Assembly: GCA_977017645.1 (NCBI GenBank)
Contig: OZ360219.1
Span: 14,446,001 to 14,510,000, forward strand
Length of the DNA stretch: 64,000 bases
Reading direction: 5' to 3'
From: Torpedo marmorata
Lineage: Eukaryota
Made by a program: the position numbers and the translations under genes
Notes under the pieces: generated by a model
Told to the model about the DNA's origin: nothing
Database searches by the model: none
Seen by the model: only the letters and a program-made list of their open reading frames with translations
Part shown: piece by piece, positions 1-64,000 of the stretch
Layout: the number at the start of each line of letters is the position of its first letter
How positions within the stretch are numbered: position 1 is the first letter of the stretch

Positions 1-476
1 ATCTACCATTACTGGTGCTTTCAAAGGTTCCTGCTCTTGCTTTAAGTCTTGCCGCCAGCCATCTTTTGACTACCACTGGCCAGCAAAGTTAGTCCCTCAC
101 GGTGCATCTGGAAGATGGAATCTCCTGACCTTTACAACTGGCAGCTCTGGTTTATCCTGGGGTTCCAGGGATGCAGTGGGAGGGTGCTGATATGGTATGC
201 TGTGAGCATAGGGGAAAGTGAATTCAGGAAAGATTTGCCGTACATTCTTTCCCCAGAATAGTGACCAACAAGCCACAGATATTTTGAATAGAAAGTTAAA
301 TGAAGACAGAGTTGGACAATCTTTTGGAAGTGTTTTAAAAATTTGTAAATTTGCTGCTTCCTCCCAGATGATTAAAATGGAGACACGGTGACGGATCTCA
401 GCTCTGTCCTTTTTGTTCTGGCAGTAAGTCTGAAGCCATTCCTCACACACATAACCCCCTAAAAAAATGACACAGC

Positions 477-720
477 TGATATGCCTATCAATTAAGCACT
501 CAAGAGACTATGAGAGGGTTAACGTACCATAGGCTTTAATATACATAGAACAGAGCTGCAGTGGACCTACAGATCTTCCGGACTGAGGGCGGAGCCCTAG
601 CACACAAGCCTTTATTCAAGAGAGAAAAGGGGAGGGATTACCTGGAGACCCAAAGGAGGGGAGAGGAGTCGTTGGGACAGACAGCAGTACACACAATACA
701 CAAAACAGTGGTTTACCACA
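477..720 (-). repeat. 3' LTR of the intact Gypsy element
   Basis: Direct repeat of 4763-5006; sense termini TGTGG...TATCA. Confidence 0.96.
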
Positions 721-735
721 TTCACCCCTCCTTTT
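721..735 (-). promoter_or_regulatory. Polypurine tract (plus-strand primer)
   Basis: Minus strand reads AAAAGGAGGGGTGAA immediately before the 3' LTR TG. Confidence 0.85.
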
Positions 736-795
736 AAAAGAGTCCAGCGGGGTGGAGTGGCCACAATACAATCTCAAAGTATTTACAGTCATAAT

Positions 796-3700
796 TTACA
801 GGTCAAGGCGATCCGGTGGTTTGGCTCGCCTCTGTGACCTGCGCAGTACCCTGGGTGCGGGTTGTGGTGCAGGGGGTACCCTGGGTGCGGGTTGTGGTGC
901 AGGGGAAGATGGCAAGGCCGTCGCCTCCTCCTGTGGTGCTGGGTGAGATGGCAGGATTGTGGGTTCCATCGCAGGTGCCTGGTCTGACGTTGTAGAAGAG
1001 GGACTAGGGAGGGGCCGCAGCGAGTGGTCTTGCCCATCGAGAGGTTCCTCCGGCGCTCCCGCGGGCGCCAGGTCCCGAATTGAGACCGTGTCCTCTCTCC
1101 CATCCGGGAAGACCACGTAGGCGTACTGCGGGTTAGCGTGCGCTAACTGCACCCTCTGGACCGCGGGCTCATATTTGCTGCTCCGGAGGTGGTTGCGGAG
1201 CAGCACCGGCCCCGGAGACGTCAGCCAGGCAGGCAGGGCGGTCCCGGTGTTCGACCTCCTGGAGAAGGAGAAAATTCTCTCATGAGGCGTTACATTTGTG
1301 GCTGTGCACAGTAAGGACCGTATCGAATGGAGGGCTTCGGGGAGAACATCTTGCCAGCGGGAAACCGGCAGTCCCCTGGACTTGAGAGCCAGGAGCGCCG
1401 CCTTCCAGACCGTGGCGTTCTCCCTTTCCACCTGTCCATTACCTCGGGGGTTGTATGCGGTGGTCCTACTAGTGGCGATGCCCCGGGTCAGCAGGAACTG
1501 GCGCAGCTCCTCACTCATAAAAGCGGATCCCCGGTCGCTATGAATGTAGTTCGGGAAGCCGAACAGCGTAAATACCTGGCGAAGGGCTTTTATGGTTGAG
1601 GCAGCCGAAGTGTCGGGGCAGGGAATGGCGAAGGGGAACCGCGAGTACTCGTCAATAATGTTCAGAAAATACACATTGCGGTTCGTGGAGGGAAGGGGAC
1701 CCTTGAAGTCAATGCTGAGACGTTCAAAGGGGCGAGTGGCTTTGATCAGCTGTGCCTTGTCGGGGCGGTAAAACTGAGGTTTGCACTCCGCGCAAACCCG
1801 GCAACTGCTGATCATTGTCCTGACCTCTTCCAGGGAGTATGGCAGGTTCTGTGACTTCACGAAGTGAAAGAGCCTGGTAATTCCTGGGTGGCATAGGTCG
1901 TTATGTAGGGCGTGTAATCGGTCGACCTGCGCGCTGGCGCATGATCCCCGGGATAGAGCATCGGAGGGCTCATTGAGCTTCCCGGGCCGGTACATGATGT
2001 CGTAATTGTAGGTGGAGAGCTCTATTCTCCACCTCATGATCTTGTCATTTTTGATCTTACCCCGCTGCTGATTGTTGAACATGAATGCCACAGAGCGTTG
2101 ATCTGTCAGCAGGGTAAAACGCTTACCGGCAAGATAGTGCCTCCAGTGCCTGATGGCCTCCACTATGGCCTGGGCTTCCTTCTCCACCGCTGAGTGCCGA
2201 ATTTCGGGGCCCTGTAGGGTTCGGGAGAAAAATGCCACCGGCCTTCCCGCCTGGTTGAGGGTAGCAGCCAGCGCGAAGTCCGATGCGTCACTCTCCACCT
2301 GGAAGGGTGTCTCCTCATCCACTGCGTGCATTGTTGCTCGCGCAATGTCCCCTTTTATAAGGTCGAATGCCTTACGTGCCTCCGAAGCAAGGGGAAATGC
2401 AGTGGATTTCACAAGGGGTCGGGCCTTATCCGCATAATTTGGGACCCATTGGGCATAATAAGAAAAGAACCCGAGGCATCGTTTAAGGGCTCTGGGATTG
2501 GCGGGGAGCGGAAGTTCCAGCAGGGGTCGCATGCGTTCGGGGTCTGGTCCAATTACCCCGTTCTCGACCACATACCCCAAAATAGCGAGGTGAGTGGTAC
2601 CAAACACGCATTTTTCTTTGTTATACGTGAGGTTTAGAGCTTTTGCCGCCTGCAGGAACTTCCGGAGGTTGTTGTCATGGTCCTGACGATCATAACCACA
2701 GATGGTAATGTCGTCAAGGTATGGGAAAGTGGCTTTGAGTTTGTAATGGTCCACAATCCTGTCCATCTCCCGCTGAAAAACAGAAACACCATTAGTAACA
2801 CCAAAAGGAAGGCGCAAGAATTGGAACAGCCTGCCATCTGCCTCGAACGCGGTGTATGGGCGGTCCTCCCGACGGATAGGGAGCTGATGGTATGCCGATT
2901 TCAAGTCGATGGTGGAAAAGAGGCGGTATTGGGCAATTTGGTTCACCATCTCCGCTATCCGTGGTAGCGGGTATGCATCTAGAAGCGTAAACCTGTTAAT
3001 GGTTTGGCTGTAGTCCACCACCATTCTGCTCTTGGCCCCTTTTACAATGACCACCTGGGCTCTCCAGGGACTATTGCTCATCTCTATAATCCCTTCCTGT
3101 TGCAATCTTTGTACCTCCGTCTTGATGAATGCTCTGTCCTCGGTACTGTAACGCCTGCTTTTAGTTGCCACAGGCCTACAGTCCGGGGTCAGGTTCGCAA
3201 ACAACGACGGAGGCGAGATCTTAAGGGTAGAAAGACCACAGGTGGTTTCGGGCGCGCTGTCCAGAAACTGGTGGTTGGCTACAGTGATCGCGGGGAGAGG
3301 ACCGTCATACCGCATTGTAACGCTCTGCAAATGGCTCTGAAAATCCAAACCCAGTAATACCGGCGCACACAAGCGGTTCATCACAAACAAGGAAAATTGT
3401 CTGTACTCTGCCCCTTGTACCCCAATGTTCGCCACACACGCCCCCCGGATGTCGGTTGTGTGGGACCCGGACGCCATGGCCACCCTCTGGCTTACCGGTA
3501 CGGTCGTTAGGCCACAGCGTTGAACAGTATCCGGGTGGATAAAGCTCTCAGTGCTTCCAGTGTCAAATAAACAATTTATCTTGTGTCCCTCGACCAGTAT
3601 GTCCATCATGGATCTTGTCAGCTGGTGGGGAACGTTCTGGTCGAGGGTGATGGATGCCAAAGTAGGGGTGAAGTCGTCTTGATCCGAGGTCTTTAAAAAT

Positions 3701-4731
3701 GGCCGCTCCCGTGGGTTGCACGTGTCGCTGGAGGTCTCTGCACAAAATGGCGGCGCCGGAAGTGCCGGAAGTAACGATGTATGGCTCTGAGATGGCGGCG
3801 CCGGAAGTGCCAGCATGAAAGATGGCCGCTTCCACTCCTCACACGCGGTCGGCGCCGGAAGTGCCAGTCTGCAAGATGGCCGCTCCCATCTCTCGCACGC
3901 GGCACTACTCGGGCCCGCGCGCGGCTTGGAGCGGCAGGCCTTCGCGTAGTGGCCTTTCTTGCCGCAGTTGGAACAAGTCGCGTCGCGGGCCGGGCAGCGC
4001 TTCCTCGGATGCTTGTCGAGCCCGCAGAAGTAGCACTTCTCGGGCTCGCGATTAACAGCTGCGGCGGTGAGAGTAGCGTTGATAGCGGTCGGGTCGCGGG
4101 TAGCGGCGGCAGCAGTCGGGTCGCGGGCCACAGCGGCCACAGTTGGATCGGTGGGGCTGGGGAACGGGGCGATCCACACATTAGGCTGGGGGTCCCGCGT
4201 CTGCATCGCGTCGGAGTTCTGCAGCGCGGACTCCAGCGTGCAAGCCATCGCCACCGCAGAACGGAGATCGAGATCAGAGTGCTCCAGCAGCCGCTGGCGT
4301 ACGTATGTTGACCTCATCCCCATAATAAAGGTGTCTCTCTCCAGCAGATCAATATGTTGCTCTTCCGTCAGCGCTTTACAGGCGCACGCTCGCACTAGGT
4401 ACTGGATGTCTCTGACAAAGTCCACCATTGACTCCCCGGCCCGCTGTTTCCGCAACGATAGTCTGTACCTTGCATAGACCTCATTAACAGGGGTCACATA
4501 GATCTTTCTCAGCACCTCCATCGCCTCGTTGTACGTTCCGCATTTCCAGATGGTCGAATACAATCGAGGGCTTACCCTAGATACTAGGACCTCTAGCTTC
4601 TGCTCGTCGCTTTCGGCCTTGACCTCCTTTGAGAACGATCGGAGGCAGCGTAGCCAGTGTTCGAATGCATGACCAGCGTCAGGAGCCAAAGGGTCGATGT
4701 CTAGTCGGTCCGGTCGGAGGGCGCCTTCCAT
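796..4731 (-). CDS. gag-pol: Gag-Pol polyprotein, 1311 aa (gag, CCHC knuckle, protease, RT, RNase H, integrase)
   Basis: CSNCGKKGHYAKAC knuckle; LFDTGS protease; LPFG and YLDD RT motifs; ESDAS RNase H; HNDLCH..CRVC, IDFKGP, SDRG and GQVER integrase motifs, in Gypsy order. Confidence 0.96.
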   Translation of the reverse strand: MEGALRPDRLDIDPLAPDAGHAFEHWLRCLRSFSKEVKAESDEQKLEVLVSRVSPRLYSTIWKCGTYNEAMEVLRKIYVTPVNEVYARYRLSLRKQRAGESMVDFVRDIQYLVRACACKALTEEQHIDLLERDTFIMGMRSTYVRQRLLEHSDLDLRSAVAMACTLESALQNSDAMQTRDPQPNVWIAPFPSPTDPTVAAVARDPTAAAATRDPTAINATLTAAAVNREPEKCYFCGLDKHPRKRCPARDATCSNCGKKGHYAKACRSKPRAGPSSAACERWERPSCRLALPAPTACEEWKRPSFMLALPAPPSQSHTSLLPALPAPPFCAETSSDTCNPRERPFLKTSDQDDFTPTLASITLDQNVPHQLTRSMMDILVEGHKINCLFDTGSTESFIHPDTVQRCGLTTVPVSQRVAMASGSHTTDIRGACVANIGVQGAEYRQFSLFVMNRLCAPVLLGLDFQSHLQSVTMRYDGPLPAITVANHQFLDSAPETTCGLSTLKISPPSLFANLTPDCRPVATKSRRYSTEDRAFIKTEVQRLQQEGIIEMSNSPWRAQVVIVKGAKSRMVVDYSQTINRFTLLDAYPLPRIAEMVNQIAQYRLFSTIDLKSAYHQLPIRREDRPYTAFEADGRLFQFLRLPFGVTNGVSVFQREMDRIVDHYKLKATFPYLDDITICGYDRQDHDNNLRKFLQAAKALNLTYNKEKCVFGTTHLAILGYVVENGVIGPDPERMRPLLELPLPANPRALKRCLGFFSYYAQWVPNYADKARPLVKSTAFPLASEARKAFDLIKGDIARATMHAVDEETPFQVESDASDFALAATLNQAGRPVAFFSRTLQGPEIRHSAVEKEAQAIVEAIRHWRHYLAGKRFTLLTDQRSVAFMFNNQQRGKIKNDKIMRWRIELSTYNYDIMYRPGKLNEPSDALSRGSCASAQVDRLHALHNDLCHPGITRLFHFVKSQNLPYSLEEVRTMISSCRVCAECKPQFYRPDKAQLIKATRPFERLSIDFKGPLPSTNRNVYFLNIIDEYSRFPFAIPCPDTSAASTIKALRQVFTLFGFPNYIHSDRGSAFMSEELRQFLLTRGIATSRTTAYNPRGNGQVERENATVWKAALLALKSRGLPVSRWQDVLPEALHSIRSLLCTATNVTPHERIFSFSRRSNTGTALPAWLTSPGPVLLRNHLRSSKYEPAVQRVQLAHANPQYAYVVFPDGREDTVSIRDLAPAGAPEEPLDGQDHSLRPLPSPSSTTSDQAPAMEPTILPSHPAPQEEATALPSSPAPQPAPRVPPAPQPAPRVLRRSQRRAKPPDRLDL

Positions 4732-4762
4732 AATTTTTTTTTTTGTTGTATGTATATTAAAT

Positions 4763-5006
4763 TGATATGCCTATCAATTAAGCACTCAAGAGACTATGAG
4801 AGGGTTAACGTACCATAGGCTTTAATATACATAGAACAGAGCTGCAGTGGACCTACAGATCTTCCGGACTGAGGGCGGAGCCCTAGCACACAAGCCTTTA
4901 TTCAAGAGAGAAAAGGGGAGGGATTACCTGGAGACCCAAAGGAGGGGAGAGGAGTCGTTGGGACAGACAGCAGTACACACAATACACAAAACAGTGGTTT
5001 ACCACA
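4763..5006 (-). repeat. 5' LTR of the intact Gypsy element
   Basis: Direct repeat of 477-720; sense strand has a TATA-like GAATAAAG, an Inr-like TCAGT and an ATTAAA poly(A) signal. Confidence 0.96.
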
Positions 5007-5289
5007 ACAGCCGGTTAAACCTTCACCTCAAACAAAGGAAGTAACGTCATTGGAGTGCATGAGATCTGGTCACATGAGTTTCCCACTTGCCAATAAAGGC
5101 TGAGCAGTGGAGTGAGTTGGGGAGTTGAATTTGCTAAATTCATTCTGGAGCACTGAAGGCCTTGTCGTCAGGCAGCAAGCCAAGATTGGACATCCAAATG
5201 AATCAAATGTTGTTTAATGTTCCAGTTTTCTTAGAGTACAGTGAGGGGGGATTAGGAAAACACACAGTTGTCAAAATTTTTTTAATGGA

Positions 5290-5970
5290 CCTGATTAGAA
5301 TGCAAGTTACACAAAGATATTGCTGGGACACTGTTTAAAACACATTTAGACACGTCCATGGACATGAAAGGTTGAAAGGGATGTCAGATCAGATGCTATT
5401 TATTGTCCTATAATAAAACAGAATTGTAATATTACACAAAATGGCCTTTAGTCTGCTCAAGTCGCCAGCAGCCCACAGCCTGTGTGGGTTCCTCACCCAC
5501 AAGTCGCCAACAGCTCGCCGCCTGTGTGTGTACTTCAGCTGCAGAGCCCCTCGCTGGTCCGCCACCATGGTCACCGTCCTTAGGGTCGTCTCCTCTGCTT
5601 CTCCTTCTCAACAGGGGGTGTTCTCCATGTTACTGGTGCCTTCTGCACCCCCAGAGTCGGCAACCCCTTGTGGCCGCGGCTGAACATAGGCGGCACCATC
5701 TTGGGCCCAGACCCTGCGTTTTCAGGAGTTTTAGATAAAACACCGTTAGCTCCTTTAACAGACAGTTTAAAGCCTGTAGGACAGGGCAGTAGGACCCTGT
5801 GGGTGAGCACCATGTCTCGGCTTCTTGCTCTCCCTGTGTCTGCACCAGGGGCAGTCCTTCCTCGCCGAATGGGCCAAATGCAAGCAAATGGGACCAGCTC
5901 ATCTAGGGAACTTGGCTGGCACAGACAAATTGGGCTGAAAGGCCTGTTTCAGTGCTGTGCAACTCTATGT
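5290..5970 (+). mobile_element. Degenerate CR1 LINE 3' end, split by an insertion at ~5384-5868
   Basis: Decayed versions of the CR1 3' motifs seen in younger copies here (tttagacacgtccatgga; gggctgaaaggcctgtttcagtgctgt). Confidence 0.6.
5384..5868 (-). mobile_element. Non-coding retroposon with Rex1-like tail (candidate SINE or non-autonomous LINE derivative)
   Basis: Minus strand ends GACAATAAAT..ATCTGATCTGA; GC-rich body with no RT similarity; interrupts the CR1 3' end. Confidence 0.45.
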
Positions 5971-6000
5971 AGGAGTTTCTGGAAAGGCAAGTATTTTTGC

Positions 6001-7081
6001 CTAAAAACACACAGAAATGCTGGAGGAACTCAGCAGGTCTTGCAGCATCCATAGGAGGTAAAGATATATTACCGACGTTTCGGGCCTGAGTCCTTCTTCA
6101 AGGAATAATCAAAGAACAGGAAGGTGTCAGAATAAAGACTGAAGACTGGCCAGGGGAGGAGTCCAGACCAACAAAAGTGCTAATTGGATATGATAAGTGG
6201 AGAGGTTAGAATTGATTTTGGCTCTGTGAAAGGAGACAGAGGGAAAAGGGAAGAGAGAGAGAAAGAGATACAGCTGTGGGAAGGGCGACAGGGAGAAGAG
6301 AGTGGGGGGTGCTTAATGGAAAATGGAGGTTGATGTTAATGCCATCTGGTTGGAGGGTGCCCAGAAGGAAGATAATGTGTTGTTCCTCCAATTTGCAGGT
6401 GGTCTCAGTCTGGCAGTGCATGAGACCATGGACAGACATGTCAGCAAGGGAATGGGGGTGGCCACTGGGAGATCCACGCTATTGTGGAGGCAGACCCAAG
6501 GTGCTCAACAAAGCGATCTCCCAGTCTGCGTCCAGTCTCTCTGATGTAGAGACCCACACAGGGAGCACCGATGCAGTAGATGACCCCTGCAGATACACAA
6601 GTGAAATGTTGCTTCACTTGGAAGACTGTGGTTGGCGGCTGTGTTGATGGTTGGTCGAGCGAAAGCCACGTCATTTGAAGGAGGATGTACTGGCACTGAT
6701 TTACCCCAGCTTACAAACAAATAAATACACTCACTCGTTTCTTTCAGCACACCATGAAGTTGACTTTCCTTTTTTTTTTGCAGACACAACATTGTGTTCT
6801 TCAACTCCCCAAAAACCACCCAGCCAAACCCCTCTGATTTTCTCATTGGCTCACCACCACACGGGTGATCCTGACGCTCTCACTCTCCTCCTCTTGCGTC
6901 CGAGATCCGTCACCCGTATACTGACACTTAACACACCCGCGCATGCACGCTATTACTCCCGCGCGTCCCTTCGCTTACGTCATCAGCAGCGACCGGCACC
7001 GCTCCCAACGCAGGTAAGTATGCGACTGCGACAAGGCTTTTCTGATGATCTGGCATGGAAGACCTCGTCCTGGGAGCAGAA
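6001..7081 (-). mobile_element. Truncated Penelope-like element (GIY-YIG end and terminal repeat)
   Basis: GVIYCI..LYIRETGRRLGDRFVEH and KLEEQHIIF..GTLQPDGIN peptides; CSQDEVFH remnant near 7050-7080; 12-bp TSD AAGTATTTTTGC (5989-6000, 7082-7093). Confidence 0.85.
6627..7033. other. Unassigned CpG-rich insert with TG..CA ends (possible solo LTR)
   Basis: Interrupts the Penelope homology; flanks AGAC and AGGC form an imperfect 4-bp duplication; promoter-like motifs inside. Confidence 0.4.
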
Positions 7082-7138
7082 AAGTATTTTTGCATGTTCA
7101 CAATTGTCCCTGCATTGATTGTGTTCTGCTGTCTTCTT

Positions 7139-8987
7139 TTTTAAAAATTATATTTAAAATTTTTAATCACACGATAATACATGTTTACAAAAATCAAAAT
7201 TATCAAAATACATGTGATATATTTTCACCCTGCCCTCCCTCCCTTCCCCCTCCCTAACCCACCCACCCCTACTACTCTAATAAAATAGAGAGAAAAGAAA
7301 AAAAAAGAAAGAATAGAATGTGGAGAATGTCAATGTGAAAGAAAAAACAACTATACATTAATTTTATTGTGGAATACAGGTTCGCCAGTCAGACCTGGTA
7401 TCGAGAGATCCTCAAATCCTTAAACACACAGTTTTTGCATATGGGCTCCATACCTTAAAAAAGAAATTATATTTATTACGTAAATTATAAGTAATTTTTC
7501 CAAGTGGTATAGCTGAACGAAGTTCTGCATGCCATCTTTCTAACCCTAAATCTACATCAGATTTCCATGTAATAGCAATGCATTTCTTTGAAACAACTAC
7601 AGCAATTCACAAAAATTCTATTCAGTGGATAAAGATGGGTGGGAAAGGGTTAATTTCTTGTAAAATACGTCACACGTAGATAGGGTGGTGAAGAAGGCAT
7701 TTGGTATGTTGGCCTTCATAAATCAAAGTATTGAATATAGGAGTTGGGATGTCATGTTGAAGTTGTATAAGGCATTGGTGAGGCCAAATTTGGAATATTG
7801 TGCGCAGTTTTGGTCGCCGAATTACAGGAAGGATATAAACAGAATAGAGAGAGTGCAGAGGAGATTTACAAGAATGTTCTCTGGGTTTCTGGGTTTGAGT
7901 TATAGGGAAAGGTTGAACTGGCTGGGACTTTATTCCCTGGAGCGTAGAAGGTTGAGGGGTGATTTGATAGAGGTATTTAAAATTATGAAGGGGAAAGATA
8001 GAGTCAATGTGGACAGGCTTTTTCCATTGAGAGAGGGGAAGATTCAAACAAGAGGGCATGGATTGAGATTGAAGGGGGAAAAGTTTAGAGGAAACATGAG
8101 GAGGAATTTCTTCACTCAGAGGGTGGTAGGAGGGTGGAACGAGCTTCCGGCCGAAGTGGTAGATGCAGGTTCAATTTTAATGTTTAAGGAAAAGTTGGAT
8201 AGGTACATGGATGAGAGAGATGTGGAGGGTTATGGGCCGGGTGCGGGTCAGTGGGACTAGGTGGGAGAATGTGTTTGGCATGGACTCGAAGGGCCGAACT
8301 GGCCTGTTTCTCTGCTGTAAATGTTATATAATACCTTAAAATAAACTTATCCCATTTACTATGGATAATCAATTGTTTAAAATTTGGTTTCAAAAAGGGA
8401 TTAAAAAGTAAATGATTGTTTTGAAGCTAGTAAATTTATCACTTTTCAAAGAATGAAAGAGAAGTTTAATGTATTAAATAATACACTCTTTGCTTATTAT
8501 CAATTAAGAGCATTTTTAGTTGAAAAGTTGGGTCATAGTTTAATTTTACCAAGACAAAGCGAATTGGAGCTACTAGTTATTAATGGGGGTATAAATAAAT
8601 TGATTTCTCAAATGTATAAATTGTTACAGAAAAAAATGCCTAAACCTGGAATTCATAAATCAAGATTAAAATGGGAATCATATTTGAATGTAACAATAGA
8701 TGAGGAACATTGGAAAGAAATATGTAAACAAAGTATGGCTAAAATTATTAATGTTAGATATAGGTTAGTACAATATAATTTTTTGCATTAATTATATTTA
8801 ACGCCTAAGAAACTAAAGAAATTTAACTCAAGATTATCAGATTTATGTTTCAGATGTAATATAGAAGAAGGTTCTTTTGTACATTCTACATTGTTTTGTC
8901 CAAAGATACATGCTTTTTGGTTGAAAGTTAAAAAGTTTTTAGACAAAGTATTAAGAATTACACTCCCAATAAATCCTATGATATTTT
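7139..8987 (-). mobile_element. L1-clade LINE with 5' inversion
   Basis: 3' end on minus strand at 7139-7622; upstream ORF2 segment on plus strand at 7623-8987 (RYRLVQYNFLH); 17-bp TSD TGTTCTGCTGTCTTCTT (7122-7138, 8988-9004). Confidence 0.9.
7669..8329 (+). mobile_element. 5'-truncated CR1 LINE nested in the inverted L1 segment
   Basis: ORF 7685-8260 (LVRPNLEYCAQFWSP..FFTQRVV) plus CR1 3' UTR; AATAC on both sides (7664-7668, 8330-8334); L1 peptide resumes across the insert. Confidence 0.92.
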
Positions 8988-10612
8988 TGTTCTGCTGTCT
9001 TCTTGAACTCTTTCAAGCCTTCTGCTGATGGTGCTCCCAGAGAGCTGTTGGATAGTGATTCTAAGCTTTAGATTCAATAACAATGAAGGAAAAGAAAAAT
9101 ATATCCAAGTCAGGAGAGATGTGGGACCTGGAGAACCTGCAGATGATGGTATTTCAATGCACCTACACTTTGACCTTCCTGATGTGGAGGATGTAAGTTG
9201 GGTGATTTTACAGGTGAATGAGCAGGAGGTTCAGAAGGTGCTGCATACATTTAAAAAGCATCTAAAGAAAATTACCAAAGAAGAAATTGTAAAGATATAT
9301 GAAACTATTTTGTGCTTATTAGGTTTGTTCATGCTAGCTGCAACTGTGAGTGTCAAAGATTTTTATTGCTTGCCTGGTACCAGGTTTAAAAGTACTCTTC
9401 TCGGACTGGATCAAGTTGTCCTGGTTTATCAGAGAGCCAATAGCTGCATTAGGTCTAAGATGGATGTTCTGCAGAAGTAGCATAAGTTGTTAAATTCCAA
9501 ATGAAAAGCAAAACTACAAAGATAATAATTGCTGGATTATTACCTGAGCCACATGCAAATTGGTGGAAGGTAAATAAGATCAGAGAGTTCAGCGAGTGGT
9601 TCATTTATTGCTTTCAATTCATGGGACATTGGCATCCATGCCTACAGGGGAAAGAGGATGTGCTCTCATTGGGACAGGCTTCACGAGTTGGAACAAATGT
9701 CCTCACACATTGTACACTTAAAACTAAATATAGATAAAGCTTTAAAATAAATAGTTGGGGTGGGGATGAGTGCGTTCAGTGAAGGAAAAATGTAAAAAGT
9801 TAAGAGAAAGTAAAAGGCAAAAGTGCAGGGTGGCAAAGTAACTAATGACATTCAAACTGTTTCATCTAGGGAAGGTCATACAAACATTAGTACAACTGCA
9901 GTTGGTGCCAGAGTCGAGAAAATGGTAAACGGACAAAATATGAGCCTCTTCATTCGAATGCATACAGCATTCCTAACAATATAAATGAATTGATGGGAAA
10001 CTAGAAATAAATTGGAATGACTTGATAGCTCCAGCTAAAACATAGTCTCATAATGATGAAGGTTAGGAATTAAATAGACCAATATGCTTATCTATCACGA
10101 GATAGACAAAATGGAAAAGAAAGCAGAATAGCCCAGATAATAACCATTAGAATAACAATGGTAGATCTGAAGAGAAGTGTTATGACGTTGCCAAAAAGAG
10201 TTTAATTGGAATATTTTTTATATTCAACAAGGGAGGAGCAAAACATTAATAAGGATTAAGAAAGTAGAATATGAGACCATTCTAGCAAGAACCATAGAAA
10301 AAGACTGTAAGAGCTTTTGCAGATATGTAAAAAGGACCATTGTTAATGTGCATCCCTTGCAGTCTGAGACAGCAGTTATTATACTAGGGAATAAAGAAAT
10401 AAAAATGAGTTTATCAAATATTTTGTGCTTGGCTTTATATAAGACACAATAAACCTCAATATAATTGTGGAGAACAATAGGTCGAGAGTGATTGAGGAGC
10501 TGGAATAAAGTAGCATTAATTAAAATATATTGGATAGAGGAATAGGTCTGAGAGCCATAAAAAAACAGAACTTGGTAACTTTGGTCTCATGGATTTAAAA
10601 GAGGTAACTGTT

Positions 10613-11083
10613 CTTTTTCAATATTTTTATTAAGTTTTATAAGTAAATCGAACATAGGTAATAATAATAAAAATAAGTATCCAACAAAATAGATTTACTA
10701 TTACATATGGCTACAAATAACTTATGATACATTGAAAAAGATAAAAAAGAAAAAAAGACACAACATGTAAAAATTATACTAATAATCTAACCCCTCCCTT
10801 GTGAAGTTGTTGGTTGAACATATGTGTTACACGACTGTAAAAGGGAAAACAACCAAACCACAGAACGGGATCTAAATAATCTTATAAATTATGAAAATAA
10901 TTAAGAAAAGGACCCCATAAACTTACAAAGTTAAAGTTCATTTCAGTTGTACAACATCTATTTTTTTTTACAAAGTCAGGCATGCCATCACATCAGATAG
11001 CCATTGAGTATGAGTAGGAGGGACAGCATCTTTCCATCTCGCTAATATAGCTCTTCTAGCGATAAGGAGAGTAAAGAAAACTA
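10613..11083 (-). mobile_element. 5'-truncated L1-clade LINE, second family
   Basis: Minus strand encodes RWKDAVPPTHTQWLSDVMACL (L1 ORF2 C-terminus); A-rich tail at left; ~25-bp TSD CATGG..TTAAAAGAGGTAACTGTT (10588-10612, 11084-11108). Confidence 0.85.
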
Positions 11084-11643
11084 CATGGGATTAAAAGAGG
11101 TAACTGTTGAGATAATGGAAGCACTGCTTGACATCTTCCAAAATTGTACAGGAATGATTCTTACAGATTTAAAGAAAACAAAAGTAACCTCACTATTTAA
11201 GAAAGGAAGAAGAAAGAATACAGCAAATTACAGGGTGGAAGTAAACACGAAAATCTGTAGACACCGTGGTTGAAGTAAAAAACACAAATGCTGGAGAACT
11301 CAGCAGGTCAAACAGTGTATTTTATGTAGCAAAGGTAGAAATACATAACCGACGTTTTGGGCTTGAGCCCTTCATCAAAGTATGAGAAAATGCCGGCAGG
11401 CGTCCGAACAAAGGAGTGAGGGGGGAAGGGGGGGTGGCAAAGGCAGGAGATGATAGGTGGAGAAAGGAGGGAGGGGACAGCAGCAAAGAGGGGGAGGAGG
11501 GATGGCTAGGTGGGTGGAAAAAAACAGGAAGGACAGGTGAGGGGGGAGGGGAACGGAACAACAAGCAGGTTTAGTGGAAAGCAGAAAAGTCAATGTTAAT
11601 GCCATCTGGCTGGAGAGTGCCGAGACGGAATATGAGATGTTGT

Positions 11644-12793
11644 ATGGGTCCCAGCTATGCCTGCCTGTTTGTGGGCTTTGTGGAGCAATCCATGCTGCAA
11701 GCCTACACAGGCAAGACCCCTCATCTCTTCCTCCGGTATATCGACGACTACATCGGGGCTGCCTCATGCACCCACGATGAGCTTGTCAACTTCATCCACT
11801 TTGCATTCAACTTTCACCACGATCTCAAACTCACCTGGTCCATCTCCGATAACACTCTCCCCTTCCTGGATCTCTCTGTCTCCATCTCGGGAGACAAGCT
11901 TTCCACCGACATATACTACAAACCCTCCAACTCCCACAACTATCTGGACTACACATCCTCACACCCTGTTCCCTTTCAAGGACTCCATCCCCTTCTCTCA
12001 ATTTCTCCGCCTCCGCCGCATCTGTTCCCAAGATGAGGTGTTCCACTCCAGATCTTCTGAAATGTCTGCCTTTTTCCACAAACGTGGCTTCCCCTCCACC
12101 ACCATCAACTCAGCCCTCACCCGCATCTCCTCCATTTCCCGCTCATCTGCCCTGGCCCCCTCTGCCCCCAGACGCAACAAACATAGAATACCCCTCAACC
12201 TCACCTACCACCCCACCAGCCTCCGCATCCAACACATTATCCGCCGGAATTTCCGGCACTTGCTGCAGGATCCCACCACCAGACACATTTTTCCTTCTCC
12301 TCCCCTCTCGGCCTTCCGTAGGGACCGCTCCCTCCGCGATTCACTCGTGCACTCGTCCCTCCCCACCCATCGCACCCCCGGAACCTTCCCCTGTGCCCGC
12401 AGGAGGTGCAACACCTGCGCCCACACCTCCCCCCTCACCACGGTCCAGGGCCCCAAACAGGCCTTCCAAGTGAAACTACACTTCACTTGTACATCCAGAG
12501 GACTTATTTACTGCATCCGGTGCTCCTTTTGTGGCTTTCTATACATTGGAGAGACCGGTCGTAGATTGGGAGACCGCTTTGCTGAGCACCTCCTCTCCGT
12601 CCGCAACAACAGCGACCTCCCAGTAGCTAACCATTTCAATTCTGGGTCACACTCCCACACTCACATGTCTGTCCATGGCCTCATGTACTATCCCACCCAG
12701 ACTACCCACAAATTGGAGGAACAACATCTCATATTCCGTCTCGGCACTCTCCAGCCAGATGGCATTAACATTGACTTTTCTACTTTCCACTAA
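11644..12793 (+). pseudogene. Penelope RT + GIY-YIG endonuclease, 5'-truncated, one frameshift near 11970
   Basis: MGPSYACLF, RYIDD and LPFLD in one frame; SQFLRLRRICS and GLIYCIRC..LYIGETGR in the next. Confidence 0.9.
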
Positions 12794-12989
12794 ACCTGCT
12801 TGTTGTTCCCTTCCCCTCCCCCCTCACCAGTCCTTCCTGTTTTTTTCCACCCACCCAGCCATCCATCCCTCCTCCCCCTCTTTGCTGCTGTCCCCTCCCT
12901 CCTTTCTCCACCTATCATCTCCTGCCTTTGCCACCCCCCCTTCCCCCCTCACTCCTTTGTTCGGACGCCTGCCGGCATTTTCTCATACT

Positions 12990-13017
12990 TTGATGAAGGG
13001 CTCAAGCCTGAAACGTC
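12990..13017 (+). ncRNA. Candidate minimal hammerhead-ribozyme-like motif in the Penelope terminal repeat
   Basis: TTGATGA-[AGGGC TCAA GCCT]-GAAACGTC resembles CUGANGA / stem II / GAAA with a C-to-U change at the first core base; activity not shown. Confidence 0.5.
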
Positions 13018-13105
13018 GGTAATGTATTTCTACCTTTGCTACATAAAAGACACTGTTTGACCTGCTGAGTTTCTCCAGCATTTGTGTTTTTTATTTAAAT
13101 TACAG

Positions 13106-13356
13106 GGTGGCATGGTTAGCATAGCGGTTAGCGCGACGCTGTTACAGCGGCAGTGATCGGGACCGGGGTTCGAATCTCGCGCTATCCGTAAGGAGTTTGT
13201 ATGTCCTCCCCGTGTCTGCGTGGGATTTCCCCGCGGGCACCGGTTTACTCCCACCCTTCAAAACGTACCGGGTGGTGTAGGTTAATTGGGTGTAATTGGG
13301 CGGCACGGGCTCGTGGGCCGAAAGGGCCTGTTTCCGTGCTGTATATCTAAAAAAAA
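13106..13356 (+). mobile_element. tRNA-derived V-SINE (HE1-like) with CR1-type tail
   Basis: Pol III A-box-like start and B-box GGTTCGAATC; central domain GTTTGTATGTCCTCCCCGTGTCTGCGTGGG; tail GGGCCGAAAGGGCCTGTTTCCGTGCTGTA then A-run; flanks AAATTACAG and AAAGTACAG. Confidence 0.88.
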
Positions 13357-13724
13357 GTACAGACCAGTCAGCCTGACATCAGCAGTAGGGAAAATGCTGG
13401 GATCTTTTATTCAGAAATGAACAGAGCCAAAATGGACTCATAAAAGGGAAATCAATTTTGACAATTGGAGTGGATCTTGTGACGCTGTAACTATTTAGGG
13501 TGGGGAATGGATACACTGGTCTATTTAAGCTTTTTGAAGGTGTTCAATAAACAGGTTTAGAGCACATGGGATCTGCGGATAATATTGGCATGGATTGACT
13601 ATTGGTTAAGGGACATTAATGGGTTATTTTCAGAGCACTGCAGAGATCAATGCAGGGATCTAGGTGTTCATAACATATAGCCATTAATGTGGGGGAGGGA
13701 CCAGTTATAATATATATCCATACT

Positions 13725-13955
13725 CCACTACCACCTTCTCTCTCCTTTCACAAGCCAAGTTTGTGTTCAATTGGTTAGCTTATCCTGGATCCCCTGTGAT
13801 CTAACCTTCCGGACCTTGTCAATGACCTTGCTAAACTCTATGTAGACAATGTCTACCGCTTTGCCCTCATCAATCCTCTCAGTAACTTCTTCAAAAAACT
13901 CATTCAAATTCACGAGACACAATTTCCCATGCACAAAGCCATGATGACTCATAAT
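13725..13955 (-). mobile_element. CR1 RT fragment
   Basis: SHHGFVHGKLCLVNLNEFFEEVT..GKAVDIVY peptide. Confidence 0.75.
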
Positions 13956-14728
13956 AGGATTTAATTATATATTTCCAGACTAATTTTTTTAACATTCAAA
14001 ATTTGTTGAGTAGTGCCAAGAATGGGGTAGAAGAAGGTAAAGTTACATAATTCATAAAATGATGGAAAAATAACAATGCAGAAGGAGCTCATTGTGACTG
14101 TGCCAGTTGAAAATTAGCAACTCAATCCTATCCCACTTGCCAGCATTGCATCTTTATCCCTCAGGTGAGAGCTCTCTAAGTGTATATCAAGTACCTATCA
14201 AATGTGGAGATGCTTTTTGTCTTCCACCCTTTCAGGCAGTTTCATAAAACAATATATTCAAACCTGTCCTCTAATCCTTCTACCAATTACCTTAAATCTG
14301 TGCTTCTTTGTTCTCGACCTCTCTCCCAAGAGAAAATGGTTCTTCCAGTTTAATCTCTCTGCCTCCCTCATTATTTTATCTATTCTAATTAAGTCTCCAC
14401 TCAGCCTACGTGGTATGATAAAATGCCCTCAATTTATTCAAACATTCCTCTTGACTACAATTTTTCAGTCCTTGTAACATCCTCGTTCATCATCCTCATG
14501 CACAACTGATGCTCCATCTGAGAGTGAGATGAAGTGGAAAAGAGTTTCGATGCACAGCACATGACCTCTGTTGCATGTTAAAAGGCTGGCTGATTTTTCA
14601 AGACCTGAATGAGCACTGTTGCTGCCACACTGGCAGTGAGATCCATGCACTGTTTTTTATATTTTGTGTCTTGGTTCATTTCTGCCCCATTTCTTTTAGC
14701 CCCAGTGTATCATCACCTCCATTGTTAC

Positions 14729-15634
14729 TGTTATGGACCATGACTGACCATTTGGACTGCGGACGGTCAGCAGGAAGGATGAAGTCTTTTGGAGTATACA
14801 CTGGGGCCAGGTACTGAAAGAGTTAACTTCCCCAGCTACTTGGTGTACCCAGATAAGATACATTGTTGCACTCTTGGTGTACCCAGACAGAGAGAGACCA
14901 GAGAGAGAGAGAGACAGACTGGACAAGATACATTTGTTTCACTTTTGCAAAAGCAGGTGCAGATCTCTGCAGGAAAAGCAGACAGTCAGTTGTGAGTTGC
15001 AAAGGCTACCGAACACAGCCAGATCCAGGCTTGTGTACAGTCAGAGAAAATCTGGCAAAATAGCACATGGCCTCCTGTCTCAGAGAAATTCTGAGAAAAA
15101 GCAACTTCTGTGGAGAACAGGCGTGAGATCAGCGAGACTAGCTGTGAGATTCAAGCACACGCCTAAATCAGTGGTAGACTGATCTGGAACTTGCAATCCT
15201 TATGAACCTACAAGAAGGGGACGTCATCAGAGAAGAAAACAAGTATTTGTAAGCATAAACAGTCATTGTCTCTCTCCAACGTTCATTCAGAAGTACTTCT
15301 ACCAGACACAGCTGAATTGAAGCCTGAACTTAGAGAGTGAATCTTGTGGACTGAATTATTCTTTTGTTTTTTTGACTGACTTGTTTTTTATGACTGACCT
15401 GGGGTTTTTGGGGAAAGTTTTTCCAATTTTACATAAGGGTTGGGCACAGACTGTAATGGTCTGGGCTTTACACACACACACATACACCTTTTAGATAAGA
15501 ATAGAGTTTATAGACATTTATAGTGGGGTTAATTGTTGTGAAATTATATGTTTACTTGTGTTTAATAAATAGTAATTACAATTTTACCCCTTTTGCATTG
15601 CGTCTTCTGTCGTTGCTGGTTTGATTTTGTAACA
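14729..15634 (+). mobile_element. Solo LTR related to the Gmr1-type element at 32696-38691
   Basis: TGTTA..TAACA termini; 4-bp TSD TTAC (14725-14728, 15635-15638); collinear with the reverse complement of 32696-33598. Confidence 0.93.
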
Positions 15635-15859
15635 TTACTAGTTCATTGGAGGCATTTATAAGCAAATTAGTCTGTATTAACACAATGCATTAATGTGGCT
15701 GCAGGAAGTAAAGAATCAGAAGATAAACTAGCAAGATTACTCCAACCATGTCATTCTGTGATTTATGTCTTTCCTTTGATTCTGCATCACATCATTTGAG
15801 TCGAGTTTATGTCACAGTAATTCTGCAACAGCATTTTATAAGCTATGCAGGTATATTTT

Positions 15860-16200
15860 ATATAAAAAAAACAATTAAATTTGTGAGACATGATTTCCTA
15901 TGCATAAACCCATGCTTTCCCAAATGCAGATTGATCCTGTCTTTCAGAAACCCCTCCAGGAATTTTTCCACCACTGATGTTAGACTCACCAGTTTACAGT
16001 TCCCTGACTTGTCCTTGCAGCCTTTCTTAAATGAAAGAACATTAGGCACGCTCCAGTCTTCCAGCATCTTACCTATGGCTAAAGAAAATACAAAAATCTC
16101 TGCTGGAGCCTTTGCAATTTCTTCTCTTGCTCCTATCAACATTCTATGATGCCTTTGGTCATGCTGGGATACAGACCAAGAAATTCCACTCATGGAAATA
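15860..16200 (-). mobile_element. CR1 RT fragment, degenerate
   Basis: EDWSVPNV..FKKGCKDKSGN..VSLTSVV..HGF..CLTNL peptide. Confidence 0.7.
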
Positions 16201-16540
16201 TTATCAAAACCCCTAATCTCTAAATGCTTTCAGATACTTTGCGTGCATCCAGCTCACTACCAGATGTTGATTTCAAGTCATCAGTGCATGTGGTCAGAAG
16301 CCATTGGGTAGAGGCAACAACTTTGATGGGTCCTCATTGTCAGTTCTGATAAAGGGTCTCTGAACTGAAACATTGATTCTGTTTCTCTTCTCACAGATGC
16401 AGCTTGGCCTGCTGAGAATTTCCAACATTTTCTGTTTTTGTCCAAGGCAAAAAAGGCTTTAAAGTATCATCATTCATTCAGGTGCCTTGCCGTTCGGTGA
16501 GGGCAATCATGTCTCTCCATCCGTCACGATCTCTAACCCT

Positions 16541-16774
16541 TGTGGGGGAACGCGGTACTGCGGGCATGTCTGGGCATGTCCTCACTGGCTCACTGGGCTA
16601 ACCTGTAGCCCCTCCCCATTACATCCCCTAATAAAGGCAGAGAGCCCTAGCCTCCTCCCCTATACCTGCCTTGGACGTGAGCCAGCAGCATGTTGAGGCA
16701 TGCTCAAACTTCCTGATCAATAAAGCCTTTGATCACTTTCTTCGTGTCTGCGAGTGGTCATTGATCGCGCTACA
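16541..16774 (+). repeat. Inferred 5' LTR, 234 bp
   Basis: TGTGG..CTACA; TATA-like TAATAAAG and a later AATAAA; similar size and same position relative to the gag ATG as in the intact element; no partner LTR to confirm. Confidence 0.75.
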
Positions 16775-18878
16775 ATTTATTGATCAGAATTTTAAGTGCC
16801 ATGGAGAAGGCAAATAGACTGGAGAAGCTGGAAACCGACCCCAAGGAACCAGAGGCCTCCGTAAAGTTCGATATGTGGCTACACTGCTTGAAGGCCTATC
16901 TGAGGCGCCACGATATCACAACCGACCCGGATAAGTACGATCTGCTCTTCGCAGCGGTGGGCCACAGAGCGTACCAAATTATCCGAGACTGCACTGAATA
17001 TGAAGAGGCAATGGCTCTACTTCGACAACAATACGGAGCCCCGGCGAACGCCATGTATGCACGCTTCCAGCTGGGCTCCCGATGACAGGGTCCTGGTGAG
17101 TCGGTAGATGAGTTTGTGAGGGCCATGTGGGAGCTGGGACGAGCCTGCGGGTGCCGGGACGTGAGCGCGGCGCTCTACCAAGAGTAGCTCATCCACGATG
17201 GGCTCATCGCGGGCTTCCGCTCGCAGCACATAAGGGAGAGACTCCTGGAGGAAGGAGATCGGTCCCTCCAGGTAGTGGTGCAGATGGCCCGAGCGATGGA
17301 GACAGCCCAAAAGAACGCAGAGGCATACTCAGCGGGCCACGCGGCCACCAGGTGGGGAGTACGGGTGACGCCATCTTGGGACTCGGGGCCCCTGACTGCA
17401 GCGGCCACTGCCGACCAGGCGAGGTGCAACTACTGCGGCCAAAGTAGACACCCACGGAAGTACTGTCCGGCCCGTAGCGCAATCTGCTCAAACTGCCAGA
17501 GGAAGGGACATTATGCCAGGGTTTGTCGCTCCAAGCCCCACTCCAGCAGTGCCGCGTGTGGACCGCGACTCTCTTCACCATCTTGGACCCACCCGCTTCC
17601 GTCGTCATTTCCGGCTGCCGAAAACCGAGCTTCCAGAACAGGAGCGCAACAAAGAGGACTGACGACACTTCCTGCTTCTTCTCCGGACTTGACCGCATGT
17701 GATCCATGGGGGCGGCCATCTTTACGACCTCTCGGAGAGTCATCTTGGCGGCAGCCGCCCCAAAACAGCAGCAGCGACTCGGACAGTGAGCTGACGCTTG
17801 GCGTCCATCGTGCTGGACCAAGGGAGACCACACCAGCTGGGGCAATCGATGATGGACGTTGAGGTAAACGGTCACTCCACTGCTGCCTGTTCGACACGGG
17901 AAGCACTGAGAGCTTCATACACCCGGGCACTGCCGAGCGTTATTCCTTCACCGTGTCCCCAGCCAAGGAAAAGGTAGCACTAGCCTCCAAATCGCTCTCC
18001 GCGGAAATCCATGGAAACTGCACCGTGACCCTTACTATGGGGGGCACCAATTATAAGAATTTTAAACTGCTGGTAATGCCCCACCTCTGCGGACCGTCAT
18101 ATTGGGGCTAGATTTCCAGTGCCAGTTTAAAGGGGTGCTGATGCAGTTTGACGGGCCCCACCCCCCAGTCCCTGTCACTAATAACCAGTACCGGGAGGCC
18201 CCGCCTATTCCCCAGAGGAGGCCCAATCACACGATTGAAAGCTGGGCTGGGTACTCGACCTGCGGACTAACCACCCTCCGGGTCCCTCCACCCCCAATGT
18301 TCCAAAACCTCACCCCGGACTGTAAACCGATTGCTACTAAGAGCAGGCGATACAGCCCCGGGGACAGAAAATTCATTAAAATGGAGGTGGAGCGACCGCG
18401 GGAGGAGGGCATTATAGAGCCAAGCAATAGTCCCTGGAGGGCACAAGTGGTGGTGGTGAAGAGTGGGGAGAAACATCGGATGGTAATTGACTACAGTCAG
18501 ACCATCAACCGGTTCACCTCACTGGACGCCTACCCTTTGCCCTGCATCTCGGAGATGGTAAATGAGATCGCCAAGTACAGGGTCTTTTCGACCATAGACC
18601 TAAAAGCGGCGTACCACCAGATCCCGATTCGCCCAAAAGACCGGCTGTACACGGCATTTGAGGCCAACAGCCGACTCTACCATTTCCTGCAGGTCCCATT
18701 CGGTCTCACGAATGGGGTGTCAGTGTTCCAAAGGGAAATGGACCGAATGGTGGATGATAATAAGCTGAAGGCTACGTTTCCATACTTGGACAATGTCACC
18801 ATCTGCGGCCATGACCAAAAGGAGCACGACAAGATCCTGCAGACGATCATGTCCACCGCAAAGACACTCAACCTCACG

Positions 18879-21318
18879 TAACCATATATAACCATATAAC
18901 AATTACAGCACGGAAACAGGCCATTAGGCCCTTCCAGTCCGCACCGAACCAAACATTCCTATCTAGTCCCACCTACCTGCACCCTGCCCATAACCCTCCA
19001 CTTCCTTCTCATCCATATACTTGTCCAACTTTTTCTTAAATAATAAAATTGACTCTGCCGCCACTACTTCTCCCGGAAGCTCATTCCACACCGCTACCAC
19101 TCTCTGAGTAAAGAAGTTCCCCCTCATGTTACCTCTAAACCTCTGCCCCTTAACTCTTAGCTCATGTCCTCTTGTTTCAATCTCTCCTATTCTTAATGGA
19201 AATAGTCTATCCACATCCACTCTGTCTATCCCTTTCATAATTTTAAATACCACTATCAAATCCCCTCTCAACCTTCTACGCTCCAAAGAATAAAGACCTA
19301 ATATGCTCAATCTCTCCTTGTACTCTAGATTCTTATACCCAGGTAACATTCTGGTAAACCTTCTCTGCACTCTCTCCACCTTGTTGATATCCTTCCTATA
19401 ATTTGGCGACCAGAACTGCACACAGAACTCTAAATTAGGCCGCACTAAAGCCTTATATAATCTCAACATCACTTCCCAACTACTATATTCTATGCAATGA
19501 TTGATAAAGGCCAGCATACTAAAAGCCTTCTTCACCACCCTATTCACATGAGTTTCCACCTTCAGGGAACGATGCACCGTTATTCCTAAATCTTTCTGCT
19601 CTTCTGTATTCATCAATGCTCTCCCATTTACTACATATGTCCTGTTCTGATTCTTCTTATCAAAATGAAGCACCTCACACTTATCAGCATTAAACTCCAT
19701 CTGCCATTTTTCAGCCCACTTTTCTAAGCAGCCCAAATCTCTCTGCAATCCTTGAAAACCTTCTTCATTATCCACTATTCCACCTATCTTAGTATCATCT
19801 GCATATTTACTAATCCAGTTTACCACCCCATCATCTAGATCATTGATATATATAACGAACAACAATGGGCCCAATACAGATCCCTGAGGCACACCGCTAG
19901 TCACCGGCCTCCAACCTGACAGACAATTATCCACTACCACTCTCTGGCCTCTCCCTTCCAGCCAATGTTCAATCCATTTGACTATCTCAGAATTTATACC
20001 TAAAGACTGCACCTTCCTAACTAACCTTCCATGCGGAACCTTATCGAAGGCCTTATTGAAGTCCATATAGACAACATCCACCGCGCTACCCTCATCCACA
20101 TTCCTAGTCACCTCTTCAAAAAATTCAATCAGATTGGTCAAACAGGACCTTCCGCTCACAAATCCGTGTTGAGAGTTCCTGATCAGACCCTGTCTATCCA
20201 GATATTTATAAGTACTATCTCTGAGAACTTTCTCCATTAAGTTACCTACCACAGACGTCAAACTTACAGGCCGATAATTGCCAGGCTTCCTCCTTGAACC
20301 CTTATTAAATAACGGAACCACATGCGCAATACGCCAATCCTCCGGCACTATCCCCATCTCTAATGACATTTGGAAAATCACTGTCAGAGCCTCTGCTATT
20401 TCTTCACTTACTTCTCTCAAGGTCCTGGGGAAGATCCCGTCGGGTCCCGGAGACTTATCCACCTTTATATGCCTCAAAAGCCCTAACACTACATCTTTCG
20501 TAATCCCTATATTCTCCATATTTACTCAATTTGCTTTTTTTATCTGGCATATCTCAATATCCTTCTCCTTGGTGAATACTGAAGAAAAGAAACTGTTCAA
20601 TATCTCCCCCATTTCTCTCGGCACCACACACAGTTTTCCGCTCTGGTTCTCTAAGGGACCAATTTTGTCCCTCGCTTTCCTTTTACCATTAACGTATTTG
20701 TAAAAAACTTTTTGGATTAATTTTCACCCTGCTTGCTATAGTCTCTTCATACCTTCTTTTAGCTTTCCTAATTCCTCTCTTAAGATTCTTTTTACATTCA
20801 ATGTATTTTTCAAACATCTCCTTTCCATGCTTCTTATACTTAATGTACGCCTCCCTTTTTTTTCGAACCAAGTTTCCAATATTCCTCGAAAACCACGGCT
20901 CTCTCAAACCTTTTGCCCCTCCTTTTAACCTAACAAGAACATAAAGCTTTTGCATTCTCAAAATCTGATCTTTAAAAGACTTCCATCTTTCTACTACATC
21001 CTGCCCATAAAACAAATTGTCCCAATGCACACCCTGTAAGTCCCTTCGCATCTCCTCAAATCTTGCTTTTCCCCAATCAAAAACCTCAACCCTTGGCCCT
21101 GACTTATCCCTTTCCATAATGACATTGAAGCTGATGGCATTATGATCACTGGACCCGAAGTGCTCGCCAACACAAACCTCCATCACTTGACCTATCTCAT
21201 TTACCAACAGTAGATCTAACACTGTTCCTTCTCTGGTCGGTACCTCTACATACTGTTGTAAAAAACTATCCTGCACACATTTCACAAACTCCAACCCATC
21301 CAGCCCTTTCACAGAATG
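18879..21318 (-). mobile_element. Young 5'-truncated CR1 LINE inserted in the Gypsy RT
   Basis: ORFs 20689-21435 and 18963-20519; TATGGTTA-type tail at left; Gypsy peptide LNLT resumes as EKCVF after the insert. Confidence 0.95.
18963..20519 (-). CDS. CR1 ORF2 reverse transcriptase region, 518 aa open segment
   Basis: KSPGPDG, YRPVSLTS, QHGF, GVPQGSVLGP, KYADD and LERRRLRGDL motifs. Confidence 0.85.
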   Translation of the reverse strand: MENIGITKDVVLGLLRHIKVDKSPGPDGIFPRTLREVSEEIAEALTVIFQMSLEMGIVPEDWRIAHVVPLFNKGSRRKPGNYRPVSLTSVVGNLMEKVLRDSTYKYLDRQGLIRNSQHGFVSGRSCLTNLIEFFEEVTRNVDEGSAVDVVYMDFNKAFDKVPHGRLVRKVQSLGINSEIVKWIEHWLEGRGQRVVVDNCLSGWRPVTSGVPQGSVLGPLLFVIYINDLDDGVVNWISKYADDTKIGGIVDNEEGFQGLQRDLGCLEKWAEKWQMEFNADKCEVLHFDKKNQNRTYVVNGRALMNTEEQKDLGITVHRSLKVETHVNRVVKKAFSMLAFINHCIEYSSWEVMLRLYKALVRPNLEFCVQFWSPNYRKDINKVERVQRRFTRMLPGYKNLEYKERLSILGLYSLERRRLRGDLIVVFKIMKGIDRVDVDRLFPLRIGEIETRGHELRVKGQRFRGNMRGNFFTQRVVAVWNELPGEVVAAESILLFKKKLDKYMDEKEVEGYGQGAGRWD

Positions 21319-22197
21319 AGAAAAGTGTGTCTTTAGCACCAAAAGGCTGGCAATCCTGGTGGAGCATGGGGCTATCGCCCCCTTCCCCGAGCGTATGCGC
21401 CCCCTACTGGAATTACCCTTGCCACAGAACTCCAAGGCTTTAAAAAGGTGCCTGAGGCTCTTCTCCTATTATGCCCAGAGAATGCCTAACTATGCAGACA
21501 AGGCCCAACCTCCAGTGAGAACCACGACTTTTCCCCCGTCAGCGGAGGCCCGTAAGCTTTCGAGAGCATCAGAGGCGAGATTGCCAAGGCGGGAATGCAC
21601 GCCATTGATGAATCCGTCTCTTTCCAAGTGGAAAGTGATGCCTCTGACTTCGCCCTGGCCGCCGCGCTGAACCAAGCAGGCAGACCAGTCGCATTTTTTT
21701 CCCGTACCCACCAAGGCCCCGAACGCAGGCACTCCGCCATCGAGAAGGAGGCACAGGCTATAGTGGAGGCAGTGCGCCACTGGAGGCACTACTTGGCCAG
21801 CAGACCATTCACCCTGCTGACGGACCAGAGAGCTGTCACGTTCATGTTTAACAATAAACAGCAGGGTAAGATCAAAAATGACAAAATCATGAGGTGGAGA
21901 ATTGAGCTGTCCACCTCCAATTATGAAATATGGTACCGGCCGGGTAAGATCAATGAGCCACCCGATGCCCTGTCCAGGGGAACCTGCGCCAGGGTGCAAG
22001 TTGATCGCCTCCAGGCCCTCCACGATAGCCAGGATCACAAGGCTCTACCATTACTCAGTGGAGAAAGTAAGGGAGCTGACTCGCAATTGCCAGTTCTGTG
22101 CCGAATACAAGCCTCAATTTTATAGACCAGATAGAGCCCAACTGATCAAAGCCACTCGCCCTTTTGTACGTCTCAGCATGGACTTCAAGGGGCCCCT

Positions 22198-24399
22198 TGA
22201 AGTCCATGTAGGCAAACATTTTGGGTCCAGTGACCATAATGTCATTAGCTTCAAGTTAATTATGGAAAAGGATAAGTCTGGTCCTCATGTTGGGATTCTA
22301 AATTGGAGGAAGGCAAATTTTGTGGAAATGAGAAAGGATCTAGGAAGAGTGGATTGGGATATGTTGTTTTCTGGCAAGGGTGTGTTAAGTAAGTGGATGG
22401 CCTTCAAAGGCGAAATTTTGAGACTGCAGAGTTTGCATGTTCCTCTGAGGATTAAAGGCAAAGTTAACAGGCATAGGGAACCCTGGTTTTCAAGGTATAT
22501 TGGTGATCTGGTTAAGAAGAAGAGGGAGGTGTATAGCAAGTATAGGCAACAAGGAGCTAATGAGGTACTTGAAGAGTACAGAAAATGCAAGAACATACTC
22601 AAGAAGGAAATCAGGAAGGCAAAAAGAAAACATGAGATTGCTTTGGCAGATAATGTGAAGGATAGCCCGAAAGGTTTCTACAAGTATATTAAAGGATAGT
22701 AAGGGACAAAATTGGTCCCCTAGAGGATCAGAATGGTCAACTATGTGTGGAGCCTCATGTAATGGGGGAGATCTTAACAGTTTTTTTGCATCACTATTTA
22801 CTCAGGAAACTGACATAGTGCATAAGGAAGGAAGGGAAACAAACAGAAGTGTCATGGAACATATGGAGATTAAGGAGGAGGAGGTGCTTGCTGCCTTACA
22901 GCGAATAAAGGTAGATAAATCCCCCAGGCCGGATATGATATTCCCTCGGACCTTGAGGGAGACCAGTGTAGAAATTGCAGGGGCCCTGGCAGATATATTC
23001 AAAATGTCCTTAGCCACGGGTGAGGTGCCAGAGGATTGGAGGGTAGCTCATGTTGTCCCGTTGTTTAAAAAAGGCTCCAAAAATAAACCAGGTAATTATA
23101 GGCCGGTGAGCCTGATGTCAGTAGTAGGTAAATTATTGGAAGGAGTTCTGAGAGATAGGATATATAGGTATTTGGACAGCCATGGGCTGATTAAGGGCAG
23201 TCAGCATGGCTTTGTGCGTGGTAGGTCATGTTTAACGAATCTTGTAGAGTTTTTAGAGGAGGTTACCAAGAAGGTAGATGAAGGAAAGGCTGTGGATGTT
23301 GTCTTCAAGGACTTTAGTAAAGCCTTTGACAAGGTCCCACATGGGAAGTTAGTTCAGAAGGTTATGACACTAGGTATCTATGGAGAGGTTGTAAACTGGA
23401 TTTGAAATTGGCTGTGTGGGAGAAAACAGAGTGATAGTGGATGATTGCTTCTCAGACTGGAGGCCTGTGACTGGGCCTCAGGGATCCATGTTGGGACCAT
23501 TGTGGTTTGTTGTATATATCAATGATCTGGATGATAATGTGGTAAATTGGATCAGCAATTTGCTGATGACACAAAGATAGGAGGTATTGTGGACAGCGAG
23601 GAAGATTTTCAAAGCTTGCCGAGGGATGTGGACCAACTGGGAGAATGGGCCAAAAAATGGCAGATGGAGTTTAATGCAGACAACTGTGAGGTGATGCATT
23701 TTAGAAGGGCAAACCAAGGTAGGACATACACAGTAAATGGTAAAGCACTGAGGAGTGCGGAGGGGCAGAGAGATCTGGGAATACAGATACATTGTTCCCT
23801 GAAGGTGATGTCGCAGGTGGACAGGGTTGTAAAGAAAGCTTTTGACATCTTAGCCTTTATAAATCAAAGTATTGAGTATAGGAGTTGGGATGTTATGTTG
23901 AAGTTGTTTAAGACATTGGTGAGGCCAGATTTGGAGTATTGTGTGCAGTTCTGGTCGCCTAACTACAGGAAGGATATCAATAAGATTGAAAGAGTGCAGA
24001 GAAGATTTATTAGGATGTAGCCAGGTCTTCAGAAGTTGAGTTACAGGGAGAGATTAAACAGGTTAGGACTTTATTCCTTGGAGCGAAGAAGATTGAGGGG
24101 AGATTTGATAGAGGTTTACAAGATTATGAGAGGTATAGACAGAATGGATGCGAGTAGGCTTTTTCCACTTAGATTGGGGGAGATAAATACGAGAGGTCAT
24201 AGTTTTAAGATGAAAGGGGAAAGGTTTAGGGGGAACATTAGTGGAAATTTCTTCACTCAGAAAGTGGTGGGAGTGTGGTGATGTGGTAAATGTGAGCTTG
24301 ATCTTAAGTTTTAAGAATAAATTGGATAGATACATGGATGGGAGAGGTCTGGAGGGTTATGGAATGGGAGCAGGTCAATGGGACTAGCGTTGTAATGGA
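22198..24399 (+). mobile_element. 5'-truncated CR1 LINE with frameshifts
   Basis: HFGSSDHN, YRPVSL, QFADDTK and FFTQKVV segments; TTCTATGGTTCTAT tail. Confidence 0.93.
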
Positions 24400-25220
24400 C
24401 GGCACAGACTAGAAGGGCCGAATGGCCTGTTTTCGGTGCTGTAGCATTCTATGGTTCTATCGGATTATTTTTAAATGGTTAAAGATTGCAGCATGATGTT
24501 GTGCAGAGGGATATGGGAGTGCTTGTGTATCAATCACAAAAAAATTGGATTGCAGGTGCAACAGGTAATCAAGAAAATAAATGGAATGTTGGCCTTCATT
24601 GCTGGAGGGATTAAATTTAAGAGAAGGGAGGTTTTGTTTCAGCTGTACAGGGTACTGGTAGACCACACCTGAAGTACTGTGTGCAGATCTAGTTTCCTTA
24701 TTTGGAAAGGATATACTGGCTTTGGAGGCGATGCAGGGGAGGTTCACCATGTTTATTTCAGAAGTGAGGGAGGTTAGCATCTCTTTTTTTTTTAATTCCC
24801 CCCCCCCTTTCGGGGGTTAGCTTCTTCGGAGAATTTAATACCTTGGGCCGATACCCATTGGAGTTTAGAATGATGAGGAGGGATCATATGGAAACATATA
24901 AATTATAAAAGAGATAGATAAGATCGAGGCAAGAAAGTTTTTTCCACTGGTGGGCGAGACTAGATCTCAAGACATAGCCTCAAGATTCAGGGGAGTAGAT
25001 TTACATGAGGAAGGATTGCTTTTCCCAGAGGGCAGTTAATCAGTGCAATTCTGGAATTCTCTGCCCAAGGAAGCAGTAGGAGCTGCCTTGTAAACTATAT
25101 TTAAGATAGTTTGATAGATTTGAATCGGAGGAGAATTAAGGATTACAGGACAAAGTCAAGTAGGTGGAGCTGAGTCCATGGCCAAATTTGCCATGGTCTC
25201 ATTGAATGGTGGATAAGGAT
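24400..25220 (+). mobile_element. Older CR1 3' region
   Basis: QVQQVIKKINGMLAFI..LYRVLV peptide and decayed 3' UTR. Confidence 0.7.
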
Positions 25221-26399
25221 CTTGAAACTCACTATACAACCCTAACCCTAACTCTCCTCCAGGACTACCAAAGATCTGTCAGCACTTCTGACACAACACA
25301 TTTTTTGCACGACCAGGCAAATAGGAATACTTATTATTTATTACTGAGTTCTTTTCCTTTTATATTTATTATCTATTTTTTTTTTGTAGCATCTTATGTG
25401 TTAACTGTACTTAAATTCTTGTTATTATGTTTTACATAACTGGGAAGATGCAGCAAGTAAGACTTTCATTCCCTCCGTACATGACAATATACTCAATCGT
25501 GCATCCATGAGGTGTGTAGATGATGGTGGGGGCAGGCAAACCTTGAACCTTATTAAACAAAACATTCTGTCAACATATTTAATCCAGATGAGTGCAATAC
25601 CAATGGCAGAAGTAGGTGGGGTCATGTGGGATGTTCTAGGTTGCACTGAGGTAAGGAAAAGATTGAGTGTGGTTTTGTTGTGGCTGTGGGAGAAGTGAGC
25701 AGGGGGCCAAGAGGCATGGAGTTCTTACACAGAAGCCCATAAAGGAAGCCTATTGCGCACCATTATCAATTGAGCCATTCTGGACTGTGCACTTGTTCAG
25801 TGGTCCACAGATGAACATATCCAGCTGGAACTCCTCCATGAGTCAGAGCTTGAATGTGAAACAGCTTGCAGGCATGTGGCGATGGTTTGAAGAGAGGTTG
25901 AGTTCTAACAGCATTGCTGCTTGAACGGCCTGTGAATCCCACAAGGACTGTGCCAAGAAATCCCTGGTCCCTTGGAAGAGAAGCATGGGAGGCCTTGCAC
26001 TAATTGCAGTGAAAACAGTCGGCTATTTAAAGTTCTTCCAGAATAACTCCTCTTATTGGCCACAAATGGAAATGATTTGCAAGGTTCAGAAAGAGCAAAC
26101 GGAGCTTAAAAAAAAATCGAAGTTGTCTTTTTGTGGAAATGCTCCAAATATGATGATCAAGGACAAAAATGTGTCAGATCAATGATATCTTCCTGGCAGT
26201 TGCTAACAAAGGAGAAGACCAGTCTAATTTTTTTTAACCATCACAGAAAAAGTTTAGAAATTGTCATATTCCACTATGACGTGGGAAGAAGCCATGCAGT
26301 CCCTCGAGTTTATACCAGCTCTCAGAGCAATTTCGGAAATCCCATTCTCCCACTTATTTCCCTGTGAGCTATTCCCTCTCACATGTCCATCAACTTCTC

Positions 26400-26622
26400 C
26401 CTGTTTCCACTACCATTTACCTGCTCTTGGTGTAAGTTACAGTAGCTGATTGATTTAACGGTCAACAAATCGTTGTTTGGTGGATAGAAACCAGGGCATC
26501 CAGAGGAAACTTGTGCTCTCACAGGGAGTATGTGCAAACTCTACAAAGACAGCGCCCGAGCTCAGAATTTAACCTGATTCACTTGAGCAGTGAGACCATT
26601 GTATTATCTGCAGAGCCACACA
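26400..26622 (-). mobile_element. Degenerate V-SINE
   Basis: Reverse complement of the SINE central domain (gaaaccagggcatccagaggaaac..gtgcaaactc..gacagc). Confidence 0.6.
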
Positions 26623-26849
26623 GGTGACTGGTAGCAATGTTATGAATACATTTGGAAAACATTGATAGCCAAAGAAATTACATATATGCTTTTTTCAAGA
26701 AAGCGATGAATTTCAACTGCTGCTGAGTTTTGCAGATTATACACCTTCTGACATTGTAAGGCTGGGACGGGCTGCAGAAACTTTCCTTGAACTTTCTGTT
26801 ATGTACAACACATTCAGGATCAGATGGGTTTTTAATATCGTATGTTGAC

Positions 26850-27400
26850 TTATTCAAAAATTTATATAGTGGCCTTACTGGTCATAAAGCCCACATACAA
26901 AATTTGTTGCCAAGCTTGGCTGGTGTCTTATCCCTTCAGGCCCAGGTGGAGCAGCATGCAATGTTGGTTAAGGATCAGCACAGTGCGTGATCTCATGAAA
27001 GATTCTGTAATTATGAAGCGATCACCCTGAGGCAATACTGTTGACAATGATAAAAAATGATTGCTCACATCCCAGGACTAACTTGGGAGCTGGCATTTTC
27101 AGGAAGCTGAATCTATCACAAGTGAATGGTCACATGAATATGGATCAGGCCTTTCAGGAATACTTGACACTTCACAGGGGAGCTTCATGTCAACATGATG
27201 TTGCTCAGTAGGCCACATCTGCTCTAAAATCATCCAGACCACACTGGATAAATGTGCCAGTGTCCTCAATGCTTGTGTAACAAAGACAACATGCTAATAG
27301 TAACGGAGACTTGAGGGCAAACACCTCAGGGCTGTAGAGAAATCTTCAGAATCTGCACCATCACAACATGTGCCTGATCACAGGAAATGTTTGCAAACAG
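26850..27400 (-). mobile_element. Highly decayed LINE RT remnant, RTE-like
   Basis: Minus strand ctggatgatttt..gcagatgtggcctactgagc resembles LDD..AD.VALLS, preceded by an SPLL-like segment; heavily frameshifted. Confidence 0.4.
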
Positions 27401-27414
27401 ATGGATTAAGACTA

Positions 27415-28482
27415 CAGAATCAGAATCAGAATTTATTGTCAAGTCAAGTCAAGTCACCTTTATTTGTCGTTCATTACCATATACACCGTAAGACGAGATA
27501 GCGTTTCTCCAGGACCATGAGCAGATGTACATAAATATCATAATACAATAAAAAAAACTATAACATGCTAATACACATATATATCTAAAAATTGAGGAGC
27601 CTGATGGCTTGGGGGAAAAAACTGTGGCACAATCTGGACGTACGAGCTCGAATGCTTCAATACCTCCTTCCAGATGGCAAAAGGGAAAAAAGTTTACAAA
27701 AGGGGTGTGAGAAGTCCTTCACAATGTTATTAGCCTTCCTCGTGCATCGTGTGTCATGAACAAGTCATGAAATTCGGTGTTCTGTGGCAGCATCATAGTG
27801 CAAACATTCATATTATTACCATCTTATGACATTTCTATTAAAAAAATATAAATAATAGTGCACGAAAAGTAAGTCAGTGTCTTTGGTTCATTGATTATTC
27901 AGGAATCTGATGGCAGCGGGGAAGAAGCTGTCCTTGTGCCGTTGAGTGCTCAACTTTAGGCTCCTGTACCTTTTTCCCGATGGTAGCAGAATGAAGAGGG
28001 CATAGCATGGGTGGTGGGGTTCTTTGAGGACAGAGGCTGCTTTTTTAAGACACCGTCTCGTGTAGATGTCCTCGATGGAGTGAAGTCTGGTGCCTGTGAT
28101 GTCACAGGCTGATTTAACAACCCTCTGGAGTTTATTCTTGTCCTGAGAGTTGGCGCCTCCATATCAGGCAGTGATGCAACCAGCCAGAATGCTCTCCACG
28201 GTACACTTGTAGAAGTTTACGAGAGTCTTCGGTGACATACTGAATCTCCTCAGACACCTCACAAAGTATAGCCGCTGACGAGCCTTCTTTGTGATTGCAT
28301 CAACGTGGAGGCTCCAGGACAGATCCTCGGAGATGTTGACACCTAGGAATTTGAAGTTCTTGACCCTCTCCACTACTGAGCCCTCAATGAGAACTGGGTC
28401 ATGTTCCTCTGACTTCCTCCTGAAGTCCACAATCATCTCCTTGGTTTTGCTGACGTTGAGCACAAGGTTGTTGTTGTTACAC
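27415..28482 (-). mobile_element. Rex1/Babar LINE 3' part
   Basis: NNLVLNVSKTKEMIVDFRR..FKFLG..ARQRLYF peptide; (ATTCTG)n tail with AATAAA. Confidence 0.88.
27442..27751 (-). mobile_element. Second-family Rex1/Babar 3' end nested in the tail of the first
   Basis: (GACTT)n tail; 3' UTR nearly identical to the end of 39390-40390; TGTCA on both sides (27437-27441, 27752-27756). Confidence 0.85.
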
Positions 28483-29345
28483 CTAGGAGGGGAAAACAAA
28501 GGAGGAATGTACTGTGAGGCACAGGAGAGATGTAAGATTCCTCATATATTTACTAAGGGCTTCAAGCCGTACAGTAAACTAAATGACACATTACTCCACT
28601 CAATTATTGTAGTAATCTCTGCAACAGTAAAATAAACATTTATGTGGTTATAAGACCTGTAAACCAGCCATTCCCAAGGTGGTAAACCTGTGAAATTTGT
28701 TGCCACAGGTGGTTGTGGAGGCCAGGTGTATTTAAGACAGAGATGAAAGGTTCTTGATTAGCCAGGGCATCAATGGTTATGGGGAGAAGGCCGGGCAGTG
28801 GGGCTGAGTGGATCAGCTCATGATTAAATGGCAGGGCAGACTTGATGGGGTGAATGGCCTCTTTCTGCTCCTATGTCTTATGGTCTTATGTCCACAAAAA
28901 AAAAACTATCTGCACTCTTGAAACACCATTTTTCTTTCTTGCATTAACTGAAACTGTGATTATTTATTATCTATCTATCTTTTATATTTATGATCTCCTT
29001 CAGTACTGGGGTAAATTAATGTATGCTATCGTTGTTGCTTATTTTAACTTAAGTACCTGTTTGGCTGTAGCAACTAAGAATTTTGGTGCATATGTACATG
29101 TATAACAATAAACATTATCATTTATCATAAATCTTTATCAGTCTTGATGAGAAGAATGCATATTAACATCTAAAGAGACACTTCAAGACTTCAAACCATT
29201 TTACAGTTATCAGTTGGATATTGTGTGAGTATCTGTATAATTAACTAGATTGTCAATAATGGACACATGTGAACAAGGTTGTGCATCAAGGTAGCAATGT
29301 ATGTGAGTGAAATAATTAGGAATGACGGCTTTCAGAGAAGTAGCA

Positions 29346-29885
29346 TTGCTATTACATATAAATCTGATGTAGATTTAGGGTTAGAGAGAATGCATGCAGA
29401 ACTTCGTTCAGCTATACCACTTGAAAAAATTACTTATAATTTACGTAAGATATATCATTTCTATTTGAAAATATGTAGCCCATATATAAAAACTGTTGGT
29501 TTAAGGATTTGAAGATCTCTGGATATCAGATCTGACTGGCGAACCTATGTTCCACAATAAAATTAGCTTATAGTTGTTCTTTTTTAGATTGNNNNNNNNN
29601 NNNNNNNNNNNNNNNNNNNNNNNNNNNNNNNNNNNNNNNNNNNNNNNNNNNNNNNNNNNNNNNNNNNNNNNNNNNNNNNNNNNNNNNNNNNNNNNNNNNN
29701 NNNNNNNNNNNNNNNNNNNNNNNNNNNNNNNNNNNNNNNNNNNNNNNNNNNNNNGGTGGGAGGGTTAGGGAGGGGAGGGAGGGAGGGGGATTGAAAATAT
29801 ATCACATGTATTTTGATAATTTTGCATTTTATAATATGTATTATCGAGTGATTTAAAATTTTAAATAAAATATGTTTTTTAAAAA
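29346..29885 (+). mobile_element. 5'-truncated L1 spanning the assembly gap
   Basis: LGLERMHAELRSAIPLEKITYNLR peptide; G-rich 3' UTR and A tail; 12-bp TSD AGAGAAGTAGCA (29334-29345, 29886-29897). Confidence 0.88.
29592..29754. other. Assembly gap, 163 N
   Basis: Run of N inside the low-complexity L1 3' UTR. Confidence 0.99.
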
Positions 29886-31065
29886 AGAGAAGTAGCACTG
29901 GAAACTCTTTGTCACAAAAGGTAAAATGGAACATCCCAGGGAGCACTTGCAGCTTTGCCTCATCAACACATTGTCAAAACCACTGGGCTGTTAATCAGTA
30001 ATCAAGAATGTATTGTGTCAAAACTGTTACCTGTATTTTGAATGTCTGTGAGTCTTATTTAATATCCTTTGCATCATATCAAATTACTCATTACATCAAT
30101 ATATTTGTACTCTGTGTGCTTTTATCTACAGCATTTTCTCCCTCCAGATTAAGATATTTTCCTGAAGTGCTCCACTACATTTACTGGAGATTACGTTATG
30201 TTTATGGACCCTAGTTTGGTCTCTACCACAAGTGGATGCTCTCTTTGCATGCATGTCACTTATTAACCTTCTTTTTCTCAAGAGACCTAATCAGTTCAAT
30301 CTTTCCAGCAAGTACATCTTCTCAATTCTAGTACTATCCTCGGGAATCACTTTTCACTTTCTCCAGTGCCTCAACTCCATTGCCTTTAAGATGGAGGCTG
30401 TAAAAAGTCTCCAAGTGCAGACTGACCAAGGTTTTGTACAAATTTAGCATAGTCACAGCTTTACCTTTCATCCGTTTTGCTCCTCTTCTCTAATTGCTCT
30501 TTAATTTTGCACGTGACCTCCATACTGTTTCTAAAGTGCACGATTGTACAATGTATTGAAATTCTTCGCCCAATTACAAATTTAATTTGAAACCAGTTTC
30601 TTTTGTGCTACTCTTGGCCAGTATTAATCACATTGTGCATCATCTGCGAATTTAGAATTGTACTTCCTCAGAACTTGAAGTGGAAATACAGCTAAATGCA
30701 GAAGAGAAAAATTAATGATGGTGCTTATCACATCAAAATGTCTCTAAGTGCTTTGTATAAACATGCTTTACTTTGAGATACAGCAATGGTTGAATTGAGG
30801 TTAAGCAACTGTGCATTTCAATAAACATGTAGCAAGGCAATGAGATAAATGGTTTTATGGTTATGTACACTGCCATCTGCAACATGACTCCAGCAAAGTT
30901 TCCATAGAAAGTCCAGGTTAATTATCCTGAGTGACAGGGCTGTGGTAAACTACTCTTTATCTGTTGAGAAGAAGATAAGTAGTGCTTTGCTAAAATTATT
31001 TTAATTCTTCAGCTGATTAAAGAGCTGTGCATCGCTTACTTAAACAAGTGACAATGATTCCACGT

Positions 31066-31885
31066 GATCCCACCACCAGACACATGTTCCCCTCTCCTCC
31101 CCTCTCTGGCTTCCGCAGGGACCGCTCCCTCTGTGACTCCCTTGCCCTTTCCTCTCTCTTCACCAATCGCCCCCTTGGCACCTACCCCTGTGACCGCAGG
31201 ATATGTTCCACTTGCACCCGCAAACCCTCCCTCATCATCATTCGGGGCCCCAAACAGCCCTTCTAAGTGAAGCAACACTTCACGTGAATCTGTAAGGGTC
31301 ATCTATTGCATCCAGTACTCCTCTACATCAGAGAGACTGGACGCAGACTGGGAGATCGCTTCGTTGAGCACCTCGGCTCTGTCCACCGCAATAGTGTGGA
31401 TCTCTCAGTGGCCACCCATTTAAATTCATTGCCCCATTCCCTTGCTGATGTGTCTGTCCATGGTCTCGTGCACAGCCGGACGGAGACCACCCACAAATTG
31501 ATGGAACAACACCTCATATTCCGTCTGGGAACCCTCCCACCTCCATCAACTTCTCTGGTTTCAGTTAGAAGGTCACCCCCCCCTGCAATCTTTCCCCATG
31601 TCTCCTTTCCCCCAGCTCTGTGTGTCTTTCTCTCCCTCTCTCTCTCTTCCCCTTTGTCTCCTTTAACAGAGCCAAAATCAATTCTCAATCTCTCCTGTCC
31701 TTTTATTATATCCAATTAACACCATTTGTTTGTTGGTCTGTACTACACCCAATCCCATTCTTCCTCTTTTTCCCCTTTTGCTCATACCTTGAGGAAGGGC
31801 TCAGACCTGAAATGTTGATAATATATCTTTACCTCCTATGGATGCTGCGAGACTGGTTGAGTTCCTCCAGCATCTCTGTGTTTTG
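31066..31885 (+). mobile_element. Decayed Penelope-like 3' fragment
   Basis: DPTTRHMFPSPPLSGFRRDRSL and YIRETGRRLGDRFVEH peptides followed by the terminal repeat. Confidence 0.85.
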
Positions 31886-32234
31886 ATTAAGGACTCTGCT
31901 ACCTTGTGGTGCTGAGGATTGTACTGGTAAGGAGCTGCATTGTGTTAGCACATGGTGGTTGTAATCCTGTGAATTAGACCTCTGCTGATCTTCTCTCTCC
32001 TGCAGAGCCACACCTTTATGATTGTTGTTTGCTGCTGAGCCAGTCACATTAGTATATTTACATCAGACTTAGGCCAGAACAAAAAAATAGTATTTTCAAT
32101 TGAGGTATGTTATTCCCACTATAAACACTTGTATACTTATGAATGTAAATCTAATTCAATTTATGACATGATAGAAGTTTAATATATTTTAAATTTTAAC
32201 AATACAGCAGAGTGGAAGGCCCTTCTGCCAATGT

Positions 32235-32386
32235 AAAAAGACAGAAATGCTGGAGGAACTCAGCCGGTCCCGCAGCATCCATAGGAGATATCTTTACCTC
32301 CTATGGATGCTGGAGACTGGCTGAGTTGCTCCAGTATTTCTGTGTTTTTACTACAATCACAGTGTCTGCAGACTTTGTTGTTTCAC
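32235..32386. mobile_element. Minimal Penelope terminal-repeat insertion as an inverted pair
   Basis: Arms cagaaatgctggaggaactcagcc..catccataggag and ctcctatggatg..ctccagtatttctg; imperfect flanking duplication ccttctg(g)cc(a/g)atg. Confidence 0.7.
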
Positions 32387-32695
32387 TCCTTCTGGCCGAT
32401 GAAATCTGTGCAGCCCAACACCCAATCCTCATTTCCCTGGGTGAGATTCAAATTTCTATCACTGATCAATAATCCAGTCCTCTGGATACATATGTTGTTA
32501 CTTAACCACTATGCCCCCATACCATAGAAGGGATCCTGATTTCAACACAACCCACGAAGGATAAATGCAAAACTCAGAGGGCTGTCATTGGTTTTTGCCA
32601 CGACTTATGACGTATTTATATTCCTGCATCATCCAAAGCCATCCATCCACAAGGGTTAGAGCATTGCCAAAATATTTTGAATCAAGTCATGCTAC

Positions 32696-32835
32696 TGTTA
32701 CAAATTCAAACCAGCAACGACAGAAGACGCAATGCAAAAGGGGTAAAATTGAAATTTATATTTATTAAAGACAATTAAAGATATAATTTCACAACAATTA
32801 ACCCCACTATAAATGTCTATAAAAACTATTCTTAT

Positions 32836-32911
<76 letters not shown>

Positions 32912-33598
32912 AAGCCCAGACCATTACAGTCTGTGCCCAACCCTCATGTAAAAATGGAAAACCTTCCCCAAAACCCCCAGGTCAGTCATAAAATAAGTCA
33001 GTCCCAAAAATACAGTCCATCAAAATTCACTCCCTATGTTCAGGGTCCAAATTCAGCTCTGTGTGCTGGCAAGAAGGACTTCTTAATGAACGTTGGAGAG
33101 AGACAATGACTGTTTAAGCTTACAAATGCTTGGCCTGCTTTTCTTCTTTGATGACTTTCCCTTTTGGAAGATTCACGAGGATTGCGACTCCAAATCCGTT
33201 TTGGATTGAGGCGTGTACTTGGATCTCACAGCCTGTCTCGCTGATCTCACACCTGTTCTTCACAAAAGTTGTTTTAACTCTGGATTTTGCTGAGACAGGA
33301 GGCCATGTGCTATTCTCCCAGCCTTTTCCCCTGGGATGCACAAGCCTGGATTTTGCTGTGTTCTCCAGCCTTTGCAACTCCAAAACACAACTGAACCTCA
33401 ATGCTTTTTGCAGAGGTTTGCACCTGCAACAAAGTATCTCTCCAGAATCTGTCTCTCTCTGGTGTCTCTCTCTGTGTGAGTACAACAAGTCCTGGGCAAG
33501 TTAACTCTTTCAGTACCAGGTTCCAGTGTATACTCCAAAAGACTTCATCCTTCCTGCTGACCGTCCGCAGTCCAAATGGTCAGTCATGGCCCATAACA
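32696..33598 (-). repeat. 3' LTR of the Gmr1-type element
   Basis: Direct repeat of 37647-38691; TGTTA..TAACA termini. Confidence 0.93.
32839..32908. repeat. (GT)35 microsatellite inside the LTR
   Basis: Pure dinucleotide run. Confidence 0.97.
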
Positions 33599-33731
33599 CT
33601 ACGCACCCACAAAGAAAATTTTGGTCTGCAAGAACAAAATTTTGGAAATTAATTGAGGTGTCATAATATACACAAAACCCACAATGTTCATCCACAAACA
33701 CAAAATATGAAGCATTTTCATTTATAAAGTT

Positions 33732-34410
33732 TTAACATCTAGAAAGACAATCAGCAATTACATTATCTTTCCCTTTTATATGTGTTATTATCAAATCATA
33801 TTCTTGCAAAATTAGACTCCAATTCAACAACCGTCGATTCTTATTTTTCATTTTACAAAGGAAAACCAATGGATTATGGTCAGTATACACTATGAGTGGT
33901 ATTTGATCTGTACAGCTATACACCTCAAAGTGTTGTAGAGCCAACACAAGAGCTGACAACTCTTTTTCATGGTTGAATAATTCCTTTGATGATCATTGAA
34001 CTTCTTCGAGAAGTAGGATACCAGATGGTCAATGTCCTCTTCATTCTTCTTCTGTAACAGCACCGCACCCACAGCTTCATCGCTGGCATCCACGGCTAAA
34101 GAAAACGGCTGTTCTAAATTAGATGACTTAAGCACAGGTTGGTGGCATAACATGGCTTTCAATTTGACAAATGCTTCCTGACAACCTGTCAACCATACAA
34201 ATTTTTCTCCCTTTCTAAGCAAAGTTTTTACAGAACCTGCGGTAGTAGTCAATCATTCCCAGGAACCTCCTCAGAGTTGTCTTACCAGTTGGAACAGGGA
34301 ACTCGGAAATAGTCACAACCTTTGCCTCTACTGGCGCCAACTGCCCCTGTCCTACTACGTAACCCAGAGAATTAACAGTCCCATGACCCTCTCTGAAACT
34401 GGTTTTATCT
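33732..34410 (-). pseudogene. RT C-terminal remnant and RNase H
   Basis: LGYVVGQG, RRFLGM..YYRRF, AVDAS, YFSKK, YTDHNPL and IADCLSR in several frames. Confidence 0.85.
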
Positions 34411-34479
34411 GTCTCCTCCTTACCCCGGTCGATAACCAGTACCTCTGGTAAATGTTCAGTCTCTTTGTGCGGCACCTGT

Positions 34480-35769
34480 TCAAAATATGGCTTAATCATA
34501 TTCACATGACAGACCTGTGTGTCTCGTCTGCAATTAGGTCTTTCTATGACATAGGTGATCTAAATAATTTTTGACTTAACTCTATAGGGTCCTGAAAATC
34601 TAGCCCTCAGAGGATTTGATAGTGTGGGAAACAGAACTAATACATTCTCACCAGGTTTAAAAGTTCTCATCTTGGCCTTTCGATCATACCAAACCTTCAT
34701 TCTCTGTTGAGTGGCCTTTAAAGTCTCCTTTGCCATCTCACAAGCCCTATGCAACCGATCCTTAAATTTGGAAACATAATCTGACAGATTTAAATGCACA
34801 TCACTATTAATCCACTGTTCTTCTAATAATCTTAAAGGACCTCTCACCTCATGTCCGAAAACTAACTCAAATGGACAAAAACCAAGTGATTCTTGGACAG
34901 ACTCTCTGACTGCAAATAACAACAAATGAAACCCCTCATCCCAATCCTTTTCCTTCTCACAACAATAGGTTCTAATCATGTTCTTCAAAGTCGAATGGAA
35001 CCTCTCCAAGGCCCCTTGACTTTCTGGATGGTACGCAGAGGATACAATCTGTTTAACTCCCAGTCCATCAACCTGTCATGAAATTGCTGCCCTGATCTGA
35101 TTGAATTTCCCTTGGCAAACCTACCAAGGTGAAACACTTTACCATAGCCTTTACAATTGACTTTCCTTTAATGTTTCTCAGAGGAATGGCCTCTGGAAAT
35201 CTAGTGGCTGCACACATAATTGTTAACAAATACTCATTCCCCGCTTTGGTTTTGGGCAATGGGCCAACACAGTCCACAATCACCCTCGAGAAAGGCTCAC
35301 TGAAAGCAGGGATAGGCTGTAAGGGTGCCACCGGAGGACCCGGATTAGGTTTACCCACCACCTGACAAGTGTGACAATCCCGGAAAAAGCTTACAATCTC
35401 CCTTCTCATACTGGGCCAATAAAATTGTTTCATTATCTTCAGTATAGTTTTCTTCACCCCAAGGTGACCACCTAAGTGTGTGCTATGAGCCAAACTTATT
35501 ATTTCGTCCCTATATACTTTACGGATCACTACCTGCTGCACTGCTGCCCATTCTTCACTGGCAGGAAAATCACATGGTCTCCACTTTCTCATCAACATCC
35601 CATCTTTTTCATAATAACCCACTGGCACCTTTTTAATCTCCTCTTCAGAGAGAACCTTTTCCCTCACCTCAGCAAGATCAGGATCCTCCTTTTGCCTTGC
35701 TATTAGCTCCTGTCGGGATAGTGACAAATCTATGCCTTTAGGTGTCTTTTCAGTGGATGGGTGTGACAC
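34480..35769 (-). pseudogene. Integrase, frameshifted
   Basis: H..GGH/CHTC zinc finger, VDCVGPL, SDQGSNF, ERFHSTLK and FSGPY motifs. Confidence 0.88.
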
Positions 35770-35787
35770 AGGAGATTGTTCAACCTT

Positions 35788-37515
35788 TTACAGGTGTTCT
35801 TTATTATCACTGTCTTTTTCTTTCACCAAGTTATTTTCCACTGCCTTCTCTACAGTGGCATTTTTCTTAGACATGGTCCTGGTTATGGCACATACCGGAT
35901 AAATATCAGAGTCCTTCTCTGACTTATCAATGACTGGCTTAGTGGTCATTCGCACTGCAGGAACTACTTTATCCTTGGCCAAGTCATTGCCTAGCAACAG
36001 TGAGACTTCTTCTACTGGCAACTCTGATCTCACTCCTATTGTAACAGGTCCTTCCACCAAGGCTGAGTTCAACACTATTTTGTGCAAAGGAATGGACTCA
36101 ACATCACCCCCAATTCCTTTAATTAAATTCATTTCAGTAGCTTCGCAAAATTCCAAGACACTATCTAACACACGTGACTGAGCAGCTCCAGTATCTCGCA
36201 AGATTTTCACTGGAACTTGTTTTGATCCTGCCTTAACTGAAACAAAACCATCAGTCACAAAAGGTTTAAATACATCCCTAACTTTGTCAGTAAATTTGTC
36301 TCCTTCCTGGGTGTTATGCCTCTTCTCACTCTGAATACAAGCATTAGGTGTTGCATCCTTTTCTCTCTTCTTTTTCAACACTGGACAGCTTGCTAGCATA
36401 TGACCAGCCTTCCTACAGTAGTGGCAAATGGGATCTGAAGGGTTTTCCCTTTTCCACTTTCCTTCATCTTTCTCCTTAACAACACTTCCAAATTTACTTT
36501 CCACTTGCTTGCGATTATCCACAGTGTCCTTTTGGAAAATTCTGCCTGACGTCCACTTAGGCTTGTGGGTTAAAGCATATTTATCTGCTAACTTAGCTGA
36601 ATTTTGCCAGCTTTTCACCTCATTTTCATCTAAGTATGCCTTAATATCCTCAGGAACACACCTTTTTATCTCCTCAATTATTATCAATTCTCTCAATTGA
36701 TTGTAAGCATTGTTTACCGCCTTAGATGTGCACCACCGGTCAAAACACACAACCTTTTCATAGGCAAACTCTGTGTAACATTGTGTTGCTGATCTTTTTA
36801 AATTTCTAAACTTCTGTCTATAAGCCTCTGGAACTAACTCATAAGCCTGGAGTATACAATTTTTCACCGTTTCATAATCAACAGCTTGCTCCGTGGTAAG
36901 AGTAGAATAAGCTTGCTGAACTTTTCCTTTTATTACACTTTGTAACATAAGAGACCATTGGTCTTGTGGCCATTTTAATTTCACAGCCACCTTCTCAAAA
37001 TGTTGTAAGTACTTATCTATTTCCGCTTCCTCAAATGGAGGAACCAACCTAACTTCTCTACTGGCCAAAAACCTCTCAACAGGATGACAAATTTGATCTT
37101 GGTGCTCTTCTTGTCTCCTCTCATTTTCCAACTTAATCTTTTCCAGCTCATATTGCCTAATTTTCTCCTCTCTCTCTAAATCTAATCTCTTTTATTCTCT
37201 GGCTGCCTCCAAGTCTAATCTTTTTTGTTCCAATTCCCTGTCTAATTTCTTTTGTTCCAATTCCAAGTCTAATCTCTTTAGTTCTAACTGTAAGTTTTCA
37301 GAAGGTTTCCCCTTGGGAAACTGCTCTAACACACTCTCCTCAAACTTTTTTCCTTTTATATAGTATTTGACAATTTTTATCCCAATCTCTGCCTTTTTCA
37401 TTGATGGTTTTACAGAAGCAATGCCCAACTCTGTTGCTATAGCCACTAACTGTTCCTTTTAAGCCTTTTTTAAAGTATCAGGTTCACGTGATTCCAAAAA
37501 TTTTTCTACATCCAT
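35788..37515 (-). pseudogene. gag + protease with in-frame stops
   Basis: Coiled-coil N-terminus, LVPPFEE..HFEKVA, YELVPEAYRQKFR, CCHC knuckle, LRDTGA, LLGNDL. Confidence 0.85.
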
Positions 37516-37630
37516 TGTTGCTGGTTTTTCGTTACACAAACACTAGCTTTTAATTAGCTTTACAAAAGGAATGTCTTAATCCAGACTGGGATTCCTTCAA
37601 TTACCAAAATGGATCTTGATTCAAATCCTA

Positions 37631-37643
37631 GGACGAGCCCCCA
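37631..37643 (-). promoter_or_regulatory. Primer-binding site, tRNA-Pro type
   Basis: Minus strand TGGGGGCTCGTCC, 3 nt after the 5' LTR, complementary to the tRNA-Pro 3' end. Confidence 0.85.
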
Positions 37644-37646
37644 ATT

Positions 37647-38691
37647 TGTTACAAATTCAAACCAGCAATGACAGAAGACGCAATGCAAAAGGGGTAAAAT
37701 TGAAATTTATATTTATTTATTTATTTTTAAAAAAAAATATTTTATTTAAATTTTTAAATCACAAAATACATAACATAATTTTGCATATATTTCAAAAATA
37801 CATGTGATATACATTTTCTCCCCCCCTTCCCACCCTCCCCTCCCTAACCCCTATCTCCCCACTACTCTAAAAATAAAATATAGTAATATGGGGGTGAAAT
37901 TTATATTTATTAAAGACAATTAAACATATAATTTCACAACAATTAACCCCACTATAAACGTCTATAAACACTATTCTTATCTAAAGAGTGTGTGTGTGTG
38001 TGTCTATAAAGCCCAGACCATTACAGTCTGTGCCCAAACCTCATGTAAAAATGGAAAACCTTCCCCAAAACCCCCAGATCAGTCATAAAATCAGTCCATC
38101 AAAATTCACTCTCTATGTTCAGGGTCCAAAGTCAGCTCTGTGTGCTGGCAAGAAGGACTTCTTAATGAACGTTGGAGAGAGACAATGACTGTTTAAGCTT
38201 ACGAATGCTTGGCCTGCTTTTCTTCTCTGATGACTTTCCCTTTTGGTAGATTCACGAGGATTGCGACTCCAAATCAGTTTTGGATTGAGGTGTGTACTTG
38301 GATCTCACAGCCTGTCTCGCTGAACTCACGCCTGTTCTTCACAAAAGTTGTTTTAACTCTGGATTTTGCGGAGACAGGAGGCCATGTGCTATTCTCCCAG
38401 CCTTTTCCCCTGGGATGCACAAGCCTGGATTTTGCTGTGTTCTCCAGCCTTTGCAACTCCAAGACACAACTGAACCTCAATGCTTTTTGCAGAGGTTTGC
38501 ACCTGCTTTTGCAAAAGTGCAACAAAGTATCTCTCCACAGTCTGTCTCTCTCTGGTGTCTCTCTCTCTGTGAGTATAAGACGTCCTGGGCAAGTTAACTC
38601 TTTCAGTACCAGGTCCCAGTGTATACTCCAAAAGACTTCATCCTTCCTGCTGACCGTCCGCAGTCCAAGTGGTCAGTCATGGTCCATAACA
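37647..38691 (-). repeat. 5' LTR of the Gmr1-type element (contains an L1 tail insertion)
   Basis: Direct repeat of 32696-33598, adjacent to the PBS. Confidence 0.93.
37718..37894 (-). mobile_element. Very short L1 3' tail insertion
   Basis: Matches L1 3' UTRs at 7139 and 59541; 17-bp TSD TGAAATTTATATTTATT (37701-37717, 37895-37911); absent from the other LTR. Confidence 0.9.
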
Positions 38692-39289
38692 CTACACATT
38701 TCATGTAAAATGTGAAAATTGGGGATTCTGAATCCTCCCATTTTAAATATACCTTGCTGTTATAGAATTGTTGTGGCAATTTTCTCATTTTTTGTTAGAT
38801 TTTGCTGCATCAGCTGAATGTTGCCTATTATTTTAGTAGTTTTATTGTTTTATATTTTTTTCCAATGTCTATTATTGCATTGTCTATTATTTAGCCACAG
38901 ATGCATTTTAAATAATGCCATACAAAGTGGTGAAGATGGGAATTCATTTGACTGTAATGCAAAAAAAACTGTACTCAAGAAAAATACGCATACAAAAGAG
39001 AGAAATGCAAACAAGAAGTGCAAACAAACTGTGCGATACTCAAAATAACAAATATTCAATAAAAAAGTGAACATAAATATGTTCTGCAATTGTAAACTGT
39101 AATTAACAGTGGCTAACAAGCACATCTTTGGGTATGTGGGAGGAAACTGGAGCCCCCAGGGAAAATTCATTTTGTCACATGGATTGTGTGCGAACTCCAC
39201 ACAGACAGCACTAGAAGTTCAGATCGAATACCTGTGGCAGCCAAACTACATGCAAAAGCACTCTTGGTTAAGCAGATGAGAAAAATAGG

Positions 39290-40580
39290 ATCATAGAACA
39301 CTACAGCACAGAAAAGAAACAGGCCTTTGGCCCTTCTAGTCTGTGCCAAACTATTATTCTGCCCAGTCGCACTGACCTGCATCTGGACAACACCCTCTGT
39401 AATTGGATTCTGGACTTACTGACGGGAAGACCTCAGGCAGTCCGGATTGGAAACAGCACATCTAAGATCATTACATTGAGTACGGGGGTTCCCCAGGGCT
39501 GTGTGCTTAGTCCATTGCTGTTCACTCTGCTGACTCATGACTGTGCAGCAAAACACAGCTCGAATCACATCATCAAGTTCACTGATGATACAACCGTGGT
39601 GGGCCTTATCAGCAAGAACGATGAGTCAGCATACAGAGATGAGGTGCAGTCGCTAATTGAATGGTGCGGAGCCAACAACCTGCATCTAAATGTAAATAAA
39701 ACAAAAGAGTTGGTTGTCGACTTCAGGAGGGCCCGGGGGATCATTCTCCATTGACCATGAACAGCTCTACCGTTGAGGTCGTAAAGAGTACCAAGTTTCT
39801 TGGAGTGCACTTGGCAGAAAATCTCACCTGGTCCCTCAACACCAATTCCAAAGTCAAGAAAGCCCAGCAGCGCCTCTACTTCCTGCGAAGGCTGAGAAAA
39901 GTTCATCTTCCACCCTCTATCCTTACTACATTCTACAGGGGATGCATTGAGGGTATTCTGAGCAATTGCATCACCGCTTGGTTTGGAAACTGTACCATCT
40001 CGGACTGAAAGACCCTGCAGAGGATAGTGAGGTCAGCGGAGATAATTATTGGTGTCTCTCTTCCCACCATCACGGACATCTACAACACATGATGCATGAG
40101 GAAGGCTAATAACATTGTGAAGGACTTCTCACACCCCTTTTGTAAACTTTTTTCCCTTTTTCCATCTGGAAGGAGGTACCAAAGCATTTGGGCTCGTACG
40201 TCCAGATTGTGCAACATTTATTTTCCCCCAAGCCATCAGGCTCCTCAATTTTTAGATATATATGTGTATTAGCATGTTATAGTTTTTTTATTGTATTATG
40301 ATATTTATGTACATTTGCCCATGGTCCTGGAGAAACGCTATCTCGTCTTACTGTGTATATGGTAATGAACGACAAATAAAGGTGACTTGACATAACCCTC
40401 CATACCCCTCCCATTCATGTACCTGTCCAAATTTTTCTTGTGTCAAAATTGAGCCTGCATTCACCAATACAGCTCGTTCCACACTCCCACCACTCTCTGC
40501 ATGAAGTTCCTCCTAATTTTCCCTTTAAATTTTTCCCCTTTCACCCTTAACTCCCAACCTCAGTGGAAAAATCCTGAGGA
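39290..40580 (-). mobile_element. CR1 3' end split by a Rex1 insertion
   Basis: CR1 3' UTR reverse complement at 39290-39389 resumes at 40391 (cataaccctccatacccc). Confidence 0.75.
39390..40390 (+). mobile_element. 5'-truncated Rex1/Babar LINE
   Basis: STGVPQGCVLSPLLF, KFTDDTT, KTKELVVDFRR and AQQRLYFLRRL; AATAAAGGTGACTTGA tail. Confidence 0.9.
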
Positions 40581-41040
40581 TGATTAATCTCATCCTTCAG
40601 AATTTTTTCAACAATATTTCTCCCACTGATGTTGAACACATTGGCCTACAATTACCTATTTATCCTTTCTGCCCTTCTTGGATAAAGGTACTACTTTTGT
40701 TCTCCAACAGTCATCTGACACCTCTTCTATGACCATAGAAGATTTGAACATTTCTGTCAAAATCCCAGCAATCTCCTCCCTTATTTCCCATAGCATCCTG
40801 GGATCTATTCACCTTTAAGCCTGCTAAGGTATATAATACCTTCCTTTCCTTGGTTATTTGTTCTGGGACTCCACTATTCCTTCCTAAATTCTCCAGATCA
40901 ATGTTCTTCTGCAAAGTCAATATACATAAAAATTATTCAATTAAGATCTCAGCCACATCCTCCAGCTTCACGCATAGATTGATACCTTGGTCCCTAATGT
41001 TCATTACTCTTTCCCTGGTTACTTCTTGCATTTAATATTA

Positions 41041-42795
41041 ATATAACCATACCATATAACAATTACAGCACGGAAACAGGCCATTAGGCCCTTCCAGTCC
41101 GCACCGAACCAAACACTCCTCTCTAGTCCCACCTACCTGCACCCTGCCCATAACCCTCCACTTCCTTCTCATCCATATACCTGTCCAACTTTTTCTTAAA
41201 TAATAAAATTGACTCTGCCGCCACTACTTCTCCCGGAAGCTCATTCCACACCGCTACCACTCTCTGAGTAAAGAAGTTCCCCCTCATGTTACCTCTAAAC
41301 CTCTGCCCCTTAACTCTTAACTCATGTCCTCTTGTTTCAATCTCTCCTACTCTTAATGGAAATAGTCTATCCACATCCACTCTGTCTATCCCTTTCATAA
41401 TCTTAAATACCTCTATCGAATCCCCTCTCAACCTTCTATTCTCCAAAGAATAAAGACCTAATCTGCTCAATCTCTCCTTGTACTCTAGATGCTTAAACCC
41501 AGGTAACATTCTGGTAAATCTTCTCTGCACTCTCTCCACTCTGTTGATATCCTTCCTATAATTTGGCGACCAGAACTGCACACAGAACTCTAAACTAGGC
41601 CGCACCAACGCCTTATATAATCTCAACATCACTTCCCAACTCCTATATTCTATGCAATGATTGATAAAGGCCAGCCTACTAAAAGCCTTCTTCACCACCC
41701 TATTCACATGAGTTTCTACCTTCAGGGAACGATGCACCGTTATTCCTAAATCTTTCTGCTCTTCTGTATTCATCAATACTCTCCCATTTATTACGTATGT
41801 CCTGTTCTGATTCTTCTTACCAAAATGAAGCACCTCACACTTATCAGCATTAAACTCCATCTGCCATTTTTCAGCCCACTTTTCTAAGCAGCCCAAATCC
41901 CTCTGCAATCCTTGAAAACCTTCTTCATTATCCACTATTCCACCTATCTTAGTATCGTCTGCATATTTACTAATCCAGTTCACCACCCCATCATCTAGAT
42001 CATTAATGTATATAACGAACAACAATGGGCCCAATACAGATCCCTGAGGCACACCGCTGGTCACCGGCCTCCAACCTGACAGACAATTATCCACTACCAC
42101 TCTCTGGCCTCTCCCTTTCAGCCAATGTTCAATCCATTTGACTATCTCAAAATTTATACCTAAAGACTGCACCTTCCTAACTAACCTTCCATGTGGTACC
42201 TTATCAAAGGCCTTACTGAAATCCAGATAGACAAAATCCACCGCGCTACCCTCATCCACATTCCTAGTCACCTCTTCAAAAAATTCAATCAGTTTGGTCA
42301 AACAGGACCTTCCGCTCACAAATCCGTGTTGAGTGTTCCTGATCAGACCCTGTCTATCCAGATATTTATAAGTACTATCTCTAAGAACTTTCTCCATTAA
42401 TTTACCTACCACAGATGTCAAACTTACAGGCCGATAATTGCCAGGCTTCCTCCTTGAACCCTTTTTAAATAACAGAACCACATGCGCAATACGCCAATCC
42501 TCCGGCACTATCCCCATCTCTAATGACATTTGGAAAATCACCGTCAGAGCCTCTGCTATTTCCTCACTTACTTCTCTCAAGGACCTGGGGAAGATCCCGT
42601 CGGGTCCCGGAGACTTATCCACCTTTATATGCCTCAAAAGCCCTAACACTACATCTTTCGTAATCCCTATATTCTCCATATTTACCCAATTTGCTTTTTT
42701 TATCTCGCATATCCCAATATCCTTCTCCTTGGTGAATACCGAAGAAAAGAAACTGTTCAATATCTCCCCCATTTCTCTTGGCTCCACACACAGTT
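41041..42795 (-). mobile_element. Young 5'-truncated CR1, same family as 18879-21318
   Basis: Open ORF2 segment 41123-42799, near-identical protein and 3' UTR to the other copy; TATGGTTA-type tail. Confidence 0.95.
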
Positions 42796-42799
42796 GCAA
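41123..42799 (-). CDS. CR1 ORF2 reverse transcriptase region, 558 aa open segment
   Basis: KSPGPDG, QHGF, GVPQGSVLGP and KYADD motifs; 5'-truncated, so no authentic start. Confidence 0.85.
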   Translation of the reverse strand: MQLCVEPREMGEILNSFFSSVFTKEKDIGICEIKKANWVNMENIGITKDVVLGLLRHIKVDKSPGPDGIFPRSLREVSEEIAEALTVIFQMSLEMGIVPEDWRIAHVVLLFKKGSRRKPGNYRPVSLTSVVGKLMEKVLRDSTYKYLDRQGLIRNTQHGFVSGRSCLTKLIEFFEEVTRNVDEGSAVDFVYLDFSKAFDKVPHGRLVRKVQSLGINFEIVKWIEHWLKGRGQRVVVDNCLSGWRPVTSGVPQGSVLGPLLFVIYINDLDDGVVNWISKYADDTKIGGIVDNEEGFQGLQRDLGCLEKWAEKWQMEFNADKCEVLHFGKKNQNRTYVINGRVLMNTEEQKDLGITVHRSLKVETHVNRVVKKAFSRLAFINHCIEYRSWEVMLRLYKALVRPSLEFCVQFWSPNYRKDINRVERVQRRFTRMLPGFKHLEYKERLSRLGLYSLENRRLRGDSIEVFKIMKGIDRVDVDRLFPLRVGEIETRGHELRVKGQRFRGNMRGNFFTQRVVAVWNELPGEVVAAESILLFKKKLDRYMDEKEVEGYGQGAGRWD

Positions 42800-43540
42800 A
42801 ATGCTGCAAAATGTTTTCTAATTTTCTAATCTTGACTGCAAACTATTTTGTTCAGCTCTTGCCTTCCTTTGCCCTTCTAATTAATATTTTTAATACACCC
42901 TACACTTTCCATAGGCTCTCTCCTGCTTGTCCATAGGAGGTAAAGATATATTACAGACTTTTCAGGCCTGTGCCCTTCCTCAAGTTATCGGGCTCAAGCC
43001 CGAGATGTTGGTTATATGTCTTTATCTCCTATGGATGCTGCGAGACCTGCTGAGTTCCTCCAGCATCTTCGTGTTTTTACTACAGGTCGGGTACCCCGTA
43101 TCCGAAGTTCTGAATACCGAAAAGATCCAAAAACCGAACTTTTTTTTAGCGCCGACATGACGTCACAAGTTGAAACAAAATCACCACCTGACTTGCCCAT
43201 GTGGGTCTCTGACGCTCTGTTGGCGCCAGTTTGGTAACAACAGAGCTCAGAACCAGCCGGGAAGACAGACGCTGAACGGCTGGATGTCGGCTCAGAGAAG
43301 CAGGTTGGAATCTCGAGCCATCAGTGAGCAACTGGAGGAAGTCGGCGGGTCAGGCAGCGCTTGGGGAGAAATTAGGTGCAAGGGTCAGCCCTTAAACCAA
43401 AGAGCATGAATGCTGATTATCCTCATTTCAGGTAACTCCCTCCCCGCTCTCTTGGTTTACAAACTGTGTGCCGCTGTCTCCCAGCTGCAAGAGGTCGGAA
43501 GAATCCTTTCTCCCGGCGTCATCAAGGAGAGCGGCCTCCC

Positions 43541-43827
43541 AGGCAGGAGCAGGGACCTCGGGCTCCCACGTAGGAGCGGGGACCTCGGGCTCCCATGTAG
43601 GAGCGGGGACCTCGGGCTCCCGAGTAGGAGCGGGGACCTCAGGCTCCCAGGTAGGAGCGGGGACCTCGGGCTCCCGAGTAGGAGCGGGGACCTGAGGCTC
43701 CCAGGCAGGAGTGGGGACCTCGGGCTCCCGAGTAGGAGCGGGGACCTCGGGCTCCCGGGTAGGAGTGGGGACCTCGGGCTCCCGGGTAGGAGCGGGGACC
43801 TCGGGCTCCCGGGTAGGAGCGGGGACC
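43541..43827. repeat. 27-bp GC-rich minisatellite, about 10.6 units
   Basis: Unit approx. GGGTAGGAGCGGGGACCTCGGGCTCCC in tandem. Confidence 0.95.
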
Positions 43828-43834
43828 GTAGTCG

Positions 43835-44010
43835 GGGATCAGCGGCGACGGTGGGGAGGTGTCAGGGACCGGCAGCGGTGGGGAGGTGTTGGGACCAGCG
43901 CCGGCGGTGGGGAGGTGTCGAGGACCGGCGGTGGTGGGTAGGAGTTAGGGACCGGCGGCAGCAATGGGGATGTGTCGGGGACCGGCGGCGGCAGTGGGGA
44001 GGTGTCGGAG
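43835..44010. repeat. Degenerate ~27-30-bp G-rich tandem repeat
   Basis: Recurring GGGACCGGCGGCGGTGGGGAGGTGTC-like unit, about six copies. Confidence 0.8.
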
Positions 44011-44734
44011 GTGTTGTTGTTTAACCGCTGATACAAGTATTCTTCTGATGCTACTGTGCTGTTTTGGGGTTTTTTCGGTTTTGTTCCGATAACCGAAAAA
44101 AAACAAAAACCGAACAATGTCTGGTCCCAAGCGTTTTGGATACGGGGAACTGTACTAATAACAGCGTCTGCAGACTTTTGTGTTTCACTCTCTCCTATTT
44201 GCAATCCTTCAAGTCTGCTGTAAGCTACATCTTTATTTCTTTATCTAACCCCCACTGGTACTTGATATCCAGGAATTCTTGAATTTATTGACAGCTTTCA
44301 CTCTTAAGGATTAATTGCCTTGAATTACCTTTATTACTTGCAAGCAGCTACTCCTGGTTCACTTTCACCCGTTCCTGTCTCATCATATTGAAATCAGTCT
44401 TTCCTCCAATTTGGGAATTCAATTTTCTGTTCATACTTGTCCTTCTCCTGAATAATCGTTAAACTTACCAAGTTATGATCACTATCTCTGTAGTGCTGTT
44501 CCACTAGCATTCTCAGGGCCTGGTCATATTCCCAAATATTAGCTCCAGCACTGTCCCCCTTTATAGCAGCATAGCTATGTAGTGACTCAAAATGTTCTCT
44601 CCTGGGCACACTTTAAAAGTTCTGCATCTTCTAACCATTTCACAGTCATTCAATCCCAATATTGGGGAAGTTGAAATCCTCGTTTGTATTACCCTTTTAA
44701 TTTTTATATTCACCGTGACTTACCCAGATATTTA

Positions 44735-46255
44735 CAGAATTGGCTTGATCATAGGAGATAGCGGGTGGTAGCGAGAGGTTGTTACTGAGATTGGAGGAGT
44801 GATGTGCCATAGGGAATGGTGCTGGGTCCACAATTGTTTGTCATCTATATTAACAACTTATATGACAATGTAGTTAGCATGGATTGTAAATTTCCAGACG
44901 ACATGAGAAATAGTGGTTTGGTGGACAGTGAGAAAGGTTATCTAAGATAACAACAATATCTACCGGTAATTGAATTGGGACAGAGGACCAGAGAAATTAA
45001 TAAGCTTGAGATGTTGCACTCTGGTAGGTTAAACTAGGACCGGACTTACACAGTGAATGGTAGTGCTCTGGAGAGTATTGTAGAACAAAGAGACTTGCAG
45101 ATATTGTCCCATGAAAATGGCAACGCAGGAAGACAGAGTAGTGACGAAGGCATTTGGTACTCTTGTCTTCATCGTTCTTGGCATTGGGTACAGGAGCAGC
45201 GACATCATGTTACAACTGTACAAGACATTGGTGGGACTGCACTTGGAGTATTGTGCAGGTTTGGTCACCCAGCTATAGAAAAGAAATCATTAATCTGGAA
45301 AATGTGCAGTAAAGATACACATCAGCATTACCGAGCCTGGTTGGCTTAACTTAAAAGGAGAGTTTGGATTGGCTCGGACTTTTCTCCCCGGAGCATTTAA
45401 AGCTAGAGGGAAGGGGGGACGGAACCTTATAGAGATTTATTAAGTCATGGGGAGCATAGATACAGTAAATAGTCACGGTCTTTTTCTCAGGGTTGGGGAC
45501 TCGAAGACTGGAGGACATCAATTTGGATGAGAGGGGAAAGATTTAAAAGGGAGCTGTGGGGCACCTTCTTCACACAAAAGGTGGTAAATATACAGAATGA
45601 GCTGCCAGAGGAAGAGGTAGAAATTGTGAAAATTTTAATGTTCAAAAGATGTTTGGATGGGTATATGGTCAGGAAAAGATTTAGAGCAATGGTTTTCAAA
45701 TGTTTTCTTTCCACTCACATTGGCCCATTTCCTTTGGAGTTATGAAACCGTGCACATAACGAGTCAATTAGGTACGATTAAAACAGTGGTTTTCAAACTT
45801 TTTCTTTCCACTCACATACCACCTTAAGTAATCCCTATGCCATCGGTGCTCTGTGATTAGTAAGGGATTACTTAAGGTGGTATGTGAGTGGAAAGAAAAA
45901 GTTGGAAAACCACTGTTTTAATCGTACCTAATTGACTCGTTATGTGCACGGTTTCATAACTCCAAAGGAAATGGGCCAATGACAATTTTTCTCAAGCAAA
46001 ATATTTCAGTAACAATTGGGTCCAGAGCAGTGGTTCTCAACCTTCCCTTCCCACTCACATACCACCTTAAGCAACCCCTTACTAATCACAGAGCACTTAT
46101 GGCATAGGGATTGCTTAAGGTGGAATGTGAGTGGAAAGAAAAAGTTTGAAAACCACTGATTTAGAGGGACATGGGCCAAATGGGATTAGCTTGGTAACAC
46201 GGACAATCTGGGCTGAATACCATGTTTTCATCCTGTAGAACTCCATGACTCTATA
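44735..46255 (+). mobile_element. Degenerate CR1 3' region, split by the hAT MITE
   Basis: YTVNG..LESIVEQRDL and GTFFTQKVVNIQNELPEE peptides; 3' UTR resumes after 46158. Confidence 0.75.
45687..46158. mobile_element. hAT (Charlie-like) composite MITE, 472 bp
   Basis: 8-bp TSD ATTTAGAG (45679-45686, 46159-46166); TIRs CA(A/G)TGGTTTTCAAA..TTTCCACTCACAT. Confidence 0.92.
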
Positions 46256-46829
46256 TCTGTTCCTTTATTTCCTGTTGTGGGCGTGATGGCCTTCAGGAGT
46301 CAATGAGTGTTTGTGGTAAAGTTCAAAAGGAAGCAATTGAAGTGACAAAGAGCAAGAAAACAATCAAAATTGTGTGACATAAACAAAGGAAAATGCTGGA
46401 AATCCTCAACAGGTCAGGCCACATTTGTAGGAAGAGAAATTGACAACATTTCAGCTTTACAGATGTACAATGGGATGTACAGACAGTGTACAAACCAGGA
46501 AACCTAATTCAATTCTTAGCAGCGATGAGCCACTGTAGTTAATAAGACTAAGGTGTCAGGGAGAATACTGTATGCAGATGGTATCAGGAAGATTAACAGC
46601 AGCCTTGGGGAAAACTCTTCATTTCAGGACAGATGAAAGTGTTATAGTGTTTGAGAAGAAGGGAACAAAGTGGTTGCTGCTTGATTAGAAGCCCATGACC
46701 AGCTGCCTTCTGATAACCAAACTGGAAGGGTGACACTGCAACATCGCAATGATTCAGTGCTCTGATGTGACAAATGGCAGTGAAGAAGAGGCAAGGGGAA
46801 AATTCTATCTCACACACAAGTTGGAACAT

Positions 46830-47550
46830 GCTGTGTCTCAACTATCACACGAGGAAACGTGGATACCAGGGTCAATAAGAACAACAGATCACATGACAGA
46901 GTAAATCGATGATATGTGTGTGACGTCATTAATAAAAATAGAGAGAGGCTTGCTGATCTCTACAACATGAATGACCCAGTCATGCATGAAATATTAGTTC
47001 AACATGCTGAAATTAACAAGTTGACATGGATTCTCCAGATAGCACAGATAAGATGATGATCAATGGAAAATGGCACACTTGTTAACAAATGGAAAAGTGA
47101 AAAGGGGAACACTTATTGGTAGTGACCACCATCTTGCAGTTGTTTCCCTCAAGCTAAAACTGAAAAGTGTAAGTCCACCAAATAAAGAACATTGATATTG
47201 TGATGTTAACAATTCTCCCAAATTACAGAAATCCTTTGCTCTGCTGTTAAAAGTTACACGCACTTTCAAATTTTGTTAAAGAGGAAGTCACGGATAATGA
47301 GTTCAGCAAGAATCGAACAAAGTGTCAATAAACAGAGCAGTGAAATGTGTTTAGGCGACAGGCAAAAGAAAAGAAATGAATAGATTATGCCAAGTGCACG
47401 GAACTCCTTCGCAGCTGGTCCTTAAAGTAAAGGTTGTTGTTTCAAAATCCCAAAGGATTTACAAGTACCACAAGTAATATTGTAAGATGTAGAAGTGGTG
47501 AAATGTATCCAAAAAGTGAAGAGCAGATATGAAGAAATACAAGGTGGCAG
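46830..47550 (+). mobile_element. Decayed RTE-clade LINE endonuclease region
   Basis: NRERLADL, INKLTW and GSDHHLAVVSLKLKLK remnants across frames. Confidence 0.6.
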
Positions 47551-48250
47551 TTCAGTATTATCTGGCTGGTATTTTTGTAGAAGACCATTTTCAACCCCAG
47601 AATATTGACCTGAATATTTATAACTTTTACAATCAATTTATAAATTTTGAACATTTAATTCTTTTTGTTAACAGAAATATTGCTCGACCATTGAAAAAAC
47701 TTTATGAATCAATAAAATATTCCCACAGTTTAGAAAATGTCATTATCATGGAACAAAATAAATCTTTCCTCATTTGAGAAAAAATATTGGGTGAATTGAA
47801 TTTTGAGGATGTACATTTCATAGAACTCAATTATAATGAAGGGTAACATGGGAAAGGTTCCAAAATGTCTGTACATTAATGAGTATGCAAGAATAAGGGA
47901 TTACTTAATTGGAGTAGAGATCCAAGGCAAAAAATGTAAATTCATATCAGAAATAATGAGAATAATTTGTTGTTTCCTTGTAGTAATAAATCATCGACTA
48001 ACCAAAGCCCTTGTAGCAAATGTGATTCATGAAATATAAAACCGGACAGTTGAAACAAGCTTTGGTTTACATTAATCAAAGCACACATCTGAACATGTAA
48101 TGTATCTTCAGAATACAGTGAGAAACAGAAAATATATATCCAAAGAGACAATTATTTGAAAAACACCACTCTATTTACATGTAAATCATTAAGCACTTGC
48201 TGCAAAATCAAACGTCTGTGAAACGGTTGCCTTATTTGAAAAGAAAGCAC

Positions 48251-49032
48251 AGTTCAAGTTCAAATTTATTATCGCGTGCACAGAGGTTCTGTGAAAAGTT
48301 TATTTTGCGTGTTATCCGGCAAGTCAATCCATTCACAAGCGCAGCAAAGGAAATGCAGTAGAGAGTGCAGAGTTACATAGAGAGATTAGTTAGAATGGAG
48401 CAAAGGTCACTTTACTAGTGTGAGCTTCATTCAGGAGTCTGATAGCAACGGGAACAAAAATGTCCTTGAATCTGATAGCGCATGATCTCACACTTATAAA
48501 CCTTCTTCCCACAGTGAGGAGAGAGAAGAGAGTGTGACCGGGTTAGGCTGTTGGTTGCTCTTCCAAGTCAGCAGGAACTGTGGATGGAGTTGATGGAGGA
48601 AAGTGGATGGTCTGAGCTGCATTCACTGCAGTTCCTTGCAGTCTTGAGCAGAGCAGTTCCCATACCACACAGTGATGCACCCTGACAGCAAACTTTCGAT
48701 GGTGCATCTGAGAAAGTTGTTGAGGGACACAGAGGACATGCTGAATTTCCTCAGGCTTCTGAGGCAGTAGAAGTGAATGGTGCACTTTCTTGGCTATTGA
48801 TTCAACGTGGTTGGACCAGGAAAGCATGTTGGAGATACTTATGCCTAAGAACAGAAATCTGACAAATATCTCCACCTCTTCATCACGGATGCAGACCGGG
48901 AACTGAGCTCCACCGCCCTTCCATAAGTCTAAAACGAGCTCGTTTGTTCTGCTGACATTGAAGGAGAGGTTGTTGTCCTAGCCCCAAGCCACGAGACACT
49001 CCAGTTCATTTGTGCATTCCATCTTGTCATCG
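48251..49032 (-). mobile_element. Rex1/Babar LINE, 3' half (continues at 63055)
   Basis: (TTGAAC)n tail with AATAAA; FLGISISNMLSWSNH and DDKMEC..LVAW..NNLSFNVS peptides. Confidence 0.75.
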
Positions 49033-49426
49033 AGGGAGTGGTCATCGTCAGAGTGGACTGAGTCAGAGTGGTGAGGCTTTGGCTCAACAGGCTTCGGCGA
49101 GAACAGGTAAGAGGTGAATAGTAGGAGTTAAAGTAAGAAAGGGCCACCTTTTTCAAGGAACAAAAAGGATTCGGCAGGTGGGCACAGGTAAGGGCAGGTT
49201 TTAGATATCATATATTTTGTTCCTCTAGTCATAAACAGTGGGAATGGCAGCCAAGGCAGGGAAATGCTCTTCTTGCAGAATGTGGGTCGTCAGGGAAGCC
49301 AGCAGTATCCCTGACGACTTCATCTGTGAGAAGTGCCTCGAGCTGAAGCTCCTGACAAGCCGAGTTAAGGAATTGAAGCTAGAGTTGGATGAAATCTGGA
49401 TCATTCGGGAGGCAGAGGGGGTGATA

Positions 49427-51882
49427 TAACCATATAACCATATAACACTTACAGCACAGAAACAGGCCAGTTCGGCCCTTCGAGGCCATTTCACTACCTC
49501 GTCATTAATACCTAATGCAAGAACCTTCCTAACTAGCCTCTTATGGGGAACCTTGTCAAATGCCTTACTAAAGTCTATATAGACAACATCCACAGCCTTC
49601 CCCTCGTCAACCTTCTTGGTAACCTCATTGAAAAACTCTATGAGATTTGTTAAACATGATCTACCACGAACAAAATCGTGTTGACTACTCCTAATCAATG
49701 CTTGTCTTTCCAAATAACTGTATACACCATCTCTAAGAACACTCTCCATTAATTTACCCACCACCGATGTCAGACTCACAGGCCTATAATTTCCAGGTAT
49801 ACTTTTGGAGCCCTTCTTAAACAGCGGGACAACATGAGCTACCCTCCAATCCTCCGGCACCTCCCTCGTGGCCAGTGACATTTTAAATATTTCTGTCAGA
49901 GCCCCCACTATTTGTGCACTAACCTCCCTCAGGGTCCTCGAGATTTATCCACCTTAATACTCTTTAAAACAGCCAATACTACCTCCTCATTCATCTTTAT
50001 ATTATCCATGACCTCACTGCCAGATTTCCTTACTTCACCTGGCTCAATATTCCTTTCCTTTGTAAATACTGAAGAAAAAAAATCATTTAAAATTTCCCCC
50101 ATCTCCTCTGACTTCTCACATAGCCTACCCGTCTGATCCTCAATGGGCCCAAATTTATCCCTCACTATTCTTTTGCTTTTAATGTACCTGTAGAAACCCT
50201 TTGGATTTATTTTTACCTTGCCTGCCAAAGCAGCATCATATCTCCTTTTAGCCTTTCTAATTTCTTTCTTAAGATTTTTTTTACACTCCTTATATTCCTC
50301 GAGGACCTCATCTATTCCCTGCTGTCTATACCTGTTGTACACATCCCTCTTCCTCCGAACCAAATTCCCAATATCCTTTGTTAACCAATATATTCTAACT
50401 CTTACTTTAATCCTCACAGGGACGACCCGACTCTGTACTCTCAAAATTTCCCCTTTGAATATCCTCCATTTATCTGTGACATCCTTCCCTGAAAATAAAT
50501 TATCCCAATCCACACCCTCTAAATCCTTCCTCATCTCCTCGAAATTTGCCTTATTCCAATCAAGAATCTTAACCTTAGGCCCAGCCCTATCCTTCTCCAT
50601 TATCAACCTAAAACTAATAGTATTATGATCACTAGAGCCAAAGTGTTCCCCAACACAAACCTCTGTCACCTGACCTATCTCGTTCCCAAATAGGAGATCC
50701 AATACTGCCCCCTCTCTCGTCGGTTCTTCTATGTATTGATTTAGAAAACTTTCCTGAACACATTTGACAAACTCCAACCCATCCAGCCTTATTACAGTAT
50801 GGGCGTCCCAGTCAATATGTGGAAAGTTAAAATCACCTATAATTACCACCTTATGTTTATTATACATATATTCTATCTTCTTACAAATTTCCTCCTCTAA
50901 TTCCCTCTGCCCATTCGGTGGTCTATAATACACTCCCATTCCTCAATTCCCATTCCTCAATTCCACCCAAATAGCCTCACTGGACGAGCCCTCCAATCTA
51001 TCCTGCCATAGCACCGCTGTAATGGTTTCTCTAACAAGCAATGCGACTCCTCCACCTTTTATCCCCCCTGTTCTATCACGCCTAAAACAACAGAATCCAG
51101 GAATATTTAGCTGCCAATCATGCCCCTCCTGCAACCAAGTTTCACTGATGACTACAATATCATATTTCCATGTATCAATCCATACTCTAAGCTCATCCAC
51201 CTTTCTTACAATGCTCCTTGCATTGAAATATATACACTTGAGAGAATGTCCCCCACATACACTCCTTTGATTACCCTCTCCTTCATTAACTTTAACATTT
51301 TGGTTCCTCTCTTCCTTCAAATCTAGGTGTTCTTCTACCCTACTCTCCGCATTCTCATCCTGATTCCCACACCCCTGCCAAACTAGTTTAAACCCTCCCC
51401 AACAGCTCTAGCAAACCTGCCTGCCAGGATATTGGTCATCCTCCAGTTCAAGTACAGCCCGTCCCTTTTGTGCAGGTCAGACCTTCCCCAGAAGAGATCC
51501 CAATGATCCACAAATGTGAACCCCTGCCCCCAGCACCAACTCTTTAGCCACGCATTCATCCTCCACATCTTCCTATTCCTACCCTCTTTAGCGCGAGGCA
51601 CAGGCAGCAATCCTGAGATTACCACCCTCGAGGTCCTGCTTTTTAACTTCCTTTCTAACTCTTTATATTCTTTCTTCAGGACCTCATCCCCACTTCTTTC
51701 TCTGTCATTTGTCCCCACGTGGACCACGACACCTGGCTGCTCGCCCTCCCCCTCCAGAATGCTGAGTACTCGATCAGAGACATCCCTGACCCTGGCACCT
51801 GGAAGGCAACATACCAACCGGGAGCTCCGATCTCGTCCAGCAAACCTCCTATCTGTTCCTCTAACCAGCGAGTCCCCAATTA
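49427..51882 (-). mobile_element. CR1 with partial ORF1, APE and internally deleted RT
   Basis: IGDSLVRG/HVGTND esterase, ISETWL, YYRPP, GDFN, SDHN; RT ends at EVVKW and joins the 3' UTR; TATGGTTA-type tail. Confidence 0.9.
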
Positions 51883-54299
51883 CAGGAATTACAGGGACAC
51901 TATCACACCTAGGAGGCAGATGGAGGGTAGATGGGTGACAGTCAGGAGAGGGAAAGGGAACAGGCAGGCAGTGCAGGGCAGCCCTGTGGCCGTTCCCCTC
52001 AATAACAAGTATACCATTTTGGATACTGTTGGGGGAGATGACCTACCAGGCACAAGCCATGGCGATCAGGTGTCTGGCACGGAGTCTGGTCCTGTAGCTA
52101 AGAAGGGAAGGGAGGAGAAGAGGCGAGTTGGAGTGATATGGGATTCCATAGTTAGGGGGACAGATAAGAGGTTCTGTGGAAGAGATCGACTATCCCGGAT
52201 GGTATGTTGCCTCTCTGGTGCCAGGGTCCGAGATATCTCAGATCAAGTTCATGGCATTCTCAGGAGGGAGGGTGAGCAGCCAGATGTCGTGGTCCATACA
52301 GGAACCAATGAGGTGGGTAGGAAGGGTGAGGACGTCCTGCAAGGTGAGTTCAGGGAGTTAGGTGCTAGGTTGAGGGACAGGACCTCCAGGGTAGTGATCT
52401 CAGGATTGATACCCATGCCACGTGCTAGTGAGGTTTAGGAGGATAATGCAGCTTAACACGTGGCTAAAGACATGGTGCTGGAGGGAGAGCTTCAGGTTTC
52501 TGGATCATTGGGCTCTCTTCCAGGGAAGGTGGGACCTGTTCCGACGGAACGATTTGCATCTGAACTGGAGGGGGACTAATATCCTTGCAGGAAGGTTTGC
52601 TAGTGCTGCTCCGGTGGGTTTAAACTAGATTTGCAGGGGGAGGGGAACCGGAGTGCCAGAGCAGATAGAGGAGTGGAGGAGGGAAAAGATGATGTTAAAA
52701 TTGCATGAACAGTTAGAAGGCAACGGGTTGTACACGGTGGAAATTTTCTAAAGTGCATCTATTTCAAAGCAAGGAGTATTGTTGGAAAGGCAAACAAGCT
52801 TAGAGTGTGGATTGGCACGTGGAATTATGACATTGTGGCCATTAGTGAAACTTGGTTGCAGAAGGGGCAGGACTGGCAGCTCAATATTCCAGGATTCTGT
52901 TGCTTTAGACGTGATAGAACGGGGAATGAAAGGGGAGGAGTGGCATTGCTCATCAGGGAAAATATCACAGCTGTGCTCAGGCAGGACAGACCAGAGGGCT
53001 CGTCTACTGAGGCTATATGGGTGGAGCTGAGGAACGGGAAAGGTATGACCACACTCATGGGGTTGTATTATAGACCGCCCAATAGTCAACGAGAATTGGA
53101 GGAGCAAATTTGTAGAGAGATAGCAGACAGCTGCAGGAAACATAAGGTTGTGGTAGTAGGGGATTTTAATTTTCCACATATTGACTGGGACTCCCATACT
53201 TTAAAAGGGCTGGATGGCTTGGAGTTTGTCAAATGTATTCAGGAAAGTTTTCTAAATCAATATCTAGAGGTACCAACTGGAGAGAATGCAAAACTGGATC
53301 TCCTATAAGAGAACGAGACAGGACAGGTGACAGAAGTACGTGTAGGGGAACATTTTGGGTCCAGGGATCATAATGCCACTAGTTTCAAGTTAATTATGGA
53401 GAAGGATAGGTCTGGGCCTCGGGTTGAGATTCTAAATTGGAGAAAGGCTAATTTTGAGGAAATGAGAAAGGATCGAGAATGCGTGGATTGGGATAAGTTG
53501 TTTTCAGTCAAGGATGTGTGAGGTAAGGAGAGGACCTTCAAAGGTGAAATTTTGAGAGTACAGTGTTTGTATGCTCCTGTCAGGATTAAAGGCAAAGTTA
53601 GCAGGCATAGGGAACATTGGTGTTTGAGGGATATTAGGATCTGGTTCGGAAGAAGAGAGAGGTGTATAGCAGGTATAGGCAACATGGAGCAAATGAGGTA
53701 CTTGAGGAGTATAGAAAATGCAAGAAAAACCTCAAGAAAGAAATCAGGAAGGCAAAAAGAAGACATGAGGTTGCTTTGGCAGACAATGTGGAGGAAAATC
53801 CTAAGGGTTTCTACAGGTATATTAAGATCAAAAGGATAGTAAGGGACAAAATTGGTCCCCTTGAAGATCAGAGTGGTCGACTTTGTATGAAACCAAAAGA
53901 TATATGGGAGATCTTAAATGGTTTTGTTTTCATCAGTATTCACTCAGGAAACAGGTACAGAGTCGTGGGAAGTAAGGAAAACAATTAGTGAGGTCATGGA
54001 ACCTATACAGATTAAAGAAGAGGAGGTGCTTGCTGTCTTAAAGCAAATAAGGGTGGATAAATCCCCAGGGCCTGACAAGATATTCCCTCAGACCTTGAGG
54101 GAGGCTCGTGTAGAAATTGCAGGGGTTCTGACAGAAATATTTAAAATGTCCTTAGCTACGGGTGTGGTGCTGGAGGATAGCTAACGTTGTTCCGTTGTTT
54201 AAAAAAGGCTCCAAACGTAACCCTGGAAATGATATGCCAGTTAGCCAGACGTCAGTAGTAGGTAAATTATTGGAAGGTGTTCTAAGAGATCAGATATAC

Positions 54300-54668
54300 T
54301 GTAGCGCGTCGCTACAGTTATAGCTCTGCACGTCGAGTTGGTCGTCGAGTTGGTCGTCGCTCTAGTTCTGGAGCTCAGGAGAGAGATACACTCCCTCCGA
54401 ACGTCAAGACAGAACTGCCTATTCTGCCGTCGGCTCTGCCTTTTATAGGCGGGACGAGCCTGACTGCCATGTCACGGATGGGGCGTGGCCTAAGGCGCGA
54501 CGCCCAGGATTGGTCGGGCCATGATCCATCCTTAGGGATTGGCCCGTTCCCTCGTTGCCATTGTGGCCTATGGGAACGGGCCGTTCGAATCACGTGCCGC
54601 CTGCGCGATCGCCGTGTTCGAACACGGCTCTCTGTATCGGCCTGCGGAGTAGGTCGCAGGCCGCTACA
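54300..54668 (-). repeat. 3' LTR of the CsRn1-type element
   Basis: TGTAGCG..CGCTACA; direct repeat of 58457-58825. Confidence 0.95.
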
Positions 54669-57600
54669 CTACCACCCCCCCACCAGAACCGGCGATCTGT
54701 GCGGTGGCCTTATCCTTGGGAGGCCGCCCCCTGCGGCGTGGTATAGGGTGATTGATTGGTTGGCCAGGGTCCAGGTGTGCTGGCTTGAGTCGGTCAACCG
54801 CGACCGTTTCCTCCCTGCCGCCAACATCTATAACACAAGTGGAGCCGTTGTGTTTGATAACCCGGTACGGCCCTTCGTACGGTCGTTGGAGTGGTGGCCG
54901 ATGCGCCCCTCGCCTTATAAACACATGCCTGCAGTCCTTCAAGTTCTTGGAACATAAGTTTTAGGCTGGCCGTGTGCCCTGGGCTGTGCCGGGGCCAACG
55001 TACCCAGTCGTTGCCGCAGACGAGTCAGGGCTACCGCTGGAGTGTCCTCTGTGTTCCGGGCGTCGGCCAGGAACTCACCCGGGATGACCAGAGGTGCGCC
55101 ATAGACCATCTCCTCTGCAGACACGTCGAAATCGTCTTTAGGCGCGGTGCGGATGCCCAGGAGAACCCAAGGCAGTTCATCAGCCCAGTGCGGTCCCGTG
55201 AGCCGAGCCATGAGGGCCGCCTTGAGGTGCCTGTGGAACCTCTCCACCAACCCGGTGGCCTGAGGATGGTATGCCGTAGTATGATGGAGTTGTGTTCCCA
55301 GGGTGTTGGCCAAGGCCGCCCACAGGCTGGAGGTGAACTGGGCACCTCTGTCTGACGTCAGGTGCTCCGGGACTCCAAACCGCACAACCCAGGTGCTTAG
55401 CAAGGCCCTGGCACACGACTCTGCGGATGTTTCCACAAGTGGGACTGCTTCCGGCCACCTAGTCAGACGATCCATCATGGTCAATAGGTATCGAGCACCT
55501 CTTGACACTGGCAGTGGGCCCACAATGTCCACATGCACATGGCTGAACCTCCATCATGCCAGCTCGAATGACTGGAGAGGGGCTTTAATGTGCGTCTGCA
55601 CCTTTGACGCCTGGCAATGCGTGCAGGTCTTGGCCCACTGACTAACCTCCTTACGGAGACCATGCCATATGAAACGGCTGGCCACCATCTTAACCGTGGT
55701 TCTGATGGCTGGGTGCGCCGGGTTGTGGATCGTGTCAAAAACCCGTTTTCTCCACGCTGCGTTTATGACGGGTCTAGGCGTACCAGTCGAGGTGTCGCAC
55801 AAAAGCATCTGCTTCTCTGGGCCGATGCGAACATCCTCCAGATGGAGACCGGTTACCGCCGTCCGGTATGCAGGTTTGCTGAGGTCTGCTCGTTGTGCCT
55901 CAGCCAGGGCTGCATAGTCGATGCCTGGGACGAGGGCGTGTATTTCCAGTATGGCTGGCCGGGATAGCGCGTCAGCCACCACATTCGACTTCCCGGCAAT
56001 GTGTGCTATATCCGTGGAGAACTCGGACACATAGGACAGGTGCCTTTGCTGCCTGGCTGACCATGGGTCCGACACTTTGCCGAAAGCAAAGGTGAGAGGC
56101 TTGTAGTCCGTGAATATTTTGAACCTCCTGCCCTCCAGGAAGTATCGGAAATGTCGGACCGCCAGGTATAGAGCTAAGAGCTCCCGATCAAAGGCACTGT
56201 ACTTGTGCTCTGGTGGGCGGAGGTGCTTGCTGAAAAAGGCCAGCGGCTGCCATTGTCCAGCGATCAGCTGCTCAAGTACTCCCCCGACCGCTGTGTTGGA
56301 GGTGTCCACAGTGAGGGCTGTCGGGGCATCTGTCCTAGGATGCACCAGAAGGGTAGCATTTGCCAGGGCGTCTTTGACGGCTTGGAAAGCCTCTGATGCC
56401 TCCTGTGTCCATTCAATTTCCTTCTTTGGACCTGCCATGAGGAAGAATAAGGGCCGCATGATGCCAACTGCTGCTGGTATGAAACGATGATAAAAGTTAA
56501 TCATACCGACAAACTCCTGCAGGCCCTTTATCGTTGCGGGCTTTGCAAATGATCGGATGGCCTGCACCTTTTCGGGCAGTCGCCTGGCCCGATCCCTGTT
56601 AATACGGTGCCCCAGGAAATCGATGGACTCCCGCCCGAACTGGCACTTGGCAGGGTTGATTATCAGCCCGAACTCCTTCAGGCGGGCGCATACCTGTCTT
56701 ATATGGATGGCAGGTTCAGCACAATTGCAGCTGGCTATCAGTATGTCATCCAAATAAATGAAGGTGAACTTGAGATCCCGGCCCACCGCGTCCATCAACC
56801 TCTGGAAGGTTTGAGCTGCGTTCTTCAGGCCGAATGGCATCCTCAGAAACTCAAACAGACCAAAGTGGGTGATAATGGCGGTCTTGGCGATGTCTTCCGG
56901 CTGGACCGGGATCTGGTGATAGCCCTTAACGAGGTCCACCTTTGAGAATATCCGTGCCCCCTGTAGGTTAGCGGTGAAGTCCTGGATGTGGGGCATCAGA
57001 TATCTGTCCGGTGTGGTGGCCTCGTTGAGACGGCGGTAATCCCCGCATGGTCTCCAGCCTCCTGCTGCCTTAGGCAAAATGTGGAGTGGGGAGGCCCAGG
57101 GGCTGTCAGAACGCCACACAATGCCCAGCTCTTCCATCTTCCGGAACTCTTCTTTGGCGAGATTGAGCTTCTCGGGAGGAAGGCGGCGCGCCCTGGCGTG
57201 AAGGGGAGGTCCTGTCATCACGATATGATGCTGATCTTCATGCCTAGGTTCCGCCGAGCAAAAATGTGGCGTCGTGATGGCAGGGAATTCGGCCCTAATC
57301 CGTGCCATCTCATTGTCCATAGCTGCTACCGAGTGCAGACAGGGGGCAGTGAGCTCAGTCCCACTCAGGGAAAGAGTCTGAAAAGTTGTGGCATGCACCA
57401 ATCTTCGCCCCTTAATGTCCACTAGTAGGGAATTGGCCCGAAGGAAATCCGCACCCAGGAGCGGCTGCCGCACCGCCGCCGGCGTGAACTTCCAGGTAAA
57501 ATGATTATCCCCAAAACGGAGGGGGATGGTGCGGGTGCCAAAAGTGTGAATATCCGAATTATTGGCCGCTCTCAGCCCTTGTCCAACCCTGCTGCTGCGG

Positions 57601-57749
57601 ATGTCAGAACTGGAAGGGGGAAAAACACTGACTTCAGCCCCAGTATCGACCAGGAACCGGCGGCCCGACAGGGCGTCCTGTATGTGGAGTAGGTTGTGAT
57701 GCAGGCCGACCACCTCAACCATCAACGGTGGCCGGCGCTGGCGTTTCCC
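54664..57749 (-). pseudogene. pol: pol (PR-RT-RH-INT); long open segment, then a stop at 55554 and a frameshift near 54940
   Basis: LVDTGA, MPFGL, YLDD, DIVGPL, SDRG, GLVER and YEGPY motifs. Confidence 0.9.
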
Positions 57750-58414
57750 TGAAAGGCACAGGGGGAACGGCATTGACGGGCCTCGGAACCCCACCGCTGG
57801 TGGTAGAAACAGTACTCCTGACCGGTGGGCTCCATCGGTTGGCGGTTCAACTGTTTGGGGGGCCACCTACTCGTTTGCCGTGGACGAGACATTGATACTT
57901 GCTCCATTGTCGCACAGTCATCTTTCTTCTCCGCCCAGAGCACATCCGCTCGGGCAGCTACCTTCCTGGGGATCGCTGAAATCCGCTTCCGCAAGCAACA
58001 GCCGGATGTCCTCTGTCAATCGCTCCAGGAAAACCTGCTCGAACAGCAGGCAAGGTCTGTGGTCATCTGATAAGGCAAGCATGTCGCTCATGGGGGCGGA
58101 AGGGGCCCTGTCCCCAAGCCGTCCATATGCAACAATCGGGCTGCCCGCTCTCGCCTCGAGAGCCCGAAAGTGCAGGACAACAGCTTCTTGATGGCCACAT
58201 ACCTCCCCTATTCTGGAGGACACCGCAGCAAGTCCACAATCCTGGCCACTGTCTCCTGTTCGAGGGCGCTTACCACGTGGTAATAGCAGGCGGTGTCGTC
58301 GGAGATCCTTCGAAGAGCAAACTGTGCTTTGGCTTGCTCGAACCATACCAGTGGCTGCGATGTCCAGAAGCTCGGCAGCTTCAACGAAACCACGTTGATT
58401 GAAGGTTGTTCCAT
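57722..58414 (-). pseudogene. gag: gag, frameshifted
   Basis: VSLKLPSFWTSQPLVWFEQ N-terminus; LGDRAPS..M..ML; CFYHQRWGSEARQCRSPC; three frames. Confidence 0.85.
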
Positions 58415-58445
58415 CTTCAGGTCCAAATCGCCGTTTGGACTAGTT

Positions 58446-58455
58446 GGGGTCACCA
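58446..58455 (-). promoter_or_regulatory. Primer-binding site, tRNA-Trp type
   Basis: Minus strand TGGTGACCCC, 1 nt after the 5' LTR. Confidence 0.8.
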
Positions 58456-58456
58456 C

Positions 58457-58825
58457 TGTAGCGCGTCGTTACGGTTATAGCTCTGCGCGTCAAGTTGGTC
58501 GTCGAGTTGATCGTCGCTCTAGTTCTGGAGCTCAGGAGGGAGATGCACACCCTCCGAGCGTCAAGACAGAACTGCCTATTCTGCCGTCGGCTCTGCCTTT
58601 TATAGGAGGGCCGAACCTGACTGCCACGTCACGGATGGGGCGTGGCCTAAGGCGCGACGCCCAGGATTGGTCAGGCCATGATCCATCCTTAGGGATTGGC
58701 CCATTCCCTCATTGCCGTTGTGGCCTATGGGAACGGGCCATCCGAATCACGTGCCGCCTGCGCGATCGCTGTGTTCGAACACGGCTCTCTGTAGCGGCCT
58801 GCGGTGTAGGTGGCGGGCCGCTACA
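58457..58825 (-). repeat. 5' LTR of the CsRn1-type element
   Basis: Direct repeat of 54300-54668; TATAAAA on the minus strand. Confidence 0.95.
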
Positions 58826-59540
58826 ATACAATTATGTGGATAGCCATAAACTGATCAGGGACAGTCAACATGGCTTTGTACGTGGTAGGTCGTGTTTAAC
58901 CAATCTTATAGAGTTTTTTGAGGAGGTTACCAGGAAGGTTGATGCTGTGGATATTGTCTACATGGACTTTAGTAAGGCCTTTGACAAGATTCCACATGGG
59001 AGGTTAGTCAGGAAGGTTCAGATGCTAGGTATTTATGGTGAAGTATTGAACTGGATTCGACAATGGCTGGATGGGAGAAGCCAGAGAGTAGTGGTGGATG
59101 ATGATTGCTACTCAAACTGGAGGCCTGTGACTCGTGGTATGCCTCAGGGATTGGTGCTGGGACCATTGTTGTTTGTCATCTATATCAATGATCTGGATGA
59201 TAATGTGGTAAATTTGATCAGCAAGTTTTCAGATGACACTAAGATTGGAGGCATTGTGGACAGCGAAGAAGGTTTTCAAAGCGTGCAGAGTGATCTGGAC
59301 CGGCTGGAAAAATGGGCTGAAACATGGCAGATGGAATTTAATACAGACAAGTGTGAGGTGTTGTATTTTGGAAGGACAAACCAAGAAAGGACGTACACAG
59401 TGAATGGTAGGGCACTGAGGAGTGCGGTAGAACAGAGGGTTCTGGGAATACAGATACATAATTCCCTGAAAGTGGCGTCACAGGTGGGTAGGGTTGTAAA
59501 GAGATGTTTTGACATATTGGCCTTCATAAATCAAATTATT

Positions 59541-62432
59541 ATTTTATTTTTTTTAAATATTTTATTTCAAATTTTTAAATCACAAAATACATAAAATAGA
59601 ATATAAAATTATCAAATTATTTGTGATACATTTTCACCCCCCCCTCCCTCCCTTCCCTCCCCAACCCTCCCAACCCCACTAATCTAATAAAAAATAAAAA
59701 TATAAAATAAAAATATAAAAAGAAGAAGAAAAAGAAAGAAAAAGATAGAGTAAGGGGAATGACAATCTATAAACTAATTCTATTATGGAGGTCAAGTATG
59801 CCAGTAGATCCGATATCCAGAGATCTTCAAATCCTTAAACCAACAGCTTTCATATATGGGCTCCAAATTTTTAAGAAGAAATTATATTTATTACGTAAAT
59901 TATAAGTAATTTTTTCAAGTGGTATACACGAACGAAGTTCTGCATGCCATCTTTCTAATCCTAAATCTAAATCAGATTTCCAAGTAATAGTAATGCATTT
60001 CTTTGAAACAGCTAAAGCAATACGTAAAAATTCTATTTGATACATATTTAATTTCATCTTAATACTAAATTTTCTAATATCTCCAAACAAAAATATCATA
60101 GGATCCATTTGAAATGTAATCTTAAATACTTTATCTAAAAAATTTTTAACTTTCAACCAAAAATCATAAACTTTTGGACAAAACCATTTAGAATGTACAA
60201 ACGACCCTTCCTCTTTATTACATCTAAAACATAAACCTGATAGTGTCGGATTAAATTTCTTTAATTTTTTTGGTGTTAAATATAATTGATGAAAAAAATT
60301 GTATTGTACTAATCTATATCTAACATTAATAATCTTCGTCATACTTAATTTACATAATTCTTTCCAATGATTTTCATCTATTCTTACATTCAAATCTAAT
60401 TCCCATTTTAATCTTGATTTATGCAATCCTACTTTAGGCATTTTCCTCTGAAACAATTTATACATTTGAGAAGTAAATTTATTAACATCTCCATTAGTAA
60501 CTAATAATTCTAATTCATTTTGTCTTGGTAAAATCAAAGCATAACCTAATTTCTCAATCAAAAAAAGCTCTAATTTGATAATAAGCAAAAAGTGTATTAT
60601 CTAATATATTAAATTTATCTTTCATTCTTTGAAAAGTAATAAATTTCCCAGCTTCAAAACAATCATATATCTTATTAATTCCTTTTTGAAACCAAATTTT
60701 AATTAATTGATTATTAATAGTAAATGGAATAAGTCCATTTTGATATAAAGGCATCTTTGAAGAAATCAATCCTTTTCCTCCTATTTCCTTATCCGTCTTA
60801 TTCCATATTTCTAACATATGTTTAAAAATAGGCGAATTTTTCTTTCCTGTTGATATTAATTTAGAATCCCATTTATAAATAATTTCTTCTTTGGAATCTT
60901 CTCCTATATTATTTAATTCTATTTTAATCCAAGCAGAAGATTTAGTTAAATCAAAAAATTCATTAATAAATTTTAGTTGAGCTTCTTTATAATAATTTTG
61001 GAAATTAGGAAGTTGTAAACTACCCATTTCATAATTCCAAGTTAATTTTTCCATACCTACTCTTGCTAACTTTCCTTTCCATAAATTTTTTTCTAATAAT
61101 TGAATTTAAATCTTTGAAAAAATTTTGAGGAATTTCATAAGGAATTGATTGAAAAAGATATTGAATTATTGGAAAAACATTCATTTTAATACAATTTACT
61201 CTTCCCATTAAAGTTATAGGTAAATCTTTCCAATTTTCTAAATCTTTCTTTATTTTCACAAATAATGGTAGATAATTTAACTTGTATAAATTAGCCAATT
61301 TTGTATCAACCCTTATTCCCGAGTATTTAATTCCTTCCTTTGCCCATTTAAATTGTGTAATTTCTTTACATCTACTATAATCCCCTTGTGATAATGCCAT
61401 AATTTCACTTTTATCAGAATTAATTTTATATCCAGATATTTCCCCATATTCTCTCAATAATACAATAATAGTACTAAAGATGTAATAGATTTTGTCATAT
61501 ATATCAATACATCATCTGCAAACAAACTAATTTTATGTTCTTCCATTCCAACTTTAATACCAACTATTTTAGGATCTTTTCTAACTAATTCTGCCAAAGG
61601 TTCTATAGCCAAAATAAATAATGCTGGTGACAAAGGACATCCTTGTCTAGTAGATCGAGTCAAAGGAAATTTTGAAGAAATTTGTCCATTTGTAATTACT
61701 TTAGCGGATGGTTCTTTATATATAGTTTTAATCCAATTAATAAATGTATTTCCAAAACCAATTTTCTCCAATACCTTAAATAAAAAATTCCACTCTCATC
61801 TATCAAAAGCCTTTTCAGCGTCGAGAGTTAAAACTAATGGTAAATCTTCCTTCTTTTTATGTAAATTAATTAAGCTAATCAATCTAGCTATATTATCTTT
61901 TGAATATCTATTTTTAATAAAACCAGCTTGATCTACATGGATTAAATCTGGTAAATAATTAGCCATTCTATTTGCTAAAATTTTTGCCATTATCTTATAA
62001 TCTACATTTAATAATGAAATAGGTCTATAAGATTCAGTTTTCAATACATCTCTATCTTTCTTTGGTATAACTGTAATTATTGCATTTAAAAAAGTATCCG
62101 GTAATGAATGAGTTTCCGTAATTTGATTCAATACTTCCATATATGGAGGTATTAATAAATCTTTAAACTCTTTGTAAAATTCTGATGGAAATCCATCTTC
62201 ACCTGGAGATTTACCACTCTTTAGCGAAGTAAGAACTTCATTAACTTCCCTCATTGAGAAAGGTAAATCTAAAGATTCTCTACTTTGAGTATTCAATTTA
62301 GGTAATATGATTTTAGGTAGAAATCTAGTAATTTTAGAATCGTTTTGATCAATCTGAGATTTATATAAATTCAAATAATAATCCTTAAAAGAATCATTTA
62401 TTTCTCGAGGTTTATAAGTTATTTCTCTAGAG
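59541..62432 (-). mobile_element. 5'-truncated L1-clade LINE, AT-rich, frameshifted ORF2
   Basis: KSPGEDG, YRPISLLN, LDAEKAFDR, TRQGCPLSP, LFADD and CFRC..H..WFC; 17-bp TSD TCATAAATCAAA(T/G)TATT (59524-59540, 62433-62449). Confidence 0.95.
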
Positions 62433-63054
62433 TCATAAATCAAAGTATTGAGTATAGGAGTTGGGATGTTATGGTAAAGTTGTATAAGACATTGGTAAGG
62501 CCAAATTTGGAGTATTGTGTGCAGTTTTGGTCACCTAACTATAGGAAAGATACCAATAAGATAGAAAGAGTGCAGAGAAGATTTACTAGGATGTTGCCCG
62601 GACTTCAGGAACTGAGTTACAGGGAAAGGTTAAACAGGTTAGGACTTTATTCCCTGGAGCGTAGAAGAATGAGGGGAGATTTGATAGAGGTATTTTAAAT
62701 TATTAGGGGGATAGACAGAGTAAATGTAGATAGGCTTTTTCCACTGAGGGTAGGTGAGATACAAACCAGAGGATATGGGTTAAGGGTGAAAGGGGAAAAG
62801 TGTAGGAGGAACGTGAGGGGGAACTTCTTCACACAGAGAGTGGTGGGAGTGTGGAACGAGCTGCCAGCTGAAGTGGTAAATGTGGGCTCAATGTTAACAT
62901 TTAAGGAGCATTTGGACAGGGACATGGATGGGAGGGGTATGGAGGGCTATGGACTGGGTGCAGGTCAGTGGGACTAGGCAGAATAACAGTTCGGCACAGA
63001 CTAGAAGGGCCGAAGGTGCCTGTTTCTGTGCTGTAGTGTTCTATGGTTCTATGG

Positions 63055-63768
63055 CTTGCGATCTGGTCTACAATGGTGGTGTCATCTACAAATTTCTGGA
63101 TGAAGTTGGAGTGGTAGTTGGTGACACAGAAATTAGTGTACAATACAGGGAGTATAGTAAAGAGCTGAGTACACAGCCTTGTGGGGTCTCAGGATTGAGA
63201 GTGTTCACGGAAGAGGTGTCTCCAATTCTCACTGATTGTAGTTTGCAGGACAGGAAGACAAGGATCCAGTTGCTAAGACCAAGATCCCAGTTTGGGGATG
63301 AATTTATTTGGGACTATGGTATTGATGGCAAAGCTGTAGCCAAAGTTGTCCTTGATGTCTGGATGTTCCAGGGCTGAGTGGAGGGCAAGGGAGATAATAT
63401 CTGCCATGGAGCTGTTGCAGCAGTTGGCAAATCAGAAGACGTGGAGGTAATGTGAGCCATGACCAGTTTCGAAGCACTTAATGATGGTGGATCTCAGAGT
63501 AACTGCCTGGTAATTATTAGACTCGTCACAATGTTCTTCTTCTGAATCGGGATGACAGTGGTCTTCTTAAAGCAAGTGGGAGCTTCTGCCTATAGCAAGG
63601 AGAGGTTAAAGATGTCCATGAATACTCCCATCAGCTGATCTGAGCAAGGTTTCAGGACATGTCCAGGGTTTCACTCTCATGATGATCTGATTTCTGCGGT
63701 AATGACCATAGGTACAGGTATGCCTGTGATTGTTGTGGTGAGTGTCGCTGGCCCACTGGCCTCCTGTT

Positions 63769-63819
<51 letters not shown>

Positions 63820-64000
63820 GCATTGAGTTTGTCAGGGAGGTTTGCACCACTGCTTGCTAGTTTGTGCAGCTTCACTTTGTAGCCAGTGATAGCATGCATA
63901 TCCTGCCACTGTCATCGGATATCCATGAGGTTCTTCTCGGACTCAAGCTTGGTTGGTTCAGTACTGCATCTTGACATCTCCTATGGCCTTGAGGAGGTCA
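63055..64000 (-). mobile_element. Rex1/Babar LINE, 5' continuation, runs off the window
   Basis: IQKFVDDTTIV and LHAITGYK..ANLPDKLNA peptides on the minus strand. Confidence 0.75.
63771..63817. repeat. (AT)n microsatellite, about 23 units
   Basis: Pure dinucleotide run. Confidence 0.97.

Follow-up and report, generated by a model that had tools for sequence, protein, structure and literature searches.

A self-complementary PBS marks a clade of chromodomain-less Gypsy elements in sharks, rays and invertebrates and suggests priming of reverse transcription by the elements' own RNA

Elements in the window

We have analysed a window of 64,000 nucleotides of the Torpedo marmorata genome (assembly GCA_977017645.1, contig OZ360219.1, positions 14,446,001 to 14,510,000), the features of which are listed in Table 1. 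The locus of interest is the 5' end of a decayed Gypsy element (family 2), where a sequence-only reading had placed the LTR end at the CA of 16774. This boundary is fixed by paired LTRs and 5-bp TSDs in other copies of the same genome. Both LTRs were present in 12 of the 20 own-genome stretches fetched, and at the CA of these two-LTR copies the 5-bp TSD was exact in eight, had one mismatch in three and showed a decayed end in one. The refuting case of a different LTR boundary followed by a TGG PBS does not apply; the boundary stands and TGG is absent after the LTR. That reading was also right about the spacer (A16775), the loop of 51 nt and the leader, which spans 26 nt up to the ATG at 16801.

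Table 1. Features of the window, with positions counted from its first letter
Feature	Position	Strand	Remarks
Family-1 element	477..5006	-	identical 244-nt LTRs, GCTGT target duplication, single 1311-aa ORF
Family-1 5' arm TATGTATATTAAA	4821..4833	-	pairs with 4749-4761
Family-1 initiator-like A	4870	-	-50 from arm end; AATAAAGG at 4895-4902
5' LTR of decayed family-2 Gypsy element	16541..16774	+	234 nt, TG..CA
AATAAAGG, putative TATA-like box	16630..16637	+	32 nt above initiator-like A in families 1-3
Initiator-like CCTATACC	16659..16666	+	A16662, -63 from arm end: putative start of RNA and 5' end of primer
Putative self-primer, 63 nt	16662..16724	+	would be paired only over its 3' 14 nt; basis: junction fossils
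Small hairpin in unpaired part of putative primer	16687..16704	+	sequence and fold
Helix 5' arm	16711..16724	+	14 nt in family 2; here 16713-16724 exact; ends with AATAAA at 16719-16724
Loop	16725..16774	+	GCC-initiated U5 stem (folds) stacked on primer end; putative poly(A) site near 16743
1-nt spacer and PBS	16775..16789	+	complementary to arm; without TGG
Family-2 gag-pol	16801..22197	+	stops, frameshifts; LINE insert at ~18881-21314; cut off near 22197, without 3' LTR
Gmr1-like element	~32700-38690	-	SCAN-bearing Gag; integrase before largely deleted RT; long LTRs; TGGGGGCTCG site
tRNA-primed Gypsy element	54299-58830	-	PBS starts TGGTGACC; LTRs ~94% alike; served as outgroup

The window also holds a family-1 element, the ORF of which encodes a Gag with two CCHC knuckles, PR, RT, RH (with intact RNase H motifs) and IN, and lacks a chromodomain. 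Its 13-bp helix, 59-nt loop and 31-nt leader were reproduced, and with them the observation that both families share one layout with different paired bases. In family-1 leaders (window 4732-4748; L051-L080) a run of A of variable length, ca. 5-17 nt, lies between the PBS and the ATG. As to the remaining elements, the outgroup is presumably CsRN1-like, judging by its Gag features, and a piece of the LTR end of the Gmr1-like element is found at ~15470-15640; RT deletions occur in many similar Gmr1-like copies (L176-L215). Long TIRs, 97% complementary, flank a 385-aa open frame without Pfam match at 11297-13071, and a tandem array with a 27-nt period covers 43482-43881.

The helix and its distribution

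The claim from which the analysis started, that CTGATCAATAAA (16713-16724) and TTTATTGATCAG (16776-16787) are exact reverse complements of each other, is correct, and this pair is the longest inverted repeat within 16480-16830. When the LTR was shuffled by mononucleotides, a null already suggested along with the claim, a 12-nt match to the leader was reached in 0 of 100,000 shuffles (the maximum was 10). The family as a whole pairs over an even longer stretch, at least 14 bp in 24 of the 29 copies read (30 were fetched), and the window helix measures 12 rather than 14 bp because of a substitution at 16712. With a folding z-score of only -1.2 for 16662-16803, the overall stability of this region is no evidence; a search of Rfam gave no match at E up to 1.

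Relatives of the family-1 polyprotein are numerous, 2320 of the 7991 scored having an E of up to 1e-50, and their named hosts include rays, a shark, whipworms, an anemone, an isopod and a damselfly. A first look at the Torpedo marmorata genome gave 67,836 candidate copies of the clade. Scans of metagenome and MAG contigs yielded 85 loci, many of them fragments, duplicates or without a 5' LTR (e.g., L094, L099, L111, L114), which were dropped to keep 20 non-redundant loci with LTR end and leader; relatives were not found in scans of IMG/VR. Together with eight own-genome elements from four families these 20 form a panel of 28. Within it the leader, taken from position +2, matches its own LTR over a median of 14 nt, with at least 11 in 26 of the 28 (range 11-18 bp), while the median against non-cognate LTRs is 5 (756 pairs, of which the eight reaching at least 10 are all between close kin). 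The sum of cognate matches was reached by 0 of 100,000 permutations. Two elements, L112 and L135, pair imperfectly and fail a strict helix test. In 13 of the 28 the LTR end was called at a CA with the arm known beforehand; in the 15 where it was fixed by paired LTRs, 15 pair over 12-17 nt. None of the 28 has a TGG within 8 nt of the LTR end, whereas a TGG site is present in all five outgroup elements, whose match to their own LTR extends over only 3-5 nt. One panel member (L108:96-178) has an LTR of only ~83 nt, with a helix of exactly 11 bp and a loop of 31 nt.

These are elements of the Ty3/Gypsy type, with TG..CA LTRs, a TSD and the order PR-RT-RH-IN. Gathering the clade by RT search, as the sequence-only reading had advised, placed all helix-bearing rows of RT-RH trees in a single clade with an SH-aLRT of 100 and a long stem. 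The trees comprised 64 rows and were repeated with a mixture model on 45, leaving out 19 long-branch, redundant or mis-extracted rows; they were built without family 4 and without Tf1/sushi references. The RT-RH scores against Ty3 were 183.5 bits for the element studied here and 279.4 bits for the tRNA-primed element of the window. A chromodomain is absent not only from the family-1 ORF; there is no PF00385 among the 120 homologues listed, and of the 15 chromodomain matches (PF00385) in the genome none adjoins an integrase. The helix is the mark of a single RT clade, made up of chromodomain-less Gypsy elements from sharks, rays and invertebrates. Matches to PF24626 were considered as chromovirus references within the same genome and discarded; those examined were Gmr1-like or members of the helix clade itself. 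Animal Gypsy elements were also seen inside several bacterial MAGs (L149-L165, GTDB MAG contigs), most likely through host contamination.

Covariation in the helix

Of 80 loci of family 3, 73 were aligned by sequence alone, blind to structure, and gave 67 unique rows; in the other seven the upstream anchor was absent. All ten recurrent arm/leader haplotypes, covering 49 rows, are perfectly Watson-Crick paired, and the 16 imperfect haplotypes are each a singleton. Pairing falls sharply beyond pair 14, pair 15 being formed in only 8 of the 67. All seven variable pairs change on both sides; over 65 distinct rows, with L289 left out for a 2-nt insertion in the arm, there were 107 two-sided against 3 one-sided cells (counted as sequences, not events), an excess reached by 0 of 500 shuffles and far above slid controls. 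In the adjacent U5 stem the situation is reversed, with no two-sided and 39 one-sided (G-U) cells.

The sequence-only reading had taken the different paired bases of the two families as natural covariation and thus as a sign of selection on the helix. The covariation is real and lineage-wide, but selection base by base is not needed to account for it, as the contrast between 107:3 and 0:39 indicates. In retroviruses the PBS is rebuilt by plus-strand strong-stop DNA that copies the primer. A self-primer that copied the LTR arm into the PBS in each cycle predicts precisely this contrast between a two-sided helix and a one-sided U5 stem, and the two-sided changes look like the signature of such templated copying, not only of selection. 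In a subfamily of family 4 (the related copies L433-L437) the PBS has grown to 22-24 nt through the addition of copied LTR bases, up to the start of gag, and these copies appear to have spread with it. There is a methodological warning here, as perfect covariation can arise by templated copying instead of selection.

Junction fossils and the probable length of the primer

If the RNA of the element served as its own primer, a joint of primer and cDNA would have a predictable order, namely LTR sense sequence ending in AAA, a single T and the complement of the LTR end. An exact-pattern search of the genome found 100 such joints in families 1-4 (9, 34, 50 and 7, respectively) and none with the reversed pattern as control. 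Reciprocal joints, which symmetric inversion would be expected to produce, numbered four in family 3 and none in family 2, with patterns slightly unequal in length. The 89 joints read in families 1-3 include 54 that extend to the LTR start and are undiagnostic, because any switch within an inverted repeat yields them. The remaining 35 represent 32 distinct truncated events, of which 13 switch at an initiator-like A (within -2..+5, allowing microhomology; 10 within -2..+2), 13 do not reach it and only 6 occur within the ~95 nt above it. This A is found at -50, -63 and -53 from the arm end in families 1, 2 and 3, in each case 32 nt below AATAAAGG, which itself stands at -82, -95 and -85. Under a uniform null the clustering has a p of about 7e-7, an optimistic value, since the 13 of 32 joints that stop short of the initiator make this null overstate the significance. 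The interval accepted for a stop was chosen on families 1 and 3, and the position in family 2 was predicted beforehand and then tested there; the family-2 stops fell at -65, -61, -61, -58 and -58, two of the five at the +5 edge of this interval. A further family-2 cluster at -20..-24 is ambiguous, as the hairpin base and the detection limit of the pattern coincide there. In family 4 there were six truncated joints (five of them related), with stops by -24.

Donors were internal to the element, and 22 of the 28 identified were in the orientation of a misplaced plus-strand transfer. An exact 5-bp TSD was present in 11 of the 42 fossils checked. One copy (L404) has, at the end of its PBS, an insertion that completes the complement of the whole putative primer; it reads LTR, PBS and complement of the remaining primer, and then continues with the leader from the point just past the PBS. 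Taken together, the fossils suggest that families 1-3 probably prime with a 5' fragment of 50-63 nt, of which only the 3' end is paired. Two fold-back LTRs with two U3 ends (L399 and L429, 439 and 412 nt) were also seen; their 5-bp duplications, with one mismatch and exact, respectively, mean that the integrase accepted two left ends.

The arm end and the poly(A) signal

The pairing of the poly(A) signal, which had seemed from the two window families to be part of what is conserved, did not hold across the clade. Of 27 arms, 17 end in AATAAA or ATTAAA, and the other ten have GTTAAA, AGTAAA, TTTAAA and similar, so that poly(A) masking is not the common denominator; what is kept instead is AAA|RCC, nearly constant at the arm end. 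In most folds the predicted stem begins directly after the arm, and in family 3 it is conserved. Outside families 1-3 an AG at -11/-10 is nearly constant (A in 15 and G in 18 of 20); a splice acceptor is one conceivable reading of it. A third duplex 3' of the PBS, a feature of the Tf1 "pretzel", was not seen in the folds.

LTR fossils ending in poly(A) were found at two to three loci, with the A runs 17-19 nt below the arm hexamer; one, from family 2, ends in A10 at 19 nt. For family 3, three loci ended in poly(A), and one adjoining a simple repeat 36 nt down was left uncounted. None was found in family 1, nor below the upstream AATAAA or the family-1/3 form of AATAAAGG. These few fossils lend weak support to the arm hexamer as the poly(A) signal, leaving a repeat of ~19 nt below the putative cut. 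The upstream AATAAA was rejected for this role by logic, as an RNA ending there would have no repeat below the priming point.

A model of self-priming and its alternatives

The helix is most likely to be read as a duplex of self-primer and PBS, with priming of reverse transcription and not mainly masking of the poly(A) signal as its function. In the model that we propose, the RNA would start at A16662, below the TATA-like box, as motifs and fossils indicate; 16711-16724 would then pair with 16776-16789, the complementarity being plain and the RNA fold, with the U5 stem stacked alongside, predicted. The RT-RNase H of the element is the most likely enzyme, as in Tf1, for a cut at AAA|GCC (16724/16725) that would free the 5' fragment of ~63 nt, and the paired 3' end of this fragment would prime minus-strand DNA at the spacer A. 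The first strand jump may use as its repeat the ~19 nt from the cut to the poly(A) site, and the position of the hexamer at the arm end would thereby be explained. Finally, plus-strand strong-stop DNA would copy the paired part of the primer, so that the PBS is rewritten from the LTR in every cycle, as fossils and covariation suggest, and copying that ran on to the primer 5' end would leave the genomic joints. We regard this model as a whole, a Gypsy element without tRNA primer whose PBS pairs over 14 bp with its own LTR and whose reverse transcription is primed by its own RNA, as probable. Two details would look the same in the genome, as a primer a few bases shorter would yield identical joints, and if an RT switched to the arm of RNA that had not been cut, it would likewise stop at the RNA start. 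A half-tRNA primer is ruled out, the site changing with the LTR.

Four other readings were ranked, beginning with priming in trans. The fossils define both ends of the primer, not its origin, and with thousands of LTR copies in the genome (3682 candidates) and a poly(A) hexamer at the arm end, the 50-63-nt primer might be a separate short RNA, derived for instance from solo LTRs or from transcripts that ended early, and trimmed to the duplex by a host nuclease with no cut by RT. We consider this improbable, given the near-perfect match of arm and PBS copy by copy and the conserved AAA|RCC with its stacked stem, which both fit a Tf1-like cis structure, and given the poly(A)-ended fossils, which stop 17-19 nt below the hexamer and not at the arm end. 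Somewhat more improbable still is a plain Tf1 mechanism, with an RNA starting at or just above the arm and a fully paired primer of 11-14 nt. It would agree with the sharp end of the helix at pair 14, with the AG at -11/-10 outside families 1-3 (which resembles an initiator), with the 11 nt paired exactly in L108 and with the family-4 stops by -24, and it may apply to the invertebrate members; against it, the joints of families 1-3 accumulate at an initiator-like base that stands 32 nt below AATAAAGG and, at a distance specific to each family, 50-63 nt above the arm end.

That selection maintains the helix mainly as a mask of the 5' poly(A) signal, with priming by some other route, seems very unlikely. 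The hexamer does lie inside the helix in both window families and, from the two to three poly(A)-ended fossils, is seemingly used, so that masking could be a side benefit of self-priming. However, 10 of the 27 arms are without a canonical hexamer, there is no recurrent haplotype with the G-U pairs or mismatches that a merely selected helix tolerates, and the fixed position of the helix 1 nt from the LTR end, the absence of another primer site and the junction fossils also speak against it. Least credible of all is that the joints are artefacts of host replication or assembly at an inverted repeat and carry no information on priming. Inverted repeats do promote switching, and the four reciprocal joints could be so explained, but the asymmetries of 50:4 and 34:0 (with the slight difference in pattern length), the exact integrase-type TSDs in 11 of 42, the stops at the initiator and the element-internal donors largely refute this reading already.

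If the self-priming model is true, read-through fossils map primer ends and start sites from genome sequence alone, and so provide genome-only evidence for an intermediate of reverse transcription, with RNA ends that can be tested. Known self-priming would be extended to a large clade of animal elements, represented in this genome by tens of thousands of candidate copies, and from a primer both long and only partly paired it would follow that the extreme 5' bases are not the only ones to serve in this role. The findings also bear on the question of whether hairpin priming preceded tRNA priming, as raised in the available part of PMC3601003. What is new here is the proposed long primer, the copying signature and the mapping by fossils. 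Tentatively, and with rather less confidence than in the model for this locus, we suggest a pan-animal clade of chromodomain-less Gypsy elements in which self-priming evolved independently of Tf1/sushi and the shark and ray families of which may use a capped, tRNA-like 5' fragment of 50-63 nt as primer, paired through no more than the 14 nt at its 3' end, released at AAA|GCC next to the poly(A) signal and recopied into the PBS in each cycle.

Comparison with known systems

Some animal Gypsy families are reportedly annotated as self-primed in Repbase, and a clade of this kind has reportedly been called "Selfy", a name not found in the full-text literature searched. That literature, which excludes most subscription journals, Repbase and supplements, gave no report of self-priming in a chromodomain-less animal Gypsy clade or of a long self-primer. 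The Cigr-1 clade (Ciona, molluscs) has elements of similar size with a single ORF and two CCHC knuckles; its occurrence in molluscs is described in PMC6238403, the accessible portion of which gives no PBS information. Neither there nor in the portions available of PMC3601003, PMC3670739, PMC13524379 and PMC5443660, which provide clade context, is the helix reported.

The tRNA-primed metazoan Gypsy elements, for which we assume the labels Mag-, CsRN1- and Gmr1-like from motifs and domain order, resemble the clade described here in domain content, short LTRs, 5-bp TSD and polypurine tract, but they have TGG sites, no LTR complement and a place outside the helix clade. The putative long primer, paired only at its 3' end, itself resembles a tRNA primer.

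Self-priming has been demonstrated only in the Tf elements of fission yeast and predicted in their chromovirus kin and two plant lineages, as far as the consulted sections of PMC7175516 and PMC6317226 go. The plant lineages, one chromovirus (Tcn1) and one copia (TAR, with Houba and Osr-1), show that self-priming arose more than once; no primer 5' end is given for them in the same excerpt of PMC6317226. The criterion used there, a complement of at least 10 bp between the LTR and the region 0-5 bp past the 5' LTR, corresponds to what is seen at the PBS position in our panel, with at least 11 bp in 26 of 28. Skipper is without such an LTR complement according to the part of PMC5006619 at hand.

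The closest likeness is with Tf1 and Tf2 of Schizosaccharomyces pombe, Tj1 (for which self-priming is a prediction, PMC4600332), Tosmo1-3 and Tcry1, which, in the text available of PMC10085805, PMC7175516 and PMC4600332, also use no tRNA and have a post-LTR PBS complementary to LTR-encoded RNA. In the Tf1/sushi group extra stems flank the central duplex, as one predicted stem does here, and the structure comprises three duplexes; the group also has a chromodomain (PMC10085805, in part), which the clade described here lacks. Unlike Tf1/sushi, its arm ends in AAA|RCC beside a poly(A) hexamer and its loop is only 23-67 nt. The Tf1 primer consists of the first 11 bases, freed by an RNase H cut between 11 and 12 (PMC7175516, as excerpted), and in Tf2 the choice of start site governs the primer (PMC5341516, likewise). 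In families 1-3 the fossils would place the RNA start not at the arm but 50-63 nt above its end, leaving the arm 36-49 nt inside the RNA. The mechanism predicted here would work like the self-priming of Tf1, yet without two features of the Tf1/sushi elements, the chromodomain and the primer at the extreme 5' end.
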